The translations under genes were made by a program, and so were the position numbers. The notes beneath the pieces were generated by a model, which ran no database searches, had not been told where the DNA came from, and saw only the letters and a program-made list of their open reading frames with translations. A stretch of 64,000 nt of DNA, taken from Escherichia phage vB_EcoS_I14. Every line of letters starts with the position of its first letter. The stretch's first letter is position 1. This document shows positions 1 through 64,000 of the stretch, one piece after another. The stretch is taken from the sequence record PP892525.1; one strand, given 5' to 3'.

Positions 1-573
1 CATCACACATAGCTTCACCGATCAGATCGACATCCGCAGCATATTGCTTAGATTCCGCACTGTTAGGATCTTGCAGCTTAATCTGGAACTGCATAGCAGC
101 AATCTGCTGTACATCATACTCAGTATCGAAACCTTTACCTTTTTTCTCGATAGAAATATCAATATCAAACGGAGTTGCCAGGCTCAGCTGCTTCATGATA
201 GACTGGATGCCTTTCAGAATAGTGGCCTTAACTTCCATTACTTTCAGTTTGTTATCAGAACGGTCAATAACAAAAGCGATATAGTTTTTCTTCGGTTTCA
301 GCGGAACACGATTACCATCTTTATCCAGCTCTTTCTCGAAGAAGCCCATCTCATGAACTGGATCAGCTTTACCACGAACAAAACTCTCTTTGTCACGGTT
401 AAAACGGAGACATTCGAAAGGAGCTACGTTACCCTCTTTATTAGTCAGCCAATAGACATAACGTGGAAGAACACCAGAAACGATACGAACACGAGTGATA
501 CCGTTGTTGAACTTCAGGAATTCGATTTTATCGTTAGAACCGCCAGTAGTTTCGCCCCAAGACTTAGCCATAT
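1..573 (-). CDS. hypothetical protein, 5' part of a gene that continues past the window start (N-terminus MAKSWGETTGG...)
   Basis: ATG at 573 on minus strand with upstream AGGAAATAAAAT; frame open to window edge; plus ORF 44..589 is its shadow. Confidence 0.55.
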
Positions 574-848
574 TTTATTTCCTCTTTAAAGATTAATTTT
601 GATTTGTTAATTGCGATTAGTGGGTTAGTGTCGATTACTAAACGTGGTATCCATACTGGAACATATTGCATGTCCAAACTAGGATCGTTTGTAAACTTGT
701 ATTCGGCATAATTTCGTAGACTTAAAATTCCTAGATATTCTGCCAGTTGTCTAATAGACAACTTATTTGGATTATCAACTATTGTTGATTCATTCAAAAT
801 GAATGAGGAACCGACCAATAATTGGTGAGCATCAGGCTCTGTAAGCAT
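564..848 (-). CDS. hypothetical protein (94 aa)
   Basis: ORF downstream of two tandem minus-strand promoters; weak RBS; no recognisable motif. Confidence 0.4.
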   Translation of the reverse strand: MLTEPDAHQLLVGSSFILNESTIVDNPNKLSIRQLAEYLGILSLRNYAEYKFTNDPSLDMQYVPVWIPRLVIDTNPLIAINKSKLIFKEEIKYG

Positions 849-955
849 TCTTTTGAAGAGCTTAATAATTAGGTCGGAATTTCCTCTAGCTAGTAAGTAT
901 AGCTTTTCATAATCGAAGAATTTAATTTTTGTTTTCTCCTCGAATTTATGTATAT

Positions 956-985
956 ATTATACTAGATTTCAAGAGAATTTAGCAA
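956..985 (-). promoter_or_regulatory. T5-type promoter (minus strand): -35 TTGCTA, -10 TATAAT
   Basis: plus strand shows ATTATA at 956-961 and TAGCAA at 980-985, 18 bp apart; followed by ATATACATAAATT start region. Confidence 0.6.
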
Positions 986-1056
986 CTAAAATTTTTATTT
1001 TTCTGCTTCGGACTTTCTTATCAATCCGAAACTTTCTCTCTCAAATTTATGTATAT

Positions 1057-1085
1057 ATTATACATCATTTATGAGCTGTTGCCAA
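1057..1085 (-). promoter_or_regulatory. T5-type promoter (minus strand) overlapping the 3' end of the helicase gene: -35 TTGGCA, -10 TATAAT
   Basis: ATTATA 1057-1062 and TGCCAA 1080-1085 on plus strand, 17 bp spacer; near-duplicate of promoter at 956. Confidence 0.55.
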
Positions 1086-2421
1086 ATGCAATTTTAGCTA
1101 ATTGAACTGCTTTCTCCGGAGTCATGGTAATAGTTTTCCACCCGTTGTTACGATATACTGACATACGTCCAGAAGCCTGTCTTAGTCCAGTGCCTCCTTT
1201 CATAATTAGATCTACAACAATAGGGTCGAGTTTACCTTCAACAATACGTTGAACACGACCTGCAAGCTGTTCAATGAGAGACTCATTATTAATAAGACTT
1301 CCCATTATTAAACAAGATAGCTCATTAAGGGAGATACCTTCAGAGAAGATACTCTGAGCTGCTGCAAGTACACAAGGTCCACCTTTTGCTATATCTTCCT
1401 GGATTTTTAATCGGTCATCTAAGTGGGTTGCCCCTATAATTTCATATGTTGTAACACCACGCTGTGCAAGAGCTTCTAGTACTGTCTGGATTAACTCTGT
1501 TCTATCGCTTACAATGAGTACTTTATGCCCCATATTCACGTATAAATGTGCTAGATTTATAATAGTCTCTCGATATTCAGGATGATTATATACATCGTTA
1601 GCACGTAATGCCCATGGTACGTTTTGGTTCCCTGATAACTCAACAGGTACGGAGTACCTATGGATTGTAGGTGCAACAGTATTATTAACCGGTGGGCTAA
1701 AGATCTTATATCCAAAGAAATCTTTGAACATAACTTGTAGACCATCTTTTCTTTTTAATGTACCAGATAGTCCAATCTTATAGCGAGCACATGATATTTC
1801 TAGGAAGTTAGTGAAAGTTGTAGCCACACAATGGTGAACTTCATCAACTATAACAGTACCGAATACTTTAGAAAGATTATTCGCATGTTTATTCACTGTT
1901 TGAATATTACTGACCACAATTGGTGGATCAATATTGTATTTTCCAGAACCTATGATACCTGGTTCAAACCCAAACCATCTACGAACTTCTGCCGCCCACA
2001 TTTCACGAATAGATGTATTAGTACAAATTACCAAAGTTTTCTGGCCAAATTTATATGCAAGTGCAAGGGCTAGGATAGTTTTACCAAATCCAGGCTTACC
2101 ATTAATAATACAGGTATCATCGCACTCTTCATATATTGGGAGTTGGTCTTCTTCACGCAGCGTGAACTTAGGTTTTGGTATATCTACCGGAGCTAATGTA
2201 CGTTTATCGACTAATTCGTATTTTACTCCTTTAGCATCTAGTAAATCCAGACGCGTGATAGGAATCCACTTAATCTCTTTGGCAACAACACCACTATTCT
2301 TATACATAATAGGGTATTTACTAGTCATTGTCTCTATGTGATAAGTGGTTTGCTTACTACAATAATCCCAAAGTTCATCATCGGGCTTGAAATAGGCTTT
2401 ATTAGATATAACAACCTTCAT
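1069..2421 (-). CDS. SF2 DNA helicase (T5 D10-like)
   Basis: Walker A GKPGFGKT, DEVHH motif II, C-terminal helicase domain; 450 aa. Confidence 0.8.
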   Translation of the reverse strand: MKVVISNKAYFKPDDELWDYCSKQTTYHIETMTSKYPIMYKNSGVVAKEIKWIPITRLDLLDAKGVKYELVDKRTLAPVDIPKPKFTLREEDQLPIYEECDDTCIINGKPGFGKTILALALAYKFGQKTLVICTNTSIREMWAAEVRRWFGFEPGIIGSGKYNIDPPIVVSNIQTVNKHANNLSKVFGTVIVDEVHHCVATTFTNFLEISCARYKIGLSGTLKRKDGLQVMFKDFFGYKIFSPPVNNTVAPTIHRYSVPVELSGNQNVPWALRANDVYNHPEYRETIINLAHLYVNMGHKVLIVSDRTELIQTVLEALAQRGVTTYEIIGATHLDDRLKIQEDIAKGGPCVLAAAQSIFSEGISLNELSCLIMGSLINNESLIEQLAGRVQRIVEGKLDPIVVDLIMKGGTGLRQASGRMSVYRNNGWKTITMTPEKAVQLAKIAFGNSS

Positions 2422-2915
2422 AATTTTATTCTAAGTCTAGGAATTTCAGGCTCCTCTTGATGGACTTGGTAAATAACAGGGCTATTATTTACCAGAATAT
2501 AGCTTATATAAGCTGGAACATAGGATAATACAAATGGATATGGAACTTTAGCTACATAGCATTGGTATTTTCCGTTATAAATTCTAGCTGAATGCAAAAC
2601 TTTAGAGGTGACAACATCATAGAACGTAGTTTTCTTCCAGTTAATAAGATTTCCATCAGAATCTATAAATTGGCTACGCTTTGACCCAACTAATTGAGAC
2701 AACATTGATATTCTGCCTCTAATAGGGTAGAGCTTGTATGGTAATTCTTTCCGTTTCTCAAATAGAATAAGCCTACGTTGAGAAAACGTGCCAGGCAACT
2801 TCCTGTTATCTAGCACATATTTATTATATCTTGTTGTAATTACGGAATAATCACCTTCTTGCTCAATTGATACAAACGCCCGTAAAGCATATACGGGCAA
2901 TTTGAAATCAAGCAC
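2418..2915 (-). CDS. hypothetical protein (165 aa)
   Basis: ORF start overlaps polymerase stop; no motif recognised. Confidence 0.5.
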   Translation of the reverse strand: MLDFKLPVYALRAFVSIEQEGDYSVITTRYNKYVLDNRKLPGTFSQRRLILFEKRKELPYKLYPIRGRISMLSQLVGSKRSQFIDSDGNLINWKKTTFYDVVTSKVLHSARIYNGKYQCYVAKVPYPFVLSYVPAYISYILVNNSPVIYQVHQEEPEIPRLRIKL

Positions 2916-5475
2916 CGAGAATCCTTCTCACGTTATCCAGATCTTTACATACAGCAATAAACTTATCATCCTTGTATTTGCTGTGATCTGGATGCTCTTT
3001 ATCCATTGCAGCTAGTTTCTTATACTCGAACTCTGCATCAAGTAATACACCCTTGACATAACGAGTATATTCATCATCATCAATACAAGCGATTGATGGG
3101 TGCTGCTTCTTCATCTTACCACAAGAGTAGTCACGAGAACCTCCAGCTTCAGAATCAGAATCAATACCAATCGGACAACCAGGAATACTGATACCACGGT
3201 CTTTCTGAATATTACGAATCAGGATTTCATTGTATTGGTCGATCAAATCCTCACGAACAATAGCAACTACGGAGTCGTGAACCAGCATAACAATCTTCAT
3301 CTCTTGTTCTAGGCCAAGAGAAATGATCTCATTATCTGCATCTACAGCACCTAAAAGGAGGCTATCAGAAGAAGCAGACTGAATGATTGCGTTAAATCCA
3401 GAACGGATTTCTTCACCTTGAACACCACGGTCTTCGGAGTGGATATTATGCAGACGACGTTTACGACCAAAGTGACTATAGATAAACCCATGATTCTTGA
3501 TCTGATCATGGCACTTATCAATCCAACGCTTAAGCTGCGGGAACTGACCGAAGTATGTCTCAATGTACTCTTTAGCATCTGCAACCGTACACTCTACAAA
3601 CGGTTCGCCTGTCTTAGCAGCCTGTTCCAGAAGAGCTTCGTTAACAGAATGAGCTACTTTAGCCGGGCCGGAACCATACAGAATACCAAAGGTGATTGCT
3701 TTAGCTGCTTGACGCAGAGCTGGGAATAACTTTTTAACATCACGAGGTTCGCATTGAAGCTTAAATACCATGTGTGCGATGTTAGAGTGGAAGTCAGGGT
3801 ATTTATCAGGCTCATTTCTCATGTTGATAAATACTTGTTGCATATTTCTATCACCAGATAGAACAGCAGCATAATAAACTTCCGCAGTTGTTAAGTCCCA
3901 TGCGATTACACGATACCCGGTAGGAGCTACTACACAACCCTTGATAATAGATTCATCACGAGGTAACTGTTGCAGGTTCAGTTTACCAGAAGAACTCAGA
4001 CGACCAGAAGTGGTCATGTGTTCGTGGAAGCCAGTACGAATGCAACCATCAGCATCAATACTCAGAAGAATCTTCTCAACATAAGTAGAGATCAGCTTAG
4101 TCAGCTTACGAATCTCTAGTAGAGTCTTAGCAATTGGATGCTGCGTAGACAATTCGTTCAGAGCCTCTGCATCTGTAGAGTCTGCTCCAGTATCCGTCAA
4201 TTTACCTGTTGGAGTTAACCCAACATAATCAAACAGAAGAACACGTAGCTGCTTAACAGAGTTTGGGTTAAACGCTTCGTTCTGGTCTTTCTCTAGCTGA
4301 ACGACTTCTGGATAAGTATACAGCTTCTCACGAGCTTTATTCAGATTATGAGTTAACTGGTACTGAGCTTCTTTTAAACGATCAATAGAAATAGGTACAC
4401 CACGATCCTCAACACGCTGGAGAAATACACAACCAGGCATTAGAACATCATAATACAGACTGCAAAGTTTTTCATTCTTCTCAATTTTTGGTAAGAAGAA
4501 GTTGTGCAAACGTATGGTGGCATCGGTATCTTTTGCAGCGTAAGGCCACATAATATCAAACGGAATTAAATCATAGGTGAAATCTTCTTTCTTGATTTTA
4601 TGTGCTTTGCAGTAATCCTCCTTGAACTTATCTAGCTCAAAGTCATAGTCACCCATATCGGTATACTTCATTGCTAGAGATTTCAAGCCATGAGTACCAC
4701 GACGCTCATCTAGAACATAATGCTGCAACATTGTATCATGGAGCCTGCGTTCTTTATGTGCTTTATCAAAAGTAAGTCCCAGATGGTACTTATAAAAGTG
4801 CATATCGAACTTCAAGTTGTGAAAAACAATAGTGTGGTTTTCACTATCCAGAATTTTCTGGAGATAATATACTGCAACCTCTGTGAGACAATCAGAATCG
4901 ATATATACACCCTGATACTCTTGGTGAGACATAGAAACACCAAGCAGATAACCATCTCGACAGTATAGTGCTGAGGTTTCGGAGTCGAATGCGACAGGTC
5001 CGATAACCATATTATACACCATCTTGATATATTCTTCCGCCTCGTCAGGGTCAGTAATAGGACGGTAATCACCAGCTTTTGCAATCTTCTCACGACCATT
5101 GATAATATCGTGGATATTCTCTACTGTTGCATCAAAAACTGGTTTCATTTCAGGCTTAAAGTGTAACTGGGCTGGGCTGATACTCGCAATCCAGTTAGCA
5201 TATCCATTATACTCTACACGTTTACCAGTATAATCCCCAATGCCTTTCTTTCCTGCAAAGTATAGGAAAGGTTCAGCACCTACCAGTATAACAAAATCAT
5301 AATCATTCGGGTCAAATGGGTTTTCTGGTGTTCCAATAGTAATATGCTTTTTAAGCAAACGACCAGATAACTTCTCGTTACACATATGGAATACATCAAC
5401 TTCCTCGCCGTATAGCTGGAAATGTTTATCATAACGAGTGTTATTTAGAGCTTTATCAACTACTGCGATTTTCAA
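2908..5475 (-). CDS. DNA polymerase, family A, with 3'-5' exonuclease domain
   Basis: 855 aa; exo motif VAFDSETSAL; PolA-type palm region with LVHDS; size matches T5-type polymerase. Confidence 0.9.
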   Translation of the reverse strand: MKIAVVDKALNNTRYDKHFQLYGEEVDVFHMCNEKLSGRLLKKHITIGTPENPFDPNDYDFVILVGAEPFLYFAGKKGIGDYTGKRVEYNGYANWIASISPAQLHFKPEMKPVFDATVENIHDIINGREKIAKAGDYRPITDPDEAEEYIKMVYNMVIGPVAFDSETSALYCRDGYLLGVSMSHQEYQGVYIDSDCLTEVAVYYLQKILDSENHTIVFHNLKFDMHFYKYHLGLTFDKAHKERRLHDTMLQHYVLDERRGTHGLKSLAMKYTDMGDYDFELDKFKEDYCKAHKIKKEDFTYDLIPFDIMWPYAAKDTDATIRLHNFFLPKIEKNEKLCSLYYDVLMPGCVFLQRVEDRGVPISIDRLKEAQYQLTHNLNKAREKLYTYPEVVQLEKDQNEAFNPNSVKQLRVLLFDYVGLTPTGKLTDTGADSTDAEALNELSTQHPIAKTLLEIRKLTKLISTYVEKILLSIDADGCIRTGFHEHMTTSGRLSSSGKLNLQQLPRDESIIKGCVVAPTGYRVIAWDLTTAEVYYAAVLSGDRNMQQVFINMRNEPDKYPDFHSNIAHMVFKLQCEPRDVKKLFPALRQAAKAITFGILYGSGPAKVAHSVNEALLEQAAKTGEPFVECTVADAKEYIETYFGQFPQLKRWIDKCHDQIKNHGFIYSHFGRKRRLHNIHSEDRGVQGEEIRSGFNAIIQSASSDSLLLGAVDADNEIISLGLEQEMKIVMLVHDSVVAIVREDLIDQYNEILIRNIQKDRGISIPGCPIGIDSDSEAGGSRDYSCGKMKKQHPSIACIDDDEYTRYVKGVLLDAEFEYKKLAAMDKEHPDHSKYKDDKFIAVCKDLDNVRRILGA

Positions 5476-5568
5476 ATTTAATCTCCTCTTGGTAAGTAAG
5501 TATAACTTCAGTGTTTCTTCTCTAACTTACCAATATATTATATCAAAATATTGGGATAATAGCAAATA

Positions 5569-5898
5569 CTATTTATAGGTGTGTAGTAATTTACGCATTT
5601 CATTGCGCTGCTTTTCTAGCACTCGAAATTCTTCATCTATACACAGAAAAGCATCTAGCACTTTCATAGATTGCTCAGTATTTTCTACAACAGCCCAATC
5701 ATATGTTAGGTACACCTCTTGACCTGTATCTTTTACTTTAAAGTAAATATAAGATGCAGGCAATTTAGGATCACCAAATAAATGGAAATTCTTTCGTTTA
5801 TTAATGGACTCCAGTGTTGTAAACCGCTCTAGTTTAACCTCTTTGTGTGTTATACTATCGTACACCGGAACATCCGCATAAATATATACATATTCCAT
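5569..5898 (-). CDS. hypothetical protein (109 aa)
   Basis: ORF between primase and polymerase genes. Confidence 0.5.
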   Translation of the reverse strand: MEYVYIYADVPVYDSITHKEVKLERFTTLESINKRKNFHLFGDPKLPASYIYFKVKDTGQEVYLTYDWAVVENTEQSMKVLDAFLCIDEEFRVLEKQRNEMRKLLHTYK

Positions 5899-5924
5899 AG
5901 TAGCTCCTCAGTTATTTAGGACTA

Positions 5925-6815
5925 TTATACCAAATCTTTAAGCGACTCAGCAACTAAAATTTCAATACGTTTTGCTAACATATCAATTTCATCTTTGTTT
6001 AAATCACCCGGATCTTTGCCTTCTGGCAGAAGAAAGTTAGCAACTACAGGTGTTAAACGCGTTTTTGTACGAATTAGCTTGGCCAACGCTTGTGCAGCTT
6101 TGTTACCAGAAGCATCATTATCTAGTAAGATAACAACAACTTTTACACCAGCAATAATATAAGGACTGAACTTATCTGCAATGTTATCCGAAGTAAACTG
6201 ATGTGTACCAAAGCAGCAAGAAGCATAGTCTATACCATTATCCTCTAGGTTAAGCATATCAAAGATACCTTCAACTAGAATAAGAACTGGAGTATTATAT
6301 CGTACAGGGAAAATCGGTGGTGAAACTTGTTTTGGTTTTACTAAGTATTTAGGAGGGGCAGAACTGTTTATAGAACGACCCAAAAATAGGATATTGCGTC
6401 CAACAGCATCTGTGATTGGGAATACAATTCTGCCTTCCCAGTCTGCTTGGTGTTGGAAAGCAAAATATTTCTTCAAGGTTTTAGAACTTATACCTCGGAA
6501 ATCACCTTCGAAAAGGTAAGCAGATTCAGGAATTGCAAGATTTGTAGATCCATTCCTAATCTCTGAAATCTTTTTACGTACCTGCGATAGTCTTGGAGAC
6601 TGTCGGTACTGAGTCTCGTTAAAATAATGGTAAATGCTCGGTATACCTTTACCGAAGCCACAACTCAAGCAGTGCATAATACCTGTTTCAGGATCAATAC
6701 GCAAACTTGGGTGTTTATCGTCATGATCTGGATTGAGACAACAGATGAGGATGTCCCCACCTGTGTCTTTATATTCAATGCCTTTCAGATCAAGTAGTTC
6801 TGTTATTCTACTCAT
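5925..6815 (-). CDS. DNA primase (zinc-binding plus Toprim)
   Basis: Cys/His cluster CCLNPDHDDKH...HCLSCGFGKG; Toprim acidic motifs LVEGIFD and VILLDNDASG. Confidence 0.85.
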   Translation of the reverse strand: MSRITELLDLKGIEYKDTGGDILICCLNPDHDDKHPSLRIDPETGIMHCLSCGFGKGIPSIYHYFNETQYRQSPRLSQVRKKISEIRNGSTNLAIPESAYLFEGDFRGISSKTLKKYFAFQHQADWEGRIVFPITDAVGRNILFLGRSINSSAPPKYLVKPKQVSPPIFPVRYNTPVLILVEGIFDMLNLEDNGIDYASCCFGTHQFTSDNIADKFSPYIIAGVKVVVILLDNDASGNKAAQALAKLIRTKTRLTPVVANFLLPEGKDPGDLNKDEIDMLAKRIEILVAESLKDLV

Positions 6816-8335
6816 ATATCGCTGGCCTGTTCACCTGTTGAATTTTCAGTTTTGTCTTTCTTAGCACGTTTAGGTTGAGCCGGCTTATCCTTCTCAATAG
6901 GGATAACGAACTCAGCTTCCATTTGAGATATATCTTCCATTGCTAGGTTGGTAGTGTTATCCATTCGCAGAGTTTCCCAATTCATTTTAGGCATAAACTT
7001 CACGCTATCAGAAGAACGAGTCTTAACGAAGTCAAACATAATAGCACCTTGACCATTATCAGCTTTAGCAGCATTAAGATTAGCAGCCATGTCTGCGGAA
7101 TCAAGAATCCCCTTTGACATACGTGTTCTACCATCTTGATCGATCTGGTAGGGAGCTACGCCAGCCACGTTATGTTTCTGGCAGATGGATTTGAAAGACG
7201 AGCTAACAACCATCTGTTCCTTCCAGTCATACATATCAATGGTTTTAGAATCTGGAAGTCGGGTTTGGTTAATATAGTCCAGTAAAGCTACTGTAACTTT
7301 ATCACCATATCTAGCAACTAATTTATTTAATTCTACGTCAACTGTTGTAATGGACAGTTCAGGGTCATAAACGATAATCATAGGAGTATGTAGTTCATAC
7401 CCTTCTATTAGCTTACTCTCCATATCGTAGAAATCACTCATCTTAGCCATTGTATACTGTTTAACGAAGTTATCGAAAAGCTCTTCACCCCCGTTGAACA
7501 TTCTAGCTCTAGTTCTGGCTAATCTCAATAGAGCTGCACCTTCTAGAGTATTATTACGCATTGCTAGTGCTGATACCCCGGCTAACATGGCTAGATTACG
7601 TCTAAATACTTCATGTTCTTTCATCTCAATTGAGAAGTATGGAGCAATATCTCCATTCAAATATTGCTGAACCTGTATGTTTGAACAGATAATGGATTTA
7701 CCAGTACCACGCCAACCACCAAGCAGTAACGTTTCTGTGCGAGCTAAACCAATTTGAGCGTCGAACTCATTACAAATACCAAGAGCGATTAAGTTCAGTT
7801 TGGTATCTTCTTCTCTCTGGAAAATACGCATGTTATCTGCGTTGAATACTTTTCCAGTATTCGTTACTTTCTCTTCTAATTTTAAGTGAAGGGAGGCAAC
7901 TCGGTTGAGAATTTCTCCCTGATCCAGCATTGTTAAATCTTGAAGCACGTCTGTTTCTAGAAGCTTCAGGAATAAATCCTGTGTATATTCAGCCTCTAGG
8001 ACTTCAAGTGCCTGTTCCATGCTCACTTCTGGAATTTGAGTGTTAGCTAAGACGACTAGAGCTTGAGAAAGGCGGGCGTTCCTATTAGCTTCAAGCATAA
8101 GTGCGTCAATGGACGGCATTGTGTTATATTTTTTATAATAATTCTGGACGGCTTGGTAAATTGAGGAGAAAGCGTCATTAAAATGATCTTTATGCAGTTT
8201 TGAGAATGTTTCCAATGCTATTTGCTTCTGTTCGGAAGCTAGAAGCATCTTTAACACTACAGCTTGCACGTTAAACAAGGTCATTCTCCTTTGCACGCTT
8301 TCGTGCCTTCTAAATGCAAAAAGGGGAAGGAGCAT
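6812..8335 (-). CDS. replicative DNA helicase (DnaB-like, RecA-fold)
   Basis: Walker A GGWRGTGKS, Walker B-like IIVYD; 507 aa; adjacent to primase. Confidence 0.75.
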   Translation of the reverse strand: MLLPLFAFRRHESVQRRMTLFNVQAVVLKMLLASEQKQIALETFSKLHKDHFNDAFSSIYQAVQNYYKKYNTMPSIDALMLEANRNARLSQALVVLANTQIPEVSMEQALEVLEAEYTQDLFLKLLETDVLQDLTMLDQGEILNRVASLHLKLEEKVTNTGKVFNADNMRIFQREEDTKLNLIALGICNEFDAQIGLARTETLLLGGWRGTGKSIICSNIQVQQYLNGDIAPYFSIEMKEHEVFRRNLAMLAGVSALAMRNNTLEGAALLRLARTRARMFNGGEELFDNFVKQYTMAKMSDFYDMESKLIEGYELHTPMIIVYDPELSITTVDVELNKLVARYGDKVTVALLDYINQTRLPDSKTIDMYDWKEQMVVSSSFKSICQKHNVAGVAPYQIDQDGRTRMSKGILDSADMAANLNAAKADNGQGAIMFDFVKTRSSDSVKFMPKMNWETLRMDNTTNLAMEDISQMEAEFVIPIEKDKPAQPKRAKKDKTENSTGEQASDI

Positions 8336-8366
8336 AGCCCCCTCCCCTTAGGTTTAATTTACCAGA

Positions 8367-9134
8367 TTATTCAGCAGCCGCAGCTTTTGCATCCAGTTTA
8401 GCACGCTTAGCGGCACCATCATAGTCCTTAGCAACCAGACCACGACGAGACAGCATAGATTTAACACCGCGCTCAGACTTACCAGTTTTCTCAGCGATCT
8501 CAGCAACAGTCATGTTAACCAGATCCAGACCTTCTAACAAATCTTCACGAGTTTTAGCACTTGAAGTTTCCTGTACCGGCATAGCAGCGATACGACCTTC
8601 ACGAAGCAGGCTCAGAGCTTTACCACGGATCTGCTTGATATTACGACCGAAGTGAGCAGCAATAGCTTCAATAGTAGCACCAGCAACAACCTGATTAACA
8701 AAATCAGTTTCTTCATCCGGAGTGAAGGAACGAACAGCGGCAGCTTTTTCAGTTGGTTTAACAGAAGCGGTCATTTCCAGACTCAGGATCTTACCCTGTA
8801 CCTGCTTAGCACCGAACTGACCACCAGCTACAGCAGCAGCGATTTCAGCATAGGTATACTGACCAGCATGAGCGTTCAGGAAATCAACCAGTTCAGCTTC
8901 CTGCTCGGGAGTCCACGGGGATTTCTGTACTTCGTTAGCTTTCTGTACTTCAAAACCTTCTTTACGCAGTTTAGAGCCAACAGAGCGAGCAGTAACATCT
9001 TTGCCAGTTTCAGCAGCCAGTTCAGCAGCGATAGCAGCTACTTGTTCTTGAGAGATTACAGCAACACCCAGAGCAGTGGCTTTTGCTTTCAGAGACTCGG
9101 TTACACCTTCTACGTTCCAGTTCAGTTTAGACAT
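8367..9134 (-). CDS. Ala-rich putative DNA-binding protein with four internal repeats (possibly T5 D5-like)
   Basis: 255 aa; repeated about 25 aa motif G-K-x-V/L-x-S-x-L-R-x-x-G. Confidence 0.55.
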   Translation of the reverse strand: MSKLNWNVEGVTESLKAKATALGVAVISQEQVAAIAAELAAETGKDVTARSVGSKLRKEGFEVQKANEVQKSPWTPEQEAELVDFLNAHAGQYTYAEIAAAVAGGQFGAKQVQGKILSLEMTASVKPTEKAAAVRSFTPDEETDFVNQVVAGATIEAIAAHFGRNIKQIRGKALSLLREGRIAAMPVQETSSAKTREDLLEGLDLVNMTVAEIAEKTGKSERGVKSMLSRRGLVAKDYDGAAKRAKLDAKAAAAE

Positions 9135-9909
9135 TATTATTTTTCTCCAATAGTTCTTTAATCGACAGGATTTCTATCCCATTCGTTTCGGCTTTCTTAT
9201 AAGATGAGGAAGAACGTTTTGATTCATCCTCACAGATTAGGTATTTGACGTCTTTAGTAACGGATTTCTTAACCGTATACCCTAGACTTTCTAAATAGTT
9301 TGTTGCATCCGTTCTATTTGCAAAATCTTGCAAAGATCCGGTAATACATACCGCGATTCCATTTGGCTGGGCAACTAATTCATCTGTAATGATGATATTA
9401 GCTTTAGTGCCCCTAATACCAGTTGAAAATTTCCACGGTAGTTCGATAACATCTTTGCCTTGTGGGGAATTTAGCCAGGCTTTATAATTTTCTCCAGCCT
9501 TGCCGTCAGCCTTCACATCGTGGAAGCTAGTGCAATTTTGGGATAATTTCTTTGCTGCAACCTCTCCAATTAGAGGGATTCCTAAAGAACCGAGAACTGA
9601 ACCAAAGTCAATGTCTCCGCGAACTTTAGTATTTAATTCGCTAATTAACTTAGCGGCAACCTTGCTACCCACGGCTCTAACCAAATCTTCTTCGGTTAGG
9701 TAAAATAGTTCTGAAATCTTCGTCAGCTCCAGCTTCTCAATAGTTTTTGGGCCAAAGCCCTTTAACTTCATTTTTGTACAGAAGTTCTCAATTAACTTAC
9801 TTGATTGTGCTGGACAGTTGGACTTATTACGACAGAATAATTGTCCGTTGACAAGATCTAGCTTAGAACCACAAGAGGGACATTGTGTTGGAATTTCGAT
9901 TTTCATCAA
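9127..9909 (-). CDS. lig: NAD-dependent DNA ligase, C-terminal half (Zn finger, HhH, BRCT)
   Basis: CPSCGSKL...CRNKSNCPAQ zinc motif, HhH GPKTIEKL, BRCT-like tail; separate ORF from the adenylation domain. Confidence 0.85.
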   Translation of the reverse strand: MMKIEIPTQCPSCGSKLDLVNGQLFCRNKSNCPAQSSKLIENFCTKMKLKGFGPKTIEKLELTKISELFYLTEEDLVRAVGSKVAAKLISELNTKVRGDIDFGSVLGSLGIPLIGEVAAKKLSQNCTSFHDVKADGKAGENYKAWLNSPQGKDVIELPWKFSTGIRGTKANIIITDELVAQPNGIAVCITGSLQDFANRTDATNYLESLGYTVKKSVTKDVKYLICEDESKRSSSSYKKAETNGIEILSIKELLEKNNNV

Positions 9910-9936
9910 ATTTCTTCCTTATCAATTTATATAAAT

Positions 9937-9965
9937 ATTATAGCAAGTATTTAAGCATTTAGCAA
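9937..9965 (-). promoter_or_regulatory. T5-type promoter (minus) in the gap between the two ligase ORFs: -35 TTGCTA, -10 TATAAT
   Basis: plus ATTATA 9937-9942, TAGCAA 9960-9965, 17 bp spacer; RBS AAGGAAG before ATG at 9909. Confidence 0.7.
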
Positions 9966-10108
9966 CTACAATTTTAACTAACTTTGCTTACCCTCGCCAT
10001 AACTTTCTATCCCTCAACTGAATGATAATAGTATATACCTAAGCGGCGAAAATGTCAATAACCACTTTATAATTCCGATATGGTAGATGGGTAGCAAAGG
10101 GTTATGTA

Positions 10109-11080
10109 TTAATCGTATACTCGCTCTACTATGCACGGGATTACACCACCAGCACGAATCACTCGAATCTGGCAACCGATCTCTAGATCAAGAGAGTTAA
10201 TATAATCAACGTTATTAAGAGTCGCTTTAACAATTGTAGCGTCATCAATAATTACCGGTTCGAAATAACCAACTGGAGTTACTTTACCAGAAGCCCCTAC
10301 CTGCCATTCAACTTTAGTAAGAGTTGTAATCTCGCCTTCTTCATCCTCTTTAATAGCGAATGCCCCACGAGGGAATTTATTAGTCCAGCCTTCACGGAAG
10401 AATTTGTTGTTGTCATTAATACGAACAACTTTACCGTCCGTCGGAATCCATTTAAAGAAGGAACGCACATTAACAACTGTTAAGAAATCTTCATTCTCTA
10501 GCCAGAGCATATCTTTTAAATATGATTCTGTAATACCTACAGATTCAGCAGAACACTGGATACCGTATGCAACAAAGATTAAACCACCTTCCCCGATACG
10601 TTGTACGAAATCATCGCTATCTTTGAGGTTAATAGCGCCAGAGGCAAAGTTACGTTTATTTTCTACTTCTTTTGTAATTAGAACTTCACCAGTAATTTGA
10701 GTAGGTACTTTTTGGGAAATCTTTTTAGGGATGTTCAGCAATCTTACGTTGCTTGTGACATCATTCCCTAGAATGCCATTACCGCGAGTTAGTGCTTGAA
10801 CAAATTCGCCATTAATATATAACAGAGAAATCGCACAACCATCTAACTTATCAGTTTCTACCTGACCTAATGGGTTAAACGGAGGTTTATCCCCACGATT
10901 ATAATAAACTTTCTGTAAAGAATACATACGATACAGATGTGGAATATCTCCCTTAGGCCCAATCTCTTCCTCTAGTGGGAATCTTTTAATCAGACGATCA
11001 TATTCTTCGTCAGAGATTAAAGACATTCCCTGGTAATACGCTTCTTGGCAACGTTTAATAAAGTCTTTTACATTAGTCAT
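10109..11080 (-). CDS. lig: NAD-dependent DNA ligase, N-terminal adenylation and OB domains
   Basis: KxDG adenylation motif in TDKLDGCAISLLY; 323 aa. Confidence 0.85.
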   Translation of the reverse strand: MTNVKDFIKRCQEAYYQGMSLISDEEYDRLIKRFPLEEEIGPKGDIPHLYRMYSLQKVYYNRGDKPPFNPLGQVETDKLDGCAISLLYINGEFVQALTRGNGILGNDVTSNVRLLNIPKKISQKVPTQITGEVLITKEVENKRNFASGAINLKDSDDFVQRIGEGGLIFVAYGIQCSAESVGITESYLKDMLWLENEDFLTVVNVRSFFKWIPTDGKVVRINDNNKFFREGWTNKFPRGAFAIKEDEEGEITTLTKVEWQVGASGKVTPVGYFEPVIIDDATIVKATLNNVDYINSLDLEIGCQIRVIRAGGVIPCIVERVYD

Positions 11081-11111
11081 TTATTTGTATCTCTCATTAA
11101 TTTATATAAAT

Positions 11112-11140
11112 ATTATATAACAAAACTGAGTTGAAAGCAA
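11112..11140 (-). promoter_or_regulatory. T5-type promoter (minus): -35 TTGCTT, -10 TATAAT
   Basis: plus ATTATA 11112-11117, AAGCAA 11135-11140, 17 bp spacer. Confidence 0.65.
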
Positions 11141-11149
11141 ATACATTTA

Positions 11150-11183
11150 TAAAGAAAAAGCCAAGAACTAGGCATTCTTGGCT
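11150..11183 (-). terminator. rho-independent terminator (minus strand)
   Basis: hairpin GCCAAGAA/TTCTTGGC followed on minus strand by CTTTTTCTTT. Confidence 0.65.
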
Positions 11184-11476
11184 TTGAGTTCTTCAGCTCG
11201 TTTCTGTACTTCATGTAAAACCTCAGATTCGCTAAGAATCTGGGTAAACGCATAGAAAAGCTGTGATGTTGTTTCTAGGGTGTAAGGAAAAGAGAAGCCA
11301 GATTTCGTTGGAAACCATTCATCATTAATATCAAGAAGCCAGTAACGAATACCCATGTATAGATTCCCACGAAATTCAGATACTGTTAATCTTACTTGTT
11401 CTCCCTCCTTCTCCCAGAGTATGATGGACTGGTCATCAACGTGTCCTTCATAGTTTTGATTTACCTGTTCGCTCAT
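11168..11476 (-). CDS. hypothetical protein (102 aa)
   Basis: ORF ending in the terminator hairpin. Confidence 0.5.
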   Translation of the reverse strand: MSEQVNQNYEGHVDDQSIILWEKEGEQVRLTVSEFRGNLYMGIRYWLLDINDEWFPTKSGFSFPYTLETTSQLFYAFTQILSESEVLHEVQKRAEELKAKNA

Positions 11477-11526
11477 TTACATATCCCAAATACACAAAAA
11501 GCCCCATATAGGGGCTAATTGGTTTC

Positions 11527-11823
11527 TTATCGGCCTACTGGAGAAGCACGATCTAACTCTGATTGGAGGCTAGTCACACGACGGACTTTCTCGACAGGAA
11601 TAAAACGGAAGCTATCATTAGTACGAGAGAAGACAAGGATCTCATCATCTTTCGCTTTACGAATACGTTCACGTTTAATACGCTCAGCCAGATATTTATC
11701 TTGGGCTGGATCAAATTCCATCGTACCCTGAAGGTACGTGGTTCCTTTCTGACGAAGTTTCTCGTAATGAAGATAAAACTCACCAAATTTTTCACATTGT
11801 GCGATAATTTCAGCTTTGGTCAT
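11527..11823 (-). CDS. hypothetical protein (98 aa)
   Basis: ORF; overlapping ORFs on both strands judged spurious. Confidence 0.5.
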   Translation of the reverse strand: MTKAEIIAQCEKFGEFYLHYEKLRQKGTTYLQGTMEFDPAQDKYLAERIKRERIRKAKDDEILVFSRTNDSFRFIPVEKVRRVTSLQSELDRASPVGR

Positions 11824-11859
11824 AACTGTGTTCCTTTTGTTGGTGGATTTATCTAAAAA

Positions 11860-12270
11860 TTACTTAGTGATAGCTCGGATTGCTTCTGCCAGATGAGCAG
11901 CCGCTTTACCGGTCAGTTTGTCGATAATTGCATCATCCAGAAAATCTGGTGCTAGGCCAGCATCAGAGAATGCTGAACGAAGGTCGGCATGAGCTTGGGC
12001 TTTGGAAGTACGAGAACCACCAGAAGCTTTTTCTCCAGTAGATGCGCTAGATTTAGAAGCAGAGCCAGCAGCTTTCTTGATATACAAACCTGCTTTAGTC
12101 AGCTTCATACGAAAACCGTTCGGAGTTACACCATTTTCCTGGGCAATTTCGCTAACAATTTCCATGCTAACACCTGGACGTTCATCCTCTGGGAATTGCT
12201 CCATACGAGCAACGTATTCGGAAGACATTTTTTCGAACAGTTCATCAGTCCACTGAGTTGGAGTAGTCAT
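11860..12270 (-). CDS. hypothetical protein with a motif shared with the 8367..9134 product
   Basis: 136 aa; segment NGFRMKLTKAGLYIKK resembles the repeat unit of the upstream gene. Confidence 0.5.
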   Translation of the reverse strand: MTTPTQWTDELFEKMSSEYVARMEQFPEDERPGVSMEIVSEIAQENGVTPNGFRMKLTKAGLYIKKAAGSASKSSASTGEKASGGSRTSKAQAHADLRSAFSDAGLAPDFLDDAIIDKLTGKAAAHLAEAIRAITK

Positions 12271-12376
12271 ATTTTATATTTCCTTAATTAAGAATTAAAC
12301 AGAATAGTTCTTTCAAACTATGAGAATATTATATCAAGAATTATAGGATTAAGCAACTGAAATTTTTCTGTAATTG

Positions 12377-12664
12377 CTACACATCTAGCTCAACGATCTC
12401 CCAATCATCCGCCAGAGCTTCTTCTAGGGTTAGGGAGGAGGTTTTCCATGTTGCGTCTTTTATATCGAACTTGGTATACCCATCTTCATTGGGCCACCAG
12501 GTAAACTCGACAATATCATTATTATCAACATCTACTTTTATAATAGTAGAGTAATAAGTACGAGAGTCCCAATTACCCCAGCTATCCCGCTGGAGATATT
12601 TTACATCTCCATCTTTGAGCAAATCTGTTAGCTTACTCACGGCGTTTTCCTTTTTCTTTATCAA
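12377..12664 (-). CDS. hypothetical protein (95 aa)
   Basis: ORF. Confidence 0.45.
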   Translation of the reverse strand: MIKKKENAVSKLTDLLKDGDVKYLQRDSWGNWDSRTYYSTIIKVDVDNNDIVEFTWWPNEDGYTKFDIKDATWKTSSLTLEEALADDWEIVELDV

Positions 12665-13337
12665 GCTTCAGGGCGGCCTTAACAGCTTCGTTAATCAACG
12701 TAATAATTTCTTCACGAGTCCACTTGTACCCTAGAGATTTTACGTCAACCCCTAGTTTTTCCAGATGTTTAACAGAAGCCAGCTCGTAATTCATATAATG
12801 AACGTTCTGTTGTTTGCCTTCCGATAGAAGCCATACACGGTAACAACCAACAGGATTATCCATTGCTTTTTTGATTTCACCGATACACTGGTATCCAGGA
12901 ACCCAAACAAGCTCACCAACTGCAAATTCTTCTGCTACAGCATCATCAGGAATAATCGGAGGATTCAATGGATCTACAATATCGTTCAAACGAAGTAGAG
13001 CACCATAGCGTTCCAGAACAGATTTAACCATTGCTACAGAGCGGTAATTACGATCGGCAATTTCTTCAAAAGAATCACCAGATAAATACTGCTCAATAAC
13101 GTTAGCTAACTCGATGCCTTCAATAAGTGTGCCACGTTTCTTTTTCTTCATTTCGGCAACTTGAATTTGGCGATCTTGCCACTCTTCAATCATCCTTTCC
13201 ATAGTTGGATTGGATGATACGCCGAGCATTTCACATGCTGCTTTCTTAGTACCACCGTTCTCCAGATGCTCTATAACCTTTTTAAAGACTTCATCAGGGA
13301 TTTCATGGATATGTTTCTTTCTACGAGAACCAGCCAT
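12633..13337 (-). CDS. putative HTH DNA-binding protein
   Basis: 234 aa; N-terminal segment TKKAACEMLGVSSNPTMERMIEEW looks like a helix-turn-helix. Confidence 0.5.
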   Translation of the reverse strand: MAGSRRKKHIHEIPDEVFKKVIEHLENGGTKKAACEMLGVSSNPTMERMIEEWQDRQIQVAEMKKKKRGTLIEGIELANVIEQYLSGDSFEEIADRNYRSVAMVKSVLERYGALLRLNDIVDPLNPPIIPDDAVAEEFAVGELVWVPGYQCIGEIKKAMDNPVGCYRVWLLSEGKQQNVHYMNYELASVKHLEKLGVDVKSLGYKWTREEIITLINEAVKAALKLDKEKGKRRE

Positions 13338-13405
13338 ATTTAAACTCCTCTCTCAAATTTATAAATCTATTATACAGAAATTTTTTGCACTATGCAAATA
13401 AATTT

Positions 13406-13648
13406 TTACGATTCCTTGAGCAAAGAAGCAAGTTCAGCATAGACTTTATCTAACTCAAAGCCGATGCGAAGAGACACGTTAGTTTTCCGTTGTTTAAGTA
13501 ACCACTCGGATATGTTAGGGATGCCAGCTAATCTATGTGGTACCACCCTACATAGCTTTTCCGAAGTGTCGTAAACAGGAACTTTACGTTCTTTTACTGG
13601 GAACTTCCTTGTTTCCCATTTTTTATTCTTCACTGTCATTTCTAGCAC
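13406..13648 (-). CDS. hypothetical protein (80 aa)
   Basis: ORF. Confidence 0.45.
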   Translation of the reverse strand: MLEMTVKNKKWETRKFPVKERKVPVYDTSEKLCRVVPHRLAGIPNISEWLLKQRKTNVSLRIGFELDKVYAELASLLKES

Positions 13649-16490
13649 CTAGCTCTGCCATTGCTTCATCATGCATATGTTTCTCCTCATCAGTCATAAA
13701 CTTATACGGGATTGGCATACATTCGATTTTACAATAGGTTCTGTACCAGTCTACAATATTCTCCGTGTTCATATCCTTACCAATACCCATCATACCAAGA
13801 TACATTCTGGCATATTTTGGGTTAGCACTCTGACCTGTTTTAAGGAAGAAATCTTTCTTCTTACCTTTCAGAGCTTCTATGAATGGTTTGATAGTGACAT
13901 TTGAGCACTTCTTAATATCTTCCCAGAACATCTCGTGCATTTTATGGAAGAATGCCGCTCGATCATTCGGTTTATCCTTGATATACTGCTCAACATGCTC
14001 AACTGTTACATCTTTAATAGACTCAAGATGATAATAGCGAACAAGAAGTAGTTTAGCTTCATACGCATCTGCATGACGTGGAGCACAATAATCAGGAGTT
14101 GAATACAAAATAGCTTTGATTCGCTCTTCCGTATATTCTTTTCCTGCACCTTCGATAGTTCCCCAGCTTTCACTGAAAATATCAATAGTTGCACCCTGAT
14201 CAAGCAAGTAATAACGTAAAGTACTAGTATAGTTCCTAGATTCCAGCTCCCTACGACGTGCGTATAATTGCTGTGCTAACTCCAGCCAACCTTCATCAAT
14301 GTTATACTGTTCAGAACCTGCGGAGAATCCACTCGTAGATTTATCAATAAAATAATAAATGTTCTGGGCACCACGGTCGCGCCTGATTGCTTGGAAACGC
14401 ATGTTTGGCGCTTGGTTGCTAGTTCTAGTAATAACGAATACGTTATCAAAATAGTTGAAGTCAACACCACTCGTTACGGATGGACTACATAATAAGCAAT
14501 CAATTTGTTGGTCAATTAACTCATTAGTTGTGTAATCCAGAATACGTCGAATATCTACATCAGACGTAGAGTTTGAGTGGATTTCCTTAACTAACGCACC
14601 CGTATTACGACGCAACGCCATGCCCTTCTCATTCAGTTCATCCGGCCCACAGTCAGATACTAGGATAGATTTCTCCCCCATCTCTAGAGATGTCTGAAGC
14701 GCAACCCAAATACTGGATTCATCAGGGAACTCATAAGCATGAGCTTTTGACAGCATTTTTCGGTGATGATTATAAAATGCAACCGGTTTATCAAACTCAA
14801 TCAAGGAACCATATGCTTCAATTGTTTCTGCACTAATATCACCATCAGATAATATAATGATTTTTGCAGTTGCAAGAATATCCCGAAGAACCTGAATGCA
14901 TTCACGACGTTGTTTAACAACCGGGGCGAATAGTAGGTCATTCATTACAGCATCACATTCATCGATAAAGATTGCATCAATTTGACCAATAAAACTCTTG
15001 AACTTATGCAAAGAGTGAATAGTTGTGGACATACGGTCAATAGCACCACGCTTAAAATTAAGCATATCTACAGACTTATCATATTGTCCTGCACTAAATT
15101 TCTTAGCATTTGAAGACACCAGTGCTCTAGTATTGGTAATTGCTAAGAAATTACCTTTAATAACTCCCGAATCTAACCAACGCACAACCGCCGTGGTTTT
15201 ACCTGTACCTAGACTTGCTTTTACAAAAGTCATATAACCTTCTGGTGGCACAGTATTTAATTTCAAGAAGTTATCAGTTTCTAGGGAGTTAGTTTCTAGC
15301 TTTTTAAGTGGAATACCTTTTAAAACATCAGGTATATCGCGTTTAGAATTATTAACAAACGCTTTCAGAGCCTGTTTACGACCGTTATTAAAGTAATCTT
15401 GAATATTACGACTATTATCTTTAGTTGCAATATATTCTGATAAGGCTGGGCGGATTTCTTTTTCTAGCCATGCAAAATCAACACCATCCTCTAAAGCCCT
15501 GTGATAGAGTTTAGGAATAATACGTAGATACACTCCATCCTCAGCTTCTTCTAGTTCGCTGATAGTTTCTTCTACTTTATCAGAGGCAGCTTTTTTACCC
15601 TTAATTTGGTCGAGTAAAGAGTAAAACTCCTCCTTAAACTCACCTCTAGTTGTTTCATAGTCAACCAGATTATTTGGTAAATTTACTTTAGAACCTTTAA
15701 CAAATACCAGACGTGAAGCACCCTCCGCCTTAAACGGATCTACTATACCATCGGTAAATAACGGATCTGCAAAATAATGGAGCTGTACGGAAGAGTAATA
15801 AGCTAAGTCGGCAATATCAAAGCCATACTTTTGTCTACTACTTTCGTTGATAGATGTAAATAAGAATTTGATTTGACCCTGAGTTACTTTAACATTAGAT
15901 TCTAGTATTAAGTGCATTCGGATACCTGGTTTTAGCCCAGCCGAAGATGATGCATGAGCGATAAACCCTGCATCAAGAGGAAACATATCCTCACTAATAC
16001 TATTTAACATTCTAATAATATGTCGAGCCATACCAACAAGATCAAACTTGTTACAACCACCTGTATCTACAATACCATCCACGTCCATTGCAATTATATG
16101 ACTTGGGTTAGATACATTAAAGTTGCCCTTCTTACGTCGCACATTATTTTTAGGTGCAAGACATCGACCTCGTACCGCAACGATATGAGGGTCAGACGTT
16201 AAACGCCTCATAAGAGGGAGCATTTCTACTAGGGTTTGAGGATCAACTTCATCAATTACATCAAACTTGAAGGGCATTGAAGCTGGTTTACCTTCAGGAT
16301 GCTTTGAGGAAAATCTTTTAGCAAAAAGATAGTCTTCTGCTTTAACTTCTCGCCAAATGCCTGTGGCTAAGTCGCGATGAAATCCTGCATGACCTTGTAG
16401 GATTGAGAACACAACAATACTCCTGTGTTGGAAATGAAATAAGTTTTCTTTAGGACTATTCAGAAAGAATAGAACAACTGTTACTGTCAA
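13623..16490 (-). CDS. large P-loop ATPase, helicase/origin-binding-like; start uncertain
   Basis: Walker A SLGTGKTT, Walker B IFIDECDAV; first codon of longest ORF is TTG at 16490, first ATG is at 16277. Confidence 0.65.
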   Translation of the reverse strand: MTVTVVLFFLNSPKENLFHFQHRSIVVFSILQGHAGFHRDLATGIWREVKAEDYLFAKRFSSKHPEGKPASMPFKFDVIDEVDPQTLVEMLPLMRRLTSDPHIVAVRGRCLAPKNNVRRKKGNFNVSNPSHIIAMDVDGIVDTGGCNKFDLVGMARHIIRMLNSISEDMFPLDAGFIAHASSSAGLKPGIRMHLILESNVKVTQGQIKFLFTSINESSRQKYGFDIADLAYYSSVQLHYFADPLFTDGIVDPFKAEGASRLVFVKGSKVNLPNNLVDYETTRGEFKEEFYSLLDQIKGKKAASDKVEETISELEEAEDGVYLRIIPKLYHRALEDGVDFAWLEKEIRPALSEYIATKDNSRNIQDYFNNGRKQALKAFVNNSKRDIPDVLKGIPLKKLETNSLETDNFLKLNTVPPEGYMTFVKASLGTGKTTAVVRWLDSGVIKGNFLAITNTRALVSSNAKKFSAGQYDKSVDMLNFKRGAIDRMSTTIHSLHKFKSFIGQIDAIFIDECDAVMNDLLFAPVVKQRRECIQVLRDILATAKIIILSDGDISAETIEAYGSLIEFDKPVAFYNHHRKMLSKAHAYEFPDESSIWVALQTSLEMGEKSILVSDCGPDELNEKGMALRRNTGALVKEIHSNSTSDVDIRRILDYTTNELIDQQIDCLLCSPSVTSGVDFNYFDNVFVITRTSNQAPNMRFQAIRRDRGAQNIYYFIDKSTSGFSAGSEQYNIDEGWLELAQQLYARRRELESRNYTSTLRYYLLDQGATIDIFSESWGTIEGAGKEYTEERIKAILYSTPDYCAPRHADAYEAKLLLVRYYHLESIKDVTVEHVEQYIKDKPNDRAAFFHKMHEMFWEDIKKCSNVTIKPFIEALKGKKKDFFLKTGQSANPKYARMYLGMMGIGKDMNTENIVDWYRTYCKIECMPIPYKFMTDEEKHMHDEAMAELGARNDSEE

Positions 16491-16911
16491 TTTCTCAACA
16501 AATTAATTGCAAATACTGAAGTGGGGTGGCAACTTCCACTTTCACGCTACACTGCCGCTTCACTATACCGCACAAATCCTTGAGGATGGCCGCTAAGCCA
16601 GATTTGCTCACCTAATGCTTCATGTACTAGCTCATACTAGATGTAGTATACCTTACGTCATCACTTCTCAGAGTTTTTCACTCTTCCCGTCTCACTTCAC
16701 AACCACCTCACACTAGGTTGCTTCGAGGCCTTACCAGGGTTCCTACGGGATGTAGATCGCTAAGTATTCTATTAATTATTTGTTTAAAAACTAACACGTA
16801 ACAGTTAAAACAACCCTTAATGGGGCAGCCTAACTGTTCCGTATCGCGGATTGTAAACAAGAAAAATTAGCAAAATCAATTTTTACTAATGTCTCTCAAT
16901 TCAATATAAAT

Positions 16912-16940
16912 ATTATATCAAGATTTTGGGCATCCTGCAA
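16912..16940 (-). promoter_or_regulatory. promoter (minus): -35 TTGCAG, -10 TATAAT, about 400 nt upstream of the ATPase gene
   Basis: plus ATTATA 16912-16917 and CTGCAA 16935-16940, 17 bp spacer. Confidence 0.5.
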
Positions 16941-17031
16941 GTAAAATTTTCCGGACGGTGCTATCATTGGTCTTGAGTACGGATAAAACCGAGCCAAAAT
17001 GACTCGGTAATCAGAGTTCAGCTAGTAAAAA

Positions 17032-17424
17032 TCATTCATCATTTAGGCCTGGAACATAGATCCCAACACGGTTTAATTGTTCTTTAGCTTCTTTGAGAAT
17101 ATCTGGAGTGTACTCCCAAATATCATCTTCCACCTGTAAAAGATGGGGCGAACAACCGTCATCCGGCACACGACATATGGCCAAACCACGTGGATGGAAC
17201 AAAGAGAAATTTAGGGCAACAATTAAACCCATAGCAGACAATTCATTCCAATCCAATTCCCATTCCCCCGCGTAGCCGGATAGGAAAACACCAACACAGG
17301 GATCATCTATTTGCTGCTCCGGAAAAGTGAGGGAGGCTTGTCTTACCCCCAACCAACGTTGTAGCAGCTTCTCCGCACGTTTCACCAAACTAGGGTCAAT
17401 CTGACGCCAATATACTTGTTCCAT
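17032..17424 (-). CDS. hypothetical protein, paralog of 17434..17862
   Basis: shared segments MGLIVALN, FHPRG, PGL. Confidence 0.55.
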   Translation of the reverse strand: MEQVYWRQIDPSLVKRAEKLLQRWLGVRQASLTFPEQQIDDPCVGVFLSGYAGEWELDWNELSAMGLIVALNFSLFHPRGLAICRVPDDGCSPHLLQVEDDIWEYTPDILKEAKEQLNRVGIYVPGLNDE

Positions 17425-17433
17425 TCTGCCTCC

Positions 17434-17862
17434 TTAAGCAGTTAAACCTGGGATCATATACCCGAAACGGCGAAGTTTTTGAATCCCCTCATTTACTTCT
17501 TCCGGTGAGTAAGACCAACCATAACGTTCATTAATCTGAAAACCAGGAGATTCACTAGTTTTATAGTTAACAACGAGGCGGTGCTTAGCAGGCATAAACA
17601 GCTTATAATTTAACGCAAAAACTAAGCCCATTTCGTCTAACTCTTTCCAGCCCACAATCTCTTCAAGACCATCCTCTACCTGAACAATTAAACCAATACA
17701 GGGAGCCTCATCAATATCATCTTTAAAAGCAAAGGAGATTTCGTTATTCTCACACCATATTTTCAAAGAGTTAATAGCCTCATTATACAGGCTAGCTGGG
17801 AGGGTACGCCAAAAGTTAACCAAAATTGGGTTAGCCTCTTTAGAGAAGACATTATTAAACAT
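17434..17862 (-). CDS. hypothetical protein, paralog of 17032..17424
   Basis: shared segments MGLVFALN, FMPAK, PGL; tandem arrangement. Confidence 0.55.
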   Translation of the reverse strand: MFNNVFSKEANPILVNFWRTLPASLYNEAINSLKIWCENNEISFAFKDDIDEAPCIGLIVQVEDGLEEIVGWKELDEMGLVFALNYKLFMPAKHRLVVNYKTSESPGFQINERYGWSYSPEEVNEGIQKLRRFGYMIPGLTA

Positions 17863-17864
17863 AT

Positions 17865-18371
17865 TTACACCTTAAATTGTTGTAGGGCTTTACACATTTC
17901 AAGATCTGGACTAAATTCTAACATATAGCTAACAGCTTTTAAATCTTGAAGATTTATTCCAGTCCTACCGTTGACTATAACCGTTGGATACTGATACATC
18001 ATAGCACCCGCATCATCAAGCACACACCAATGTTTGAGCTTATGCTTTTCAACGAAGCGAAGAACAGAATTGCCCCTAGATAATCCACCCCCAGTAAAAT
18101 CCGTTGTACCAAGAAAACGATCGATAAGGCCTAATCCGGTCATAATCTGAACGTTCTCCATCTCATTTCTGACAGAGAACCAAGATGATACTCCAACAAT
18201 CATTATCGGAGAAGGACGAATAAAGTCCTGAAAAGCCTTGAGAAGCGGTTTGAAAACCCAGTCACTTCCAAAGAAAATCTTTTCATTATCAGGTGCATGA
18301 TGGTGGGAGATGCTCGAATTGAGCACCCCATCAATATCTAGAAAAATAATTGGAGTATTACTTATTTCCAT
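17865..18371 (-). CDS. HAD-superfamily phosphatase (putative 5'-deoxynucleotidase)
   Basis: N-terminal motif FLDIDGVL (DxDG nucleophile). Confidence 0.65.
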   Translation of the reverse strand: MEISNTPIIFLDIDGVLNSSISHHHAPDNEKIFFGSDWVFKPLLKAFQDFIRPSPIMIVGVSSWFSVRNEMENVQIMTGLGLIDRFLGTTDFTGGGLSRGNSVLRFVEKHKLKHWCVLDDAGAMMYQYPTVIVNGRTGINLQDLKAVSYMLEFSPDLEMCKALQQFKV

Positions 18372-18567
18372 TTTTGTTCCTTTCTAAGAACGTATCATAC
18401 TCAACCGTATCAACATATATAACACCATAGTCATCGGATTTATAGTCCATTTCCCACAGCTCACAGCGATAGCACCAACTACCATCTGCCCATACAAATA
18501 TATCATCGGGATGTGTATAAACAGATTTAACTATGGACATATCTGTTTCCCTTGCTTCTCGACACAT
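18358..18567 (-). CDS. hypothetical protein (69 aa)
   Basis: ORF. Confidence 0.4.
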   Translation of the reverse strand: MCREARETDMSIVKSVYTHPDDIFVWADGSWCYRCELWEMDYKSDDYGVIYVDTVEYDTFLERNKNGNK

Positions 18568-19363
18568 AAGGTCTACCCTCTAAATGAGCTTCTACACGAG
18601 CAATAAAATCAGGGTCACTAAAAGCATCTACCGCACCTTTACTCCAGTAAGGGATACCGCGTTCTTCCAACTGGTACATCTCACTACGAGTCATACCTTG
18701 ATAGCCCGGTTCTGCTGCGAGGGCACTATCATAGTAGTTAACAACCATAAGTTTCGCAGCAGTCAAATTAAGAACAGGAAATAATTCCCAGTAGAAGTTA
18801 ATTACTTGGTTAGAGCAACCAACCACAATGATCATATCTTGACTGGTAATACCATCAAAAACATTATACATTTCTGCGTATGCAGGAGCATGTTCTCCAA
18901 AGAAGATTACATTAGGTTTAACCCATTTATAATCATCTGGATCAATAGAATTATACCCTACATCAATAATCCGTTTATTGCTACTATTGTAGCTATCAGC
19001 TACAACAACCTCTTTTAAATATCCGTGAATGTGCAGAATGTCACTATGTGGAACGCCAGCACGCTCAATAAGGTCATCAACGTTGGTAGTCAAGTTTACT
19101 ACTTGACCTGGATATTGTTTATACCATTCACCAATACGCAAATGTGCAAGATTGGGTTCAACAGTTTTTAGCTCTTCACGACGTTTGTTGTAAAACATAT
19201 GGGTTTTATGGTAAAAATTACCACGAAAGGCATGAATATTACATACTTCTTCTAGATCATAATCATCCCACAATGCTTTACCACTAGCAGTATCAGTACG
19301 AAAAGCTCGTACACCACTTTCAACACTCAAACCTGCACCGCTAATAATAATTACCCTACGCAT
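18527..19363 (-). CDS. Sir2-family NAD-dependent deacylase-like protein
   Basis: GAGLSVESGV..FR, TTNVDDLIERAG, HIHG, PNVIFFGE, IVVGCS match sirtuin motifs. Confidence 0.7.
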   Translation of the reverse strand: MRRVIIISGAGLSVESGVRAFRTDTASGKALWDDYDLEEVCNIHAFRGNFYHKTHMFYNKRREELKTVEPNLAHLRIGEWYKQYPGQVVNLTTNVDDLIERAGVPHSDILHIHGYLKEVVVADSYNSSNKRIIDVGYNSIDPDDYKWVKPNVIFFGEHAPAYAEMYNVFDGITSQDMIIVVGCSNQVINFYWELFPVLNLTAAKLMVVNYYDSALAAEPGYQGMTRSEMYQLEERGIPYWSKGAVDAFSDPDFIARVEAHLEGRPYVSRSKGNRYVHS

Positions 19364-19577
19364 TTTTCACCTGTTCTCTGAAGTTTTGCCCAATACTGTC
19401 TAATAGCTCAGCTAATTCTTTATTGCCTTTCTCCATTAAGGTATTAGCAATAACTTCTAGCATAGTAGCACAGGATTCAACACCATCCTTATAGCCAGTT
19501 TCCCAGTGCTGCATTAATGCGTTTTCCAAAGCGGAGTTTAAACCCTTATCTGGCAGCATCGGCTTCGAGAATGCCAT
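19356..19577 (-). CDS. hypothetical protein (73 aa)
   Basis: ORF. Confidence 0.4.
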   Translation of the reverse strand: MAFSKPMLPDKGLNSALENALMQHWETGYKDGVESCATMLEVIANTLMEKGNKELAELLDSIGQNFREQVKNA

Positions 19578-19749
19578 AAAGTTTCTCCTCTAGTTCCATA
19601 ACACGATTTTCATAAGAGGCACGCAACTTTTCAATTGCTAGCGCACGCACTGTAACCTCATTAGAATTAATAGCTAATTGGGCCAGATCTTCTGTTTCCA
19701 TACGTCCGTTGTAAATTAAGCGATATTTAAGATGTTTTACGTTTTTCAT
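19546..19749 (-). CDS. hypothetical protein (67 aa)
   Basis: ORF. Confidence 0.4.
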   Translation of the reverse strand: MKNVKHLKYRLIYNGRMETEDLAQLAINSNEVTVRALAIEKLRASYENRVMELEEKLYGILEADAAR

Positions 19750-19758
19750 TCTTGTTCC

Positions 19759-20040
19759 TTAGTTCTGTACTGTAAATTCATTCTTATCACAGTGAGCATA
19801 ATAATACCCGTACATACGATAAATTTTCACAGCCTTAGTAGACCCCTTCGATTCTTCATAATCGATCCAGAGCCACTTGTCTTTACCTACATAGTGTACC
19901 CGAAACTTCTTAACCTTCTTATCATTCCATGTTGCAACAACACGACGATAATCAAATCCACCCAACCAATCTAGAGCCTTACGTTCTTCACTAGGCTCTC
20001 CAAGATGGGAGACATCTACTTTAGGAAGCAACTCGCTCAT
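19759..20040 (-). CDS. hypothetical protein (93 aa)
   Basis: ORF directly downstream of the minus promoter at 20069. Confidence 0.45.
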   Translation of the reverse strand: MSELLPKVDVSHLGEPSEERKALDWLGGFDYRRVVATWNDKKVKKFRVHYVGKDKWLWIDYEESKGSTKAVKIYRMYGYYYAHCDKNEFTVQN

Positions 20041-20068
20041 AGCTTTCTCCTATCAAATTTATAAATCT

Positions 20069-20097
20069 ATTATATATAAATTTTTGGCTGAAAGCAA
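20069..20097 (-). promoter_or_regulatory. T5-type promoter (minus): -35 TTGCTT, -10 TATAAT
   Basis: plus ATTATA 20069-20074, AAGCAA 20092-20097, 17 bp spacer. Confidence 0.65.
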
Positions 20098-20132
20098 ATA
20101 AAATAAAAGCCAGGTCGACTAGCAACCCGGCT
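20098..20132 (-). terminator. rho-independent terminator (minus) after nrdD
   Basis: hairpin AGCCGGGTTGCTAGTCGACCTGGCT followed on minus strand by TTTATTTTATTT. Confidence 0.6.
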
Positions 20133-20139
20133 GATTAGC

Positions 20140-22014
20140 TTATTTAGCTCGAATATCCTGATGTTTCACCCTGCCCATAACCTCATGCTGTTTGCCTGGG
20201 TTAAATGGACGAGCACCTGGATTTCCAAGATACCCACAAACTCGACGAGTTACTTCAAGAGTTTCAGGGTCATGATTACCACAGATAGGGCACTTAAACC
20301 CATCTTCGGATGCTATTGTTTCACCTAAGAATCCACATTTACCACAAGAATCCACTGGAGTATTAATACCGAAGTAATGAACCTTACTAGCAGCATAATT
20401 AATAACCCATTCCAGTGCATCTGGGAATCGTTTCATATCCGGTAGTTCTACATAGGAAATACACCCACCAGAAGCAATCGGAGTAAAGTTAGATTCATAA
20501 TCAAATTTGACGTTAGGAGCAACTTTACGTTCCACATCAAGGTGGTGCGAGTTAGTGTAGTATCCTTTAGACAGAATATCTTCATGCTCTGGGAAATATT
20601 CACGGTCTAGACGACAAAAACGATCACATAGGGATTCTGATGGTGTAGCATACAGGCTATAACCTAACTTAGTTTCTTCCTTCTTCTGATCGACTCTATC
20701 CCGCATGTACTGCAATACACGCTGAACAAACTTGATGCAGGTCTCGGACATTGTGTCTACATCTTTGCCAAACATGAACTGTAGCATTTCATGGCAACCA
20801 ATATACCCTAGAGATACAGAAGCACGGTTATAGAAATGATCGAATACATATTCATCAGGCTCCAAGCGTAAACCAAAGGCTCCTGACATATAGAGGATAG
20901 GTGCAGCTTTAGCTTGGATGTATTTTAAGCGATCAACTCTCCACTCCAATGCTTTTAACGCTGTATCCACACGTAGCTCAAGCAAATCAAAGAATAGATC
21001 AATATTTCCTTCAGCTTCGATAGCAATTCTAGGCAAGTTTACAGAAACAACACCTAAGTTATTACGACCGGCAGTTTCACCATCTTCTGTAGCAGCTAAG
21101 AATGAACGACAGCCCATAGAAACTTTATAGTCTCCAGTAACTTCCACAACCTTATCATAGCTGATATAATCTGGATACATACGTTCAGCAGTACATTTCA
21201 TAGCTAACTTCTTGATGTCATAATTAACATCCCCTGGTTTCATATTTACGCCATCACGAAGTACAAATACCAGTTTCGGGAAGATAGCTGTACGTTTATT
21301 GATACCTAAACCATCCATGCGTACTTTGAGTATTGCTTTCTGTACTAGACGTGCTTCCCAAGAAGTTCCCAGACCAAAGCCAAAGGTAATAAATGGACTC
21401 TGACCATTAGAGTTGAACATGGTATTGATTTCATATTCTAGACCCTGACAGGCATCATAAACTTCTTTTTCAGTCATCTCCGTAGCCATTACTGATGCTT
21501 TGGCCTCATCCTTAGTCCAACGTTTTGCAAACGCATGATTTTTGTCATAGGATTTACGAACATAAGGAGCTAATACTTCATCAAGGCGATCCACGGAAGT
21601 ACCACCATACTGATGGGAACTAACCTGTGTGATAATCTGAGCTGTAATAGCCGCCGCAGTAGTGATAGAGTTTGGAGTGCTAATTTCAGCATTACCAACC
21701 TTCATACCATTCTTCAACATATCTTCCAGAGCTACCAGACAACAGTTAGTCATGCCTAATGCAGCATAATCAGCATCATGGAAATGAATATCCCCAATCA
21801 TATGAGCATTTCGAATCTGAATTGGCATTTCTTCTAGAATCAGATACTTACTCAATTCACCTGCAAGCATATCCCTTTGTGTAGGGAAACGTTCTGAGGG
21901 TTTATTGGCATTATTAAACAGCAGTTCTTCATCTGCTGACCCTTCGATAATCTCTTTGCAGTTTCTAATTAACGCCTGCATTCCTTTATACTTTAGTTCT
22001 TCATTGCGATTCAT
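20140..22014 (-). CDS. nrdD: anaerobic ribonucleoside-triphosphate reductase (class III)
   Basis: 624 aa; C-terminal glycyl-radical motif RVCGYLG; Cys cluster CGKCGF...CPICG; RBS AGGAGG. Confidence 0.9.
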   Translation of the reverse strand: MNRNEELKYKGMQALIRNCKEIIEGSADEELLFNNANKPSERFPTQRDMLAGELSKYLILEEMPIQIRNAHMIGDIHFHDADYAALGMTNCCLVALEDMLKNGMKVGNAEISTPNSITTAAAITAQIITQVSSHQYGGTSVDRLDEVLAPYVRKSYDKNHAFAKRWTKDEAKASVMATEMTEKEVYDACQGLEYEINTMFNSNGQSPFITFGFGLGTSWEARLVQKAILKVRMDGLGINKRTAIFPKLVFVLRDGVNMKPGDVNYDIKKLAMKCTAERMYPDYISYDKVVEVTGDYKVSMGCRSFLAATEDGETAGRNNLGVVSVNLPRIAIEAEGNIDLFFDLLELRVDTALKALEWRVDRLKYIQAKAAPILYMSGAFGLRLEPDEYVFDHFYNRASVSLGYIGCHEMLQFMFGKDVDTMSETCIKFVQRVLQYMRDRVDQKKEETKLGYSLYATPSESLCDRFCRLDREYFPEHEDILSKGYYTNSHHLDVERKVAPNVKFDYESNFTPIASGGCISYVELPDMKRFPDALEWVINYAASKVHYFGINTPVDSCGKCGFLGETIASEDGFKCPICGNHDPETLEVTRRVCGYLGNPGARPFNPGKQHEVMGRVKHQDIRAK

Positions 22015-22045
22015 TATACCCTCCTTCTCTAACTAAGACTACTAT

Positions 22046-22074
22046 TATAACTCATTCGAAGGCGGATGTCAACA
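22046..22074 (-). promoter_or_regulatory. consensus sigma70 promoter (minus) for nrdD: -35 TTGACA, -10 TATAAT
   Basis: plus ATTATA 22046-22051, TGTCAA 22069-22074, 17 bp spacer. Confidence 0.7.
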
Positions 22075-22123
22075 ATATTTTACTATAAAGTTCTATAACA
22101 TGATCTGAGTCAAAAAATTTTAT

Positions 22124-22152
22124 TTGCCAACCTCTACTAAAAATAGTATAAT
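22124..22152 (+). promoter_or_regulatory. T5-type promoter: -35 TTGCCA, -10 TATAAT
   Basis: 17 bp spacer; divergent from nrdD promoter. Confidence 0.6.
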
Positions 22153-22264
22153 CACGCACCCGTGTACGCGATATAAAATGATTATCTAGTACCATACATC
22201 TCCCAATAAAAGCAAGCAAATTTTTTATTTAAATGCAATATCATAGGCTTATTTAAAATTGTAG

Positions 22265-22293
22265 TTGCTTTCTCCCGTATATATTGGTATAAT
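22265..22293 (+). promoter_or_regulatory. T5-type promoter: -35 TTGCTT, -10 TATAAT
   Basis: 17 bp spacer; about 75 nt upstream of phoH. Confidence 0.65.
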
Positions 22294-22366
22294 ATATTTG
22301 TAAGTTGATAAACAAGATCTTTTTGTTGATCCTCTGTTAGCGAAGTACACTATAGGAGTGTTATTT

Positions 22367-23119
22367 ATGGGAAAAGCACGTCAAAAAAGAGAGAACCGCA
22401 ATGGTTCAAGAAAGCGTGGCAACAAGTACGAGAGTAACGTAATTCAAGCAGATTTCTCTGGTGATTACGCCAATCCAGTTGCTAAATCCCTAGTTGGTAA
22501 AAACCGTGAGCAAAAATCATATATCAATATGATCAAGAACAACACAGTGACTGTGGGTATCGGTGAACCAGGTACTGGTAAAACCTTTATCCCGTCCGTT
22601 CTTGCAGCTCAGGAACTCGTAGACATTCACTCAGATATTGAGCAAGTGATCCTCGTGCGTCCGAACGAACCTCTAGGTAAATCTCTTGGTATGCTCCCAG
22701 GTGATCTAGCAGAAAAGCTAGAGCCTTGGTTGGAACCAATAGCCGATGGCATGAAATGGGCAATCGGTGATCACGCCTATAAAGGATATGTCGAACGTCA
22801 GAAAATCAAATTCCTGGCTATCGAACATGCCCGTGGCCGAACTTTCAACAACTCCTATGTAATTGTCGATGAAGCTCAGAATATTTCCGTTGAGGCAATG
22901 ATTTGTCTTCTAACTCGTGTAGGGCAAGACTGCCGTTTAATTATCTGCGGAGATATAGCTCAGAAAGACATTAAAGGTGACTCAGGTCTAGCACTCCTTA
23001 TGGAAGTCTATGAGAAATACGAAAATGCCCCATTCTCAATGATCGAATTGATTGATAACGTTCGTTCTGTTGAGTCTAAAGCATTCTATGACATCTTTAA
23101 AGACATGGGGAAGGTGTAA
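22367..23119 (+). CDS. phoH: PhoH-like ATPase
   Basis: Walker A GEPGTGKTF, Walker B VIVDEAQN; ATG at 22367 with RBS AGGAG. Confidence 0.85.
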   Translation: MGKARQKRENRNGSRKRGNKYESNVIQADFSGDYANPVAKSLVGKNREQKSYINMIKNNTVTVGIGEPGTGKTFIPSVLAAQELVDIHSDIEQVILVRPNEPLGKSLGMLPGDLAEKLEPWLEPIADGMKWAIGDHAYKGYVERQKIKFLAIEHARGRTFNNSYVIVDEAQNISVEAMICLLTRVGQDCRLIICGDIAQKDIKGDSGLALLMEVYEKYENAPFSMIELIDNVRSVESKAFYDIFKDMGKV

Positions 23120-23120
23120 T

Positions 23121-23342
23121 ATGGGAAACGTCGTTCATCTGAGCCGTAAAACTAAAATACATCGTACTTCACTGAGTGCTGCTAATATAATTACACGTAA
23201 GGAAGGGGAAGAAAGTCCTAAGACAACCCTAGCGTGGAAAATTGTAACCTCAAATCCAAATAAACCATTCAATTATAATGAGCTGAGCACCTCCATAGAT
23301 ATTCTATTAAAAGAAGTGGCTAGAGCTAAAATAATTGAATAA
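23121..23342 (+). CDS. hypothetical protein (73 aa)
   Basis: ATG immediately after phoH stop. Confidence 0.45.
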   Translation: MGNVVHLSRKTKIHRTSLSAANIITRKEGEESPKTTLAWKIVTSNPNKPFNYNELSTSIDILLKEVARAKIIE

Positions 23343-23417
23343 ACTAAAAAGCTAGACTGGTAATATACAGGGCCTGGGTATGAAAATACTCGGGCCTTTT
23401 CTATCAGAAAATTTTAT

Positions 23418-23446
23418 TTGCCTAATGACCGATAATAAAGTAGAAT
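23418..23446 (+). promoter_or_regulatory. promoter: -35 TTGCCT, -10 TAGAAT
   Basis: 17 bp spacer; upstream of nrdA. Confidence 0.5.
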
Positions 23447-23475
23447 ATTCCTTAAATCCTGATAACTATAAAAAG

Positions 23476-25815
23476 GAAAGCCAAATGAGCCATCGCATTG
23501 AAAAAGTAATTAAACGTGACGGTACTGTAGAAGACTTTGCTCCTGAAAAAATCAATGGTTGGGCAGAGTATGGGTGCAAAACAGTTGATGTAAGTTGGTC
23601 AGCCATTACTATGGCTGCTCAAAAAACTCTGCCTAAAGGGGTTGTAGATTCCGACACTCTGATGGATGCATTAATTAAAGCTGCTGAAAGTCTTATTAAA
23701 GATAATCCAGCATATGATGTGCCAGCAAAGGAATTACGTCTTGCGCAAATGCGTAAACGCCTTTATGACTCTTTCGAACCACCTTCTCTACGCTTCTTCC
23801 ATGACCATATGGTTAGCGTAGGTGCATGGGAAGACATGAGTGCATGGATTACCGATGAGCAATTTGAAGCTCTGAATCAGGTTATCGACCATGACCGTGA
23901 CCGTCTTTTTACTAGTGGTGGGCTGAAGCAGTTCTTTGATAAGTATTCCCGTCGTAACATAGCCACTGGTGAAATTTACGAAACCCCGCAGTTTGCCTAC
24001 ATGGGTATGGCAATGGCGATGCTTTCTCAACCTAACTGGACAATTCTAGATGCAATCGACCTCTACAACGCAATGTCACTCCACAAAATCAACGTTCCTA
24101 CGCCGCCACTGGTTGGTCTGCGCTCTAGTGACCGTGGATTTGCTAGTTGCTGCCTCGTGGATTCCACTGACACGTTGGATTCAATCGACACCGCCGAGCA
24201 CATCGTCTTCAAAATGGTCGCAGCCAGAGCGGGAATCGGGTATCATCTTGAAAGCCGATCAATTGCTGATCCGGTGCGAAATGGGGCATTCCCGCATTCC
24301 GGAAAACTGCCATATTATCGACACATTGACCGCTCAGTAAAGGCCAATACTCAGCAAACTCGTGGTGGTTCTGCTACAGTGTCTTATCCGTACTTCGACC
24401 CTGAAATCATTCAATTGATGCAGGTTAAGCAACAACGTGCTACAGATGAGAATAAAATTGATAAGATGGATTATTCTCTAAGCTTTAACAATCTTTTGTT
24501 AAAACGTTATCTTAAAAACGAAGATATTACGCTAATGTCATACTTCTATGCTCCAGAAGTTCATGAAGCGTTTTATAGTGATGACGAGGCTAAATTTGAA
24601 GAAATCTACGTGGCAGCGGAGAAACGTGTGGCATCTCTTACAAAGATCGACCACGAAGGAAAAACAGTTCCAGCAGCTCCTAAAGTCTCTGCAAAAGAAA
24701 TCCTAGATACTTGGCTACGTATCCGAATGGAAACAGGACGTATGTATGCTCATCACATTGGGGAATCTAATCGTCACGGTAACTTCCTTGATCCGATCCG
24801 TATGACAAACCTTTGTGTTGAAATTACTCAGCCTACACGCCCGTTCCATCACATTACAGAGCTGTACAAGACAAAAGAGCAGCTTAATCAGATGAAGCCG
24901 GAGGATATTGGTGAAGTATCCCTGTGTAACTTAGGTGGTGTTGTACTTGGACGCATGGAATCTCTGGCTGAGTGGGAAAAAACTTGCTACATCCTTCTGA
25001 AGTTTGTTGATACAATTATTGAAATTCAGGATTACCCGTTCCCAACTATGGAATATACGGCTAAGAAACGTCGTAATGTTGGTATTGGCCTGATGAACGC
25101 AGCAGGTGCAATGGCAGCAGAAGGTCTGGCTTACGAAGGTATTGAAGCTCGTAACTGGATCCACCGTGAGGCTGAAAAACTGTCTTACTTCCTGCATAAA
25201 GCCTCTGTACGCCTGGCTAAGGAACAGGGTGCATGTGAGTGGTTTGATCGTACTAAACCATCTAAAGGAATTCTGGTAATCGACACGTACAAGAAAACTG
25301 TTGATGAGTTGGTATCCGTAGGTCTAGAAATGGACTGGGAGTCTCTGCGTGCAGATATTCTGAAATACGGTATGCGTAACTCTGTTCTGACTGCTCAGAT
25401 GCCAGGAGAAAGTTCTTCTGTTCTGTTAGGTGTTACTAACTCTATTGAACCGCCTCGTAAGATTGTATCTATCAAGGGTAGTGCAGTGAATAAAGTAATT
25501 GCAATTGCCCCGGGTGCAACCGATTGGGAAACGTTAATGAGCTATAAACTGGCTTATGATGTAGATCGTATAGAGTGGATCAAATGGGTAGCAACTATGC
25601 AGAAATTCTTCAGTCAGTCTATCAGTACGAATATGTACTATGACTACACCAAGTTTGAGAATGAAATCATTCCTGGCCCAGTAGTAGTTCGTGATTTCAT
25701 GACTGCTGTTAAATACGGGTGGAAAACTTGGTATTATGCTAACTTCAACACCGCAAATGGTGGTGGTGCTGGAGAAGAAGCAGCCGGTTGTGCATCAGGC
25801 GGTTGTACTATTTAA
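23476..25815 (+). CDS. nrdA: ribonucleoside-diphosphate reductase large subunit (class Ia)
   Basis: N-terminal ATP-cone KRDGTVEDF; about 780 aa; RBS AAAGGAAAG; ATG at 23380 lies upstream of the promoter and was not used. Confidence 0.9.
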   Translation, partial: ESQMSHRIEKVIKRDGTVEDFAPEKINGWAEYGCKTVDVSWSAITMAAQKTLPKGVVDSDTLMDALIKAAESLIKDNPAYDVPAKELRLAQMRKRLYDSFEPPSLRFFHDHMVSVGAWEDMSAWITDEQFEALNQVIDHDRDRLFTSGGLKQFFDKYSRRNIATGEIYETPQFAYMGMAMAMLSQPNWTILDAIDLYNAMSLHKINVPTPPLVGLRSSDRGFASCCLVDSTDTLDSIDTAEHIVFKMVAARAGIGYHLESRSIADPVRNGAFPHSGKLPYYRHIDRSVKANTQQTRGGSATVSYPYFDPEIIQLMQVKQQRATDENKIDKMDYSLSFNNLLLKRYLKNEDITLMSYFYAPEVHEAFYSDDEAKFEEIYVAAEKRVASLTKIDHEGKTVPAAPKVSAKEILDTWLRIRMETGRMYAHHIGESNRHGNFLDPIRMTNLCVEITQPTRPFHHITELYKTKEQLNQMKPEDIGEVSLCNLGGVVLGRMESLAEWEKTCYILLKFVDTIIEIQDYPFPTMEYTAKKRRNVGIGLMNAAGAMAAEGLAYEGIEARNWIHREAEKLSYFLHKASVRLAKEQGACEWFDRTKPSKGILVIDTYKKTVDELVSVGLEMDWESLRADILKYGMRNSVLTAQMPGESSSVLLGVTNSIEPPRKIVSIKGSAVNKVIAIAPGATDWETLMSYKLAYDVDRIEWIKWVATMQKFFSQSISTNMYYDYTKFENEIIPGPVVVRDFMTAVKYGWKTWYYANFNTANGGGAGEEAAGCASGGCTI

Positions 25816-25821
25816 TAAAAA

Positions 25822-25850
25822 CAAGGGGATCTTCGGGTCTCCTTTTTCTT
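25822..25850 (+). terminator. rho-independent terminator after nrdA
   Basis: hairpin around GGGGATCTTCGGGTCTCC followed by TTTTTCTTT. Confidence 0.55.
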
Positions 25851-25861
25851 TGAAATTTTAC

Positions 25862-25890
25862 TTGCTAATCGCTACCAGATTTGCTATAAT
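25862..25890 (+). promoter_or_regulatory. T5-type promoter: -35 TTGCTA, -10 TATAAT
   Basis: 17 bp spacer; RBS GAGAAAGAGGAAA before nrdB. Confidence 0.7.
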
Positions 25891-25921
25891 ATTCCTGAAA
25901 TAGTGAGAAAGAGGAAAATCA

Positions 25922-27067
25922 ATGACTACTTTACTAAACCTGAACTGGGATCATACTAACGCTGACCTTTTCCTGGGAGATTCTCTCGGTATCGCAGATT
26001 ATGTACGTGTAGCACATCCAGAACTAGAACGTCTGGCACTACTGCAACGCTCTCAATTTTGGACTGAAACTGAAATCAGTCTGGAAGCAGATAAGAAACA
26101 ATGGCCTAATCTCCCACGTGAAATTCAGGAAATTACACTCCTGAACTTAGCATGGCAAACCCAAACCGACTCCTTTATCAGTCGTGCCCCTGAAGCAGCT
26201 ATTATGCCGCTTGTAAGTCGTCCAGAATTGGAAGGTATGCTCAAGCAGTGGAGCTACTTCGAAGATCTGCATAGTCGTGCTTATAGTAATATTATTCGTA
26301 ATGTGCTGACTGATCCAGCAGAATTTATTGATTCTGTAACCAAAAATCAAGAAGCATTCGCACGAATCGCTGATTCTGTTGAGCTATTTGATGAGCTATA
26401 TCAGTTAGGCCAGTATTTCATCGCAGTACGCGATCATCGTGGTGACAATACATATCCAGAAACTGAGTTCCCTGAAGTTAAACGTGAAACTCAGGCTAAA
26501 CTATTAGACGCTTACTTTGCGATCTATGGTCTGGAAGCAATGCAGTTTTACGCATCCTTTGCATGTACTTTTGCATTAGCAGAGAATGATATTCTGCAAG
26601 GTATTGCTAAAAATCTGCAATTAATCGCTAAAGATGAAGCTCTGCACACTCAGATGTCCAAAGCAATCATCCAGATTATGTTCCAGCAGTTTGACAAAGA
26701 TCTGGTGGATGAAGCAGTGGCTAAAGCACCAGCACAGCTCCTGAAAACTCTGAAAACTGAAATTGAATGGGGTCATTTCATTTTCAAAGGTCGTAGTCTG
26801 ATTGGCTTGAATGCAGAACTTCTAGAAGAATATCTGTACTTTGTGGGGCGTAATGCATTTATGCACATCGGTGTAGAATGGCCTAGTCATTTACCAGTAA
26901 TCACCAAGAACCCCATTCCGTGGATCATGAACTGGCTGGATACCACTTCTTTACAGCCTGCTCCACAAGAAATCCAGATTGGTGCAGCATATCGTGTAGG
27001 TCAAGTCACCGAAACCTCTACTGATACTCTGAAAGATCTGGGTAATGAATTTGGAGATTTCTTATGA
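25922..27067 (+). CDS. nrdB: ribonucleoside-diphosphate reductase small subunit
   Basis: 381 aa; ferritin-like di-iron helices with E/H ligands; follows nrdA. Confidence 0.85.
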   Translation: MTTLLNLNWDHTNADLFLGDSLGIADYVRVAHPELERLALLQRSQFWTETEISLEADKKQWPNLPREIQEITLLNLAWQTQTDSFISRAPEAAIMPLVSRPELEGMLKQWSYFEDLHSRAYSNIIRNVLTDPAEFIDSVTKNQEAFARIADSVELFDELYQLGQYFIAVRDHRGDNTYPETEFPEVKRETQAKLLDAYFAIYGLEAMQFYASFACTFALAENDILQGIAKNLQLIAKDEALHTQMSKAIIQIMFQQFDKDLVDEAVAKAPAQLLKTLKTEIEWGHFIFKGRSLIGLNAELLEEYLYFVGRNAFMHIGVEWPSHLPVITKNPIPWIMNWLDTTSLQPAPQEIQIGAAYRVGQVTETSTDTLKDLGNEFGDFL

Positions 27068-27597
27068 TTACAGCAATGTATGCAGTTGGGCCGAATGGGG
27101 AGTTCGGCCTCCACGGTAAACTTCCGTGGGGTTCCTTCAAAGAAGAACTAGATGCTTTCTATTCTCAACTGGACGTGTTGAATCCAGATAACATCATCAT
27201 TGGTGCTGGTACTTATTTAGCTCTTCCATACGCCGTTAGGGAACGTATGATTGGAGCTTCTGATCTATTTATTCGTGCTGATCGTCCACTGCCAGACGAT
27301 ATTACACATGGTATTTACACCCCAATTTCTAAGATTGGGGATACATTGCCTACGTTCTTAAAAGATCAACAGACAGTGGTTTTAGGTGGCGCAACATTAC
27401 TGTACGAAATGTATATTCACGGTCATATTGAAAGTGCTTTCGTATCCACAATCTTTAGTGATCAAAAACTAGAGGCAGATGTACATCTGGATAATACGAT
27501 TCTAGATTACAACTATGAATCTACTCGTTTAGTTTACGCAACTGGCGCAAACAGTGATAACAGCCTGCGATTTGTACAGGAATTGGTTACTTATTAA
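27064..27597 (+). CDS. dihydrofolate reductase
   Basis: N-terminus AVGPNGEFGLHGKLPW matches the DHFR glycine-rich signature; start overlaps nrdB stop. Confidence 0.75.
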   Translation: MITAMYAVGPNGEFGLHGKLPWGSFKEELDAFYSQLDVLNPDNIIIGAGTYLALPYAVRERMIGASDLFIRADRPLPDDITHGIYTPISKIGDTLPTFLKDQQTVVLGGATLLYEMYIHGHIESAFVSTIFSDQKLEADVHLDNTILDYNYESTRLVYATGANSDNSLRFVQELVTY

Positions 27598-28436
27598 TGC
27601 AACAATATTTAAAAATTCTAACAGATGTAATTTTACTGGGTGAACCACGTAACGATCGTACAGGAACAGGCACAGTTTCAATTTTCGATTCCTATGCTAA
27701 GTTCGACCTACGTGAAGGATTCCCTGCCGTAACTACTAAACGTCTAGCTTGGAAATCGGTAGTTGGGGAACTCTTATGGTTCCTATCTGGATCTACAAAT
27801 CTCCATGATCTGCGTGTATTCACGTTTGGGCGTGACCAAGGACAGTGGACTATCTGGACCCCAAATTATGAAGACCAAGCTATAAGCATGGGTTATGACA
27901 ATGGTAATCTAGGACCAGTATACGGTAAACAATGGCGCAACTTTGGCGGACGAGATCAGATTTTAGAACTCATTGAGGGACTCAATAATAATCCACATAG
28001 TCGTAGACACCTAGTATCTGCATGGAACGTTGCTGAACTGGATAAGATGGCACTACCACCATGTCATTATGGTTTTCAGTGTTACGTAAGTAATGATGGA
28101 TACCTAGATCTTAAATGGACACAACGTTCTGTAGACTGTTTTCTAGGCCTACCTTTCAATATTGCTAGTTATGCTTTATTAACACATATACTAGCAAAAC
28201 TGACTGGACTAAAACCTCGTTATCTCATCTTTAGTGGTGGAGATACACATATTTACAGTGATCATATAGAGCAAGTAGAGGAGCAAATGAAACGTAAACC
28301 ACGTCCTCTGCCAACTCTAGTAATGCCAGAATTTGTAGATCTCTATGATTTATTAGAGAATAATACTGCGGCTTGGTCCTTCCAGCTTGAAGGATATGAT
28401 CCGCATCCAGCTCTTAAAGCTAAAATGTCTTCTTAA
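27597..28436 (+). CDS. thyA: thymidylate synthase
   Basis: active-site Cys in MALPPCHY; conserved RRHLVSAWN and DTHIY segments. Confidence 0.9.
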   Translation: MQQYLKILTDVILLGEPRNDRTGTGTVSIFDSYAKFDLREGFPAVTTKRLAWKSVVGELLWFLSGSTNLHDLRVFTFGRDQGQWTIWTPNYEDQAISMGYDNGNLGPVYGKQWRNFGGRDQILELIEGLNNNPHSRRHLVSAWNVAELDKMALPPCHYGFQCYVSNDGYLDLKWTQRSVDCFLGLPFNIASYALLTHILAKLTGLKPRYLIFSGGDTHIYSDHIEQVEEQMKRKPRPLPTLVMPEFVDLYDLLENNTAAWSFQLEGYDPHPALKAKMSS

Positions 28437-28440
28437 TTTA

Positions 28441-28470
28441 AATAGCCCTTCGGGGCTATTATATTTAAAT
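28441..28470 (+). terminator. rho-independent terminator after thyA
   Basis: hairpin TAGCCCTTCGGGGCTA followed by T-rich tract. Confidence 0.6.
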
Positions 28471-28475
28471 TTCAT

Positions 28476-28504
28476 TTGCTTATTTAGTGAAATTTAAATA
28501 TAAT
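28476..28504 (+). promoter_or_regulatory. T5-type promoter: -35 TTGCTT, -10 TATAAT
   Basis: 17 bp spacer. Confidence 0.7.
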
Positions 28505-28529
28505 ATATTTTATAAATTGGAGGTATATA

Positions 28530-28811
28530 ATGATTTCAGCCAAAGAAGCTCAAGAACTTGCAGGATTAACAGAAGTACCCGCATTTCTAAAGTTTATAGA
28601 AGAAAAGATTGTAGAAGCTGCTAAGTCTGGAAATACAGAAGTAATTATTCGAGATAATCCTTACGCTAGGTGGCTATATAATCCTAGAGAAATGCCAGGA
28701 GCCGCTAAATCGGTACTAAAAACCTTATCGGATAAGGGGTATCATCTCTCACAATACTACCGAGAAGCCGCCTTTGTAGACATGGGTCTTAAAATTAGTT
28801 GGGAGGTATAA
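28530..28811 (+). CDS. hypothetical protein (93 aa)
   Basis: RBS GGAGG before ATG. Confidence 0.5.
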   Translation: MISAKEAQELAGLTEVPAFLKFIEEKIVEAAKSGNTEVIIRDNPYARWLYNPREMPGAAKSVLKTLSDKGYHLSQYYREAAFVDMGLKISWEV

Positions 28812-29287
28812 TGTCGGTTTTCCACATTTACACAGATGGTGCTTGTAAGTCTAACCCAGGTCCGGGTGCTTGGGGTTTTATTGTCTATGATGGTAACGAC
28901 GATCGTTTAGGTTCTAAATCTGGTTATAATCCTAAAACCACAAATAATGAGATGGAACTCACAGCTATCGTAGAAGCCCTACGTTGGTCTGTTAAAAAAG
29001 ATAATAGACCAATTGCTATCTATACTGACTCTGCTTATTGCAAAAATGGCATGGAAAGTTGGATGTTTTCTTGGCAAAGGAAAGGCTGGAAGAAAGCAGA
29101 TGGTGAAGTCCCTCTTAATCTAGAACTTTGGCAGGAAGCATTTAAATTAACACAGCAGTATATCAACTTTCATAATACTAACCCTACCTTTATTAAGGTT
29201 AAAGGACATTCTGGTATTAGTGGTAATGAAGCTGTAGATGCATTGTGTAACACAGTTATTACTGAAGCTGAAATGGCTGAGATGTGA
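28811..29287 (+). CDS. rnh: ribonuclease H (RNase HI family)
   Basis: HIYTDGACKSNPGPGAWG and TNNEMEL motifs; ATG at 28811 with RBS GGGAGG. Confidence 0.8.
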   Translation: MSVFHIYTDGACKSNPGPGAWGFIVYDGNDDRLGSKSGYNPKTTNNEMELTAIVEALRWSVKKDNRPIAIYTDSAYCKNGMESWMFSWQRKGWKKADGEVPLNLELWQEAFKLTQQYINFHNTNPTFIKVKGHSGISGNEAVDALCNTVITEAEMAEM

Positions 29288-29307
29288 TAAATAAATTAAA
29301 AATTTTC

Positions 29308-29336
29308 TTGCTTAAAGCCCTCTAATTTAGTATAAT
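29308..29336 (+). promoter_or_regulatory. T5-type promoter: -35 TTGCTT, -10 TATAAT
   Basis: 17 bp spacer. Confidence 0.7.
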
Positions 29337-29363
29337 ATTCTTATTGAAAGTGAGGAGGGCTTT

Positions 29364-29642
29364 ATGCGAATTTATAACTCAAATTCACTAGGATTTAAAC
29401 CATTGAGAAAACGTGCACAATCACCTCGTCAAATAAGAAAGGCTAATATTGGTGAGCCAGAAACACGTCTTCCACCTCCTCCAGAGCAACGTTTAGTTTA
29501 TCTGGATGAAGAATTAGCTGAACGCGAAAGAAAAGCTCAGGAAGAGATTGAGCGTAAGAAAATGTGTACTGCTCCGGCGTATAATAAAGGAGCGTATCAA
29601 TATGTCTCAGATGCTGAACAAGCTAAGATGGTTGGTAGATAA
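29364..29642 (+). CDS. hypothetical protein (92 aa)
   Basis: RBS GAGGAGGG. Confidence 0.5.
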   Translation: MRIYNSNSLGFKPLRKRAQSPRQIRKANIGEPETRLPPPPEQRLVYLDEELAERERKAQEEIERKKMCTAPAYNKGAYQYVSDAEQAKMVGR

Positions 29643-29660
29643 TTTTTAAAAAAAATTCAT

Positions 29661-29689
29661 TTGCTAAACGCTTCAAATTCTCGTATAAT
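29661..29689 (+). promoter_or_regulatory. T5-type promoter: -35 TTGCTA, -10 TATAAT
   Basis: 17 bp spacer; downstream CATAAATTGATAAAC. Confidence 0.7.
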
Positions 29690-29727
29690 ATACTTCATAA
29701 ATTGATAAACAAAAAGGAAAATAAATA

Positions 29728-30243
29728 ATGGCTAAGCAGAAAAACGCAAAAACTCAAGCAGCTCCGGCAGTTAAAACTTTCCCACAGACCGAGGCTAATC
29801 GCAAAGCTCGTCTGGAACGCCACCTGCGTAAGCATCCTACCGATGCTCAGGCTGCGCAAGCACTGAATAGTCCGGCTCCGATTCGTCAGAAGCCTAAAGC
29901 TAAAAATGCCACCCGTAAATCCTACAAAATGGTTATGTATGTAGAAAATTACGGCCACAAATCTGTCTCAGTTTCCCTGAGCTTTAACGCTGGGGCTGAA
30001 TTGTTCTCTCGTAATGGTATGTCCATGAAAGACTATGAGAAAGCAGTTAACCAGAAGCGTAAACCAACAGCAGATGTATTACGTGATACTCGTGGACAGT
30101 TTGGTTCTGTTAAGCCAAATATCTTTGGCGTAGAGTATAGTAAAGATAATGTTCGTGCTCTGTGTTACGGTGTAGGCATTAAGTTCACTGGTGATTCTGC
30201 TCGTAAATCTGCTAAACCAGCTCGCAAGCGTAAAGCGAAGTAA
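29728..30243 (+). CDS. hypothetical basic (Lys/Arg-rich) protein
   Basis: 171 aa; RBS AAGGAAA. Confidence 0.5.
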   Translation: MAKQKNAKTQAAPAVKTFPQTEANRKARLERHLRKHPTDAQAAQALNSPAPIRQKPKAKNATRKSYKMVMYVENYGHKSVSVSLSFNAGAELFSRNGMSMKDYEKAVNQKRKPTADVLRDTRGQFGSVKPNIFGVEYSKDNVRALCYGVGIKFTGDSARKSAKPARKRKAK

Positions 30244-30307
30244 TAGATAAATAGGGGCAGAAGCCCCTACAATCTACTAATTCTCTAACTAATCAAGGAT
30301 ATTTTTT

Positions 30308-30523
30308 ATGTTCTCTAAGAAACCACGTTCTGTTACTGAAATCGTTGCTTCCTTTACCACTATCACTGATGAGCTTCAAGCTCGTATTGAGGCTGATCAA
30401 AAAATTGCTGCGGATATTCAGAAACAGCAGGAAGAACTCGCTTTAAAGTTGGCTGAAACCAACAAGAGTGAAAAATCTGCCCAAACTATTATGGAAAATA
30501 TCTTTAAACTGCTGGGCAAGTGA
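30308..30523 (+). CDS. hypothetical protein (71 aa)
   Basis: ORF flanked by two GNRA-type hairpins. Confidence 0.45.
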   Translation: MFSKKPRSVTEIVASFTTITDELQARIEADQKIAADIQKQQEELALKLAETNKSEKSAQTIMENIFKLLGK

Positions 30524-30564
30524 TTTAAATCAGGGGGCGAAAGCCCCTCTTATTTGGAGAAACT

Positions 30565-30801
30565 ATGCGTAATTTTGTAGCAAAGAATGATTTTAACCGT
30601 GCTAGCACTCATAAGTCCGCTAGAGATTATACACGACTTTCTAGTCATGAGGTAATGGATACCTGTTATGAAGAGCTGGAAGGTAGCTGGAATGAATGGC
30701 CCGGCCTCTCTATGGAAGAGAACTGGGATGTCAGTGAGGATATGCTTCCTGGTTTTAAAGACCCCAAGAAGTGGGAGTCTATTAAAGAGACAGCTCTTTA
30801 A
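30565..30801 (+). CDS. hypothetical protein (78 aa)
   Basis: ORF. Confidence 0.45.
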   Translation: MRNFVAKNDFNRASTHKSARDYTRLSSHEVMDTCYEELEGSWNEWPGLSMEENWDVSEDMLPGFKDPKKWESIKETAL

Positions 30802-30829
30802 TAGTTTTCTACACAATAAAGGATAAGTT

Positions 30830-31531
30830 ATGAAAGTAAAACCATTTGGTATGCTAGATATTGAATCTCTAGGAACTCCAGGAGATTGTGGTACTACTCA
30901 TATCGCAATGCCTTCTTTCGCTTTTGTGGCTATGCATGGAATTGATAAAGACCCTGATCTAGTATTTGTTACCTTAGATGTACAAGATCAACTTAATTCT
31001 GGTGCCAAAGTTACAGCATCTACTCTAGCATTCTGGATGGATCAGGCTAAACATAGCCCGTCTGCTATCCACATTATGGAAGCTATGAATGAGCGTAATC
31101 CAAAACTGATTGCCTTCCAAAATGGTAAACATCATTGCACTAATAAACTTGGCTCTAACCATGCTGCCTTCTCTATGGCTCAAAATATTATGGAGTTGGC
31201 TCTAGGTGAAAATGCTTTGTACTATGGCAATGGCCCAGAGTTTGATATGACTATCTACTCTGCAAACACTTTCCATGCTGGAACCAATGAAGAAATAGTT
31301 CCGTGGAAATTCTGGAACTTGGGTAATGTTAGATCTCTTCGTAATCTCTGGATGCAAACTGGCTATAGTTATAAAGCTCTAGAAACCGAAGGTATTAGCT
31401 GGGCAATAGCTAAAATGGAGAAGATGGACACCATTCGTTATGGGATCTATCCGGTTAAGCACGACCCAGCATTCGATGCCCTAGTTGAGAGCTATTGTGT
31501 TGCAGCTATGATCGAAAAAATGAAAATTTGA
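30830..31531 (+). CDS. putative DEDDh-type 3'-5' exonuclease (DnaQ-like fold)
   Basis: Exo I-like FGMLDIESLG; C-terminal H-x4-D in KHDPAFDALVE. Confidence 0.55.
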   Translation: MKVKPFGMLDIESLGTPGDCGTTHIAMPSFAFVAMHGIDKDPDLVFVTLDVQDQLNSGAKVTASTLAFWMDQAKHSPSAIHIMEAMNERNPKLIAFQNGKHHCTNKLGSNHAAFSMAQNIMELALGENALYYGNGPEFDMTIYSANTFHAGTNEEIVPWKFWNLGNVRSLRNLWMQTGYSYKALETEGISWAIAKMEKMDTIRYGIYPVKHDPAFDALVESYCVAAMIEKMKI

Positions 31532-31532
31532 T

Positions 31533-31561
31533 TTGCTTCCGGCTCCAAAATTCTGTATAAT
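31533..31561 (+). promoter_or_regulatory. T5-type promoter: -35 TTGCTT, -10 TATAAT
   Basis: 17 bp spacer. Confidence 0.7.
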
Positions 31562-31601
31562 ATATTCATAAATTTGAGAAAACAATAAAAGGAAAACAAA
31601 T

Positions 31602-31784
31602 ATGCCAGTATCTAAAAATGTTCGTAAAAATGGTAAGAAAGCTACTCGTAATCTGGGTATCCGTCGTATGGCTGAACGTCAATCAGGTATCCAGAAAATC
31701 TTTGATCTGCTAAATCGTGCTAATCCTAAAATTGATAACAGTAACGATACTGTTCTGCGCACCCTGCTGGCAATTGGTCTGTAA
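31602..31784 (+). CDS. hypothetical basic protein (60 aa)
   Basis: RBS AAAGGAAA. Confidence 0.45.
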   Translation: MPVSKNVRKNGKKATRNLGIRRMAERQSGIQKIFDLLNRANPKIDNSNDTVLRTLLAIGL

Positions 31785-31837
31785 TAGACCAAATTTAAAC
31801 AAATTCAAATCTCAAACTTCATATAAGGAAGCAAATA

Positions 31838-32476
31838 ATGACTACTCGTATCTCTAAAACTCGCGCTCTGGCAACTATCAAATCTCTGGAAGCTAAAATC
31901 CGTAAAGCTACTGAACAACAGCTTCTGATCGCTGTTGGTGAAGGTAAGGATAAAAACCAGGTTGTAGTTGGCGCTGCAATCGAAGTAGATGCCCTGTCTA
32001 CTCGTATTAAAACTGATTTCCAATCTCTGCTGGATATGATGTCTCAGCGTGATCGTATTAAATCTGCTCTGATTAAGAGCAATGCAGAAACAATCGTTGA
32101 GATTGGTTCTCGTAAGATGACTGTTGCGGAAGCAATTGAAGCTAAGCGTTCTATGGAGCTTAAAGCTCAGCTGCTGGCTAACATGCGTAAGCAGTTCCAT
32201 GCCGCTACGGTTAAGTTTAATACGCAGAAAGCACAGTTTGATGCTAAATATGAGCGTTTGCAGGATAGCATGGCTACCCGCGATAAGAAAACTTCCGAAG
32301 ATGAAGTTAAAATGCAGCTCAATCTGCTGGAACTCAAGAATACTCCATTCTTGATTGATCCGCTGGAACTGGAGAAGCTGATTAAGCAGCATGACGAGGA
32401 ATACCAGGACTTTGCAACAAATGTTGACTTTGTTCTATCCGAGTCTAACGCCTCTACCTTCATTGAAGTAGAGTAA
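31838..32476 (+). CDS. hypothetical protein (212 aa)
   Basis: RBS AAGGAAG; minus ORF 31805..32392 is its shadow. Confidence 0.55.
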   Translation: MTTRISKTRALATIKSLEAKIRKATEQQLLIAVGEGKDKNQVVVGAAIEVDALSTRIKTDFQSLLDMMSQRDRIKSALIKSNAETIVEIGSRKMTVAEAIEAKRSMELKAQLLANMRKQFHAATVKFNTQKAQFDAKYERLQDSMATRDKKTSEDEVKMQLNLLELKNTPFLIDPLELEKLIKQHDEEYQDFATNVDFVLSESNASTFIEVE

Positions 32477-32859
32477 TAATTTAAAAGCTAGTAAATCGGT
32501 AGACGAAAGCCCAAGCATCTTACCTCGCAGCAGCGGTTGAAATACGAGGTTAAATAAGACCGCTGACCATACTATAAAGTATAATCTATTGGAGATTATG
32601 TTTATTACACCAGCCTTTTAAGCTGACACGTAAGAACAAAGCGTCGTTGATATTACCGACACAACTTCAAAGATCAACATTTAAGTATGAAAGCTGAAAA
32701 GTTTAAAGAACTCAAACTTCTAAACTTCTAAAGCTAAAAGATGCAAAGTATTCGTTGATGATTCAAACCCTAGATCAAAGGTACATGGCTCATAAGATAT
32801 GGCCTGTGGCGCCTCTAGGCTGTTTATCGGTTTACTAGTTTCACAATTTAAAAATGTAT

Positions 32860-32888
32860 TTGCTAATTTACTAAGTTATCTGTATAAT
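32860..32888 (+). promoter_or_regulatory. T5-type promoter: -35 TTGCTA, -10 TATAAT
   Basis: 17 bp spacer. Confidence 0.7.
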
Positions 32889-32918
32889 ATATTTTTAAAT
32901 TGATGAAACGAGGCTATT

Positions 32919-33236
32919 ATGACTTTTCATATTTTGATTGATGATGTGCGTAATCTTCACGGAATGGACATTATCATTCGAACCCCAGAAGCCGCTGTAG
33001 AGTTTCTGAATAAAACTGATACCACCGGCCATTTCGTTTATATGGATAATGACTTGGCTGTAGATGGTATGGAAGGTTATCAAATTCTTCGTTTACTCTT
33101 AGAATTTGGGCAGAGACCAAAGAAAGTGGTACTAGTAACCTCGAACCCAGTAGCTAAGCAAAATATGCGTAATGATTTGCTTGACTTAGGGTATAAAGAA
33201 AATCCCAATCGTGTTGAATATGATTGGCAGGAGTAA
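32919..33236 (+). CDS. small protein resembling a CheY-like receiver (REC) domain
   Basis: ILIDDV acidic pair, FVYMDNDLAVDGMEGY candidate phospho-acceptor loop, VVLVTS, later Lys; 105 aa. Confidence 0.45.
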   Translation: MTFHILIDDVRNLHGMDIIIRTPEAAVEFLNKTDTTGHFVYMDNDLAVDGMEGYQILRLLLEFGQRPKKVVLVTSNPVAKQNMRNDLLDLGYKENPNRVEYDWQE

Positions 33237-33241
33237 AAAGA

Positions 33242-33691
33242 ATGAAGGCAGCTTTGCTTTTAGTAGCTGCCCTTACCTTCAGCTTTAGTAGTCAGGCATC
33301 GCACGATGCAAAAGAAATAGATTGCATTGCTAAAAATATCTATTTCGAGAGTCGTGGTGAGGGCATAAAGGGAATGACGGCAATTGCACATGTTACTAAA
33401 AACCGTGTAAACTCCGGTAAATTCCCAGATTCCTACTGTAAAGTAGTATATCAGTCTAACCAGTTCTCTTGGGTATCTAAGAGACCAAAAGTTGATAAAA
33501 CTGATGAGGCTTGGCAAACCGCTAAGAATTTAGCTAGAGTGATATACTACGTTGATTTACCACAAGATCCTACACATGGAGCACTATACTTCCATAGTGG
33601 TAAAGATAAACCTTACTGGACAAAGAAATTTAAGAAAACAACTAAGATTAAGGGACATACGTTTTATAAACCTGTTGTCACTAAAACTTAA
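33242..33691 (+). CDS. secreted SleB-like cell-wall hydrolase domain protein
   Basis: signal peptide MKAALLLVAALTFSFSSQA; NIYFESRGEG and ALYFHSG resemble the SleB/Hydrolase_2 family. Confidence 0.55.
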   Translation: MKAALLLVAALTFSFSSQASHDAKEIDCIAKNIYFESRGEGIKGMTAIAHVTKNRVNSGKFPDSYCKVVYQSNQFSWVSKRPKVDKTDEAWQTAKNLARVIYYVDLPQDPTHGALYFHSGKDKPYWTKKFKKTTKIKGHTFYKPVVTKT

Positions 33692-33699
33692 AAATTTAC

Positions 33700-33728
33700 T
33701 TGCTTAAATACTTAAATTTCTGTATAAT
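33700..33728 (+). promoter_or_regulatory. T5-type promoter: -35 TTGCTT, -10 TATAAT
   Basis: 17 bp spacer. Confidence 0.7.
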
Positions 33729-33759
33729 ACTTCCATAAATTAATGAGAGGAAGCGAAAT

Positions 33760-33930
33760 ATGAAATCAGTTGTAATTATTGGTGTTAACACTCGCGGTAT
33801 TCGTACTACGAAAACTGTTAAAACTTCTAACGTTGCTGAGATCACTACGAACCCTAAAAAGTTTGATTTCGCCAAAGTCTCAGCAGTTATGACAGAACAA
33901 TCTTTTAACCAAGCATTGGGGATGAAATAA
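33760..33930 (+). CDS. hypothetical small protein (56 aa), below the ORF-track length cutoff
   Basis: ATG at 33760 after RBS GAGAGGAAG; stop overlaps next start. Confidence 0.4.
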   Translation: MKSVVIIGVNTRGIRTTKTVKTSNVAEITTNPKKFDFAKVSAVMTEQSFNQALGMK

Positions 33931-34364
33931 TGGGTACGAATATGATTCGTGTGCTGCGAGAATTAATTGAAAAAGCTCGCAAACACGGTGATACTGTGTC
34001 AGTCAAGCACCTTAGTACGATTTTAGGTGACTTACAACGAATTGATAAAGATTGCGTATCTAGACTAGAGTTTACTAACTGGATTAAATCACAGTTCAAA
34101 GCAATTGAGAGTACAATGACTTCTGCTGCAAAAGCAAATATCGAGTATACTCCAGATGCTGAATATCTCGACTTGTTAGCAGGTCTAGAGTATGAATATG
34201 CTCTAGAGCAGTTAACTGAAGTTCAGATTCGTGAGTATTTTGCAGAACTGGTTAAATTAAACCCAGGTATTACCAAAGCTCTATTAATGAAAACTATTAA
34301 GGCAGAATTTCCTGGACGTTATGACGGTAAAACAACTGCTTTGATTGCTAGTGAATTTTTCTAA
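33930..34364 (+). CDS. hypothetical protein (144 aa)
   Basis: ORF. Confidence 0.5.
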   Translation: MGTNMIRVLRELIEKARKHGDTVSVKHLSTILGDLQRIDKDCVSRLEFTNWIKSQFKAIESTMTSAAKANIEYTPDAEYLDLLAGLEYEYALEQLTEVQIREYFAELVKLNPGITKALLMKTIKAEFPGRYDGKTTALIASEFF

Positions 34365-34372
34365 AAATTCAC

Positions 34373-34401
34373 TTGCTAAATGCTTATAAATTCTGTATAA
34401 T
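34373..34401 (+). promoter_or_regulatory. T5-type promoter at the head of the tRNA array: -35 TTGCTA, -10 TATAAT
   Basis: 17 bp spacer. Confidence 0.7.
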
Positions 34402-34477
34402 ATATTCATAAATTAGAGAGTAATTTCTATCTAATTTATAAATAGTGGGGTGTGGAAATCACTTATGTAGTAACACT

Positions 34478-34549
34478 GCCGTCCTAGTATAATTGGTATT
34501 ATCAAGCCGTAACTGGTGGAAGATGTAGGTTCGAATCCTACGGTCGGTA
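34478..34549 (+). tRNA. tRNA-like element (degenerate; anticodon arm does not fold)
   Basis: canonical T arm GTAGG-TTCGAAT-CCTAC and acceptor GCCGTCC/GGTCGGT with mismatches. Confidence 0.35.
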
Positions 34550-35052
34550 AGAACTGGATAACTGATGCTTTTAACGTAAAAGCTTCCGAGGTTAGTTGCG
34601 CACTGCCTAAACCACGCGGTAGTTGGTTCCAGACTAACCAACCAGTCTGCTGAATAGTTTTATTACGATTTAACTATGTCCAGGCTAAAGAAGAACTTTA
34701 GAAGGTATTTCTAGGATAGTGAAGTTCTTTCTCCATATCGGAGTAGTTTTTCAAGCTATCCACAAAGTGGGAAATGCTGACATGAGAGATGTCACTAATG
34801 GTGCACAATAGCACAGGTAATTCGCGATAACTCCTGTTGAGTAGCAGCAAAAGGCGGGAAGTCATGACCCCAAGCCTAACCGAGTCCTCAATATACCGCA
34901 GGACATAACCACTAAGTCACCCTGACTTAAACTGGAAAATAATAGACGTTACTGTATTTTGTCTTGAAATACTTAATGAGTGAGACTTATGATTCTCCCG
35001 GTATCGTCTGTATTTTTAAGAGTTTTTACGAGAGTTCTTAAAAATACTTAAA

Positions 35053-35127
35053 CGGGGTGTAGTCTAATGGAGAGGCAGGAGTCTTCTAAATTCCTTTATG
35101 CAGGTTCGAATCCTGTCACCTCGGCCA
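35053..35127 (+). tRNA. tRNA-Arg (anticodon TCT)
   Basis: acceptor CGGGGTG/CACCTCG, anticodon loop CTTCTAA, T loop TTCGAAT, encoded CCA. Confidence 0.8.
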
Positions 35128-35161
35128 ATTTTATTAACTGTAACTAAAACAAAGGAAACAT

Positions 35162-36109
35162 ATGTTTAATACTAAAAATATGAAAGAATTGACTTCTGAG
35201 CAGAAAGTAATTCGTACTATTAAACGTTGGGGTATTGGTGCTATAGTTGGTTTAGCAGGTTTAATCCTAGCTTTTAATTCGTATACCATTGTTTCTGATG
35301 GTACGGTTAAAACCCAAACATTCCTGGGTAAAGTAGACCCTAATCCAGTATTACCTGGTTTCCATCTTGTAAACCCGTTTGCATCTTTCGATACTTTTAG
35401 TACAAAAGATATTGCTGTAAAATTAGATAAACTTCAGGTTCCTAGCCAGGATAAGTTTAAATCCACTGTTGACCTGACTGTTATGTTGCAGTTTGATGGT
35501 TCTAAGGCACCAATTAACCGTATTAACGCAGGTACTCAGGATCAAGCGTTAGACAAGTATGTAACTGAAAAATTACTGTCTACTATTCGTGAGTTTGGTA
35601 AGTCTGTACCTAAAGCACAAGATTTGTTTGATGCTAAAATTCAGGCTCAATTGCAAACCGCAATTCAACAAGAAGTTGAAGAGTATGCACGCCCATATGG
35701 TTACACAGTTAAGCAGGTATTCCTTCAGGATATTACTCTACCACCAGTAATCATGGAACAGGTACAGAATACCAAAGTTCGTGAAGAGCAAGTTAATGCT
35801 GCGAAAGCTGAATTGGCTCGTGTTGAACAGGAAGCACAGCAAAAAGTTAAACAAGCAGAAGCAGATCGTGAAGCTCGCAACAACCAAGCTATTGCTAATG
35901 AACGTGACGCAGATGCTAAACTGTACGCAGCTAAGAAAGAAGCTGAAGCTAACGCCGCACTGCAACGTACCATTACTCCTGAGATGATTCGTTGGAAACA
36001 ACTGGAAGTTGAGATGATTCGTGCTCAGAAATATCAAGGTGGTGTACCGCAGACTGTGGTTGGCACTGGCTATGATGGCCAAATGATTATGGATATGCGT
36101 AATAAATAA
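35162..36109 (+). CDS. SPFH/band-7 (prohibitin/HflC-like) membrane protein
   Basis: N-terminal TM helix GIGAIVGLAGLILAF, SPFH-like core, Ala/Glu/Gln-rich coiled-coil tail; 315 aa. Confidence 0.65.
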   Translation: MFNTKNMKELTSEQKVIRTIKRWGIGAIVGLAGLILAFNSYTIVSDGTVKTQTFLGKVDPNPVLPGFHLVNPFASFDTFSTKDIAVKLDKLQVPSQDKFKSTVDLTVMLQFDGSKAPINRINAGTQDQALDKYVTEKLLSTIREFGKSVPKAQDLFDAKIQAQLQTAIQQEVEEYARPYGYTVKQVFLQDITLPPVIMEQVQNTKVREEQVNAAKAELARVEQEAQQKVKQAEADREARNNQAIANERDADAKLYAAKKEAEANAALQRTITPEMIRWKQLEVEMIRAQKYQGGVPQTVVGTGYDGQMIMDMRNK

Positions 36110-36134
36110 TACCCGCACGTAACATCTGAAGTGA

Positions 36135-36170
36135 GCCCTGCGTTCCCTGGAGAGCGCAGGGCTTTTCTAT
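36135..36170 (+). terminator. rho-independent terminator
   Basis: 8 bp stem GCCCTGCG/CGCAGGGC followed by TTTTCTAT. Confidence 0.75.
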
Positions 36171-36205
36171 ATAATGTATTTGTAAATCTAACTAGGAGAT
36201 CAAAT

Positions 36206-36724
36206 ATGAATGTTGATGAGCTAATACAGCACCTCTTATCTAGGGGATTTGATACAGATAAATATCATTGCTGGTTAAGTCCGGAAGGATGGCTAACAGT
36301 CCCGTTGTATGACTTCTCTGGGATGTTGAGAGGCTATCAGACTTATAATCCTTCTGCTCCCAAAAGGCAGGGTAAGTGCCCATTTGAAGCTAAATATTTT
36401 ACCCATTCTACTACACAGTGTGTATGGGGGCTAGAAACTCTCAATGGAGATGAAAAAGTAGTATTGATTGCTGAATCTGTATTTAAGGCAGTTGCGTTAC
36501 ATAACGCTGGTTATCCCGCCCTAGCAATGTTGGGTTCTTCTCCGGGAAAAGCATTATTAAAGCAACTGAAATTACTACCTTTTAAATTGATAGCTATTGG
36601 TGACAATGATCCCGATGGTGAAAAATTTGCTAGAAAATTAAACGGCTTTGTTTCTCCCGTAGATGTGGATGAGATGTCTACCGAAAACTTGAAAAATTTT
36701 CTTGCTATGAAGCTAAATTTCTAA
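36206..36724 (+). CDS. small Toprim-domain protein
   Basis: VVLIAESVFKA (conserved Glu) and IAIGDNDPDGEKF (DxD); ATG at 36206 with RBS AGGAG. Confidence 0.5.
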   Translation: MNVDELIQHLLSRGFDTDKYHCWLSPEGWLTVPLYDFSGMLRGYQTYNPSAPKRQGKCPFEAKYFTHSTTQCVWGLETLNGDEKVVLIAESVFKAVALHNAGYPALAMLGSSPGKALLKQLKLLPFKLIAIGDNDPDGEKFARKLNGFVSPVDVDEMSTENLKNFLAMKLNF

Positions 36725-36730
36725 TATAAT
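36702..36730 (+). promoter_or_regulatory. T5-type promoter overlapping the 3' end of the Toprim ORF
   Basis: -35 TTGCTA 36702-36707, -10 TATAAT 36725-36730; tRNA-Ser begins 16 nt downstream. Confidence 0.65.
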
Positions 36731-36745
36731 ATATCTTATAAATTC

Positions 36746-36834
36746 GGAAGAATAGCATAACGGTATTGCAGCAGATTGCTAATCTGTCGGTTTGAAATAT
36801 AGCCTTGTGGGTTCGATTCCCACTTCTTCCGCCA
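36746..36834 (+). tRNA. tRNA-Ser (anticodon GCT), long variable arm
   Basis: acceptor GGAAGAA/TTCTTCC, anticodon loop TTGCTAA, T loop TTCGATT, encoded CCA. Confidence 0.8.
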
Positions 36835-36840
36835 GATTTT

Positions 36841-36918
36841 GGTTCTCAAGCTCATATGGTATGAGCACCCGGCTCATAACCGGAAGGTACGTAGGTTCGA
36901 ATCCTCGGGGAGCCACCA
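36841..36918 (+). tRNA. tRNA with anticodon CAT (Met, fMet or Ile-lysidine)
   Basis: anticodon loop CTCATAA; acceptor GGTTCTC/GGGAGCC; T stem imperfect. Confidence 0.6.
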
Positions 36919-37134
36919 ATTAAATAGAGGTCACAAATGGATCTATATATATAGTTTATGTTGTGTTTATCCAAGATAGAGAATACCCGGATGAATATAA
37001 AAAAGGATATAGGTTAGCCAGAGCTACTTCTGAAGCCCAAGCTATGGATAAAGTGGCAGATTATATGATTACAGTAGAAAACGTACACTATATCGACTAC
37101 CTTGAAGCCTCAAAAGTAATTGACTAAACTACAT

Positions 37135-37211
37135 GGGGGTGTAATCGAATTGGCATAGGTACTGGACTTAAAATTCAGGTTTTGTGGGTTCGAATCCCAC
37201 CACCCCTACCA
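37135..37211 (+). tRNA. tRNA with anticodon TAA on a short-variable-loop scaffold
   Basis: acceptor GGGGGTG/CACCCCT, anticodon stem CTGGA/TTCAG with loop CTTAAAA, T arm GTGGG-TTCGAAT-CCCAC, CCA; D arm weak. Confidence 0.55.
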
Positions 37212-37226
37212 AATTAAGGAAATAAG

Positions 37227-37394
37227 ATGTATAGACATCCACCTCCGCCAACACGTCGTTCTAGAGAAGTTATCCTCATGGAATTAACTAAAAACTTCAA
37301 GGCAACTCTTGAAGATAGAGATCTAGGCACGGATGAAGACATTGATTTTATTTGTAGACTACTAAAGATGAAACTGGAGAAACAACATGGCTAA
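37227..37394 (+). CDS. hypothetical small protein (55 aa), below the ORF-track cutoff
   Basis: ATG at 37227 after RBS AAGGAAA; stop overlaps next start (ATGGCTAA). Confidence 0.4.
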   Translation: MYRHPPPPTRRSREVILMELTKNFKATLEDRDLGTDEDIDFICRLLKMKLEKQHG

Positions 37395-37593
37395 TCCTGA
37401 AATTACCGCACAACGTTTCATGCTTAAAGGCATGATTGCTGAAGCAGGTATGACTCAAGAGGTTGCAGACTTTCATAAGCAAATTCTTGATATTATAACT
37501 CTAGCTAAAGAGACTGGAGAAAAAGAGCACGCAGCAGCAATTATGGCTATATCTCTTATTAGTCTAGACTTGGCTGAAGAATCTGGAGTTTAG
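37387..37593 (+). CDS. hypothetical protein (68 aa)
   Basis: ORF. Confidence 0.45.
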   Translation: MANPEITAQRFMLKGMIAEAGMTQEVADFHKQILDIITLAKETGEKEHAAAIMAISLISLDLAEESGV

Positions 37594-37623
37594 CTCCTCC
37601 AAACAGAATTTTTAAAAATGTAC

Positions 37624-37653
37624 TTGCCTTTTGCTTTAAATTTCTGATATAAT
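37624..37653 (+). promoter_or_regulatory. T5-type promoter: -35 TTGCCT, -10 TATAAT
   Basis: 18 bp spacer; RBS AAGGAG before 37684. Confidence 0.6.
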
Positions 37654-37683
37654 AGTTATATAAATTGATGAAGGAGTTAACGA

Positions 37684-37959
37684 ATGCAAAATCGTGTTGT
37701 AGCAGCTGGTATTGAAAGTGCAATCTGTAAATCCTGGGAAGGCTGGGAAGGTGAGATTGAATGGCTTTATTTCTACGATGTAGAACTTCTTCCAGAAGTT
37801 AAAGCTAAATGTGTTGAAGCTGGCATGGCTCCAGATGCAAAAGCTGATATTGATATTTCAATGTCTGAACTTAAAGGTCGTGTAATTACTGTTGGTGATG
37901 AGGGCGAAGAAGTTTTCGAACTTCCGTTCTCCTTAACTGTCACTCCTAAGTTCGACTAA
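37684..37959 (+). CDS. hypothetical acidic protein (91 aa)
   Basis: ORF. Confidence 0.5.
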   Translation: MQNRVVAAGIESAICKSWEGWEGEIEWLYFYDVELLPEVKAKCVEAGMAPDAKADIDISMSELKGRVITVGDEGEEVFELPFSLTVTPKFD

Positions 37960-37995
37960 CTAATACAGCACTGAGCAAGTTCTTTAAAATTTGAC

Positions 37996-38024
37996 TTGCT
38001 CAGTGCCTTAAAACTTGGTATAAT
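37996..38024 (+). promoter_or_regulatory. T5-type promoter: -35 TTGCTC (overlapping TTGACT), -10 TATAAT
   Basis: 17 bp spacer; drives tRNA-Tyr. Confidence 0.6.
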
Positions 38025-38087
38025 AGTTATCTAATTTGGAAACATATTTAAAAGTGTTTAAACTAATATTTGAATACTTTTAAATAT

Positions 38088-38175
38088 GGGCGTTTATTCC
38101 GTAAGTGGTAGCGGAGGGGATTGTAAATCCCTGGTCATTGCGACTCGAGTGGTTCGACTCCATTAACGCCCACCA
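38088..38175 (+). tRNA. tRNA-Tyr (anticodon GTA), long variable arm
   Basis: acceptor GGGCGTT/AACGCCC, anticodon loop TTGTAAA, T loop TTCGACT, CCA. Confidence 0.8.
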
Positions 38176-38192
38176 AATTAAAGGTAAAGGAT

Positions 38193-38684
38193 ATGTATAT
38201 TGATAGGATAATTCAAGAAGCTGCAAATAGGGGTATTATACAGTTAGGTTCACCCGCTGATATAAACAAAGATCTAATATTAGAGAGCCTCACATTTGGT
38301 ACAGCTAACTTTGGTCGCGATAGTAATCGTCGGTATAGTTTGAAGTTATCTGCTCTATCTTTTATCAAGTATAACAAAAGTATTGGAGAAAAATCCAGCT
38401 GTGGTTTTATTTATGCAATAACTAACCCAGCTTGGGATAACTATGTAAAAATTGGTATGTCTTCTGATCCTAAAACAAGATTAGGAAATTACCAGACTTA
38501 CTCTCCTTTACGTGATTATAAGTTAATACATTGGTCATTTTGGTTTAATGCTAGAGAAGCTGAGAAAATGCTTCATAATAGCTTTCCCGAACGGCTTAAT
38601 GAATGGGTAGTATTAGATAGAAGTGTAGATGAAATACTTTCTGAGTTTAATAATCTATCCAATAAACAATTTAAGTCCTGTTAG
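38193..38684 (+). CDS. GIY-YIG motif protein (homing-endonuclease-like)
   Basis: CGFIYAITNPAWDNYVKIGMSS...R...Y matches the GIY-(10)-YIG pattern, unusually in the C-terminal half. Confidence 0.5.
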   Translation: MYIDRIIQEAANRGIIQLGSPADINKDLILESLTFGTANFGRDSNRRYSLKLSALSFIKYNKSIGEKSSCGFIYAITNPAWDNYVKIGMSSDPKTRLGNYQTYSPLRDYKLIHWSFWFNAREAEKMLHNSFPERLNEWVVLDRSVDEILSEFNNLSNKQFKSC

Positions 38685-38751
38685 ACAAACTGGTAAAGTC
38701 ACTACCCTTTCAAGGTAGGGTTTGTGGGTTCGATCCCCGCACAGGACGCCA
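38675..38751 (+). tRNA. tRNA-Glu (anticodon TTC)
   Basis: perfect acceptor GTCCTGT/ACAGGAC, anticodon stem CTACC/GGTAG with loop CTTTCAA, T loop TTCGATC, CCA. Confidence 0.85.
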
Positions 38752-38759
38752 ATTTCTGC

Positions 38760-38836
38760 ATTCCTAGAGTGTTACTGGACAGCATGTCGGTCTCCAAAAC
38801 CGTACGGTCTAGGTTCGAGTCCTAGTAGGTTTGCCA
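38760..38836 (+). tRNA. possible tRNA-Trp (anticodon CCA) with a mismatched acceptor stem
   Basis: anticodon loop CTCCAAA, T arm CTAGG-TTCGAGT-CCTAG, CCA; acceptor has two U-U oppositions. Confidence 0.45.
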
Positions 38837-38842
38837 AAATTT

Positions 38843-38917
38843 GCACCTTTAGCTGAGATGGATTAGCGCTTGCCTGAAGAGCTTGAGAGGTTCGTTCGAT
38901 ACGAACAGGGTGCACCA
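38843..38917 (+). tRNA. probable tRNA-Phe (anticodon GAA)
   Basis: acceptor GCACCTT/AGGGTGC, anticodon loop CTGAAGA, T arm GTTCG-TTCGATA-CGAAC, CCA; two mismatches in anticodon stem. Confidence 0.55.
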
Positions 38918-38919
38918 AA

Positions 38920-39207
38920 TTGAAGGAGCTGCTGATGCATCCTGAAAACTTCTTTATTTACTGCGCTGATAAGTCGCTAAAACGTAGAATTAACAAAGTC
39001 TATCATTATCGTGCTAGTCAACAGCCTTATGTATATGCTTTTGACGGTGATCACATTCCACTAGAACAATTATCTTGTGATTACATGATATTGAAGAACT
39101 TTGACGAGACGAAGATCTCAAGCGTTCACAATCGACAGAATCCATTAACGTGGAAATATAAGAAGAAAAAGAAAGGAATCAAATTCTTAAAAAATGTAGT
39201 TGCTTAG
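38920..39207 (+). CDS. hypothetical protein (95 aa)
   Basis: ORF. Confidence 0.45.
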   Translation: MKELLMHPENFFIYCADKSLKRRINKVYHYRASQQPYVYAFDGDHIPLEQLSCDYMILKNFDETKISSVHNRQNPLTWKYKKKKKGIKFLKNVVA

Positions 39208-39228
39208 TTTCCAAAAGTTCTGTATAAT
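39200..39228 (+). promoter_or_regulatory. T5-type promoter: -35 TTGCTT, -10 TATAAT
   Basis: 17 bp spacer. Confidence 0.65.
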
Positions 39229-39239
39229 AATTACATAAA

Positions 39240-39482
39240 TTGAACTGGAGAAGCAACATGACAGAACAAGAATTGAATGAACGTAAGCTGGTAATGCTTC
39301 GCTTACTAAATATTTTCTCTGGTATGGACGGTGGAATTGACTTTGTTCATCTACGTTCTTTCGTAGAAGAAGCCGAAGGCGAATCTATCACTAAAATCCT
39401 TAAACACATGGGATTACTTTTAGATGCTGCTAATGTGGCTACTGAATATAAACTAGAAGATCTACCGGAGCGTGTTAAATGA
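39240..39482 (+). CDS. hypothetical protein (80 aa)
   Basis: RBS GGAG. Confidence 0.5.
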   Translation: MNWRSNMTEQELNERKLVMLRLLNIFSGMDGGIDFVHLRSFVEEAEGESITKILKHMGLLLDAANVATEYKLEDLPERVK

Positions 39483-39670
39483 AACGATTAGTTAGATTTA
39501 AGTGTTGTGGTTCTGAACATATTTTCACACATCTTCGTGAATTTAAAATGTGTGATTGTGGTAAATCAGGCTATGACTCAGGAGATGGGTTCTACGCCCG
39601 TACTCTAGGGAACTTCAATGATCTAGAATTTGAAGATCTCGAAAAGCAAGATAAATCGACCGTTGGCTGA
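39479..39670 (+). CDS. hypothetical zinc-ribbon-like protein (63 aa)
   Basis: Cys pairs CCGSEH...CDCGKSG. Confidence 0.45.
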   Translation: MKRLVRFKCCGSEHIFTHLREFKMCDCGKSGYDSGDGFYARTLGNFNDLEFEDLEKQDKSTVG

Positions 39671-39732
39671 ATGGCTTAGGCGAAGGATTGCAAATCCTTT
39701 TTATGTGAGTTCAAATCTCATGCGGTCGTCCA
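39657..39732 (+). tRNA. tRNA-Cys (anticodon GCA)
   Basis: acceptor CGACCGT/GCGGTCG, anticodon stem AAGGA/TCCTT with loop TTGCAAA, T loop TTCAAAT, CCA. Confidence 0.8.
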
Positions 39733-39739
39733 AATTTTA

Positions 39740-39822
39740 GGGTCGTTAGCCAAGCGGTTTGGCGGCGGATTGTTAATCCGTGTCGAAAGACAACGTAGGT
39801 TCGAATCCTACACGGCCCGCCA
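39740..39822 (+). tRNA. tRNA with anticodon GTT on a long-variable-arm (type II) scaffold
   Basis: acceptor GGGTCGT/ACGGCCC, anticodon stem GCGGA/TCCGT with loop TTGTTAA, 13 nt variable arm GTCGAAAGACAAC, T arm GTAGG-TTCGAAT-CCTAC, CCA. Confidence 0.6.
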
Positions 39823-39924
39823 AATTCTGTGTAGAGTTAAGTAAACCGGTAGCCAACCAGCTATCATTGCTGACATCGAATTCAGCCACAGATACCATTT
39901 TCATTAATAACTGAGGAAACAAGC

Positions 39925-40110
39925 ATGTCCAAGAATGTAATTGCACAGTTAGAAGTTCATCGTGATAACACAGCTAATAACATTAAGTGCCGACAAAAAG
40001 ATATTGAAGCTCGAAAGGCTGATCTTTTAATGAGTATTCGAGAGCTTAATGTACGAAAAGAGTTTCTTAAAGAACTTAATGCAGCTATTGAAAAACTCAA
40101 AGCTGAGTAA
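39925..40110 (+). CDS. hypothetical protein (61 aa)
   Basis: RBS GAGGAAA. Confidence 0.45.
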   Translation: MSKNVIAQLEVHRDNTANNIKCRQKDIEARKADLLMSIRELNVRKEFLKELNAAIEKLKAE

Positions 40111-40119
40111 ATGAATTAT

Positions 40120-40196
40120 GCGACCGGGGCTGGCTTGGTAATGGTACTCCCCTGTCACGGGAGGGAATGTGGGTTCAAATCCCATCGGTCGCGCCA
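40120..40196 (+). tRNA. tRNA-Asp (anticodon GTC)
   Basis: perfect acceptor GCGACCG/CGGTCGC, anticodon stem CTCCC/GGGAG with loop CTGTCAC, T loop TTCAAAT, CCA. Confidence 0.85.
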
Positions 40197-40222
40197 AACT
40201 AAACTAGCACGAGAAATATGAT

Positions 40223-40570
40223 ATGGTTAATGCTAAAGAAGAATTGTTACTTGCCCTAAAGAATACTAATTCTGAAGTTAAGTGTATTAAGATAGAATTC
40301 GGTTATTATGGGGACAAAGAAGTTTGGGTATTACCCATAGGTTATACAGAAAAAGATATTGAAGATTTTCTAAATAATCTAGACTTTAAATATGATTCTG
40401 GTTTCGGTGGACAATTGCTTTATGGTAACGTATGGTTTACTGATGGAACTTGGTTAGAACGTGGTGAATACGACGGTTCTGAATGGTGGGAATATAAGGC
40501 TACACCAGCAATCCCAGAAGAATGCCGAACAATTAATGGTGAAGTAGATCGTACTTTACTATTAAATTAA
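40223..40570 (+). CDS. hypothetical protein (115 aa)
   Basis: ORF. Confidence 0.5.
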   Translation: MVNAKEELLLALKNTNSEVKCIKIEFGYYGDKEVWVLPIGYTEKDIEDFLNNLDFKYDSGFGGQLLYGNVWFTDGTWLERGEYDGSEWWEYKATPAIPEECRTINGEVDRTLLLN

Positions 40571-40692
40571 CAAAATTTCAGTGCAGAACACGGAGCTAGC
40601 AATTCGGAAGTGCTGACTCATGATAAGCTGCCTATGTACTTGCGAAGCGGTCGTGTCCAAGACTCGGACTCTTGCACTGAAAACAATCAAAC

Positions 40693-40813
40693 ATTCTAGC
40701 GTGGTTGATGGGGAAACCAGCTTGGCTAGGGCAGAAGCTCGTTCGATTCGAGTGAAAGAATGGTTCTCGTAAGTCCGCACAAGTGATAGCAGGTTCGAGT
40801 CCTGTCTAGAATG
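40693..40813 (+). ncRNA. candidate tRNA-like RNA of about 121 nt with an enlarged central region
   Basis: 7 bp acceptor-like helix ATTCTAG/CTAGAAT, D-arm-like TGGTT...AACCA, canonical T arm GCAGG-TTCGAGT-CCTGT, but about 68 nt where an anticodon arm should be. Confidence 0.35.
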
Positions 40814-40962
40814 ACACTATAAAGTTTACTTATTATGTAGGTTCCGATAGATCGGCGGGTCTATTCTGGCATTTAAGAGAAGTCTCGCAAACTTTTTTGT
40901 CAGCCGTGGGGTTGGTAGCCTCCAGGTGGCCTACACAATAAGTAAATTTATTAAAAATTCAT

Positions 40963-40991
40963 TTGCTATTCTGCTTTATTATCTGTATAAT
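40963..40991 (+). promoter_or_regulatory. T5-type promoter: -35 TTGCTA, -10 TATAAT
   Basis: 17 bp spacer. Confidence 0.7.
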
Positions 40992-41023
40992 ATATTTTAT
41001 AAAGTGAAGAGAAGGAAAGCAAA

Positions 41024-41182
41024 ATGAAACACAAGATAGCTCAAGTCTTTATGGCATTATGGTGTATGCCAATAGCTATAACAGCATTTAATCTAGATAC
41101 TTTTACTATAGAAGAAAAATATATCGGATTAGTTAGCGGCTTTAGTATGCTGGGCTTATCTTTGCTGTGGTTAAAGAAATAA
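41024..41182 (+). CDS. hypothetical small membrane protein (52 aa), below the ORF-track cutoff
   Basis: ATG at 41024 after RBS AAGGAAAG; hydrophobic. Confidence 0.4.
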   Translation: MKHKIAQVFMALWCMPIAITAFNLDTFTIEEKYIGLVSGFSMLGLSLLWLKK

Positions 41183-41186
41183 TATT

Positions 41187-41264
41187 CTCCGTGTAGCTCA
41201 GTTTGGCCAGAGCGTTTCGTCTGGAGCGATAGGGTCGGGGGTTCAAATCCTCCCACGGAGACCA
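41187..41264 (+). tRNA. possible tRNA-Pro (anticodon TGG), atypical anticodon loop
   Basis: acceptor CTCCGTG/CACGGAG, D stem GCTC/GAGC, loop TCTGGAG with C at position 33, T arm GGGGG-TTCAAAT-CCTCC, CCA. Confidence 0.5.
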
Positions 41265-41270
41265 AATAAT

Positions 41271-41348
41271 TGCGGGTTAGATCTCTGGTAGAGATCGCTA
41301 GTCTCATAAGCTAGAAAGAGGTAGGTTCGATTCCTGCACCCGCTTCCA
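41271..41348 (+). tRNA. tRNA with anticodon CAT (Met, fMet or Ile-lysidine)
   Basis: anticodon stem CTAGT/GCTAG with loop CTCATAA, D stem GATC/GATC, T loop TTCGATT, CCA; position 1-72 mispaired. Confidence 0.65.
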
Positions 41349-41368
41349 TTTTAATAGAGGATTTCGAA

Positions 41369-41536
41369 ATGAAAGTATTTCGATTAGTAGTAAGTGACAA
41401 ACGCTTAGGTAAGAATACATCAAAATCCTTACTTGCTCATTATGGTAGAAATTGGGATGAAGTAATGGCAGAGTTTAGTACTAATCACCCTTACTTGAAA
41501 GTTCACTCTATTAAAGAAGTATACAATGGTTACTAA
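41369..41536 (+). CDS. hypothetical small protein (55 aa), below the ORF-track cutoff
   Basis: ATG at 41369; ends 2 nt before tRNA-Lys. Confidence 0.4.
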   Translation: MKVFRLVVSDKRLGKNTSKSLLAHYGRNWDEVMAEFSTNHPYLKVHSIKEVYNGY

Positions 41537-41537
41537 T

Positions 41538-41616
41538 AGATCGCTAGCTCAATAGGTTTAGTAGCATCCGACTTTTAATCGGAAGGTTCTGGGTTCGAGT
41601 CCCAGGCGATCTACCA
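41538..41616 (+). tRNA. tRNA-Lys (anticodon TTT)
   Basis: perfect acceptor AGATCGC/GCGATCT, anticodon stem TCCGA/TCGGA with loop CTTTTAA, T arm CTGGG-TTCGAGT-CCCAG, CCA. Confidence 0.85.
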
Positions 41617-41620
41617 AATT

Positions 41621-41694
41621 GCTCGGTTAGTTTAATGGGAGAACCCCGTCTTTACACGGCGGTTGCGATAGTTCGATTCTATCACCGAGTACCA
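41621..41694 (+). tRNA. tRNA-Val (anticodon TAC)
   Basis: acceptor GCTCGGT/ACCGAGT, anticodon loop TTTACAC, T arm GATAG-TTCGATT-CTATC, CCA. Confidence 0.8.
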
Positions 41695-41713
41695 ATTAAC
41701 TCAAAATAAGGAA

Positions 41714-42073
41714 TTGCAAATGCAATTATCAAGCAAGGTTCAAGGCTATTTCGGTCATGTAACAATGGAGTTCGCTATCTCTAAAGGTTGGGACTTCGAA
41801 CAAGATTTAGCTGAGTTCTACAAAGATATTGATCTGAACGTACCATATATGGGACTTTCTACTGGTCAGGAGATCACAGAAGCCGATGTATTCAAGGCAA
41901 GTCAAGGTGAGGTAACACCTAGTTTTGCCGAGTTCTGGTTAGGCATTACGTTAAAAGAAGATGCACCAGATAGTGGTGTACTAATGTCTAGTTTGCACTC
42001 TGGAAGTTCCGATTACCTTTTCATTAGCGATGTTAAGGAAATACAAGAAGTCTGCAAAAATGTACTTGCTTGA
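41714..42073 (+). CDS. hypothetical protein (119 aa)
   Basis: RBS AAGGAA; 3' end overlaps next promoter. Confidence 0.5.
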   Translation: MQMQLSSKVQGYFGHVTMEFAISKGWDFEQDLAEFYKDIDLNVPYMGLSTGQEITEADVFKASQGEVTPSFAEFWLGITLKEDAPDSGVLMSSLHSGSSDYLFISDVKEIQEVCKNVLA

Positions 42074-42094
42074 TGCTTAATTTCTTGTTATAAT
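42066..42094 (+). promoter_or_regulatory. T5-type promoter: -35 TTGCTT, -10 TATAAT, driving a non-coding transcript
   Basis: 17 bp spacer; no ORF follows, only a structured region and then tRNA-Ala. Confidence 0.65.
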
Positions 42095-42120
42095 ATTTAT
42101 ATAAATTGATGAGGATTTCT

Positions 42121-42310
42121 CCTCATCATAGTTCACTAAGGTATTAGCTCGACCTAGGACTGGCTGCCAAAAAGCACGATCCCTACGATTCGGGAGAAGT
42201 TCTAGATTAGTCCACTAGATTCAGCGGCAACTGAATAGTGTATTGGGTTTGCGAGATGACGCGGTTCCTTCCGCTCGAAGCGAAGGTGCTGTAGTTACGC
42301 CGAGCTAATA
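42121..42310 (+). ncRNA. candidate structured small RNA of about 190 nt
   Basis: terminal clamp ATTAGCTCG (42143-42151) pairing with CGAGCTAAT (42301-42309); internal hairpins GCGGTTCCTTCCGC and CTTCGC/GCGAAG; no ORF. Confidence 0.4.
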
Positions 42311-42332
42311 GCCTTAGTAAACTAAAGAATTT

Positions 42333-42406
42333 GGGGATATAGTTTAATGGTAGAACATCTGCTTTGCACGCAGAAGACGAGGGTTCAACTCCCTCTTTCT
42401 CCACCA
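42333..42406 (+). tRNA. tRNA-Ala (anticodon TGC)
   Basis: anticodon stem TCTGC/GCAGA with loop TTTGCAC, T arm GAGGG-TTCAACT-CCCTC, CCA; one U-U in acceptor. Confidence 0.7.
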
Positions 42407-42412
42407 AAATTC

Positions 42413-42497
42413 GGGGCTATGCTGGAACTGGTAGACAATACGGCCTTAGATTCCGTAGCTTAAATGCGTGGGAGTTCGAGTCTCCCTAGCCCCACCA
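42413..42497 (+). tRNA. tRNA-Leu (anticodon TAG), long variable arm
   Basis: perfect acceptor GGGGCTA/TAGCCCC, anticodon loop CTTAGAT, T arm GGGAG-TTCGAGT-CTCCC, CCA. Confidence 0.75.
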
Positions 42498-42513
42498 ACT
42501 TATAGGGTAATGT

Positions 42514-43098
42514 ATGCAGTTTGTACCAATAAAAGATGCACCAGGGTATTTAGTAAATGAAACAGGGGATGTGTTATCTACATTTACTAATAAAATTTTA
42601 TCAAGATATATAGTTGATGGATACCCTGCTGTAAAATTACAGATAAATGGTAAGCAAACTTCGGTACTTATACACCGAATTATTTCTCATGTATTTGGGG
42701 ACTTATATAATCTATTTGACCCTGAATTAGAAGTAGATCACAAGGATAGAGATAGGCTGAATCTATCTAAAGATAATCTTCAAGTTTTATCAAAAATAGA
42801 ACATCAGAAGAAAACTAATAAAGATAATGGATGGTCTGATAGTAGAGTACCTTGCCCCTTATGTGGAAATCTAATGCTTCAGAGATCAGTAACATGTACA
42901 AATTGTAAGCCAAAACCTACAGGAAAGTTAATAAAACCAGAGTTGTCCTTAGAAGACATAACTGAAAAGGTTTTATTAATGGGGTGGGTTAAGGCAGCTA
43001 AAGATCTAGAAGTATCAGAGTCCACTTTACGTAGACGATATACTAAACTAACCGGATTAAGCCCAAAAGTATTAACAGAACAACGGAAAAGCAAATAG
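42514..43098 (+). CDS. HNH homing endonuclease-like protein
   Basis: HNH motif in VDHKDRDRLNLSKDNLQVLSKIEHQ plus C-terminal Cys cluster; embedded in tRNA array. Confidence 0.7.
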   Translation: MQFVPIKDAPGYLVNETGDVLSTFTNKILSRYIVDGYPAVKLQINGKQTSVLIHRIISHVFGDLYNLFDPELEVDHKDRDRLNLSKDNLQVLSKIEHQKKTNKDNGWSDSRVPCPLCGNLMLQRSVTCTNCKPKPTGKLIKPELSLEDITEKVLLMGWVKAAKDLEVSESTLRRRYTKLTGLSPKVLTEQRKSK

Positions 43099-43178
43099 AC
43101 TGGTGACTAAACCCGATTGGAAATCGGTTGAGTGGTAGCAATACCGCCTTATGGGTTCAACTCCCATCTTTTCCGCCA
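43085..43178 (+). tRNA. tRNA-Ser (anticodon GGA), long variable arm
   Basis: perfect acceptor GGAAAAG/CTTTTCC, anticodon loop TTGGAAA, T arm ATGGG-TTCAACT-CCCAT, CCA. Confidence 0.8.
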
Positions 43179-43190
43179 AACAATTTATAT

Positions 43191-43285
43191 GGTAGGTCAA
43201 TCCAACGGCTGGCGCTGGACTCCGACTTGAAATCGGTTGATCGTAGTGATACGGTGTAAGGGTTCGATCCCCTTACCTACCTCCA
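43191..43285 (+). tRNA. tRNA-Ser (anticodon TGA), long variable arm
   Basis: perfect acceptor GGTAGGT/ACCTACC, anticodon loop CTTGAAA, T arm AAGGG-TTCGATC-CCCTT, CCA. Confidence 0.8.
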
Positions 43286-43651
43286 AATCTTGAAGTATGC
43301 CGGAATCGGTAGACGGGGCTGCCTAAAAGGTTTATAGGGAACATCCACTCCCTGCAACATACCTCATAAAGCGGCTGAGATAAATGGTCTATCTCGTGAA
43401 GGTTCAAGTCCTTCTGCTTCTTGATACATCTATGGCTCAAAGTGTAACGGTGCTATTTGATGCTCTTGGTAAGACTTCCCCGACATGCGTTCGGGAGTAA
43501 GCTGCTAAGGCTAGGGTAGAAGAGTTTCTGAGAGCCGCCACAATTGAAAATTCGTACTCGTCTTGAGCTGCGTGCAATAGGAGATAACTTGATTAGTATT
43601 CTAGAACATGCTAATTGAGGAAGGTTTCGCTAACCCTGCGAGTTTTCAATT

Positions 43652-43728
43652 GTGGCTATATCATAATTGGTTAATGATCCTGATTGTGAATCAGGCCTAT
43701 GTGGATTCGAATTCCACTAGCCACCCCA
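43652..43728 (+). tRNA. tRNA-His (anticodon GTG)
   Basis: perfect acceptor GTGGCTA/TAGCCAC, anticodon stem CCTGA/TCAGG with loop TTGTGAA, T arm GTGGA-TTCGAAT-TCCAC, CCA. Confidence 0.85.
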
Positions 43729-43752
43729 AATTAACTTAAATAGGAAATAAAT

Positions 43753-43947
43753 ATGGCTGATTTCTGCAAACAATGCTCCATTGATATGTGGGGCAGAGAT
43801 ACTGGTGATCTTTCTGGTTTGATTACAGAAGCTGAAGTTAAAGAAGGCTACGGTGCTGTTGTGGTTTGCGAAGGATGCGGAGTTATTCGAGTAGATCATG
43901 AAGGCAAACGTTTGGAAGAATCTGAGCCAACAACGATTTTTCCGTAG
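43753..43947 (+). CDS. hypothetical zinc-ribbon protein (64 aa)
   Basis: CKQC...CEGCG Cys pairs; RBS TAGGAAA. Confidence 0.5.
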   Translation: MADFCKQCSIDMWGRDTGDLSGLITEAEVKEGYGAVVVCEGCGVIRVDHEGKRLEESEPTTIFP

Positions 43948-43963
43948 AATAAGATGAAATTAT

Positions 43964-44039
43964 TGGGATGTAGATCAATTGGCAGATCGTCGGTTTCTGA
44001 CATCGAAGGTTCCACGTTCGATCCGTGGCATCCCAGCCA
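43964..44039 (+). tRNA. tRNA-Gln (anticodon CTG)
   Basis: perfect acceptor TGGGATG/CATCCCA (U1-A72), anticodon loop TTCTGAC, T arm CCACG-TTCGATC-CGTGG, CCA. Confidence 0.8.
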
Positions 44040-44045
44040 AACAAT

Positions 44046-44120
44046 TGGAAAGTAGTGTAATGGTTAGCACTGGAGATTTTGAATCTCTTAGTTAGGGTTC
44101 GAATCCCTACTTTCCTGCCA
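44046..44120 (+). tRNA. tRNA-Gln (anticodon TTG)
   Basis: anticodon stem GGAGA/TCTCT with loop TTTTGAA, T arm TAGGG-TTCGAAT-CCCTA, CCA; position 1-72 is U-U. Confidence 0.7.
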
Positions 44121-44126
44121 ATTTAC

Positions 44127-44201
44127 GCGTGATTAGTTCAGTGGCTAGAATAACTGGCTTCCAACCAGTAGACACGAGTTCGACTCTCGTATCCCGCACC
44201 A
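44127..44201 (+). tRNA. tRNA-Gly (anticodon TCC)
   Basis: anticodon stem ACTGG/CCAGT with loop CTTCCAA, T arm ACGAG-TTCGACT-CTCGT, CCA. Confidence 0.75.
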
Positions 44202-44218
44202 ATTTTTAAGGAAACGTT

Positions 44219-44440
44219 ATGCACGTTTTTGAATTTCGTAATAAAAGTACCGATAAACGAGTTATTGTTATTGGAGAAACATACCGAGCATACGAACAAA
44301 CTGACGGCTCTGTTATCTTGAATGACGAGAAAGGAGGTTTTAGCTTTTATCCCAAAGAAACTTACGAAGAATTTCGTACAAAGTTTCTTCTACCAGACTG
44401 GCTAGAAGTAGCGCAGCAACGAGAACCCGAAGATGGCTGA
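44219..44440 (+). CDS. hypothetical protein (73 aa)
   Basis: RBS AAGGAAA. Confidence 0.5.
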   Translation: MHVFEFRNKSTDKRVIVIGETYRAYEQTDGSVILNDEKGGFSFYPKETYEEFRTKFLLPDWLEVAQQREPEDG

Positions 44441-44597
44441 TAACCTAAAAGTCAAGATCGATAAACAAAAGAAACGTGTAGAAGTAGAGATTGGTGAAGA
44501 ACGTGTAGCCTTCACCTTTGAATTTCTACAACAAATGGCAATGACAGTTATGACTGATAAGTCTCCTGTTATTGAAAAAGAAATCCCGTTAAAATAA
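44433..44597 (+). CDS. hypothetical small protein (54 aa), below the ORF-track cutoff
   Basis: ATG at 44433 overlapping previous stop; stop codon sits inside palindrome ATCCCGTT-AAAA-TAACGGGAT. Confidence 0.4.
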   Translation: MADNLKVKIDKQKKRVEVEIGEERVAFTFEFLQQMAMTVMTDKSPVIEKEIPLK

Positions 44598-44605
44598 CGG
44601 GATCT

Positions 44606-44692
44606 GCTGGGTTGGCAGAATGGTTGAATGCACCTGATTTGTAATCAGGAGGAGTAATCCCGTTGCAGGTTCGAATCCTGTGCCCAGCACCA
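44606..44692 (+). tRNA. tRNA-Thr (anticodon TGT) with a 15 nt variable region
   Basis: acceptor GCTGGGT/GCCCAGC, anticodon stem CCTGA/TCAGG with loop TTTGTAA, T loop TTCGAAT, CCA; variable region AGGAG plus TAATCCCGTT. Confidence 0.6.
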
Positions 44693-44706
44693 ACTTAAGG
44701 ACTAGT

Positions 44707-44874
44707 ATGTTTAAACTGTTAGTAGTTATCTGGTATAGTCAATCAAATAGAGCGAATACCTCCCACGTTATAGACTTTAATACTAAAAATGAAGCTGAAA
44801 AAGCATACGCTAATTTAATAGAACGTAATAAAGAATCTCGTAGTATAGTTTATGAAGTGACTAAACTTTATTAA
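44707..44874 (+). CDS. hypothetical small protein (55 aa)
   Basis: ATG at 44707 after RBS AAGGA; the longer ORF-track start 44680 would overlap the tRNA. Confidence 0.4.
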   Translation: MFKLLVVIWYSQSNRANTSHVIDFNTKNEAEKAYANLIERNKESRSIVYEVTKLY

Positions 44875-44882
44875 AAATTCAT

Positions 44883-44911
44883 TTGCCTTCTCTCTTATTT
44901 CTTGTTATAAT
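44883..44911 (+). promoter_or_regulatory. T5-type promoter: -35 TTGCCT, -10 TATAAT
   Basis: 17 bp spacer. Confidence 0.65.
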
Positions 44912-44941
44912 ATTTATATAAATTAATGAGAGGGAAACCAA

Positions 44942-45235
44942 ATGAAACGTTATATTTCTGTTATGTTCCAAACTGGTGGTCAACGCTATACATATGAATT
45001 TCCATCTTCTTGGAAAATCAAAGAAGGTGATCAAGTAGTTGTACTAACACCTCGTGATGGGTACAAGGTAGTAACGGTTAAGCAAGTCTTCCCAAAAGAT
45101 TATACGCCATCTAAGTCTATTAATTATAAAATGATTCATGGTGTAGTTCGTCAAGTACCACGAGCGGAAGTCGAAATCAAAGTAGATAAAGATGGTAAAC
45201 TTAAATATACCTCTTGCTTAGAAGAGTTGCTATAA
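44942..45235 (+). CDS. hypothetical protein (97 aa)
   Basis: RBS GAGAGGGAAA. Confidence 0.5.
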   Translation: MKRYISVMFQTGGQRYTYEFPSSWKIKEGDQVVVLTPRDGYKVVTVKQVFPKDYTPSKSINYKMIHGVVRQVPRAEVEIKVDKDGKLKYTSCLEELL

Positions 45236-45441
45236 TGAGGATTACTTTTACAGAAAAGATCATGAGTAATGGTGTTATGATCATTACTGCATGGGATGGT
45301 AATCAGTGGTGTAGTGTCTCAGGTATTAAGCCTGAAGAACAAACACTAGATAATATCTCAAAGATTAAGCGAAGAATGACAGAACGTGCACGACTTCCAG
45401 GTGCACCTAGAAATGGCAAACGTTCTGCTGCAAAATGTTAA
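45235..45441 (+). CDS. hypothetical protein (68 aa)
   Basis: ATG at 45235 overlapping previous stop. Confidence 0.45.
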   Translation: MRITFTEKIMSNGVMIITAWDGNQWCSVSGIKPEEQTLDNISKIKRRMTERARLPGAPRNGKRSAAKC

Positions 45442-45442
45442 T

Positions 45443-45519
45443 GCTTCGGTAGCTTAGCGATCTAAAGCACTCGGCTGATAACCGAGAGATCGGGGGTTTA
45501 AATCCCTCCCGGAGTACCA
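45443..45519 (+). tRNA. tRNA-Ile (anticodon GAT), non-canonical T loop
   Basis: anticodon stem CTCGG/CCGAG with loop CTGATAA, D stem GCTT/AAGC, T arm GGGGG-TTTAAAT-CCCTC, CCA. Confidence 0.75.
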
Positions 45520-45615
45520 AATTTAGGAATTAAGACTATGCGTCCAGGAAAGTTTAAAAAAGCTAATTGGTCTAAAGAGTATAAAGAATACTTACTTAGT
45601 CTAGTAAAACATAAT

Positions 45616-45691
45616 AGTTAGTTGGCAGAGTGGTTATGCACCTCCTTCATACGGAGCGACTACAGTGGTTCAAATCCACTACTAACTACCA
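45616..45691 (+). tRNA. tRNA with anticodon CAT (Met, fMet or Ile-lysidine)
   Basis: perfect acceptor AGTTAGT/ACTAACT, anticodon loop TTCATAC, T arm AGTGG-TTCAAAT-CCACT, CCA. Confidence 0.7.
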
Positions 45692-45728
45692 TTAAAAGAG
45701 CTAGAGATAGCTAACTTTAGGAGCAGCT

Positions 45729-45923
45729 ATGTTAACAATTAAAATAATGTCAGCCAAGAATGGGGAACAGATTCATACAGGCAAAAGTGTAAGCTTTAAT
45801 CCTAGAAATAAAAGACTGGCTATAGTTGGAGTAGACCAAGCCATCTTTTTAAAAGAAGATGAAGTAGCATATGTCATGAACCAAACTGGTAAGACAGTTT
45901 CCGTATACTATGGAAAAGTATAA
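45729..45923 (+). CDS. hypothetical protein (64 aa)
   Basis: RBS TAGGAG. Confidence 0.5.
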   Translation: MLTIKIMSAKNGEQIHTGKSVSFNPRNKRLAIVGVDQAIFLKEDEVAYVMNQTGKTVSVYYGKV

Positions 45924-45965
45924 AGAATAAATAGCTGAGCCAAATTCTAACATCGGGGAGATCTA

Positions 45966-46334
45966 ATGAAAGCATATCAAAACCTTAAATCTGGCGTAAT
46001 TAATATTGTTCATAATAATCAGATCATTCAGCTATACTCCGACAACGGTGAACTTAAACAGAAAGTTCTAGTTGAAGATCTAGAAGGTATCACACCACAA
46101 TTCGATCCTGAAGCCTTCCGTGAAGTTAAGGTGGAAGTCGCCCCTCAAATCGAAGGTGGTCAGCACCTAAATGTCAATGTGTTAAGCCGTGATCAGCTTT
46201 TGGATGCGCAGAAACACCCTGAAAAATATCCTCAGTTGACCATCCGTGTCTCTGGCTACGCTGTTCGATTTAATGCACTGACTCGTGAACAACAGAACGA
46301 CGTTATTAGTCGTACATTTACTCAGGCGATGTAA
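45966..46334 (+). CDS. grcA: GrcA/YfiD-like autonomous glycyl radical cofactor
   Basis: [11 protein letters not shown] and [21 protein letters not shown] match the glycyl-radical C-terminal module of GrcA/PflB as recalled. Confidence 0.8.
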
Positions 46335-46415
46335 TGGGGTTTGGATACGATTTCTCCCAGCTACGCAAGGTAGTCGAGCAAACTCCGTTTATCTCCCAAG
46401 TTTTAGGAGAAATGT

Positions 46416-46721
46416 GTGGATCGAGCATTAAGACGTCATCACAGGCAACGTGTAAAGAACAACCGCAAGAAGTACTGGACAGTCTTTCCACATGAAGAAA
46501 GCCCTAAGCGGTTAGGTATTATCACTACTACTCCTTGCATCTGTTCTTGTTGGATGTGTGGGAACCCTCGCAAGTACTATAAGAATAGTAAAGCAGGCAT
46601 GAAAACCTCGGAGATCAGGAAAATGGAAGCGATGATTGCGGGCATCACCTATACTGGTGGTATTTCAAATGATGAATTTGATGGCTTTGTGTCGTTCGAA
46701 GATGAACGCCCCGATCTGTAA
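46416..46721 (+). CDS. hypothetical Cys-rich basic protein (101 aa)
   Basis: CICSCWMCG cluster. Confidence 0.45.
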   Translation: MDRALRRHHRQRVKNNRKKYWTVFPHEESPKRLGIITTTPCICSCWMCGNPRKYYKNSKAGMKTSEIRKMEAMIAGITYTGGISNDEFDGFVSFEDERPDL

Positions 46722-46730
46722 TTAATAACA

Positions 46731-46768
46731 AACCCCAGCTATTGAATAAGTAGTCTGGGGTTTTTCTG
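46731..46768 (+). terminator. rho-independent terminator
   Basis: stem AACCCCAG/CTGGGGTT followed by TTTCTG. Confidence 0.7.
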
Positions 46769-46842
46769 TATAAAGGTACATAATATATGTATAATAAAAT
46801 TCATCCACATTAGGTTAATTTAAAAGACTTAATGGAGGTAAT

Positions 46843-47190
46843 ATGAGCCGTACTTATCGTAAACAATCTGGTGATCAGTGGTGGAAGTCTAAAGAACACT
46901 TCTCTCAAGAATATTCTTTCTTCAAAGAAAATGGCTACTGGATTCGTGTTATTTATCCCAAATCCTGGGACGACATCAAAAAAGAAATGAAGGAAGCAAC
47001 CATTCGTAATGAGAAAAAGGATGGTTATAACTGGAATTCCATTAGTAAGAATGTTAAGTGGCACTCTAATAAAATGGTTCGTCAAGGGAATCGTCAAGAA
47101 CTTCACCGCGTGATGAAAGATCCAGAAAATTACGACTATAATCGCGATCATGACATGCGTAAGCGTGGGTTATGGTGGTGCTATGACTAA
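46843..47190 (+). CDS. hypothetical protein (115 aa)
   Basis: RBS GGAGG. Confidence 0.5.
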   Translation: MSRTYRKQSGDQWWKSKEHFSQEYSFFKENGYWIRVIYPKSWDDIKKEMKEATIRNEKKDGYNWNSISKNVKWHSNKMVRQGNRQELHRVMKDPENYDYNRDHDMRKRGLWWCYD

Positions 47191-47207
47191 ATTCTGAAAT
47201 AATTCAT

Positions 47208-47236
47208 TTGCTAAACCTCTCTTTTCTTGCTATAAT
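47208..47236 (+). promoter_or_regulatory. T5-type promoter: -35 TTGCTA, -10 TATAAT
   Basis: 17 bp spacer. Confidence 0.7.
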
Positions 47237-47266
47237 ATGTTTATAAATTGATGAGAGAGGTTTGAA

Positions 47267-47548
47267 ATGAAAACTCGTCTAGACTGTGCTGTTCATGTTC
47301 TTGAGCATGATGTTGCTGGAACCTGTATGTCTTACCACGAAGCAGGTCGTTTAATTAAAGAACGTGTGGCAGATGTGTGTGGATTGAAGATTACTGCTGA
47401 GGAAGCTGATGATCTTTTAGGTCAAGCACTGGAGAAAACTGAAATGTTCCTCTGCGATTCTTGTTCTTGGTGGGGTGAAGCTCACGAACGTTCTTTCAAC
47501 GATTATGATGTATGTCGTGATTGTAGTGGGGAGGATGAAGATGAATAA
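47267..47548 (+). CDS. hypothetical Cys/His-rich protein (93 aa)
   Basis: CAVHVLEHD...C...CDSCSWW...CRDCSG. Confidence 0.5.
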   Translation: MKTRLDCAVHVLEHDVAGTCMSYHEAGRLIKERVADVCGLKITAEEADDLLGQALEKTEMFLCDSCSWWGEAHERSFNDYDVCRDCSGEDEDE

Positions 47549-47840
47549 GTTTATTATTGCACTGATGATCTCCGCAGTTAGTTTCGGTTCTCTGGCGTCT
47601 ACCAAAGTTTCTATGAAAAATGGTAATGTTAAAGTTCAACAGAACGGCATTATTACCGAGTATGGTAAAGTTCGTGATGTTAAGGAACGTAATGGTAAAG
47701 TAGAAATATATACTAATAAAAACTTCTCTACTCCAGCCGTTACTATTAGCAAACGCGGTGAAATAACCACTCAACGTACTAATAGCTCCAGTTCTTTTAC
47801 TTGTCGTTATGATTGCGACTTTGAAGGTGAAGATGAATAA
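47541..47840 (+). CDS. hypothetical secreted protein (99 aa)
   Basis: ATG at 47541 with RBS GGGAGGATG; signal peptide MNKFIIALMISAVSFGSLAS. Confidence 0.5.
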   Translation: MNKFIIALMISAVSFGSLASTKVSMKNGNVKVQQNGIITEYGKVRDVKERNGKVEIYTNKNFSTPAVTISKRGEITTQRTNSSSSFTCRYDCDFEGEDE

Positions 47841-48228
47841 TTTAGACCCTAGAATTAAATTTGCAATTACAGAAATCCAAGATCAAATTGATGAGGACTT
47901 CACCGTTTGGTCAAGGTCTGGTAATGGAGAATATTGCCAGCTTTATAGCATGAAAATGGGTATCTCAATTGAGCTTAATATCAACTCTGAAGGTAGAGTA
48001 GAAGCCCAACCCATGTTCAGTGTTCCAGGCTTCTCTGGATTTGTTGCAGGTATAAAATTGTGTCTACCAAATAACCATCTTCATCGAGTTATTTGTCAGC
48101 TAGAGACTATTAAGCATTTCTTGCCAGAAGATAACATTAATGACTACTACCACGAAGTTGTAGCAGCTCATATGATGAAAGAATCTAAACGTCGGAGAGA
48201 AGAACGTGAAAAGACTAAACATCAATAG
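47833..48228 (+). CDS. hypothetical protein (131 aa)
   Basis: ATG at 47833 with RBS GAAGGTGAAG. Confidence 0.45.
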   Translation: MNNLDPRIKFAITEIQDQIDEDFTVWSRSGNGEYCQLYSMKMGISIELNINSEGRVEAQPMFSVPGFSGFVAGIKLCLPNNHLHRVICQLETIKHFLPEDNINDYYHEVVAAHMMKESKRRREEREKTKHQ

Positions 48229-48502
48229 CACGGTGCAGATTCCAGCAACTAAGGATGTTTTAACATTCCTACGAAGTGAAAACGCTCAGTTTTGGCATGA
48301 TCATGTTGTAAAGAACGGTAGTACTCCAGATGTAGTTGCCTTTGCCAAAAAACGTATCGAGGAGTATAAAGATCCAGAGATTAAAGATGGTACGATAACT
48401 ATGCAGTTATGGGTAGCCATGCAAACCTTTGGCCCCACAATGCGTTTAGGAAATATCCCATTATTTACAAATATTTTAATTAATGAAAAGGATCTGAAAT
48501 GA
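48206..48502 (+). CDS. hypothetical protein (98 aa)
   Basis: ORF. Confidence 0.45.
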   Translation: MKRLNINSTVQIPATKDVLTFLRSENAQFWHDHVVKNGSTPDVVAFAKKRIEEYKDPEIKDGTITMQLWVAMQTFGPTMRLGNIPLFTNILINEKDLK

Positions 48503-48783
48503 TTATCTCTCCATTTGCTCTTTGGTTCGTCATTGGATCTATAGTAGCTATTTACAGCTTGGTTGATGATCTGTATATTTCTAAGAATAAAGATGTAATA
48601 TTATACGTTATACATAAAACTCGACCGTTAGATCTGCCTCCTCTTGATGATAAAACATTACTCAGATGTGCTAGATCTATGATATTTATTGTAGATATTC
48701 TTCTAGGCCCAACATCTGTGTTTTTCTTTTATAGAAAGACTCGTAATATGAAAAAATTTAAAGCTGAAATGCAGAATACCTAA
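48499..48783 (+). CDS. hypothetical membrane protein (94 aa)
   Basis: N-terminal hydrophobic helix. Confidence 0.45.
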   Translation: MIISPFALWFVIGSIVAIYSLVDDLYISKNKDVILYVIHKTRPLDLPPLDDKTLLRCARSMIFIVDILLGPTSVFFFYRKTRNMKKFKAEMQNT

Positions 48784-48893
48784 AGAACTCGCGTAGGACC
48801 GAGTTGCGTCACCTGCAACTGTTACGGATAAGGGAGTCGTGCCCCTTAGTGCGGTAAGTGGTGAGGTGGCTGCTAGCCCTAACTGGAGATAAT

Positions 48894-49238
48894 ATGACTA
48901 CATTACTAATTCTTGTTACAACTTGGTTTTTAATCGGTGCTGGATATGCGATAGCTATTATTAGACATCTGGACGAATATTCTGCTGAATGGTTTGTTAA
49001 GTATCTACGTATTGATGATCAAGAACAGAAGTTTAAAGATGAAAAGCAGAAAAAAGCAGTAAATAATATGACAGCCAAAGAATGCTTGTTCTACATGCGT
49101 ATTGTAGGGTTCTTTGGACTATTAGTTGCTGGCCCAATTGGTTCTACCATTGCCCCATATAAAGAAACAGTTGCTGACATCAAATTGTGGAGAAATGCAG
49201 GGGTACTACGCAAAGCTAGAGAAACTAATATTACATAA
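48894..49238 (+). CDS. hypothetical membrane protein (114 aa)
   Basis: ATG at 48894 with RBS GGAG; two hydrophobic helices. Confidence 0.45.
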   Translation: MTTLLILVTTWFLIGAGYAIAIIRHLDEYSAEWFVKYLRIDDQEQKFKDEKQKKAVNNMTAKECLFYMRIVGFFGLLVAGPIGSTIAPYKETVADIKLWRNAGVLRKARETNIT

Positions 49239-49282
49239 GATTGATACTAAATCAACTTACTAGCAAAAGCAAATAATGACAA

Positions 49283-49318
49283 AGCCCAGCCTGCACTTTT
49301 GCGACTGGGCTATTTTTA
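49283..49318 (+). terminator. rho-independent terminator
   Basis: stem AGCCCAG/CTGGGCT followed by ATTTTTAT. Confidence 0.65.
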
Positions 49319-49333
49319 TAATAAAATTTTAGT

Positions 49334-49361
49334 TGCTTAGATGCCCAAATTTTTGTATAAT
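49334..49361 (+). promoter_or_regulatory. T5-type promoter: -35 TTGCTT, -10 TATAAT
   Basis: 16 bp spacer. Confidence 0.6.
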
Positions 49362-49392
49362 ATGTTTATAGATTGAGGCAAGAGGATTAAAT

Positions 49393-50091
49393 ATGAGGAT
49401 CATTTCTAAATTCGCCGATGTATATGATTTGCAGAACAGTTTATTTGATGCAGATCGTGTTTGGGAGCGTAAAACTGAAGAGCTACTGGTTAAAGTAACC
49501 GATGATGCAGAAAAGAACATTGTGCATACTCGCCAGGTATTTCGTGATGGCTCACTATCCTTTCGTGGTGATTTCGAATATTTTGTAAACCCACTATTTG
49601 TTGCAGGTGAAGTTTACTGGTTGCACGAGCTGTACTGCTGGCATCCAGCATTTAGCTTCAAAACGTTTAATCTCGACACTATGTTCGATAAAATGGAAGA
49701 GATGGGATTACATGCTCGCTCTTACTTAATGGATAAGAGTCGCGGAGATGTTCGTGAAACAATGCGTGATTTGCTCGCTGAAGCAAAACCTAAAGCAGAA
49801 CGTATCTTATCCGAACTGCGTGTACCGATTGCATATGTGAAAGGTATTAAGAAGAACGATAACGATGATGTTCGTAACTTCGTGATTCAGACTAATATTC
49901 GTTTCCATCAGTCAGGTATTCCGTGGCAGGAAATTGAAAGTAACTTATACCGTTTACACCAAGTTCTCGAACAGTATATCTTCGGTGTACTAGGAACTGG
50001 TGAGCCTGATATGATTAAAGTATCAGATAAAGACAGGTTAGCAGCGCATGGATTTGATACAAAAACTTCTTTCAGGAATATGGCACGGTAA
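49393..50091 (+). CDS. hypothetical protein (232 aa)
   Basis: RBS AAGAGGA. Confidence 0.55.
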   Translation: MRIISKFADVYDLQNSLFDADRVWERKTEELLVKVTDDAEKNIVHTRQVFRDGSLSFRGDFEYFVNPLFVAGEVYWLHELYCWHPAFSFKTFNLDTMFDKMEEMGLHARSYLMDKSRGDVRETMRDLLAEAKPKAERILSELRVPIAYVKGIKKNDNDDVRNFVIQTNIRFHQSGIPWQEIESNLYRLHQVLEQYIFGVLGTGEPDMIKVSDKDRLAAHGFDTKTSFRNMAR

Positions 50092-50497
50092 GTGGTATAT
50101 CCTGGGAGCAGGTCTAGCGATAGGCATCGGGTTCGGTGCGTATCACTTAGTAAATAAAGTGGAGACTTTAGCGGGAGATCTTGCGGTAGCTACTAAAAAG
50201 ATTTCCTCTCTAGAGACTTCCCTTAATAAGGTGAAAGCTGAAAGTGAACTTCGTGAGACTAGAATGAATCAGTATTTCACAGTGAATAATATTTCGCAAG
50301 CAGATCTAGACAAAAAGATTAAGCAGTTAGATAAAGCTCTTAGTCGACAAGATATTATAGCTGCAAAGCCTGGATTGGTAACATTAATTGCTAAAAAGCA
50401 GAGTAAAGAGTTCGAGGAAAGATTAGCGTGTTTAACTGGAAACTTGGAATACTGCTCGCAGCCGCAATCACAATCACAGGCTGTGCAGAAGAAATAA
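50048..50497 (+). CDS. type II membrane protein with coiled coil (i-spanin-like candidate)
   Basis: N-terminal TM WYILGAGLAIGIGFGAYHLV followed by heptad-rich periplasmic segment; overlaps both neighbours. Confidence 0.4.
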   Translation: MDLIQKLLSGIWHGKWYILGAGLAIGIGFGAYHLVNKVETLAGDLAVATKKISSLETSLNKVKAESELRETRMNQYFTVNNISQADLDKKIKQLDKALSRQDIIAAKPGLVTLIAKKQSKEFEERLACLTGNLEYCSQPQSQSQAVQKK

Positions 50498-50781
50498 AAC
50501 CAGAGCCATCTCATGAGTTAAAGCAAGCTCATGTAGACTGGCCTAAAGGACTTCAACCTTGTAGCTTTGACTTTAAGTTTGAAAAGAAATTAGCTACAAA
50601 TGGAGAAGATGGCGTAGTAGTTGTTGTACCATACAAAGATTGGAATGCAAAAGCAAAATGTGAGGAAGCAGTTTACTCTTACATTTCACGACTGACTGGT
50701 ATGGTTTGCTTCTATCGCCAAGATTTACAAGAAAAACGTTGCTTAGTTTACTATCCACCAATTAACAATAGGAAAGATTAA
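50428..50781 (+). CDS. lipoprotein (o-spanin-like candidate), GTG start
   Basis: signal peptide with lipobox ITGC; starts inside the previous ORF in another frame. Confidence 0.45.
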   Translation: MFNWKLGILLAAAITITGCAEEIKPEPSHELKQAHVDWPKGLQPCSFDFKFEKKLATNGEDGVVVVVPYKDWNAKAKCEEAVYSYISRLTGMVCFYRQDLQEKRCLVYYPPINNRKD

Positions 50782-51533
50782 TGTCAGTATTAGTCGGTTT
50801 ACATGGTGAAGCTGGTTCGGGAAAAGATACCGTTGCAAAATTAATTATCGATTGGTGTAATGACACGTATCCAACATGTTTATCACGTCGTTATAGTTTT
50901 GCTAAGCCCGTTTATGAACTTGCATCCGTAATCCTCGGTGTAACTCCGGAGTTTCTAGGAGAGCGCAGGGGAAAAGAGATTGACCAATGGTTTACTGTCA
51001 CACAATCTCAATTGGAGCGAGCCAGAGATGTGTGGTTTAAGTACGGTATCGATAAGTTTGAAGACTTCTCGTACATTTGGCCTATTTTTGAGGAAAAGTA
51101 TCTTAATCCTCAACAACTTATCTCAGAGAATAAAGAAGACGGACTTTATAGTTTATTTATTTCTCCGAGAAAAATGTTACAGCTCGTAGGGACAGAGCTA
51201 GGAAGGCAGCTGGTGCATGAACGCATTTGGCTCATAATTCTGGAGCAATCCATCGCTAAAGACGACCCAGATGTCGCCGTAATAACAGATGTTAGATTCC
51301 CCAATGAAGGAGAGTTACTCAGAGAAACAAACCATTTAGATATGGATTCTTTGATAGTAAATGTAGTACCCGCTGAGCAGAAGTTCACTATTAAATCAGA
51401 TCATCCATCTGAAAGTGGTATTCCTGCAAAATATATTACGCACGAATTAGTTAATAAATTCGATGGTATCAATAACCTTAAACTAGAAGTTTATAACTTC
51501 TGTGACTTAGAGCTAGAACCACTAGTTGGATAA
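50781..51533 (+). CDS. deoxynucleoside monophosphate kinase-like P-loop protein
   Basis: GLHGEAGSGKDT P-loop near N-terminus. Confidence 0.6.
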   Translation: MSVLVGLHGEAGSGKDTVAKLIIDWCNDTYPTCLSRRYSFAKPVYELASVILGVTPEFLGERRGKEIDQWFTVTQSQLERARDVWFKYGIDKFEDFSYIWPIFEEKYLNPQQLISENKEDGLYSLFISPRKMLQLVGTELGRQLVHERIWLIILEQSIAKDDPDVAVITDVRFPNEGELLRETNHLDMDSLIVNVVPAEQKFTIKSDHPSESGIPAKYITHELVNKFDGINNLKLEVYNFCDLELEPLVG

Positions 51534-51545
51534 TCAAGGATCGCT

Positions 51546-52145
51546 ATGACTAATAAAAAAGAAGAAAAGACTAACCTGTTTCACTCCATTCGCCAATCTA
51601 ATGAGTATACCTTTTTCTTTGATGAAGAATTAGGTCCACCTGATGAATACCGTGATTTATCAATGGTACTTATGCAGGCAAATGAGGACGACGAAATTAA
51701 TCTGATGATTAATGGCCCGGGTGGTTATGTTGATACTGCTGCACAGTTATCTAACTTAATTGCTAATTGCCGTGGAACAGTTATAGGACATCTGGTTGGT
51801 CCTAGTGCTTCTGCTTACTGCACAATTTTTCTATCCTGTCATGGATGGGTAGTACACCCACATGCTACGCTAATGGGCCACACGTTCTCTGGTGGGTTCT
51901 GTGAGAAAGGTCAGGAAATCAAGAAAGCCTATGAATCTTACAACAAGTTTGTAGAAGATATGATGCTAGATGTCTACTATCCCTTTTTCTCAATAGATGA
52001 AATCGACGAGATGGTAAAAGACAACAAAAATATCTATCTAGATAGCAAGGAAATCCATAAGCGTATTGAAATCTTGGCGAAATATCGATCTGAGCAATAT
52101 AATAAAGCCCAGTTACCTCAATCCGAGGAGCACAACGAAGAGTAA
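51546..52145 (+). CDS. ClpP-like serine protease fold protein
   Basis: LMINGPGGYVDTA resembles the ClpP INSPGG segment. Confidence 0.45.
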   Translation: MTNKKEEKTNLFHSIRQSNEYTFFFDEELGPPDEYRDLSMVLMQANEDDEINLMINGPGGYVDTAAQLSNLIANCRGTVIGHLVGPSASAYCTIFLSCHGWVVHPHATLMGHTFSGGFCEKGQEIKKAYESYNKFVEDMMLDVYYPFFSIDEIDEMVKDNKNIYLDSKEIHKRIEILAKYRSEQYNKAQLPQSEEHNEE

Positions 52146-52153
52146 GTAATTTT

Positions 52154-52186
52154 AAGCCAGGGTTTAACGACCCTGGCTTTTCTTTT
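52154..52186 (+). terminator. rho-independent terminator
   Basis: stem GCCAGGG/CCCTGGC followed by TTTTCTTTTAT. Confidence 0.7.
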
Positions 52187-52247
52187 ATCTAAAATTCTTC
52201 TTGACAACGACAAAATTTTGTGCTCCAAAGAAAATCTTTAAAAACAC

Positions 52248-52276
52248 ATTGTAATTTTCCTCCAAAATTAGTATAA
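52248..52276 (+). promoter_or_regulatory. promoter: -35 TTGTAA, -10 TATAAT (also TTGACA at 52200)
   Basis: 17 bp spacer; RBS GAGGAGG before 52302. Confidence 0.5.
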
Positions 52277-52301
52277 TGGTACTGGTTAGAGGAGGTTACA
52301 A

Positions 52302-52958
52302 TTGGAAAAGTTCTTACAATTATTAACGGTACTGCTCCAAGAAGCGAAAGATCCAGCATCGCTTCTTAAACGTCTGCTAACTATCTTAGTTGCTGTCATT
52401 ATTTTCTTATTTGTTAGTAATACTAGCGAGGTGATGTCATTCTTAAAGACTTTCTCCACGTCTGCGGTTCTACAGGATGTTCAAACTCAAAGGATAGATA
52501 ACTTTCCTAATGTAGCTAGAGAAAAGAGCATGGTACTCTTTTCTCAAACGGGTGCGGATGCTGTTTTTGTAGTCAAGTATAAACCCGATGCCATTAATGA
52601 TTATTCTAACATTATTGCATGGGAAAGCAATGCGCAATTAGATAGGGCTGACTTGGCCGATAAAGCAGTAAATAAAACGTCTGAGCTATACAGACGTCAC
52701 TTAGAGGGCTTTAACTACGCATCGGATTTAAGTGTAAGAGTAAATAAATATACGGGGTTAAATATACCTGCGTTTAAGAACGTTACTTTTAATTACATAT
52801 ACACTTGTCCATATTTCAATCTAAACAATATCTATGCTGGATATATTGGTATTGCTTGGAAAGATAATCCTGTAGATGCAGCCGATTCTGAGAAATTTAA
52901 GGAATATTTAACAAAGCTCTGTTCTCCACAACAGAGATCTTTAGGTAGATCAATATGA
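52302..52958 (+). CDS. membrane protein upstream of the endolysin (putative holin)
   Basis: single N-terminal TM LLTILVAVIIFLFV; start overlaps endolysin by 4 nt. Confidence 0.45.
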   Translation: MEKFLQLLTVLLQEAKDPASLLKRLLTILVAVIIFLFVSNTSEVMSFLKTFSTSAVLQDVQTQRIDNFPNVAREKSMVLFSQTGADAVFVVKYKPDAINDYSNIIAWESNAQLDRADLADKAVNKTSELYRRHLEGFNYASDLSVRVNKYTGLNIPAFKNVTFNYIYTCPYFNLNNIYAGYIGIAWKDNPVDAADSEKFKEYLTKLCSPQQRSLGRSI

Positions 52959-53368
52959 GTTTTAAATTTGGTAAAAATAGCGAAAAACAATTAGCTACCG
53001 TTAAGCCAGAGCTACAAAAAGTAGCTCGTAGAGCTTTAGAATTATCTCCATATGATTTCACGATCGTACAGGGTATTCGTACAGTAGCACAAAGTGCCCA
53101 GAATATTGCTAATGGTACTTCATTTTTAAAAGATCCTAGTAAAAGCAAGCATATTACTGGGGATGCTCTTGATTTTGCTCCATACATTAATGGCAAGATT
53201 GATTGGAATGACTTAGAAGCATTTTGGGCAGTTAAAAAGGCTTTTGAACAAGCAGGTAAAGAACTAGGCATTAAACTTCGTTTTGGTGCTGATTGGAATG
53301 CTTCGGGAGATTATCACGATGAAATAAAACGTGGTACCTATGATGGCGGTCATGTCGAACTAGTTTAA
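52955..53368 (+). CDS. endolysin, L-alanyl-D-glutamate peptidase (zinc peptidase M15-like)
   Basis: 137 aa; metal-ligand pattern KHITGDALDF ... GGHVEL. Confidence 0.75.
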   Translation: MSFKFGKNSEKQLATVKPELQKVARRALELSPYDFTIVQGIRTVAQSAQNIANGTSFLKDPSKSKHITGDALDFAPYINGKIDWNDLEAFWAVKKAFEQAGKELGIKLRFGADWNASGDYHDEIKRGTYDGGHVELV

Positions 53369-53378
53369 TTAATAACTG

Positions 53379-53404
53379 AGGCGGGAATATTCCCGCCTTT
53401 TTAG
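53379..53404 (+). terminator. rho-independent terminator after the endolysin
   Basis: stem GGCGGGAA/TTCCCGCC followed by TTTTTT. Confidence 0.75.
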
Positions 53405-53445
53405 GCAAAGGGGGCTTTAATAATTTTTGAAGATAGGAGAAAGCC

Positions 53446-53862
53446 ATGTTTGCAGAACTATTCACTATGATGCTGCTAGGTATCTGGAAAATAAGTCTAG
53501 TAGTATTCGTTTTAATGATAGTCTTTACTATCCTTGCATTAACTACCCGAAATAGCTTGTTAATAAAGGTTATTCACGGACTAGAGTATATAATTATGGG
53601 TTCATTCGGCGTTTGTAAATGCAATTGCCATAGAGATACGAAATATTGTTGGTTATGGATGGAACTAGAGAATCCTATATCCATAGCTTTGGCTGTTTCA
53701 TTCGGCATGATTCTTATGGCCCTTACTCTAGCATTAATACCTTTGATGTTAGCTGGGGGAGTTACAGCGTATTTCACCCTTTTCTCCCCGATACTTATGT
53801 ACTCAATTTACCCAATAACTATGTATCTAGTTAGGAAAAGATTTATACACGCAGAAGATTAA
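53446..53862 (+). CDS. polytopic membrane protein (138 aa)
   Basis: about four hydrophobic helices plus CKCNCH cluster; RBS TAGGAGAAAG. Confidence 0.5.
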   Translation: MFAELFTMMLLGIWKISLVVFVLMIVFTILALTTRNSLLIKVIHGLEYIIMGSFGVCKCNCHRDTKYCWLWMELENPISIALAVSFGMILMALTLALIPLMLAGGVTAYFTLFSPILMYSIYPITMYLVRKRFIHAED

Positions 53863-53874
53863 GATAAAAAAGTA

Positions 53875-53903
53875 TTTGACTTTTAGCCCTAGTTATTATA
53901 TAA
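53875..53903 (+). promoter_or_regulatory. promoter: -35 TTGACT, -10 TATAAT
   Basis: 17 bp spacer. Confidence 0.6.
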
Positions 53904-53937
53904 TATATACATAAATTAGTTAAGAGAGGTATATATT

Positions 53938-54369
53938 ATGTCTGATCGTTTCTATACTCAAATGGCGGAACATTTTCGTATACCACATTACGAGCTAAAC
54001 ATTGCACTCCGTGATCATGACTCTCCTGAGTACAAAAAGCTCGAAAAGAAAGCGGAAAAATCTATTGATACAAAGGTAGGTGCATCTATGTCTAAGGGCA
54101 AAAAGTTAACTCGTCTTGATCTTAATAAAATTTTAACTGAACTTTTGGGTACTGATATTGAAGGTGCTAAATTACCACTTCTTGTACTAGAGACTATGAT
54201 TAAAAAGGTCAAAAATAAAGAGTATAAAAAGGTAGAAGTCCCAGAAGGCAGATTAAAGGCTCCTTATCAGGAAGCATTAACCGAGTGTTTGGGTGTAAAT
54301 CTTGATCTGAGCACCGCAACCGTAAAAACTATGAAAAACTTCTTAGAGGCCATTAATAACTATGAGTAA
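53938..54369 (+). CDS. hypothetical protein (143 aa)
   Basis: RBS AGAGAGG. Confidence 0.5.
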   Translation: MSDRFYTQMAEHFRIPHYELNIALRDHDSPEYKKLEKKAEKSIDTKVGASMSKGKKLTRLDLNKILTELLGTDIEGAKLPLLVLETMIKKVKNKEYKKVEVPEGRLKAPYQEALTECLGVNLDLSTATVKTMKNFLEAINNYE

Positions 54370-54652
54370 ATTAGTATATTTATTAAAAGGTTCCACTTGC
54401 AATCCTTGCAAACTTTTCGAGCCAGTGTTTGATAAAGTAGTCAGTGACTATAATTTGGAAATCCATAAAGAGACTGATAATACAGAATTAATGCAGAAAT
54501 TTGGTGTGCGCCAAGTTCCTGTAGTAGTTCTGGCGGATCGTTTACCTAATGGTCGAGTAGAAGCTAATCATATTTTGATTGGACGTCAGCTTCGTAAAGA
54601 AACTATGCACGAAGCTATTAAAAATTTCCTGGAGGATAATCCAGAGGACTAA
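54362..54652 (+). CDS. thioredoxin-fold CxxC protein
   Basis: CNPC redox motif near N-terminus; 96 aa. Confidence 0.5.
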   Translation: MSKLVYLLKGSTCNPCKLFEPVFDKVVSDYNLEIHKETDNTELMQKFGVRQVPVVVLADRLPNGRVEANHILIGRQLRKETMHEAIKNFLEDNPED

Positions 54653-54658
54653 TAAACA

Positions 54659-54692
54659 AAGCCTGATCTTAGCTGATCAGGCTTTTATTTTA
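54659..54692 (+). terminator. rho-independent terminator
   Basis: stem AGCCTGATC/GATCAGGCT followed by TTTATTTTA. Confidence 0.75.
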
Positions 54693-54693
54693 C

Positions 54694-54722
54694 TTGCTTT
54701 TTGCTAAAAATCTTGGTATAAT
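54694..54722 (+). promoter_or_regulatory. T5-type promoter: -35 TTGCTT, -10 TATAAT
   Basis: 17 bp spacer. Confidence 0.7.
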
Positions 54723-54750
54723 ACTTATATAAATTGATAGGAGTATTACG

Positions 54751-55128
54751 ATGAACTATGCATATCTAATTATTAATAACAATGTAGTTTGTGGTACTCG
54801 CGCCGTTGAGATGGGTATTACAGAAGAAAAGTATAAGTCACTCCCAGGAAAGGAACAACAATATTATGTTGAAGAAGCTGCTTGGGAATATGCTGATGTT
54901 TATCCCGAACAACGTGAAGATCGCGTTACTATTGTTGTTTCTTTGGGGCTGGTTGGCTGTGATACCGAAATTGATACAGACCTAGAGACTTTAGAAGAGT
55001 GGGAAGAATTAGACATTTCAGCTAAAAACTCTTTAATCCGTGAGGCTTTTTGGGAAGCAGTTGACTGCCATGTTGTCTTTGAACCTAACGATGAGGAAGC
55101 TGAGAAGCATACTAACCAATGGAGATAA
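54751..55128 (+). CDS. hypothetical acidic protein (125 aa)
   Basis: RBS TAGGAG. Confidence 0.5.
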   Translation: MNYAYLIINNNVVCGTRAVEMGITEEKYKSLPGKEQQYYVEEAAWEYADVYPEQREDRVTIVVSLGLVGCDTEIDTDLETLEEWEELDISAKNSLIREAFWEAVDCHVVFEPNDEEAEKHTNQWR

Positions 55129-55132
55129 TTAA

Positions 55133-55378
55133 ATGTTAGCGGAACAAGCAAAACGTTTAGCCAGGATAAATAGAGCTGTACTCCTTAAGAGCAAGAAGAA
55201 AACGTATAAGTATGTTAAAAAGAGAATAGTTTCTTCCGTAGGTATTGGAGGTTCTTTTGTACAGTTTAATCGTGATGAAATTAGTTATGAAGCTATAAAA
55301 GCCCTCTATAAAGAGGGGTATACTCTCCAACTATCTAATGATTATGGCACAACTATTTTAACTGTTATTTGGGAATAA
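55133..55378 (+). CDS. hypothetical protein (81 aa)
   Basis: ORF. Confidence 0.45.
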   Translation: MLAEQAKRLARINRAVLLKSKKKTYKYVKKRIVSSVGIGGSFVQFNRDEISYEAIKALYKEGYTLQLSNDYGTTILTVIWE

Positions 55379-55380
55379 TT

Positions 55381-56244
55381 ATGAAAAAAGAATTTAATGT
55401 ACATAAAACTCTAGTAGTGCCGGATGATGCCAACTTGTTTTTCGTTGGTGATATTCATGGATGCAATGATTTGCTAGAAGATGCGTTGAAATTAGCTGGG
55501 TATAATAGCAAAAAAGATTGCGTAGTATGTGTTGGTGACTTAATTGACCGAGGCACACAAAACTTACAAGTTTTAGCCAAATTCTTGTATAATCCACGTT
55601 TTATCAGTGTCCGTGGTAATCATGACCAATTTATGATTGCAGGAGATTGGGCTAATTGGATGTATAATGGTGGTATGTGGGCTATGAATGAGCTGGATGC
55701 AGATACAATTAAAAATATTGCCGAAGATATGGCTGAAAAAATGCCAGTATTCCTAACTGTCAGACATCGTGGTAATAAATTTGGTGTTGTTCACGGTGGT
55801 GTACCTTTTACGTACAAAGAATGTGGTAATGAGGTAGAAACCCCAGTATGGAATAATCTTATTGCACAAGTAGAAGCAGCTAAAGAAGACCCGCATGACC
55901 ATCCTGAATACCATATTGAGCCATATTTATGGGACCGAGATGTAATCCAAGAAATAGGCTTCCACTTGTCCAAAAAGGGTGAGGAACACCCATATTTCCA
56001 GCGTTATGCAGGATTTAAGGAAAAATACATGGTAGAAGTGCCAGAGGTTAAAGGGGTAGATTTCGTATTTCACGGACATACTGGGGTTCCTTACCCACTT
56101 CTTTATAAAAACCGTGTTTATCTTGATACTGGCGGTGTTTTCAACGGGCAGTTGACGGTTGCGCAAGTTAACGATGAAACAGGTAAAATCACCACATTTA
56201 CCACAGACAAAAATAATAGCTGCGGTGTACAGAGGGTTCTTTAA
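55381..56244 (+). CDS. serine/threonine protein phosphatase (calcineurin-like metallophosphatase)
   Basis: GDIHGC, GDLIDRG, GNHD motifs; ATG at 55381. Confidence 0.8.
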   Translation: MKKEFNVHKTLVVPDDANLFFVGDIHGCNDLLEDALKLAGYNSKKDCVVCVGDLIDRGTQNLQVLAKFLYNPRFISVRGNHDQFMIAGDWANWMYNGGMWAMNELDADTIKNIAEDMAEKMPVFLTVRHRGNKFGVVHGGVPFTYKECGNEVETPVWNNLIAQVEAAKEDPHDHPEYHIEPYLWDRDVIQEIGFHLSKKGEEHPYFQRYAGFKEKYMVEVPEVKGVDFVFHGHTGVPYPLLYKNRVYLDTGGVFNGQLTVAQVNDETGKITTFTTDKNNSCGVQRVL

Positions 56245-56543
56245 TGAATGATAGCACAAAAGATACACAAGAACAGCTAGAATCAATGCATATTGATGCC
56301 CTTCGTTGGAGGGCATTAGTTAATGCTTTCGTCAAAGGAGATACCGGAGTAATATATTCTGGAATAGCAGTCAATTTTTGTTTTAATTCTCCTGCTGAAA
56401 TAGAGATAGAAACAAGGCTTACTACCTACCTTAATGAGGTAGATCTTAAGGAAGGAGAGACTCCCGAGGAGTTTAAAACCAAAGTGTTAACCTCTTGGGC
56501 TAATAGTTTAATACGGAATAAGGAAAAGAATAATGAAAGTTAA
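56244..56543 (+). CDS. hypothetical protein (99 aa)
   Basis: ORF. Confidence 0.45.
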   Translation: MNDSTKDTQEQLESMHIDALRWRALVNAFVKGDTGVIYSGIAVNFCFNSPAEIEIETRLTTYLNEVDLKEGETPEEFKTKVLTSWANSLIRNKEKNNES

Positions 56544-57123
56544 ATTCTGGTCAGACTTGCACCTAGACCACCCTGGAGCGTTACGTTTCCGTCCGTGGTT
56601 TAAGAACATGAAAGAGCACGATGAGTATATTCTAGATACTTTGTCCAAGCATATTGGTAAACGAACAAAACTTATTTTGCTAGGAGATATTGCAGTAGGT
56701 CGTGAAGGTCTAGCTAAATTAAAGTCGGTTATCCACAATGTTCCTAATCAACTGATTATGGGTAATCATGATGCGGAGCGTCAAGGACTGAGTATTAGGG
56801 ACTTAGCGGAAGTTTATGATGATATTCAGGCTCTAGGTAAACAGACTGGAGGTGGCAAAAAGTTTTGGTTATCTCACTGCCCTTTGCACCCCAATGAACT
56901 TCGTGGCAAACTAAATATTCATGGACACGTACATACTACTTCTCTACGTGATCCACGTTATATCAATGTTTCATTTGAAATGAGTAAAACTCCAATTTCA
57001 TTAGAGGATATTGTGTCTGGTAAGTTTACTAGTTACGATAGAATAGTTAACTGTACTACCGGCGAGGTATTACAAATAGGGGAAGACGTAGCTGCTGTAT
57101 TGCGTGGTGATATAAATGTATAA
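56533..57123 (+). CDS. metallophosphoesterase (second calcineurin-like fold)
   Basis: DLHLD, GDIAVG, GNHD, HGHVH motifs. Confidence 0.7.
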   Translation: MKVKFWSDLHLDHPGALRFRPWFKNMKEHDEYILDTLSKHIGKRTKLILLGDIAVGREGLAKLKSVIHNVPNQLIMGNHDAERQGLSIRDLAEVYDDIQALGKQTGGGKKFWLSHCPLHPNELRGKLNIHGHVHTTSLRDPRYINVSFEMSKTPISLEDIVSGKFTSYDRIVNCTTGEVLQIGEDVAAVLRGDINV

Positions 57124-57231
57124 GTATATAGCTGAGGCTATTATTAAACGAATCATACAAGCGATAGCAATACTTATAATCATTTGTATTGCTATTGGCA
57201 CAGGACTAGGCATTTTAATTAAAAGTTTTAT

Positions 57232-57260
57232 TTGCTAAAATGCTTAAGTTTCTGTATAAT
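57232..57260 (+). promoter_or_regulatory. T5-type promoter: -35 TTGCTA, -10 TATAAT
   Basis: 17 bp spacer. Confidence 0.7.
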
Positions 57261-57290
57261 TACTTTATAAATTGATGAGAAGGAATCAAA

Positions 57291-57722
57291 ATGAACAAAG
57301 TTGATAAAGCTCTAGTTTTCGCAGCAGCAGATAAGTTTGAACAAGTTAAGGCAACTTTCCGAACCTTGTTCCAGTCTTACGTTCAGGATAAGTCTAATCC
57401 TATCTCTGAACGTTTGATGGTCTGGGAATGTCATGCTTGCAATGCCCTATTAATTGCGGATTATCGTAGCGATATGGATAAAGATCTGTGCGAAATTCTT
57501 ATCGCTGAGGAGGCAGAACGTTATCAGTTAATCTCTTTCCAAGATTTGGCGGAGCATATCATTCCTGATGATCTTTGGGATAAATACTACGGTGATCCTG
57601 AAGATGAGGGAATGACTCCAGAAGCCTGTATTGAGCTGATCTGCAAAGATCATCCTGAAATTGCAGAGAAATTTGAAAAAGTTTTTGCTTCTGAGTTCTC
57701 CGGCGTTGTTAACGATTGGTAA
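57291..57722 (+). CDS. hypothetical acidic protein (143 aa)
   Basis: RBS GAGAAGGAA. Confidence 0.5.
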   Translation: MNKVDKALVFAAADKFEQVKATFRTLFQSYVQDKSNPISERLMVWECHACNALLIADYRSDMDKDLCEILIAEEAERYQLISFQDLAEHIIPDDLWDKYYGDPEDEGMTPEACIELICKDHPEIAEKFEKVFASEFSGVVNDW

Positions 57723-57739
57723 GTAATTAAAAAATTCAG

Positions 57740-57768
57740 TTGCTTTAAGCCTTAAAATTCTGTATAAT
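57740..57768 (+). promoter_or_regulatory. T5-type promoter: -35 TTGCTT, -10 TATAAT
   Basis: 17 bp spacer. Confidence 0.7.
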
Positions 57769-57800
57769 AAGTTTATAAATTAATGAGAGAGGAAATTCTA

Positions 57801-58052
57801 ATGGAAAACATGACTAAAAATGAAATGGCTAACGTTCTGGCAATTCTCCTCGACATGCAGGGTTTTGAAGGCCAGCTCATGAAGATGTCTATTCCGGCAA
57901 TGAAAAAGATGTATGATTCCCTGAATAAGAATGCTATGGCGTTCAACCTTGCAAAACAGGAAGCACGTTTTGCGAAAGAACATCAGGCAACTGCCGAACG
58001 TCGTGCAGCATCTTTTGAGCGTGAAGTTAAGCAACTGAAAGGTAAGAAATAA
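57801..58052 (+). CDS. hypothetical protein (83 aa)
   Basis: ATG at 57801 after RBS GAGAGAGGAAA. Confidence 0.5.
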   Translation: MENMTKNEMANVLAILLDMQGFEGQLMKMSIPAMKKMYDSLNKNAMAFNLAKQEARFAKEHQATAERRAASFEREVKQLKGKK

Positions 58053-58213
58053 TGGAGAATAAACTAGCATTAGTAGCAATAATGGTAGTTTTCCAAGCGA
58101 TATTTTTGGGACTTATCCACAATAAAGTTTCTAAACTAGAAAACTCAGCAAAAGAACTGAAAGTAGAAATGTGTAAATTAGTCCCGGATAACGAAAAATG
58201 TAGGGGTATTTAA
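58052..58213 (+). CDS. hypothetical small membrane protein (53 aa), below the ORF-track cutoff
   Basis: ATG at 58052 after RBS AAGGTAAGAAA; hydrophobic. Confidence 0.4.
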   Translation: MENKLALVAIMVVFQAIFLGLIHNKVSKLENSAKELKVEMCKLVPDNEKCRGI

Positions 58214-58494
58214 TGTTAATTGAAATTCTCATTGGATTGCTAGTGCTTATGACACTAGTAGCTATAGGTGGGATTATTGGTATTGTAAGCATGCGAAAAA
58301 ATATAGAGAGTATGCTTACTACTAATAGTGGACTTCACTGCCGCTTAATAGAACAAGAACAAGATATTGAACTAGCACAGAGACGCTCAGATATTCTAAA
58401 AGAAAAACTAAACAATATTGAAACAATTGCTGGGAATACAAAACTACCTAATAAAGTAATGCGTGCTCAGATAATTACGGAGATTAAAAAATGA
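58213..58494 (+). CDS. hypothetical membrane protein (93 aa)
   Basis: N-terminal TM helix. Confidence 0.45.
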   Translation: MLIEILIGLLVLMTLVAIGGIIGIVSMRKNIESMLTTNSGLHCRLIEQEQDIELAQRRSDILKEKLNNIETIAGNTKLPNKVMRAQIITEIKK

Positions 58495-58736
58495 TGATGT
58501 TTATTCTAGCGTTTTATCTAATTGTGGTTGGTGTACTGGTTACTAAGTATCACACATGGACACCAAAGAATGTAGCTAAGGTAGCTTTATTTGTTATTCC
58601 AGTCCCACTTATTATCTTTTCTATGCTAATGGTGATGTTAGTTGGTAAAGTAACAAAAACAGATATTAAACGAATTGCGGAGGAATTGCAACAGTCTTGC
58701 GATATGGTAGAGGATATTCTTAAAGATGAAGCTTAA
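58491..58736 (+). CDS. hypothetical membrane protein (81 aa)
   Basis: two hydrophobic helices. Confidence 0.45.
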   Translation: MMMFILAFYLIVVGVLVTKYHTWTPKNVAKVALFVIPVPLIIFSMLMVMLVGKVTKTDIKRIAEELQQSCDMVEDILKDEA

Positions 58737-59052
58737 TTTTAATGAATTAAATACCTTACATGAGATATTACAGTTTGTGAATAACAATATTAGTATTCCA
58801 GATGATACACTAGAAGTTCTCATGTTAATAGAGAAAAAGGTAGGAATTGAAATTGAGGACTCTTGGAAACCACTTTCTGTATTAACACCACTTAATATGA
58901 AAGTGATAGTTAAAAATATTGATACTGGTGAAGAGTGTGAAATGATTCGTAAAGAACTAGCTGATAGCTATTCACCAAAGTCTGTAGTAATGTACCATGA
59001 TGATACCGCTAAGACTCTACAGACAGCTAATTACGTATGGCGTCTCCCATGA
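58726..59052 (+). CDS. hypothetical protein (108 aa)
   Basis: ORF. Confidence 0.45.
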   Translation: MKLNFNELNTLHEILQFVNNNISIPDDTLEVLMLIEKKVGIEIEDSWKPLSVLTPLNMKVIVKNIDTGEECEMIRKELADSYSPKSVVMYHDDTAKTLQTANYVWRLP

Positions 59053-59151
59053 TTGATTTAGTACCAATTACTGCGGGGCTAATAGCGCTATTAGTGCTTG
59101 CAGTTTTTATTATTGTGGAGCAGGCCAAAGTAATAAGGAGACTTAAAAACA

Positions 59152-59352
59152 ATGATAAAACGTCTTGTTTATCAGGCACCAAAGATTGTAACTGAGTATT
59201 TTGTATTACTGCCTCAGATTGTATTTCTAACAGCATTATTTAATATACTTTTTCGACATCTAGGAATAACGGAAAATATCTTCTACACTTCTGAACTACT
59301 TCCTTTTATGTACGAAGGCATCATCGTGGCAATTAATGGAGTTCGTAAATGA
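59152..59352 (+). CDS. hypothetical membrane protein (66 aa)
   Basis: ORF. Confidence 0.4.
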   Translation: MIKRLVYQAPKIVTEYFVLLPQIVFLTALFNILFRHLGITENIFYTSELLPFMYEGIIVAINGVRK

Positions 59353-59810
59353 CAGCACTACAACAACTACAGAATTACTGGTTTGATAACCAATTTAACG
59401 ATCTCTTCATCCAGTTGTTTGTCGAAACGAACGGACGCTTCAACTACCGATTCTTTAATAAGTTTCACGAAACAAAATTCTCTCATACAGAAATTAATGC
59501 AGCGATCCAAGACCTAACCGGTTCTAAAGTAATTCAGTATCGTGAAGTAGACTTTACACCTGATTGTTTTGGGTTTGAGCTGTTTAAGAAAGCGTATAAA
59601 TTTGGTAAGTTTGAGGATGCTCGTCAATGGGTTCATGATTTCTGGTACAACACTGATATTGTTCCTAGTCGTGTACTGATTCTTAACTGGATTGCTAAAC
59701 AACATCCACCTAAAGCTCAATCGTCCTTCTTACCAACTGACACAGGAAACCTTTACCATGACAGAAAAGAAAAATCCATTGCTGGAGCAGATGAAGGAAT
59801 GGGAGAGTAA
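59349..59810 (+). CDS. hypothetical protein (153 aa)
   Basis: ORF. Confidence 0.5.
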   Translation: MTALQQLQNYWFDNQFNDLFIQLFVETNGRFNYRFFNKFHETKFSHTEINAAIQDLTGSKVIQYREVDFTPDCFGFELFKKAYKFGKFEDARQWVHDFWYNTDIVPSRVLILNWIAKQHPPKAQSSFLPTDTGNLYHDRKEKSIAGADEGMGE

Positions 59811-60129
59811 TATTGAATCTGGTCTAGTAGACGGAGAAGATATTGTTAACTCTATGCTAGAAGTAACAATAGATAATATTAACCCTATTTTGGCCAGTGA
59901 AACCTCAGATCTTATAGGACTTTCTAGTACTTTCGATTCTTTAGCTAAATTAGCTTTAGATAATGAAGAGATAACCAAAGAAGATCTCGCCTCAGCTATG
60001 AATATGGCTATTAACGCTTACATTGGCAAACGTACCGATGAACTCGACAAACAAATCAAAAAGCGGGATACAACGTTAAATCTTATGGAAACGGCCACTA
60101 TTTTAAGAAGTGGTAAACAACTTCATTAA
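59758..60129 (+). CDS. hypothetical acidic protein (123 aa)
   Basis: ATG at 59758 with RBS AGGAAA. Confidence 0.45.
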   Translation: MTEKKNPLLEQMKEWESNIESGLVDGEDIVNSMLEVTIDNINPILASETSDLIGLSSTFDSLAKLALDNEEITKEDLASAMNMAINAYIGKRTDELDKQIKKRDTTLNLMETATILRSGKQLH

Positions 60130-60132
60130 TTC

Positions 60133-60169
60133 TAGAGGCCAGGACTTAATTGTTCTGGCCTTTTGTGTT
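60133..60169 (+). terminator. rho-independent terminator
   Basis: stem GGCCAG/CTGGCC followed by TTTTGTGTTT. Confidence 0.65.
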
Positions 60170-60381
60170 TCAAGGAACTTAGTATGAAAACATTAGATAA
60201 CTACCTAAAGGCTAGATATAGCCCTACGGAAGATCAATCTGCTGTAACCTGTGAAATAAGCAAAAATAAAACAGTACGATTAGCTCAAAAAGGTGGAGGA
60301 ACATCCCCCAATATTATTTGGCTATCCGAAGAACAAGCAAAAGACTTATACTGTAAACTAAATAAGTTATTTAATAAGTAA
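60163..60381 (+). CDS. hypothetical protein (72 aa)
   Basis: ORF. Confidence 0.45.
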   Translation: MCFKELSMKTLDNYLKARYSPTEDQSAVTCEISKNKTVRLAQKGGGTSPNIIWLSEEQAKDLYCKLNKLFNK

Positions 60382-60382
60382 C

Positions 60383-60829
60383 ATGCGTGATAAAATAAAT
60401 GAATTATTAATCGAGGAAGCGAACAACTTCCCAATAAATAGGTTTACCAAATCAGATGGGTCTATTAATAGAACTAAGATTAAGCAGCTACATCCCGACT
60501 TTCAACAGGAAGCGCTAAACCTTATCTTTATCAAGAAAGCTGTTGCAGTTCATGGAGCTTTCTTTGGATATGAACGTGTAAATTATAAAACAATGCAACA
60601 GCAAGTCGAGATCTATTGTCCAGATCATGATGGTTATTACTGGCAAACTGCTAGATCTCATTTAGAAGGGCATGGTTGTAGACTGTGTGCACACAAGGTT
60701 GTGCAGCGTGTCACGGATTATGGAACTTATACCGTACCAGCATGTTATCATAAATTTGTAGTTGACGATAATCATATAGTTTGGTATAATAAGTTTTCAA
60801 AGTTAAGAATGGAGATAAATAGTGAGTAG
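60383..60829 (+). CDS. hypothetical Cys/His-rich protein (148 aa)
   Basis: CPDHDGYYW...HLEGHGCRLCAH cluster. Confidence 0.5.
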   Translation: MRDKINELLIEEANNFPINRFTKSDGSINRTKIKQLHPDFQQEALNLIFIKKAVAVHGAFFGYERVNYKTMQQQVEIYCPDHDGYYWQTARSHLEGHGCRLCAHKVVQRVTDYGTYTVPACYHKFVVDDNHIVWYNKFSKLRMEINSE

Positions 60830-61112
60830 CTATATTATATGGTCAAATCCATTAGCAGCACTTAGTAACAAACTATTTAAAACAACGTGGGGCTATAATG
60901 AAATAGACTTAAGCAGTCGCCCAATATCAAATACATGCTCTCTAGTCCCAGATCTGTATAAAGTAGTAATAAATAACGTAGAATATTTGGTTGACGAATT
61001 TGACAGAAAGTATATACTAGAGTGCGTTTATGATAACAACACATCAATGAATGAACTGATAGATCATGCCCAAATGTGTGATAAAAGCTGGATGTTAATA
61101 TGGAAATCATAG
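60822..61112 (+). CDS. hypothetical protein (96 aa)
   Basis: ORF. Confidence 0.45.
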   Translation: MSSYIIWSNPLAALSNKLFKTTWGYNEIDLSSRPISNTCSLVPDLYKVVINNVEYLVDEFDRKYILECVYDNNTSMNELIDHAQMCDKSWMLIWKS

Positions 61113-61333
61113 CAATTATTTTAGTAGTTATGTTATTCATCGTAGTACTTGTATCTTTTGCTATTATGCGTAGAGCTAGAGAACTAGCAGAAGATCTGGT
61201 AAAATTACGGGGTGAGTTGGCTGCTCTTAAGTTACAACGTGAAGCTCTCAAGCTATTCGTAGCTCAAGGTAGCGTAGAGCATACAGCAGAAGACTTCATC
61301 GTATATCTTAAACGTTACATGGGAATCAAATAA
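61100..61333 (+). CDS. hypothetical membrane protein (77 aa)
   Basis: N-terminal TM helix. Confidence 0.45.
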   Translation: MEIIAIILVVMLFIVVLVSFAIMRRARELAEDLVKLRGELAALKLQREALKLFVAQGSVEHTAEDFIVYLKRYMGIK

Positions 61334-61518
61334 TGGAAACTCTTTTTCTTTTAATGCTCGTAGGTTCTCTGTTACTAATACTAGCACTTCTACTAATCTG
61401 CAACATTCTTAATAATAAGAATTTAGAGTTAAAGTGTGAGAACCAAATCCTTAATCGTGAACTTAAACAATATAACCTAGCAGCCCATAAACTGTTAGAC
61501 AAACTGGAGAATAAATAA
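61333..61518 (+). CDS. hypothetical membrane protein (61 aa)
   Basis: N-terminal TM helix. Confidence 0.45.
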   Translation: METLFLLMLVGSLLLILALLLICNILNNKNLELKCENQILNRELKQYNLAAHKLLDKLENK

Positions 61519-62138
61519 TGACATTTAATGCACAACAACCTATTCAAGTAGTACCAGACCATGAACTGAATACGTGGGATTATAGCTTTAAAGATTTAAC
61601 TGCTACTGTACAATTCAAATCTATGAAGCTAACATTTGCACACAATGACCTTAGAGCATGTAAAGATCTTGAGGGTAAGCTCGAAGATGCTCGTAAGATT
61701 TTTGGTAAGGCTCGCATCCCAGCTGATAATCTAATTAACGCATTAATCGATGCATGGTATAAACTTGTGAAGACTGAGGTAAATCGGCCCAGTACTCCAG
61801 TGACTATTAGAGATCCGTGGCAGTTAGGGACAATCTCAATGCTGAATAACTCCGATAAAAGATTAATGTCGGATATGCACAATGTTCCTTGTGGGGGTGT
61901 GGGAAGTAGTACGCAGTCATATAAGTTAGGAGAAGATTACGGCCCTTCTGTACAGTTGAAACATACTCAAGAAGCTTTTGAATCTGATATGCGAAGCGTA
62001 GCACCTGCGGATGCTGGAGTTTCTAGGAGTTCTGTTTGTACTATTCATTTTAATAATCCTAGTAAACATGGAAGCTTAGAAGATGCTATTATGGGGGCGC
62101 TGGGAGCCTCTATTAATGAAGATAAAAGAGGTAATTAA
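61518..62138 (+). CDS. hypothetical protein (206 aa)
   Basis: ORF. Confidence 0.5.
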   Translation: MTFNAQQPIQVVPDHELNTWDYSFKDLTATVQFKSMKLTFAHNDLRACKDLEGKLEDARKIFGKARIPADNLINALIDAWYKLVKTEVNRPSTPVTIRDPWQLGTISMLNNSDKRLMSDMHNVPCGGVGSSTQSYKLGEDYGPSVQLKHTQEAFESDMRSVAPADAGVSRSSVCTIHFNNPSKHGSLEDAIMGALGASINEDKRGN

Positions 62139-62626
62139 TGAAAGAAGCACTTAAGTTTGCTAATATACTATTTGAACCGACGGAGGACTCGTCGGTTTAC
62201 TTTCTACAAATAACTGATGGTGCAAATGTACGACGTTATCTAACTGTATTAACTTTTGAAGCTATTACGCTTATTGAAGCTATTAGAAAAGTCTCTTATG
62301 ACTCAGAAGATGTCCAAACTATTGGATTCCTGAATTTCTTGAAGGAACAGAAATGTGCAGTGATTCCTATGAAAGAACATATTCCTGTTGATAGTACGGG
62401 AATACTAGAGTCTTTCCCACTTACTAAATATACTCAATTACATTTGAAAGAGTATACTATATGTCTGGGAGAGGAAGAGTTTGAGGTTCCTAATCCTAGA
62501 GTCTTATTTGACCTAATAAAGAGAACAGCCAAAAATAAATCTGATGCAAAAGATATTATTAATGGTATCTTGAAACGTGAAAGAAGATTAGCAGCAACAG
62601 CTAGTGGACAGGCGGATGATATATGA
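62138..62626 (+). CDS. hypothetical protein (162 aa)
   Basis: ORF. Confidence 0.5.
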   Translation: MKEALKFANILFEPTEDSSVYFLQITDGANVRRYLTVLTFEAITLIEAIRKVSYDSEDVQTIGFLNFLKEQKCAVIPMKEHIPVDSTGILESFPLTKYTQLHLKEYTICLGEEEFEVPNPRVLFDLIKRTAKNKSDAKDIINGILKRERRLAATASGQADDI

Positions 62627-63348
62627 GTATTAAAAAGAATTTAGCAGAGATTATTAAATTAGCTAGAGCTTGTAATGGAAAATGTGTTTCTCAGCTTAAT
62701 GAACTAGAGGCACATGCAGTAGCATTTTGTGCAGAGTTTTATCCTGCATATATTAATGCTAGTGGACAACCTAAGTATAATAAAAATGCGGAAGAAGTTA
62801 CTTTAGCTCCTTCATATATTAGCTTGCGTCGCCTAATCCAAACTGTTGATCCTACTATTAAAGGATTTTCAGCAGACTCATTCCACGTCTTTGCAGATAA
62901 AGAACTCCCACATTTTAAAGAAGGAAATGCAAAGTCATGTCTAGAATGTTATCCAAATATTCTGATGATTCCTCAAAAGCAATGTAAATACGATCATCTC
63001 CCTAGACTTACAAAGAAAGTAGAACCACCTTATTCTTCTCTATCTGAGTTAAAGCTAGGAATTGTATCTACACTTGCGCAGGTTCATCTAAGTATAGTTG
63101 ACGAATCAACAACATCTAACCCTATTCTAGATGCTGCTCACTTTGAAATTTTACGTGATCCTGAACAAGCTAGAAAAGTTGCAAAGTCTGTTAAGTTTGA
63201 TATATCAACAATTCTTGACACTAAACAAGAAACTAGACCTAGAGGAAGTGTAGATTATTCTGCGCTAAATTCCGAGTCATCTTACTTAGCAACATTCCTT
63301 TTCATGGCATCGAAGGGAATCATACTCAAAGTCAATCACGATATATAA
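62623..63348 (+). CDS. hypothetical protein (241 aa)
   Basis: ORF. Confidence 0.5.
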   Translation: MSIKKNLAEIIKLARACNGKCVSQLNELEAHAVAFCAEFYPAYINASGQPKYNKNAEEVTLAPSYISLRRLIQTVDPTIKGFSADSFHVFADKELPHFKEGNAKSCLECYPNILMIPQKQCKYDHLPRLTKKVEPPYSSLSELKLGIVSTLAQVHLSIVDESTTSNPILDAAHFEILRDPEQARKVAKSVKFDISTILDTKQETRPRGSVDYSALNSESSYLATFLFMASKGIILKVNHDI

Positions 63349-63365
63349 ACGTTAACGAAAAATTC

Positions 63366-63394
63366 TTGACATTATTTGAGCTGTATGTTATAAT
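63366..63394 (+). promoter_or_regulatory. consensus sigma70 promoter: -35 TTGACA, -10 TATAAT, reading into the repeat region
   Basis: TTGACA 63366-63371, 17 bp spacer, TATAAT 63389-63394; no ORF follows. Confidence 0.65.
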
Positions 63395-63687
63395 AATCTC
63401 ATAGATTAAAAACATCAACTTGTTTTTACCTCTAGGCCGTAGATTTACATCATTCCTCGTAGGAAAACACTTGATGACGGTTCTGGTACAGGTTCTCGTC
63501 AATTGTTCTTCCACACCGAGACTTAGGAGGATGTATCAAATCGCACGCGCCTAGAGGGGCTAACTCTCATGAAATGGGGGTATATTTACTTTTAAATAAC
63601 TAAAAATATTTAAAGGCAATATCTGTGTTCAAGATGATACACCTGTTGCCGCTCATCTGCTAGGATGGTACAACACTTTCTTCTAGA

Positions 63688-63935
63688 CTCCTAAGTTTCT
63701 AGGAATACTCACCCTTTCTAGGGCGGTTCTCCTAAGTTTCTAGGAACATATACTAGGCGGTTTAATACAGGGCGGTTTAATACAGGGCGGTTTAATACAG
63801 GGCGGTTATTGGGAGGGCGGTTATTTCTAGAAGACATTTTTCTAAAACACATTTCCAGAAATTACTGTCGGATTTGCACACTGACATAAGTTTAAAAACT
63901 GGTCGGATTTGCACAATCGCCTAAGTTTTTAGGAA
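63688..63935. repeat. three copies of an 18 bp repeat (C-T/G-CCTAAGTTT-C/T-TAGGAA, centred on a short palindrome) and two copies of GTCGGATTTGCACA
   Basis: copies at 63688, 63729 and 63918; GTCGGATTTGCACA at 63867 and 63902. Confidence 0.7.
63721..63825. repeat. iteron-like direct repeat array (GGCGGTTTAATACAG x3 plus degenerate GGGCGGTT units)
   Basis: tandem 15 bp units from 63757 to 63800 with flanking GGGCGGTTCT, GGCGGTTATT and GGGCGGTTAT. Confidence 0.75.
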
Positions 63936-64000
63936 CATATAATCTCCTGAAAATGGCAGCATTATTTCGGGCCGAAGGCCCATGATTGCCTGAGTTTTTA

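What the first reader, a model, noticed from the sequence alone, without database searches (positions are those of the whole stretch)
9127..11080. NAD-dependent DNA ligase encoded as two separate ORFs with a promoter in the 200 bp gap
The adenylation/OB half (10109..11080, KxDG motif) and the Zn-finger/HhH/BRCT half (9127..9909) are separate ORFs on the same strand. The 199 bp gap (9910-10108) contains a complete T5-type promoter and an RBS for the second half but no ORF, intein or homing endonuclease. The enzyme would have to assemble from two polypeptides, or the second half is expressed independently. A split ligase is described for T5 as I recall it; the internal promoter is what the sequence shows.
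Basis: partly seen in the sequence, partly recalled or inferred. Interest (0 to 1): 0.45.

Follow-up and report, generated by a model that had tools for sequence, protein, structure and literature searches.

The report
Phage T5 split DNA ligase genes

Summary
On the minus strand, ligA (10109..11080, 323 aa: Ia, adenylation and OB domains, K78-LDG) and ligB (9127..9906, 259 aa: four-Cys zinc finger, HhH, BRCT) are separate ORFs in different frames. The 202-nt spacer has stops in all three frames. It is not an error: the window is a T5-like phage, and the spacer is 100% identical to that of T5. The split has been cited in the literature since 2005, and PDB entries 9hu3/9i5i hold both chains of the Providencia phage PR1 homologue together.

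All 93 relatives holding both halves are split at the same OB/zinc-finger linker, and none is fused. Spacers run from 34 to 1374 nt and sometimes carry ORFs, including a GIY-YIG endonuclease in one Tequintavirus. A near-consensus sigma-70 promoter about 55 nt upstream of ligB and a D5 gene directly after ligB are conserved across the clade. In the shortest spacers the -35 hexamer contains the ligA stop codon. Novelty: already known. Interest: low.

The parts
11157..11185 (-). Intrinsic-terminator-like hairpin plus T-run after the upstream PC4-like gene, ahead of the ligA promoter
   Evidence: 12-pair stem, T tail. A terminator is annotated at the same place in phage Lindwurm.
11099..11140 (-). 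T5-type early promoter module upstream of ligA (TTGCTT-17-TATAAT followed by the ATAAATT box)
   Evidence: The T5 record annotates an unnamed promoter at the homologous position, 65284-65358. It shares the 19-mer TATAATATTTATATAAATT with P28a.
10109..11080 (-). [quoted passage not shown]
   Evidence: 98.8% identical to T5 LigA. Matches PDB 9hu3_A at E = 4e-103.
9907..10108 (-). 202-nt ligA-ligB spacer, non-coding, 100% identical to the T5 spacer
   Evidence: Only 0.7% of positions differ among 34 distinct relatives, against 13.6% and 7.4% at third codon positions of ligA and ligB.
10030..10058 (-). Promoter P-K 28b core (TTGACA-17-TATACT)
   Evidence: 11/12. Annotated 'promoter P-K 28b' in T5 AY543070 at 66366-66440. 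Sequence identical.
9937..9965 (-). Promoter P-K 28a core (TTGCTA-17-TATAAT with extended -10 TG), followed by the ATAAATT downstream box
   Evidence: 10/12 plus TG. Annotated 'promoter P-K 28a' in T5 at 66459-66533. One of at least 22 such modules in the window.
9914..9920 (-). Shine-Dalgarno AAGGAAG, 7 nt before the ligB ATG
   Evidence: An RBS is annotated at this place in Lindwurm.
9127..9906 (-). ligB: NAD-dependent DNA ligase subunit B (four-Cys zinc finger, HhH, BRCT), 259 aa
   Evidence: 96.5% identical to T5 LigB. Matches PDB 9hu3_B at E = 6e-80.
8367..9134 (-). D5 DNA-binding protein gene; its ATG overlaps the ligB stop by 8 nt (ATGTCTAA), so it is co-transcribed with ligB and probably translationally coupled to it
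   Evidence: A D5 homologue directly follows ligB in every relative whose sequence extends that far.
8321..8349 (-). Intrinsic-terminator-like hairpin that would end the ligB-D5 transcription unit
   Evidence: 13-pair stem, 8 GC pairs, T tail. A terminator is annotated at the same place in Lindwurm.

Best explanation
This is the T5-type two-subunit NAD+-dependent DNA ligase locus. LigA (Ia, adenylation and OB domains) and LigB (zinc finger, HhH, BRCT) are made as two separate early proteins. They assemble non-covalently into an enzyme equivalent to single-chain bacterial LigA. The break falls exactly in the linker between the OB fold and the zinc finger. ligA has its own promoter. No terminator follows it, so read-through can continue into ligB. 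The spacer adds two tandem sigma-70 early promoters, P-K28b and P-K28a, which start a conserved ligB-D5 transcription unit ending at the terminator at 8349..8321. Shown here: the gene structure, the identity with the annotated T5 locus, the clade-wide conservation of the split and of the promoter, and the strong constraint on the spacer. Inferred: heterodimer assembly (from the PDB co-structure of a roughly 55-60% identical homologue), promoter activity in this phage (from the T5 annotation and consensus match), and unequal dosage of the two subunits.
For: The window is a Tequintavirus-like phage: 472 phage records match and the best is 98.4% identical. T5 record AY543070 annotates ligA as 'subunit A', ligB as 'subunit B', and 'promoter P-K 28b' and 'P-K 28a' in the spacer. 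The window spacer is identical to that of T5. PMC1684257 and PMC3632103 both describe the T5 split ligase and its subunits A and B. The concatenated A+B sequence aligns collinearly across the junction with Thermus filiformis LigA 1dgs residues 282-653, with only small gaps at the OB/Zn linker. PDB 9hu3/9i5i contain a 339-aa 'DNA ligase (NAD(+))' chain and a 248-aa 'DNA ligase subunit B' chain in the same entries. Chain B is 100% identical to Providencia phage PR1/PSTCR5 LigB. All 93 loci with both halves are split, and spacers run from 34 to 1374 nt. A promoter-like site starts 52-75 nt upstream (mostly 54-59) of the ligB ATG in 41 of 44 distinct upstream sequences, against 5% at random positions. 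D5 follows ligB everywhere. The spacer is far more conserved than synonymous sites of the flanking genes.
Against: No experiment on this phage's proteins or transcripts is available here. The paper behind 9hu3 was not found, so the stoichiometry and activity of the complex rest on the co-deposition of the chains. The promoter names come from a GenBank annotation, and the original promoter papers were not retrievable. Three promoters feed ligB and one feeds ligA, which is odd for an obligate 1:1 complex.
Confidence: 0.92

Rival explanations
1. LigA and LigB act largely independently. LigA would be a minimal ligase or adenylyltransferase. LigB would be a DNA-binding BRCT/HhH factor working with D5, for example in replication or late-transcription complexes, rather than an obligate ligase subunit.
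For: ligB has its own two strong promoters and is coupled to D5 by an 8-nt overlap. The promoter-ligB-D5 module is conserved clade-wide, while the distance to ligA varies from 34 to 1374 nt and may hold unrelated ORFs. A C-terminally truncated NAD+ ligase (LigN-deltaC) still self-adenylates (PMC1684257).
Against: Both halves are present and adjacent in 93/93 loci. Both chains occur together in PDB 9hu3/9i5i. From established knowledge of LigA domain-deletion studies, the Zn/HhH domains are needed for nick binding and sealing. The break removes essentially no residues relative to single-chain LigA.
Confidence: 0.05
2. A single polypeptide is restored by recoding or processing, such as ribosomal bypassing of the T4 gene 60 type, frameshifting, RNA splicing of an intron remnant, or protein trans-splicing.
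For: The halves are collinear, on the same strand, and together reconstitute a full LigA.
Against: The spacer is 202 nt with 5-7 stops in every frame. It has no Rfam hit and so no intron. ligB has its own SD and ATG. Spacer length varies from 34 to 1374 nt and contains whole ORFs in relatives. No intein-like sequence flanks the junction. The PDB entry contains two separate chains.
Confidence: 0.02
3. Sequencing or assembly error, or a decaying pseudogene.
For: None beyond the bare fact of an interrupted gene.
Against: The same split is found in 430+ independently sequenced phage genomes and 80 IMG/VR contigs. Both halves are under purifying selection: codon positions 1+2 differ 1.5-1.8% against 7-14% at position 3. 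No single indel restores the ORF.
Confidence: 0.01

Closest known systems
Bacteriophage T5 ligA (T5.116) / ligB (T5.117) with promoters P-K 28b and P-K 28a (GenBank AY543070; Wang et al. 2005, as cited in PMC1684257)
   Same: Same genes, order, strand and break point. LigA is 98.8% and LigB 96.5% identical. The 202-nt spacer is 100% identical, including both annotated promoters. The neighbours are the same: the PC4-like gene upstream, then D5 and the D6 helicase downstream.
   Different: Nothing of substance. The window comes from a closely related Tequintavirus; the best overall match is phage AZ23 at 98.4%.
Providencia phage PR1 two-chain NAD+ ligase, PDB 9hu3 / 9i5i
   Same: Same two-subunit architecture split at the OB/Zn linker. 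Chain A matches at E = 4e-103 and chain B at E = 6e-80 against the window proteins. There is a 192-nt spacer with an annotated terminator and promoter, and D5 follows ligB.
   Different: LigB is only about 55% identical. The PR1 record annotates a terminator after ligA, whereas none is detected in the window spacer.
Single-chain bacterial LigA (E. coli 2owo, T. filiformis 1dgs)
   Same: Same domain order and catalytic motifs. The alignment is collinear through the junction.
   Different: One polypeptide of about 670 aa against two of 323 and 259 aa. The phage version has shorter Ia, HhH and linker regions. Identity is under 30%. All fused phage LigA genes found (in jumbo phages) are also under 30% identical.
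Other split or interrupted phage DNA-metabolism genes, such as the T4 topoisomerase genes 39/60 and genes interrupted by free-standing homing endonucleases (own knowledge)
   Same: An enzyme that is single-chain elsewhere is encoded as adjacent separate genes. The junction is a landing site for mobile ORFs: a GIY-YIG endonuclease sits in the spacer of relative L041, next to a divergent tract at the ligA 3' end.
   Different: In this window the spacer holds no endonuclease and there is no bypass element. The universally conserved spacer content is a promoter.

Membership tests
NAD+-dependent DNA ligase (LigA family) | Nucleotidyltransferase (adenylation) domain with the catalytic KxDG lysine | tested here: met
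   Pfam PF01653 scores 83.7 bits against a cut-off of 27. K78-L-D-G is present.
NAD+-dependent DNA ligase (LigA family) | N-terminal domain Ia with the NMN-binding motif (YY..G.P.isD.EYD.L) | tested here: inconclusive
   The N-terminus reads AYYQGMSLISDEEYDRLI and aligns with the N-terminus of 9hu3_A. The motif match rests on my own knowledge of the LigA consensus. No profile specific to domain Ia was run.
NAD+-dependent DNA ligase (LigA family) | OB-fold domain following the NTase domain | tested here: met
   Pfam PF03120 scores 78.4 bits against a cut-off of 32.9, residues 252-321 of LigA.
NAD+-dependent DNA ligase (LigA family) | Four-Cys zinc finger, HhH domain and C-terminal BRCT | tested here: met
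   C9, C12, C25 and C31 are invariant in 7 divergent LigB sequences. BRCT PF00533 scores 33.3 bits against a cut-off of 21.3. HHH_2 scores 24.5 bits, just under its cut-off of 27. The region aligns collinearly with 1dgs up to residue 653.
T5-type split (two-subunit) NAD+ ligase, LigA/LigB | Two separate ORFs broken at the OB/zinc-finger linker, not restorable by a frameshift | tested here: met
   The break point is the same in 93/93 relatives.
T5-type split (two-subunit) NAD+ ligase, LigA/LigB | Orthology with the T5 ligA and ligB genes in the same genomic context | tested here: met
   98.8% and 96.5% protein identity, with the same neighbours.
T5-type split (two-subunit) NAD+ ligase, LigA/LigB | The two polypeptides form one active ligase | not testable with these tools
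   Support is indirect only: both chains of the PR1 homologue are deposited together in PDB 9hu3/9i5i. The single-sequence AF2 model of LigB was unusable, with pLDDT 34.7.
T5 early promoters P-K 28b / P-K 28a | Sequence identity with the promoters annotated in the T5 genome | tested here: met
   The spacer is 100% identical to T5. The annotated 75-nt features map to window 10078..10004 and 9985..9911, each placing its hexamers at the same offset.
T5 early promoters P-K 28b / P-K 28a | Transcription initiation by host sigma-70 RNA polymerase at these sites | not testable with these tools
   Consensus match is 11/12 and 10/12 plus an extended -10. Conservation is much stronger than at synonymous sites. 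Function rests on the T5 annotation.
Intron, intein or translational-bypass interrupted gene | An intervening sequence with a self-splicing RNA fold, intein motifs or a bypass signal, giving one final polypeptide | tested here: not met
   No Rfam hit at E up to 5. No extra residues at the junction. Spacers are variable and contain ORFs in relatives. ligB has its own RBS and ATG.

The most novel reading that the evidence does not exclude
The split may exist because of the promoter. A near-consensus sigma-70 promoter is needed in front of the ligB-D5 unit, and such a promoter cannot be encoded in-frame: TTGACA contains TGA and TATAAT contains TAA. It was therefore accommodated in the only tolerant site, the OB/zinc-finger linker, which cut the ligase in two. 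This state was then fixed throughout Demerecviridae-like phages, uncoupling LigB dosage from LigA dosage. The supporting pattern is new as far as I could find. The promoter at about -55 is the one universal content of the spacer. In the minimal 34-52 nt spacers of uncultivated aquatic relatives, the ligA stop codon lies inside the -35 hexamer.
Probability: 0.25. Interest if true: 0.3.

Novelty: already known. Interest (0 to 1): 0.1.

Why it matters
As a finding it matters little. The split T5 ligase has been annotated and cited since 2005, its spacer promoters are named in the T5 GenBank record, and a two-chain structure of a homologue is in the PDB. The value of this check is negative: the feature needs no further follow-up as a novelty. 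The modest added value is comparative. The split, the promoter just upstream of ligB and the ligB-D5 linkage are invariant across cultured Demerecviridae and uncultivated aquatic relatives. The rest of the spacer is a variable landing pad for small ORFs and a homing endonuclease. This gives a concrete, testable idea of why the gene was split and stays split.

Tried and rejected
1. Frameshift or sequencing error. Rejected: there are stops in all frames and the split is present in hundreds of genomes.
2. Intron or structured RNA in the spacer. Rfam at E up to 5 found nothing.
3. A conserved RNA structure in the P28b leader. The 117-nt leader folds with z = -4.0 by the tool and -3.8 in my own shuffles. 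The equivalent regions of six distant relatives give z of -0.8 to -1.9 with different folds. I therefore do not claim it as an element.
4. A fused close relative. None was found among 93 loci. Single-piece phage LigA hits are all under 30% identical.
5. An endonuclease in the gap. Absent from the window, but found in one relative, L041, as a GIY-YIG ORF.
6. The insertions in the two-piece megablast hits lie upstream of ligA, not in the spacer.
7. The paper behind PDB 9hu3 and the original P-K28 promoter papers. Six searches returned nothing relevant.
8. Single-sequence AlphaFold2 of LigB, intended to reach the PDB entry description by fold search. The model had pLDDT 34.7 and was unusable, so no fold search was run.
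9. The large protein-database searches (search for homologous proteins, the search of protein representatives) were deliberately not run, because the verdict did not depend on them.
Full report
**1. What is in the sequence**

On the minus strand there are two ORFs.
- The upstream ORF is 10109..11080 (323 aa).
  - It matches Pfam DNA_ligase_aden (83.7 bits) and DNA_ligase_OB (78.4 bits).
  - It carries the catalytic K78-LDG motif.
  - Its N-terminus (AYYQGMSLISDEEYDRL) resembles the domain Ia motif of NAD+ ligases. That resemblance rests on my own knowledge of the consensus.
- The downstream ORF is listed mechanically as 9127..9909, from a TTG.
  - Every annotated relative and PDB chain 9hu3_B start at the next codon, the ATG at 9906 (MKIEIP...), giving 259 aa.
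  - It has four Cys at residues 9/12/25/31, invariant in seven divergent homologues.
  - It has a BRCT domain (33.3 bits) and a just sub-threshold HhH match.
- The spacer is 202 nt (199 nt from the TTG).
- ligB is in the +1 frame relative to ligA, and each frame of the spacer has 5-7 stop codons.
  - AAGGAAG lies 7 nt before the ATG.
  - Rfam finds nothing in or around the spacer at E up to 5.

**2. The promoters**

- The simple sigma-70 scan gives two sites in the spacer. They are the two best hits on that strand in the 4.5 kb scanned.
  - TTGACA-17-TATACT at 10058..10030, matching 11 of 12 positions.
  - TTGCTA-17-TATAAT with an extended -10 TG at 9965..9937, matching 10 of 12.
- No terminator-like hairpin lies between ligA and ligB. 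Terminator-like hairpins sit before the ligA promoter (11185..11157) and after D5 (8349..8321).
- The second spacer promoter belongs to a stereotyped module: TTGCTn-17-TATAAT, then ATAAATT, then an SD and an ATG.
  - At least 22 copies occur in the 64-kb window, including the one in front of ligA at 11140..11099.
  - A promoter in front of ligB is therefore an ordinary feature of this genome's organisation.

**3. Identity of the locus**

- The window is a T5-like phage. 472 phage records match the region, 430 of them over at least 80% of it, and the best is 98.4% identical.
- T5 GenBank record AY543070 annotates exactly this arrangement:
  - ligB (T5.117) as "subunit B";
  - "promoter P-K 28b" and "promoter P-K 28a" in the spacer;
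  - a further unnamed promoter before ligA.
- The window spacer is 100% identical to that of T5. LigA is 98.8% and LigB 96.5% identical to the T5 proteins.
- Salmonella phage S114 carries the same promoter labels.
- Two papers confirm that the split is known.
[quoted passage not shown] 2005.
  - PMC3632103 lists ligA and ligB as subunits A and B.

**4. Break point and assembly**

- The concatenated LigA+LigB sequence aligns collinearly across the junction with Thermus filiformis LigA (1dgs, residues 282-653).
  - Only small gaps fall between ...AGGVIPCIVERVYD and MKIEIPTQCPSCG... That places the break in the linker between the OB fold and the zinc finger.
  - No coding sequence is missing, and the spacer is an insertion-like non-coding segment.
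- The best PDB matches are not single-chain ligases but the two chains of 9hu3/9i5i: "DNA ligase (NAD(+))" of 339 aa (E = 4e-103) and "DNA ligase subunit B" of 248 aa (E = 6e-80).
  - Chain B is 100% identical to LigB of Providencia phage PR1/PSTCR5.
  - A two-chain complex of a homologue has therefore been solved. This is the basis for inferring that the window's proteins assemble into one enzyme.
  - I could not find the associated paper.
- A C-terminally truncated NAD+ ligase can still self-adenylate (PMC1684257). From established domain-deletion work on LigA (own knowledge), nick sealing needs the Zn/HhH part.

**5. Relatives**

- tblastn with the concatenated protein shows a clear division.
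  - Every hit of at least 44% identity comes in two pieces. These include Tequintavirus, Epseptimavirus, Klebsiella, Pantoea, Vibrio and Aeromonas phages.
  - All single-piece (fused) phage LigA genes are under 30% identical and come from jumbo phages.
- Annotated regions and 80 IMG/VR contigs were analysed together.
  - All 93 loci holding both halves are split, and none is fused.
  - The spacer ranges from 34 to 1374 nt.
- Spacer content varies.
  - It holds nothing but promoters in T5-like and Klebsiella phages (202 and 199 nt).
  - TrudiRoth has an unannotated 64-aa ORF.
  - Pantoea AAS21 has a 108-aa ORF.
  - Vibrio phages have two to three ORFs, one of them annotated DprA-like.
  - An aquatic contig has a thioredoxin plus a weak, sub-threshold T5orf172-like ORF.
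  - Tequintavirus contig L041 has a 218-aa GIY-YIG endonuclease, 26 bits against a cut-off of 22.6. It is inserted between the ligA stop and P28b. The adjacent ~190 nt of ligA drop from about 95% to about 70% identity, while both promoters stay intact.

**6. What is conserved**

- In 41 of 44 distinct upstream sequences, a TTGnnn-16..18-TAnnnT site starts 52-75 nt upstream (mostly 54-59) of the ligB ATG. The rate at random positions in the same loci is 5%. Most sites match 10-12 of 12 consensus positions.
- In uncultivated aquatic relatives the spacer is only 34-59 nt and consists of that promoter plus a short leader.
  - In several of them the ligA stop codon TGA lies inside the -35 hexamer TTGACA.
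  - In others a TAA sits 3-4 nt before the -35 hexamer.
- A D5 homologue directly follows ligB wherever the sequence extends that far. In the window, D5 overlaps the ligB stop by 8 nt.
- Among 34 distinct Tequintavirus/Epseptimavirus sequences, the spacer differs from the window at 0.7% of positions. Third codon positions differ at 13.6% (ligA) and 7.4% (ligB), and positions 1+2 at 1.5-1.8%.
  - The whole promoter-bearing spacer is therefore under strong constraint.
  - The two 75-nt promoter features annotated in T5 cover almost all of it, leaving only 18 nt between them.

**7. Mechanism**

- Best-supported reading (confidence about 0.92): two early genes encode the two subunits of one NAD+ ligase.
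  - ligA is transcribed from its own promoter with read-through into ligB.
  - P-K28b and P-K28a add transcription of a conserved ligB-D5 unit.
  - The two proteins associate non-covalently.
- Steps that are shown:
  - the gene anatomy;
  - identity with the annotated T5 locus;
  - conservation of the split and the promoter;
  - constraint on the spacer.
- Steps that are inferred:
  - complex formation and activity, from the PDB homologue;
  - promoter function, from the annotation and consensus match;
  - unequal dosage of the two subunits.
- Rivals:
  - independent functions of the two halves (0.05);
  - recoding or splicing into one chain (0.02);
  - artefact or pseudogene (0.01).

**8. Leads that went nowhere**

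- The 117-nt P28b leader folds unusually well, with z about -4. The equivalent regions of distant relatives do not, so I do not claim an RNA element.
- A single-sequence AlphaFold2 model of LigB was unusable, with pLDDT 34.7.

**9. Verdict**

The feature is already known and annotated down to the promoter names.
- The only possibly new point is comparative. The promoter about 55 nt upstream of ligB is the universal content of the spacer, and in minimal spacers it supplies or abuts the ligA stop.
  - This suggests the promoter requirement of the ligB-D5 unit may be why the ligase is split.
  - That is a hypothesis (probability about 0.25) of modest interest.
- Interest 0.1; novelty: already known.

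Noticed in passing
window, + strand 28476-63407 and - strand 985-20097 (22 sites listed): There are at least 22 copies of a stereotyped T5 early-promoter module: A-rich upstream, TTGCTn, 17 nt, TATAAT, then ATAAATT, then GAGAGG-like SD and ATG. That is about one per 3 kb. P28a and the ligA promoter share an identical 19-mer, TATAATATTTATATAAATT.
   Followed up: partly
L041:3184-3840 (IMGVR_UViG_2974606035_000001): A Tequintavirus relative has a 218-aa GIY-YIG endonuclease ORF inserted between the ligA stop and P28b. The adjacent ~190 nt of ligA drop to about 70% identity, which looks like a homing co-conversion tract. Both promoters are intact.
   Followed up: yes
L055, L057, L058, L070 and similar IMG/VR aquatic contigs, 34-59 nt ligA-ligB spacers: In uncultivated relatives (35-47% identity) the spacer is just a near-consensus promoter plus a leader. 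The ligA stop codon TGA lies inside the -35 hexamer TTGACA/TTGACT/TTGATT, or a TAA sits 3-4 nt before it.
   Followed up: partly
window 9907-10023 (- strand): The 117-nt leader of a transcript started at P28b folds into a long hairpin that pairs with the P28a -10 region (MFE -26.1 kcal/mol, z about -4). The equivalent regions in Klebsiella, Providencia, Aeromonas, Pantoea and Vibrio relatives are not unusually stable (z -0.8 to -1.9).
   Followed up: partly
window 9127-9134 (- strand): The ligB stop and the D5 start overlap by 8 nt (ATGTCTAA). A D5 homologue follows ligB directly in every relative examined, so promoter-ligB-D5 is a conserved module.
   Followed up: yes
L007:1565-1759 (Escherichia phage TrudiRoth, NC_105117.1): An unannotated 64-aa ORF overlaps the ligA stop and accounts for the 358-nt spacer of this phage. 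It has no Pfam match.
   Followed up: partly
L060:3305-3923 and L067 (IMG/VR aquatic contigs): Here the ligA-ligB spacer (about 670 nt) carries a thioredoxin gene (Pfam 73 bits) and a weak T5orf172-like ORF (17.3 bits, below cut-off).
   Followed up: partly
window 11168-11476 and 8367-9134 (- strand): The gene upstream of ligA has a PC4 (transcriptional coactivator p15) domain at 32.1 bits. D5 downstream shows sigma-70 region 4-like helix-turn-helix matches at 28.7 bits. In one relative (SPLA5b) the D5 homologue is labelled 'endonuclease', which looks like a mis-annotation.
   Followed up: no
L002:1719-1907, L003:1720-2193 (phages Cit2, phA11): The length differences among close relatives seen in the first megablast come from one or two small ORFs inserted between the PC4-like gene and ligA, not from the ligA-ligB spacer.
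   Followed up: yes

What the first reader, a model, noticed from the sequence alone, without database searches (positions are those of the whole stretch)
13623..16990. 955 aa ATPase preceded by a 400 nt untranslated leader with an uncertain start
The only recognisable minus-strand promoter upstream (16912-16940) lies about 420 nt before the first possible start of the 13623..16490 ORF. The intervening 16500-16900 has no ORF on either strand and contains GC-rich hairpins (for example GTGGGGTGGCAACTTCCAC). The longest ORF begins with TTG and no RBS; the first ATG (16277) has a distant GAAGG. A long structured leader may regulate this gene or mark an origin next to a helicase-like protein.
Basis: seen in the sequence. 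Interest (0 to 1): 0.45.

Follow-up and report, generated by a model that had tools for sequence, protein, structure and literature searches.

The report
Structured leader RNA before T5 helicase
The long gap in front of this T5-type phage's replication helicase gene encodes a large, elaborately folded RNA of about 335 bases that appears in no annotation seen here or in Rfam; the gene's "uncertain start" is an ordinary GTG with a good ribosome-binding site.

Summary
The window comes from a T5-like phage. The ORF is the T5 D2 / "origin-binding protein" SF2 helicase. Its real start is GTG 16412, with AGGAG seven bases upstream, giving 929 aa rather than 955. Relatives annotate this start, distant relatives have ATG at the same position, and the published active D2 protein was cloned from this codon.

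The 619-nt gap (16413-17031) is real and unannotated apart from a terminator and a promoter. It holds a terminator, two tandem sigma-70 promoters and a ~335-nt structured domain (16475-16810, minus strand). That domain is closed by a 31-45 bp AU-rich helix. Inside it are about ten helices, an invariant GCUUAGCGGC hairpin and a loop-loop pseudoknot.

Between close relatives the flanks are 93-100% identical, but the core is only ~40% identical while keeping the same length. Base pairing is kept in 94-96% of cells, against 33-47% in slid controls, and 28-36 of 51 pairs show compensatory changes. G·U pairs far outnumber A·C pairs, so the mRNA-sense strand is the folded one.

A model built from one subfamily finds the other subfamily at the same place. 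Rfam has no match. No iterons and no GC-skew switch mark an origin here.

Best guess: a cis-acting regulatory leader that is probably processed. The function itself is untested.

The parts
13623..16412 (-). D2 / 'replication origin binding protein' gene: an SF2 helicase of 929 aa starting at GTG 16412
   Evidence: PHROG 3712 matches profile positions 1-927 to residues 27-952 of the long ORF. Pfam Herpes_ori_bp. PDB herpes OBP chains and NCBIfam CyRepA1. Relatives' CDS coordinates. Wong et al. 2013 cloned active D2 from this codon (PMC3632103).
16420..16424 (-). Shine-Dalgarno AGGAG, 7 nt before the GTG
   Evidence: Read from the sequence. An RBS is annotated at the same place in phiR2-01.
16456..16472 (-). 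Small hairpin CUAUUC-UUUCU-GAAUAG between helix P1 and the SD. It has no U-run, so it is not a terminator.
   Evidence: The scan found no terminator in the leader.
16475..16810 (-). The whole structured RNA domain (~335 nt), bounded by helix P1
   Evidence: Same length (319-342 nt) in every type. MFE -97.8 kcal/mol, z = -3.35.
16764..16806 (-). P1 5' strand, AU-rich, pairs with 16476-16516
   Evidence: Inverted repeats I1 and I7. Duplex of 36-48 bp in all 9 types, z = -4.5 to -8.6 in 7 of them.
16476..16516 (-). P1 3' strand
16539..16766 (-). Core of the domain: helices P2', P2, P3, P3a, P4a/b, P5, P6, P8 and P8a. This is the only match to covariance model R1 in the 64-kb window.
   Evidence: R1 match of 266 bits. 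Pair counts.
16706..16710 (-). UGAGG in the P4 terminal loop: the 5' half of the loop-loop pseudoknot
   Evidence: It covaries with 16581-16585: UGAGG/CCUCA, UAGAG/CUCUA, UUAAGG/CCUUAA, UUAAGG/CCUUAG. In subfamily 2 the equivalents are UAGG/CCUA, UGGG/CCCA and CAUGUG/UACAUG, read.
16581..16585 (-). CCUCA in the 3' internal loop of P8: the 3' half of the pseudoknot
16662..16669 (-). Conserved unpaired junction GAGAAGUG, between P5 and P6
   Evidence: Invariant or nearly invariant columns in A4. No consistent pairing partner was found.
16573..16606 (-). P8 with the invariant cap GCUUAGCGGC (P8a: a UAGC loop closed by U·G and C-G)
   Evidence: CTTAGCGG is the only fully invariant block across all types. 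All 6 pairs of the outer P8 stem covary.
16519..16541 (-).
   Evidence: Compensatory AGUGG/CCACU to AGGGG/CCCCU within type A. A different but complementary sequence in every other type.
16825..16837 (-). Conserved 5' hairpin CAG-UUAGG-CUG, near the predicted 5' end of the transcript from the second promoter
   Evidence: CAG/CUG in types A, B, R, D, E and M; CGG/CCG in L052.
16850..16879 (-). Promoter-like site PB: TTGATT-18-TACAAT
   Evidence: In S132 and SP76 an HNH gene sits between PA and PB, and the RNA downstream is intact.
16912..16940 (-). Promoter-like site PA: TTGCAG-17-TATAAT with an extended -10 TG
   Evidence: Annotated as a promoter in the T5 records.
16983..17007 (-). Intrinsic terminator of the upstream gene: CCGAG-UCAUUUUGG-CUCGG-UUUUAU
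   Evidence: Annotated as a terminator in BF23 and T5.

Best explanation
Shown.
- The gene is the T5 D2 helicase and starts at GTG 16412.
- In front of it, after a terminator and two tandem sigma-70-type promoters, lies a ~335-nt element that is under selection as a folded single strand of the same sense as the mRNA.
- It has a 31-45 bp AU-rich closing helix (P1).
- Its multi-branched core holds a four-way junction at P2, three-way junctions at P3 and P6, a pseudoknot between the P4 loop and the P8 internal loop, an invariant GCUUAGCGGC cap and a conserved unpaired GAGAAGUG.
- It always sits 54-63 nt before the D2 start codon, with no terminator in between.

Inferred.
- It is transcribed as the 5' untranslated leader of the D2 mRNA and acts in cis to set how much helicase is made from very strong early promoters.
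- I think the most likely route is that it binds a protein or small ligand. The complexity and the invariant unpaired bases point to specific recognition.
- P1, a near-continuous duplex of more than two helical turns, is probably cut by host RNase III. That would detach the folded core from the D2 message and change the message's stability or translation.

The two ancient sequence subfamilies of the core have been exchanged between T5-like phages as a cassette bounded by P1.
For: Identity and start of the gene.

Structure on a plain MAFFT alignment of 12 subfamily-1 cores:
- 96.4% of cells are paired, against 33-47% when the partners are slid.
- 28 of 51 pairs have changes on both sides, against 4-7 in the slid controls.
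- 0 of 500 shuffles reach the observed values.

Model test:
- A covariance model built from subfamily 1 alone finds the T5, phiR2-01 and Sugarland cores full length at the homologous place, with E from 3e-7 to 5e-4.
- On that 24-sequence alignment 93.7% of cells are paired against 35-44% slid, and 36 of 51 pairs are compensatory.

Further points:
- Strand: 125 G·U cells against 19 A·C cells. The sense strand folds 19 kcal/mol better than the antisense strand.
- P1 is 36-48 bp in 9 types of unrelated sequence.
- The pseudoknot covaries.
- Position: the distance from P1 to the start codon is 54-63 nt in all types.
- No terminator lies in the leader.
- An HNH insertion upstream leaves the RNA-D2 unit intact.
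- Cassette exchange: against T5 the flanks are 93-100% identical but the core ~50%. Against STG2-like L013 the flanks are 70-85% but the core 87-98%.
- Both core types occur in both Tequintavirus and Epseptimavirus.
Against: - No transcript data were available, so the 5' end, any processing and the stability of the RNA are all unverified.
- No expression platform was found. The SD is not paired in a conserved way, and no terminator or antiterminator alternative is conserved.
- RNase III cleavage is inferred only from the length of the helix.
- The element is missing from more distant OBP-carrying relatives (the 46-49% identity group, Vibrio phages, Aeromonas phages), so D2-type helicases do not need it.
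- The deep sequence divergence between types, with cassette exchange, is not an obvious expectation for a simple cis-regulator.
- The CM-fitted alignment leans towards the structure. One search does not have that bias, but its structure was drawn from the window sequence.
Confidence: 0.45

Rival explanations
1. A trans-acting non-coding RNA. The folded core is released from the leader, for example by cleavage in P1. It then works elsewhere: as a decoy or sponge for a host or defence factor, or as a cofactor of a phage protein. Its place in front of D2 only supplies a strong early promoter.
For: - The fold has the size and complexity of stand-alone RNAs, with a pseudoknot and invariant loops.
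- A long closing helix is the classical way to excise stable RNAs.
- The core diverges much faster than its surroundings and is swapped between phages as a cassette, which fits an arms-race target.
Against: - It has no terminator of its own.
- It is never found anywhere except directly upstream of the OBP gene. There is one copy per genome region, one hit in the 64-kb window, and a motif scan of IMG/VR gave only T5-like loci plus unrelated chance matches.
- Its distance to the start codon is fixed.
Confidence: 0.25
2. An origin of replication, or an origin transcript. Transcription from PA/PB through the AT-rich arm forms an R-loop or a primer RNA, as in T4 ori(uvsY), T7 or ColE1 RNA II. Alternatively the folded single strand is a loading or priming site for D2.
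For: - It lies next to the initiator-like helicase.
- It sits at about 48.6-48.9% of the T5 genome.
- Strong promoters are followed by arms of about 25% GC.
- ColE1-type primer RNAs also keep their structure while the sequence diverges (my own knowledge, not tested here).
Against: - No iterons or repeated binding sites.
- No DnaA-box-like site in the gap; the nearest is about 1.5 kb away at 18512.
- No opposite-strand promoter for an antisense regulator.
- The cumulative GC-skew minimum is at 22-23 kb, where the gene direction flips, not here.
- An R-loop origin does not explain a pseudoknotted multi-junction fold.
- T5 is reported to use multiple origins (cited in PMC3632103).
Confidence: 0.15
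3. There is no RNA function. The region would be a DNA-level feature (a cruciform, a recombination hot spot or a scar of a mobile element such as a homing-endonuclease cassette), or it would encode small proteins.
For: - HNH homing endonuclease genes do insert in this gap in some relatives.
- A few records annotate small hypothetical ORFs here.
- The region is a mosaic junction.
Against: - Compensatory changes in 28-36 of 51 pairs, with strand-specific G·U tolerance, cannot come from DNA-level or coding constraints.
- The arms are 270 nt apart, too far for cruciform extrusion.
- The 50-aa ORF is not annotated in most relatives, and it crosses sequence that is only ~40% identical between types.
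Confidence: 0.05

Closest known systems
T5 D2 bipolar helicase, annotated as 'replication origin binding protein' (PHROG 3712; Pfam PF02399, the herpes UL9 family)
   Same: The ORF in the window is this protein, 91-100% identical to T5-like phage homologs. It has the same start and the same Walker A at residues 399-406.
   Different: Nothing differs for the protein. The published work and the database records say nothing about its leader.
RNase III-processed stems that flank functional RNAs or sit in phage early mRNAs (rRNA operon processing stalks, T7 R sites, the lambda N leader)
   Same: A long, mostly continuous duplex (31-45 bp with single-base bulges) is formed by sequences on either side of a folded RNA, inside an early phage transcript of an enterobacterial host.
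   Different: Cleavage has not been shown. The enclosed RNA matches no known family. Known T7 sites are simple hairpins of about 60 nt, not closures of a 250-nt core.
Long autoregulatory or sensory 5' leaders (E. coli rne 5' UTR, T4 gene 32 and gene 43 operators, T-box and cobalamin leaders)
   Same: It is a structured, conserved, promoter-proximal element in cis, at a fixed distance before the start codon of a replication gene.
   Different: No expression platform, ligand or binding protein was identified. There is no match to any Rfam leader or riboswitch model. It is larger than the T4 operators.
Large phage-associated structured RNAs (GOLLD, ROOL)
   Same: It is several hundred nucleotides long, has a multi-junction fold, is encoded by phages, and has no known function.
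   Different: There is no similarity in an Rfam search at E up to 10 on the gap, or up to 1 on four relatives' loci. It lies in an mRNA leader rather than as a free-standing gene near tRNAs, and its distribution is narrow (T5-like phages of enterobacteria).
ColE1 RNA II / RNA I primer system
   Same: Both are an RNA of about 500 nt from a strong promoter beside replication functions, with structure conserved while the sequence diverges into types.
   Different: No antisense promoter was found. There is no evidence of an origin at its 3' end; instead the RNA is followed by a translated gene.

Membership tests
T5 D2 / OBP-type SF2 helicase (PHROG 3712, PF02399) | Full-length sequence match to the family profile | tested here: met
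   PHROG 3712 scores 1814.7 bits, profile 1-927 against residues 27-952. PF02399 scores 29.1 bits against a cutoff of 20.
T5 D2 / OBP-type SF2 helicase (PHROG 3712, PF02399) | Walker A GxGKT at the position mutated (K405E) in the characterised protein | tested here: met
   SLGTGKTT lies at residues 399-406 of the 929-aa form. The numbering is that of PMC3632103.
T5 D2 / OBP-type SF2 helicase (PHROG 3712, PF02399) | Start codon homologous to that of relatives | tested here: met
   GTG 16412 matches the CDS start in phiP4, T5_ev212, T5 and BF23. Sugarland, DU_PP_V and My1 have ATG there.
Any Rfam 15 family (riboswitches, leaders, group I/II introns, RNase P, tmRNA, 6S, GOLLD, ROOL and others) | Covariance-model match at or near the gathering score | tested here: not met
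   The window at gathering thresholds gives only tRNAs. The gap 16300-17100 at E<=10 gives only snoRNA noise at 13-18 bits. The loci of T5, My1, phiR2-01 and a metagenome variant at E<=1 give nothing in the element.
Conserved structured RNA (generic criterion) | Base pairs maintained by compensatory changes beyond the controls | tested here: met
   94-96% of cells paired against 33-47% slid, 28-36 of 51 pairs compensatory, 0 of 500 shuffles as high.
Conserved structured RNA (generic criterion) | Strand specificity (G·U tolerated, A·C not) | tested here: met
   125 G·U cells against 19 A·C cells.
Riboswitch / attenuator leader | Expression platform: an intrinsic terminator or a conserved SD-sequestering helix alternative to the sensor fold | tested here: not met
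   There is no terminator between the promoters and the start codon. SD pairing in MFE folds is not conserved between types. One alternative pairing (16796-16807 with 16831-16842) exists only in types A, B and R.
RNase III substrate | About 20 bp or more of near-continuous double-stranded RNA | tested here: met
   P1 is 9+11+7+4 bp with single-base interruptions in the window. It is 36-48 bp in 9 types. These are predictions only.
RNase III substrate | Cleavage in vivo or in vitro | not testable with these tools
   This needs Northern blots or 5'/3' end mapping in rnc+ and rnc- hosts.
Replication origin (iteron or DnaA type) | Clustered repeated initiator-binding sites | tested here: not met
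   Only chance two-copy repeats were found in 16350-17100. DnaA-box-like sites occur at the chance level, with none in the gap and the nearest at 18512.
Replication origin (any type) | Strand-composition switch at the site, or measured initiation | tested here: inconclusive
   The cumulative GC-skew minimum is at 22-23 kb, where the gene orientation flips. In phages this reflects transcription as much as replication. Initiation cannot be tested here.
ColE1-type primer RNA | Antisense regulator RNA with its own promoter | tested here: not met
   No plus-strand promoter-like site lies in 16000-17500. This is a consensus scan only.

The most novel reading that the evidence does not exclude
This would be a new class of large, pseudoknotted structured RNA carried by T5-like phages. 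It would be excised from the helicase leader through its long closing helix and have a function of its own. Candidates are licensing or priming replication together with D2, or neutralising a host factor. Two ancient, interchangeable sequence types would be kept in circulation by cassette exchange between phages.
Probability: 0.25. Interest if true: 0.8.

Novelty: new member of a known kind. Interest (0 to 1): 0.6.

Why it matters
T5 has been a model phage for seventy years, and its early promoters are standard laboratory tools. Yet a 335-nt RNA fold next to its replication helicase carries no annotation in any record inspected here. That includes two T5 records, BF23 and 535 matching phage genomes. 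It is also absent from Rfam 15.

Large multi-junction, pseudoknotted RNAs are rare, and they usually turn out to have specific biochemical roles. This one offers many natural sequence variants of a single fold, which is ideal material for structure determination. It also has a clear genetic handle, since it could be deleted or swapped in a tractable phage.

If it controls D2, it would be a new layer of control over phage replication initiation. In practical terms:
- The start codon of the gene is settled.
- The small "hypothetical proteins" that some pipelines call in this gap should be treated as spurious.
- Engineers who edit this region, or reuse its promoters, should know that the leader is functional sequence.

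Tried and rejected
- **Rfam.** Searches at gathering and permissive thresholds on the window, the gap and four relatives' loci gave no family.
- **RNAalifold on a plain MAFFT alignment of all types.** It recovered only 29 pairs because the types are too divergent to align by sequence. A hand-drawn structure plus a covariance model replaced it.
- **A second, broader covariance model.** These share only the GCUUAGCGGC hairpin.
- **R1 on distant relatives.** With filters off, R1 finds nothing in them, nor in the Vibrio, Aeromonas or 46-49% identity groups.
- **Other genomic contexts.** The IMG/VR scan with GAGAAGTG-N55-85-GCTTAGCGGC returned four T5-like loci and 17 unrelated stretches with no R1 match. 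The genome-contig scan with the OBP profile found nothing.
- **Similarities suggested by eye.** I considered RNase P CR-V, the 23S L11-binding hairpin, lambda boxB (the P5 loop GAAAA) and an anti-SD mimic (CCUCCUUA in two types). I dropped them all. They are not conserved across types, and the anti-SD-like stretch turned out to be half of the covarying pseudoknot.
- **A k-turn reading of the AA/GAAG internal loop in P4.** It did not fit the consensus.
- **D2 N-terminal domain.** I suspected a primase-polymerase fold for residues 1-390 because D110, D112 and H167 are invariant. No Pfam or PDB sequence support appeared. The homolog search returned only two fragments. The single-sequence AlphaFold model was unusable at pLDDT 34.
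- **Literature.** Searches found the D2 helicase paper but nothing on the leader. The 1976 origin-mapping paper is not held.
Full report
**What the window is.** The window carries 24 tRNA genes in one cluster. The region 13400-17500 matches 528 phage records at 80-99% identity, nearly all of them T5-like phages of Salmonella, Escherichia and Klebsiella (Demerecviridae). The genes in the first ~22 kb run on the minus strand.

**The gene and its start.**
- The 955-aa ORF (13623..16490, TTG) exists.
- It is the protein called D2, or "replication origin binding protein". PHROG 3712 matches over its whole profile, beginning at residue 27 of the long ORF.
- Pfam Herpes_ori_bp covers the Walker A region. 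Solved herpesvirus OBP chains and the NCBIfam CyRepA1 plasmid replication family match the helicase core.
- Residue 27 is GTG at 16412-16410. It is preceded by AGGAG at 16424-16420 with a 7-nt spacer.
- Five annotated relatives place the CDS start at this position.
- More distant relatives (Sugarland, DU_PP_V, My1) have ATG at the homologous codon, and T5 and a Providencia phage have GTG.
- Wong et al. 2013 cloned enzymatically active D2 from this codon. Their Walker A numbering (399-406, K405E) fits the 929-aa form (PMC3632103).
- The uncertain start is therefore resolved. The TTG and the first ATG are irrelevant.

**The gap.**
- Between the upstream gene (stop at 17032) and GTG 16412 lie 619 nt. 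Almost all of the 535 matching phage records leave them blank.
- The T5 and BF23 records mark only a terminator and a promoter near the 5' end.
- Reading 5' to 3' on the minus strand, the gap contains:
  - an intrinsic terminator (17007-16983);
  - a second promoter-like site PB (16879-16850: TTGATT-18-TACAAT);
  - a small conserved hairpin (16837-16825);
  - a ~335-nt block (16810-16475);
  - a short hairpin (16472-16456);
  - the SD.
- No terminator-like site lies in the leader, and no promoter-like site lies on the plus strand.

**The unusual pattern.**
- Aligned with T5 and BF23, the first 235 nt and the last 75 nt of the gap are almost identical to the window. The ~310 nt in between are only ~40% identical, yet the length is the same to within two bases.
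- Along 7.8 kb, window-to-T5 identity is 93-100% upstream and 77-98% in D2, but ~50% in 16500-16812.
- The reverse also occurs. L013, an STG2-like phage, has flanks only 70-85% identical to the window but a core 87-98% identical.
- Both core types occur in Tequintavirus (phiP4 against T5) and in Epseptimavirus (SP76 against S132).
- The core therefore behaves as a cassette exchanged between phages, bounded by the outer part of one helix.
- I collected loci through the OBP protein and from GenBank. This gave at least seven sequence types. Their core identities are 22-53% between types, and their lengths are 319-342 nt:
  - A, window-like;
  - S, a metagenome contig;
  - E, Pectobacterium DU_PP_V;
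  - M, Pectobacterium My1;
  - B, T5-like;
  - R, Yersinia phiR2-01;
  - D, Klebsiella Sugarland-like.

**The fold.**
- Independent folds of each type give the same architecture.
- A long AU-rich helix P1 closes the domain. In the window its runs are 9+11+7+4 bp with single-base interruptions, and it can be extended further.
- Across nine representatives whose P1 sequences are unrelated, the flanks form 36-48 bp. The z-scores are -4.5 to -8.6 in seven of them, and the two weaker ones are L052 and Sugarland.
- Inside P1 are hairpin P9 and a stem P2'/P2. That stem encloses a four-way junction of P3 (itself carrying P3a and the two-part P4), P5 and P6 (carrying a variable P7 and P8).
- P8 ends in the only fully invariant block, GCUUAGCGGC.
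- GAGAAGUG between P5 and P6 is conserved and unpaired.

**Tests of the fold.**
- On a plain MAFFT alignment of 12 distinct subfamily-1 cores, I drew the structure from the window sequence:
  - 96.4% of cells form standard pairs, against 33-47% when the 3' partners are slid by 1-3 columns.
  - 28 of 51 pairs have changes on both sides, against 4-7 in the slid controls.
  - No shuffle out of 500 reaches any of the five measures.
- I built a covariance model from that alignment alone.
  - It finds the subfamily-2 cores (T5-like, phiR2-01, Sugarland-like) full length at the homologous position, with E from 3e-7 to 5e-4.
  - It finds exactly one site in the 64-kb window, 16539-16766 on the minus strand.
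- On the resulting 24-sequence alignment, 93.7% of cells are paired against 35-44% slid, and 36 of 51 pairs are compensatory. That alignment is fitted to the model, so it leans towards the structure. One search does not have that bias.
- Examples visible by eye:
  - P2 is CUACA/UGUAG, CUGUG/CACAG, CUGCG/CGCAG, CUAGAA/UUCUAG or CCAUA/UAUGG.
  - P3 is CCCGU/ACGGG, CCCAU/AUGGG, ACCC/GGGU or GCGG/CCGC.
  - P8 is CAAAUC/GAUUUG, AUAGAAU/GUUCUAU, UCAGAAU/GUUCUGA or CCACAU/GUGUGG.
- The terminal loop of P4 is complementary to the 3' internal loop of P8 in every type, and the sequence differs each time.
  - In subfamily 1 the pairs are UGAGG/CCUCA, UAGAG/CUCUA, UUAAGG/CCUUAA and UUAAGG/CCUUAG. They are in register in the MAFFT alignment, and three pairs change on both sides.
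  - In subfamily 2 the pairs are UAGG/CCUA, UGGG/CCCA and CAUGUG/UACAUG (read).
  - The four-base cases are individually weak. The in-register covariation in subfamily 1 is what supports a pseudoknot joining the two halves of the core.

**Which strand, and RNA or DNA.**
- In the paired cells there are 125 G·U against 19 A·C.
- The sense strand folds at -97.8 kcal/mol against -79.1 for the antisense strand.
- The folded strand is the one with the sense of the D2 mRNA, downstream of two promoters. A transcript is therefore the natural carrier of the structure.
- A folded single DNA strand cannot be formally excluded.

**Distribution.**
- The element is present in every T5-like phage of enterobacteria that I examined: Tequintavirus, Epseptimavirus, Sugarland-like phages and the Pectobacterium phages My1 and DU_PP_V.
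- It always lies directly upstream of the OBP gene, with 54-63 nt between P1 and the start codon.
- Where an HNH homing endonuclease gene has entered the gap (S132, SP76), it sits between PA and PB and leaves the RNA-D2 unit intact.
- The model finds nothing in Providencia/Proteus phages, Vibrio phages, Aeromonas phages or a 46-49% identity metagenomic group, even with filters off. Several of these also have long ORF-free stretches before the OBP gene.
- A motif scan of IMG/VR found no copy in any other context.

**What it is not.**
- It matches no Rfam 15 family, including introns, RNase P, riboswitches, leaders, GOLLD and ROOL.
- It has no iterons.
- No DnaA-box-like site lies in the gap; the nearest is about 1.5 kb away at 18512.
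- There is no GC-skew switch here; the minimum is at 22-23 kb.
- It has no terminator of its own and no conserved SD-sequestering alternative.
- I found no description of it in the papers I could search. A survey of more than ten thousand candidate viral structured RNAs does not mention T5-like phages or helicase leaders in its main text (PMC10690425). Its supplementary lists were not checked.

**How it most likely works.**
- Shown: a conserved, sense-strand, pseudoknotted fold, physically coupled to the D2 translation start and placed behind strong early promoters.
- Inferred: it is the 5' untranslated leader of the D2 mRNA and acts in cis on the amount of helicase made.
  - It probably does so through specific recognition by a protein or ligand. 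Invariant unpaired bases and this degree of complexity are not needed for a mere stabiliser.
  - P1 is probably cut by host RNase III. This rests on established knowledge that E. coli RNase III cleaves duplexes of about two helical turns, as in T7 early mRNAs and rRNA precursors.
- I give this reading about 0.45.
- A trans-acting role for the released core (0.25) would better explain the fast divergence and the cassette exchange.
- An origin or primer role (0.15) would fit the neighbourhood and the mid-genome position in T5 (59.1-59.5 kb of 121.75 kb), but it has no sequence support.
- Non-RNA explanations are nearly excluded by the covariation.
- That a real, selected structured RNA is there, I hold at about 0.95.

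**Verdict.**
- The start-codon puzzle was an oversight.
- The gene is already known.
- The leader is, as far as these tools show, a new RNA family of unknown function in a classical model phage.

Noticed in passing
window 34478-45691 (+): A cluster of 24 tRNA genes, typical of T5-like phages. ARAGORN and Rfam each, but the two sets are not the same: Rfam calls 34478-34549 and 36841-36915, while ARAGORN calls 38088-38175 and 43085-43178.
   Followed up: no
window 12512-12712 (-): A second sharply divergent patch against T5 (40-51% identity, inside flanks of 90-99%). It lies at the junction of ORFs 12377..12664 and 12633..13337. It may be another exchanged cassette.
   Followed up: no
window 8406, 9649, 16590, 33519, 56802, 59006: The octamer CTTAGCGG, the invariant cap of P8, occurs 6 times in the window against about 1 expected (0 of 100 shuffles reach 6). 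The other five copies lie outside the leader, on both strands, and share no context.
   Followed up: partly
L107 740-1192 (S132) and L108 740-1192 (SP76): A 453-nt gene has been inserted in the gap between the two promoters, upstream of the intact RNA. It is annotated as an HNH homing endonuclease in S132 and as a hypothetical protein in SP76. It occurs with either core type.
   Followed up: partly
window 15243-16412 (D2 residues 1-390): The N-terminal 390 aa of D2 match no Pfam or PDB family. In an alignment reaching down to 26% identity, D110, D112, H167 and an SxSxG..G.R.H stretch are invariant. This resembles the catalytic motifs of primase-polymerases. It was not confirmed, because the AlphaFold single-sequence model failed (pLDDT 34).
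   Followed up: partly
L042 1-1308; L058 1026-2000; L055 1124-2000; L041 773-1635; L090 1181-2000: Distant OBP-carrying phages (Aeromonas, Vibrio and Proteus-like) also have stretches of 800-1300 nt before the OBP gene with no ORF of 60 aa or more. In Aeromonas phage TS3 the octamer CUUAGCGG occurs twice (L042 positions 198 and 442); the copy at 198 caps a long hairpin. This may be a different leader RNA that shares one module.
   Followed up: partly
window 16796-16807 and 16831-16842 (-): The outer 5' strand of P1 (UAACUGUUACGU) can also pair with an upstream copy of the P1 3' strand sequence (ACGGAACAGUUA). This gives a possible alternative hairpin. It exists only in types A, B and R, so its meaning is unclear.
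   Followed up: partly
window 17032-17424 and 17434-17862 (-): Different records name the two small genes upstream of the gap 'tail tube protein', 'phage exonuclease' or 'hypothetical protein'. NCBIfam finds nothing for them, so these names look unreliable.
   Followed up: partly
window 12633-13337 (-): The name 'D2 protein' is attached in some records to this 234-aa ORF, which phiP4 annotates as Mrr-like. In others it is attached to the 929-aa helicase. This is a naming conflict in the databases.
   Followed up: no
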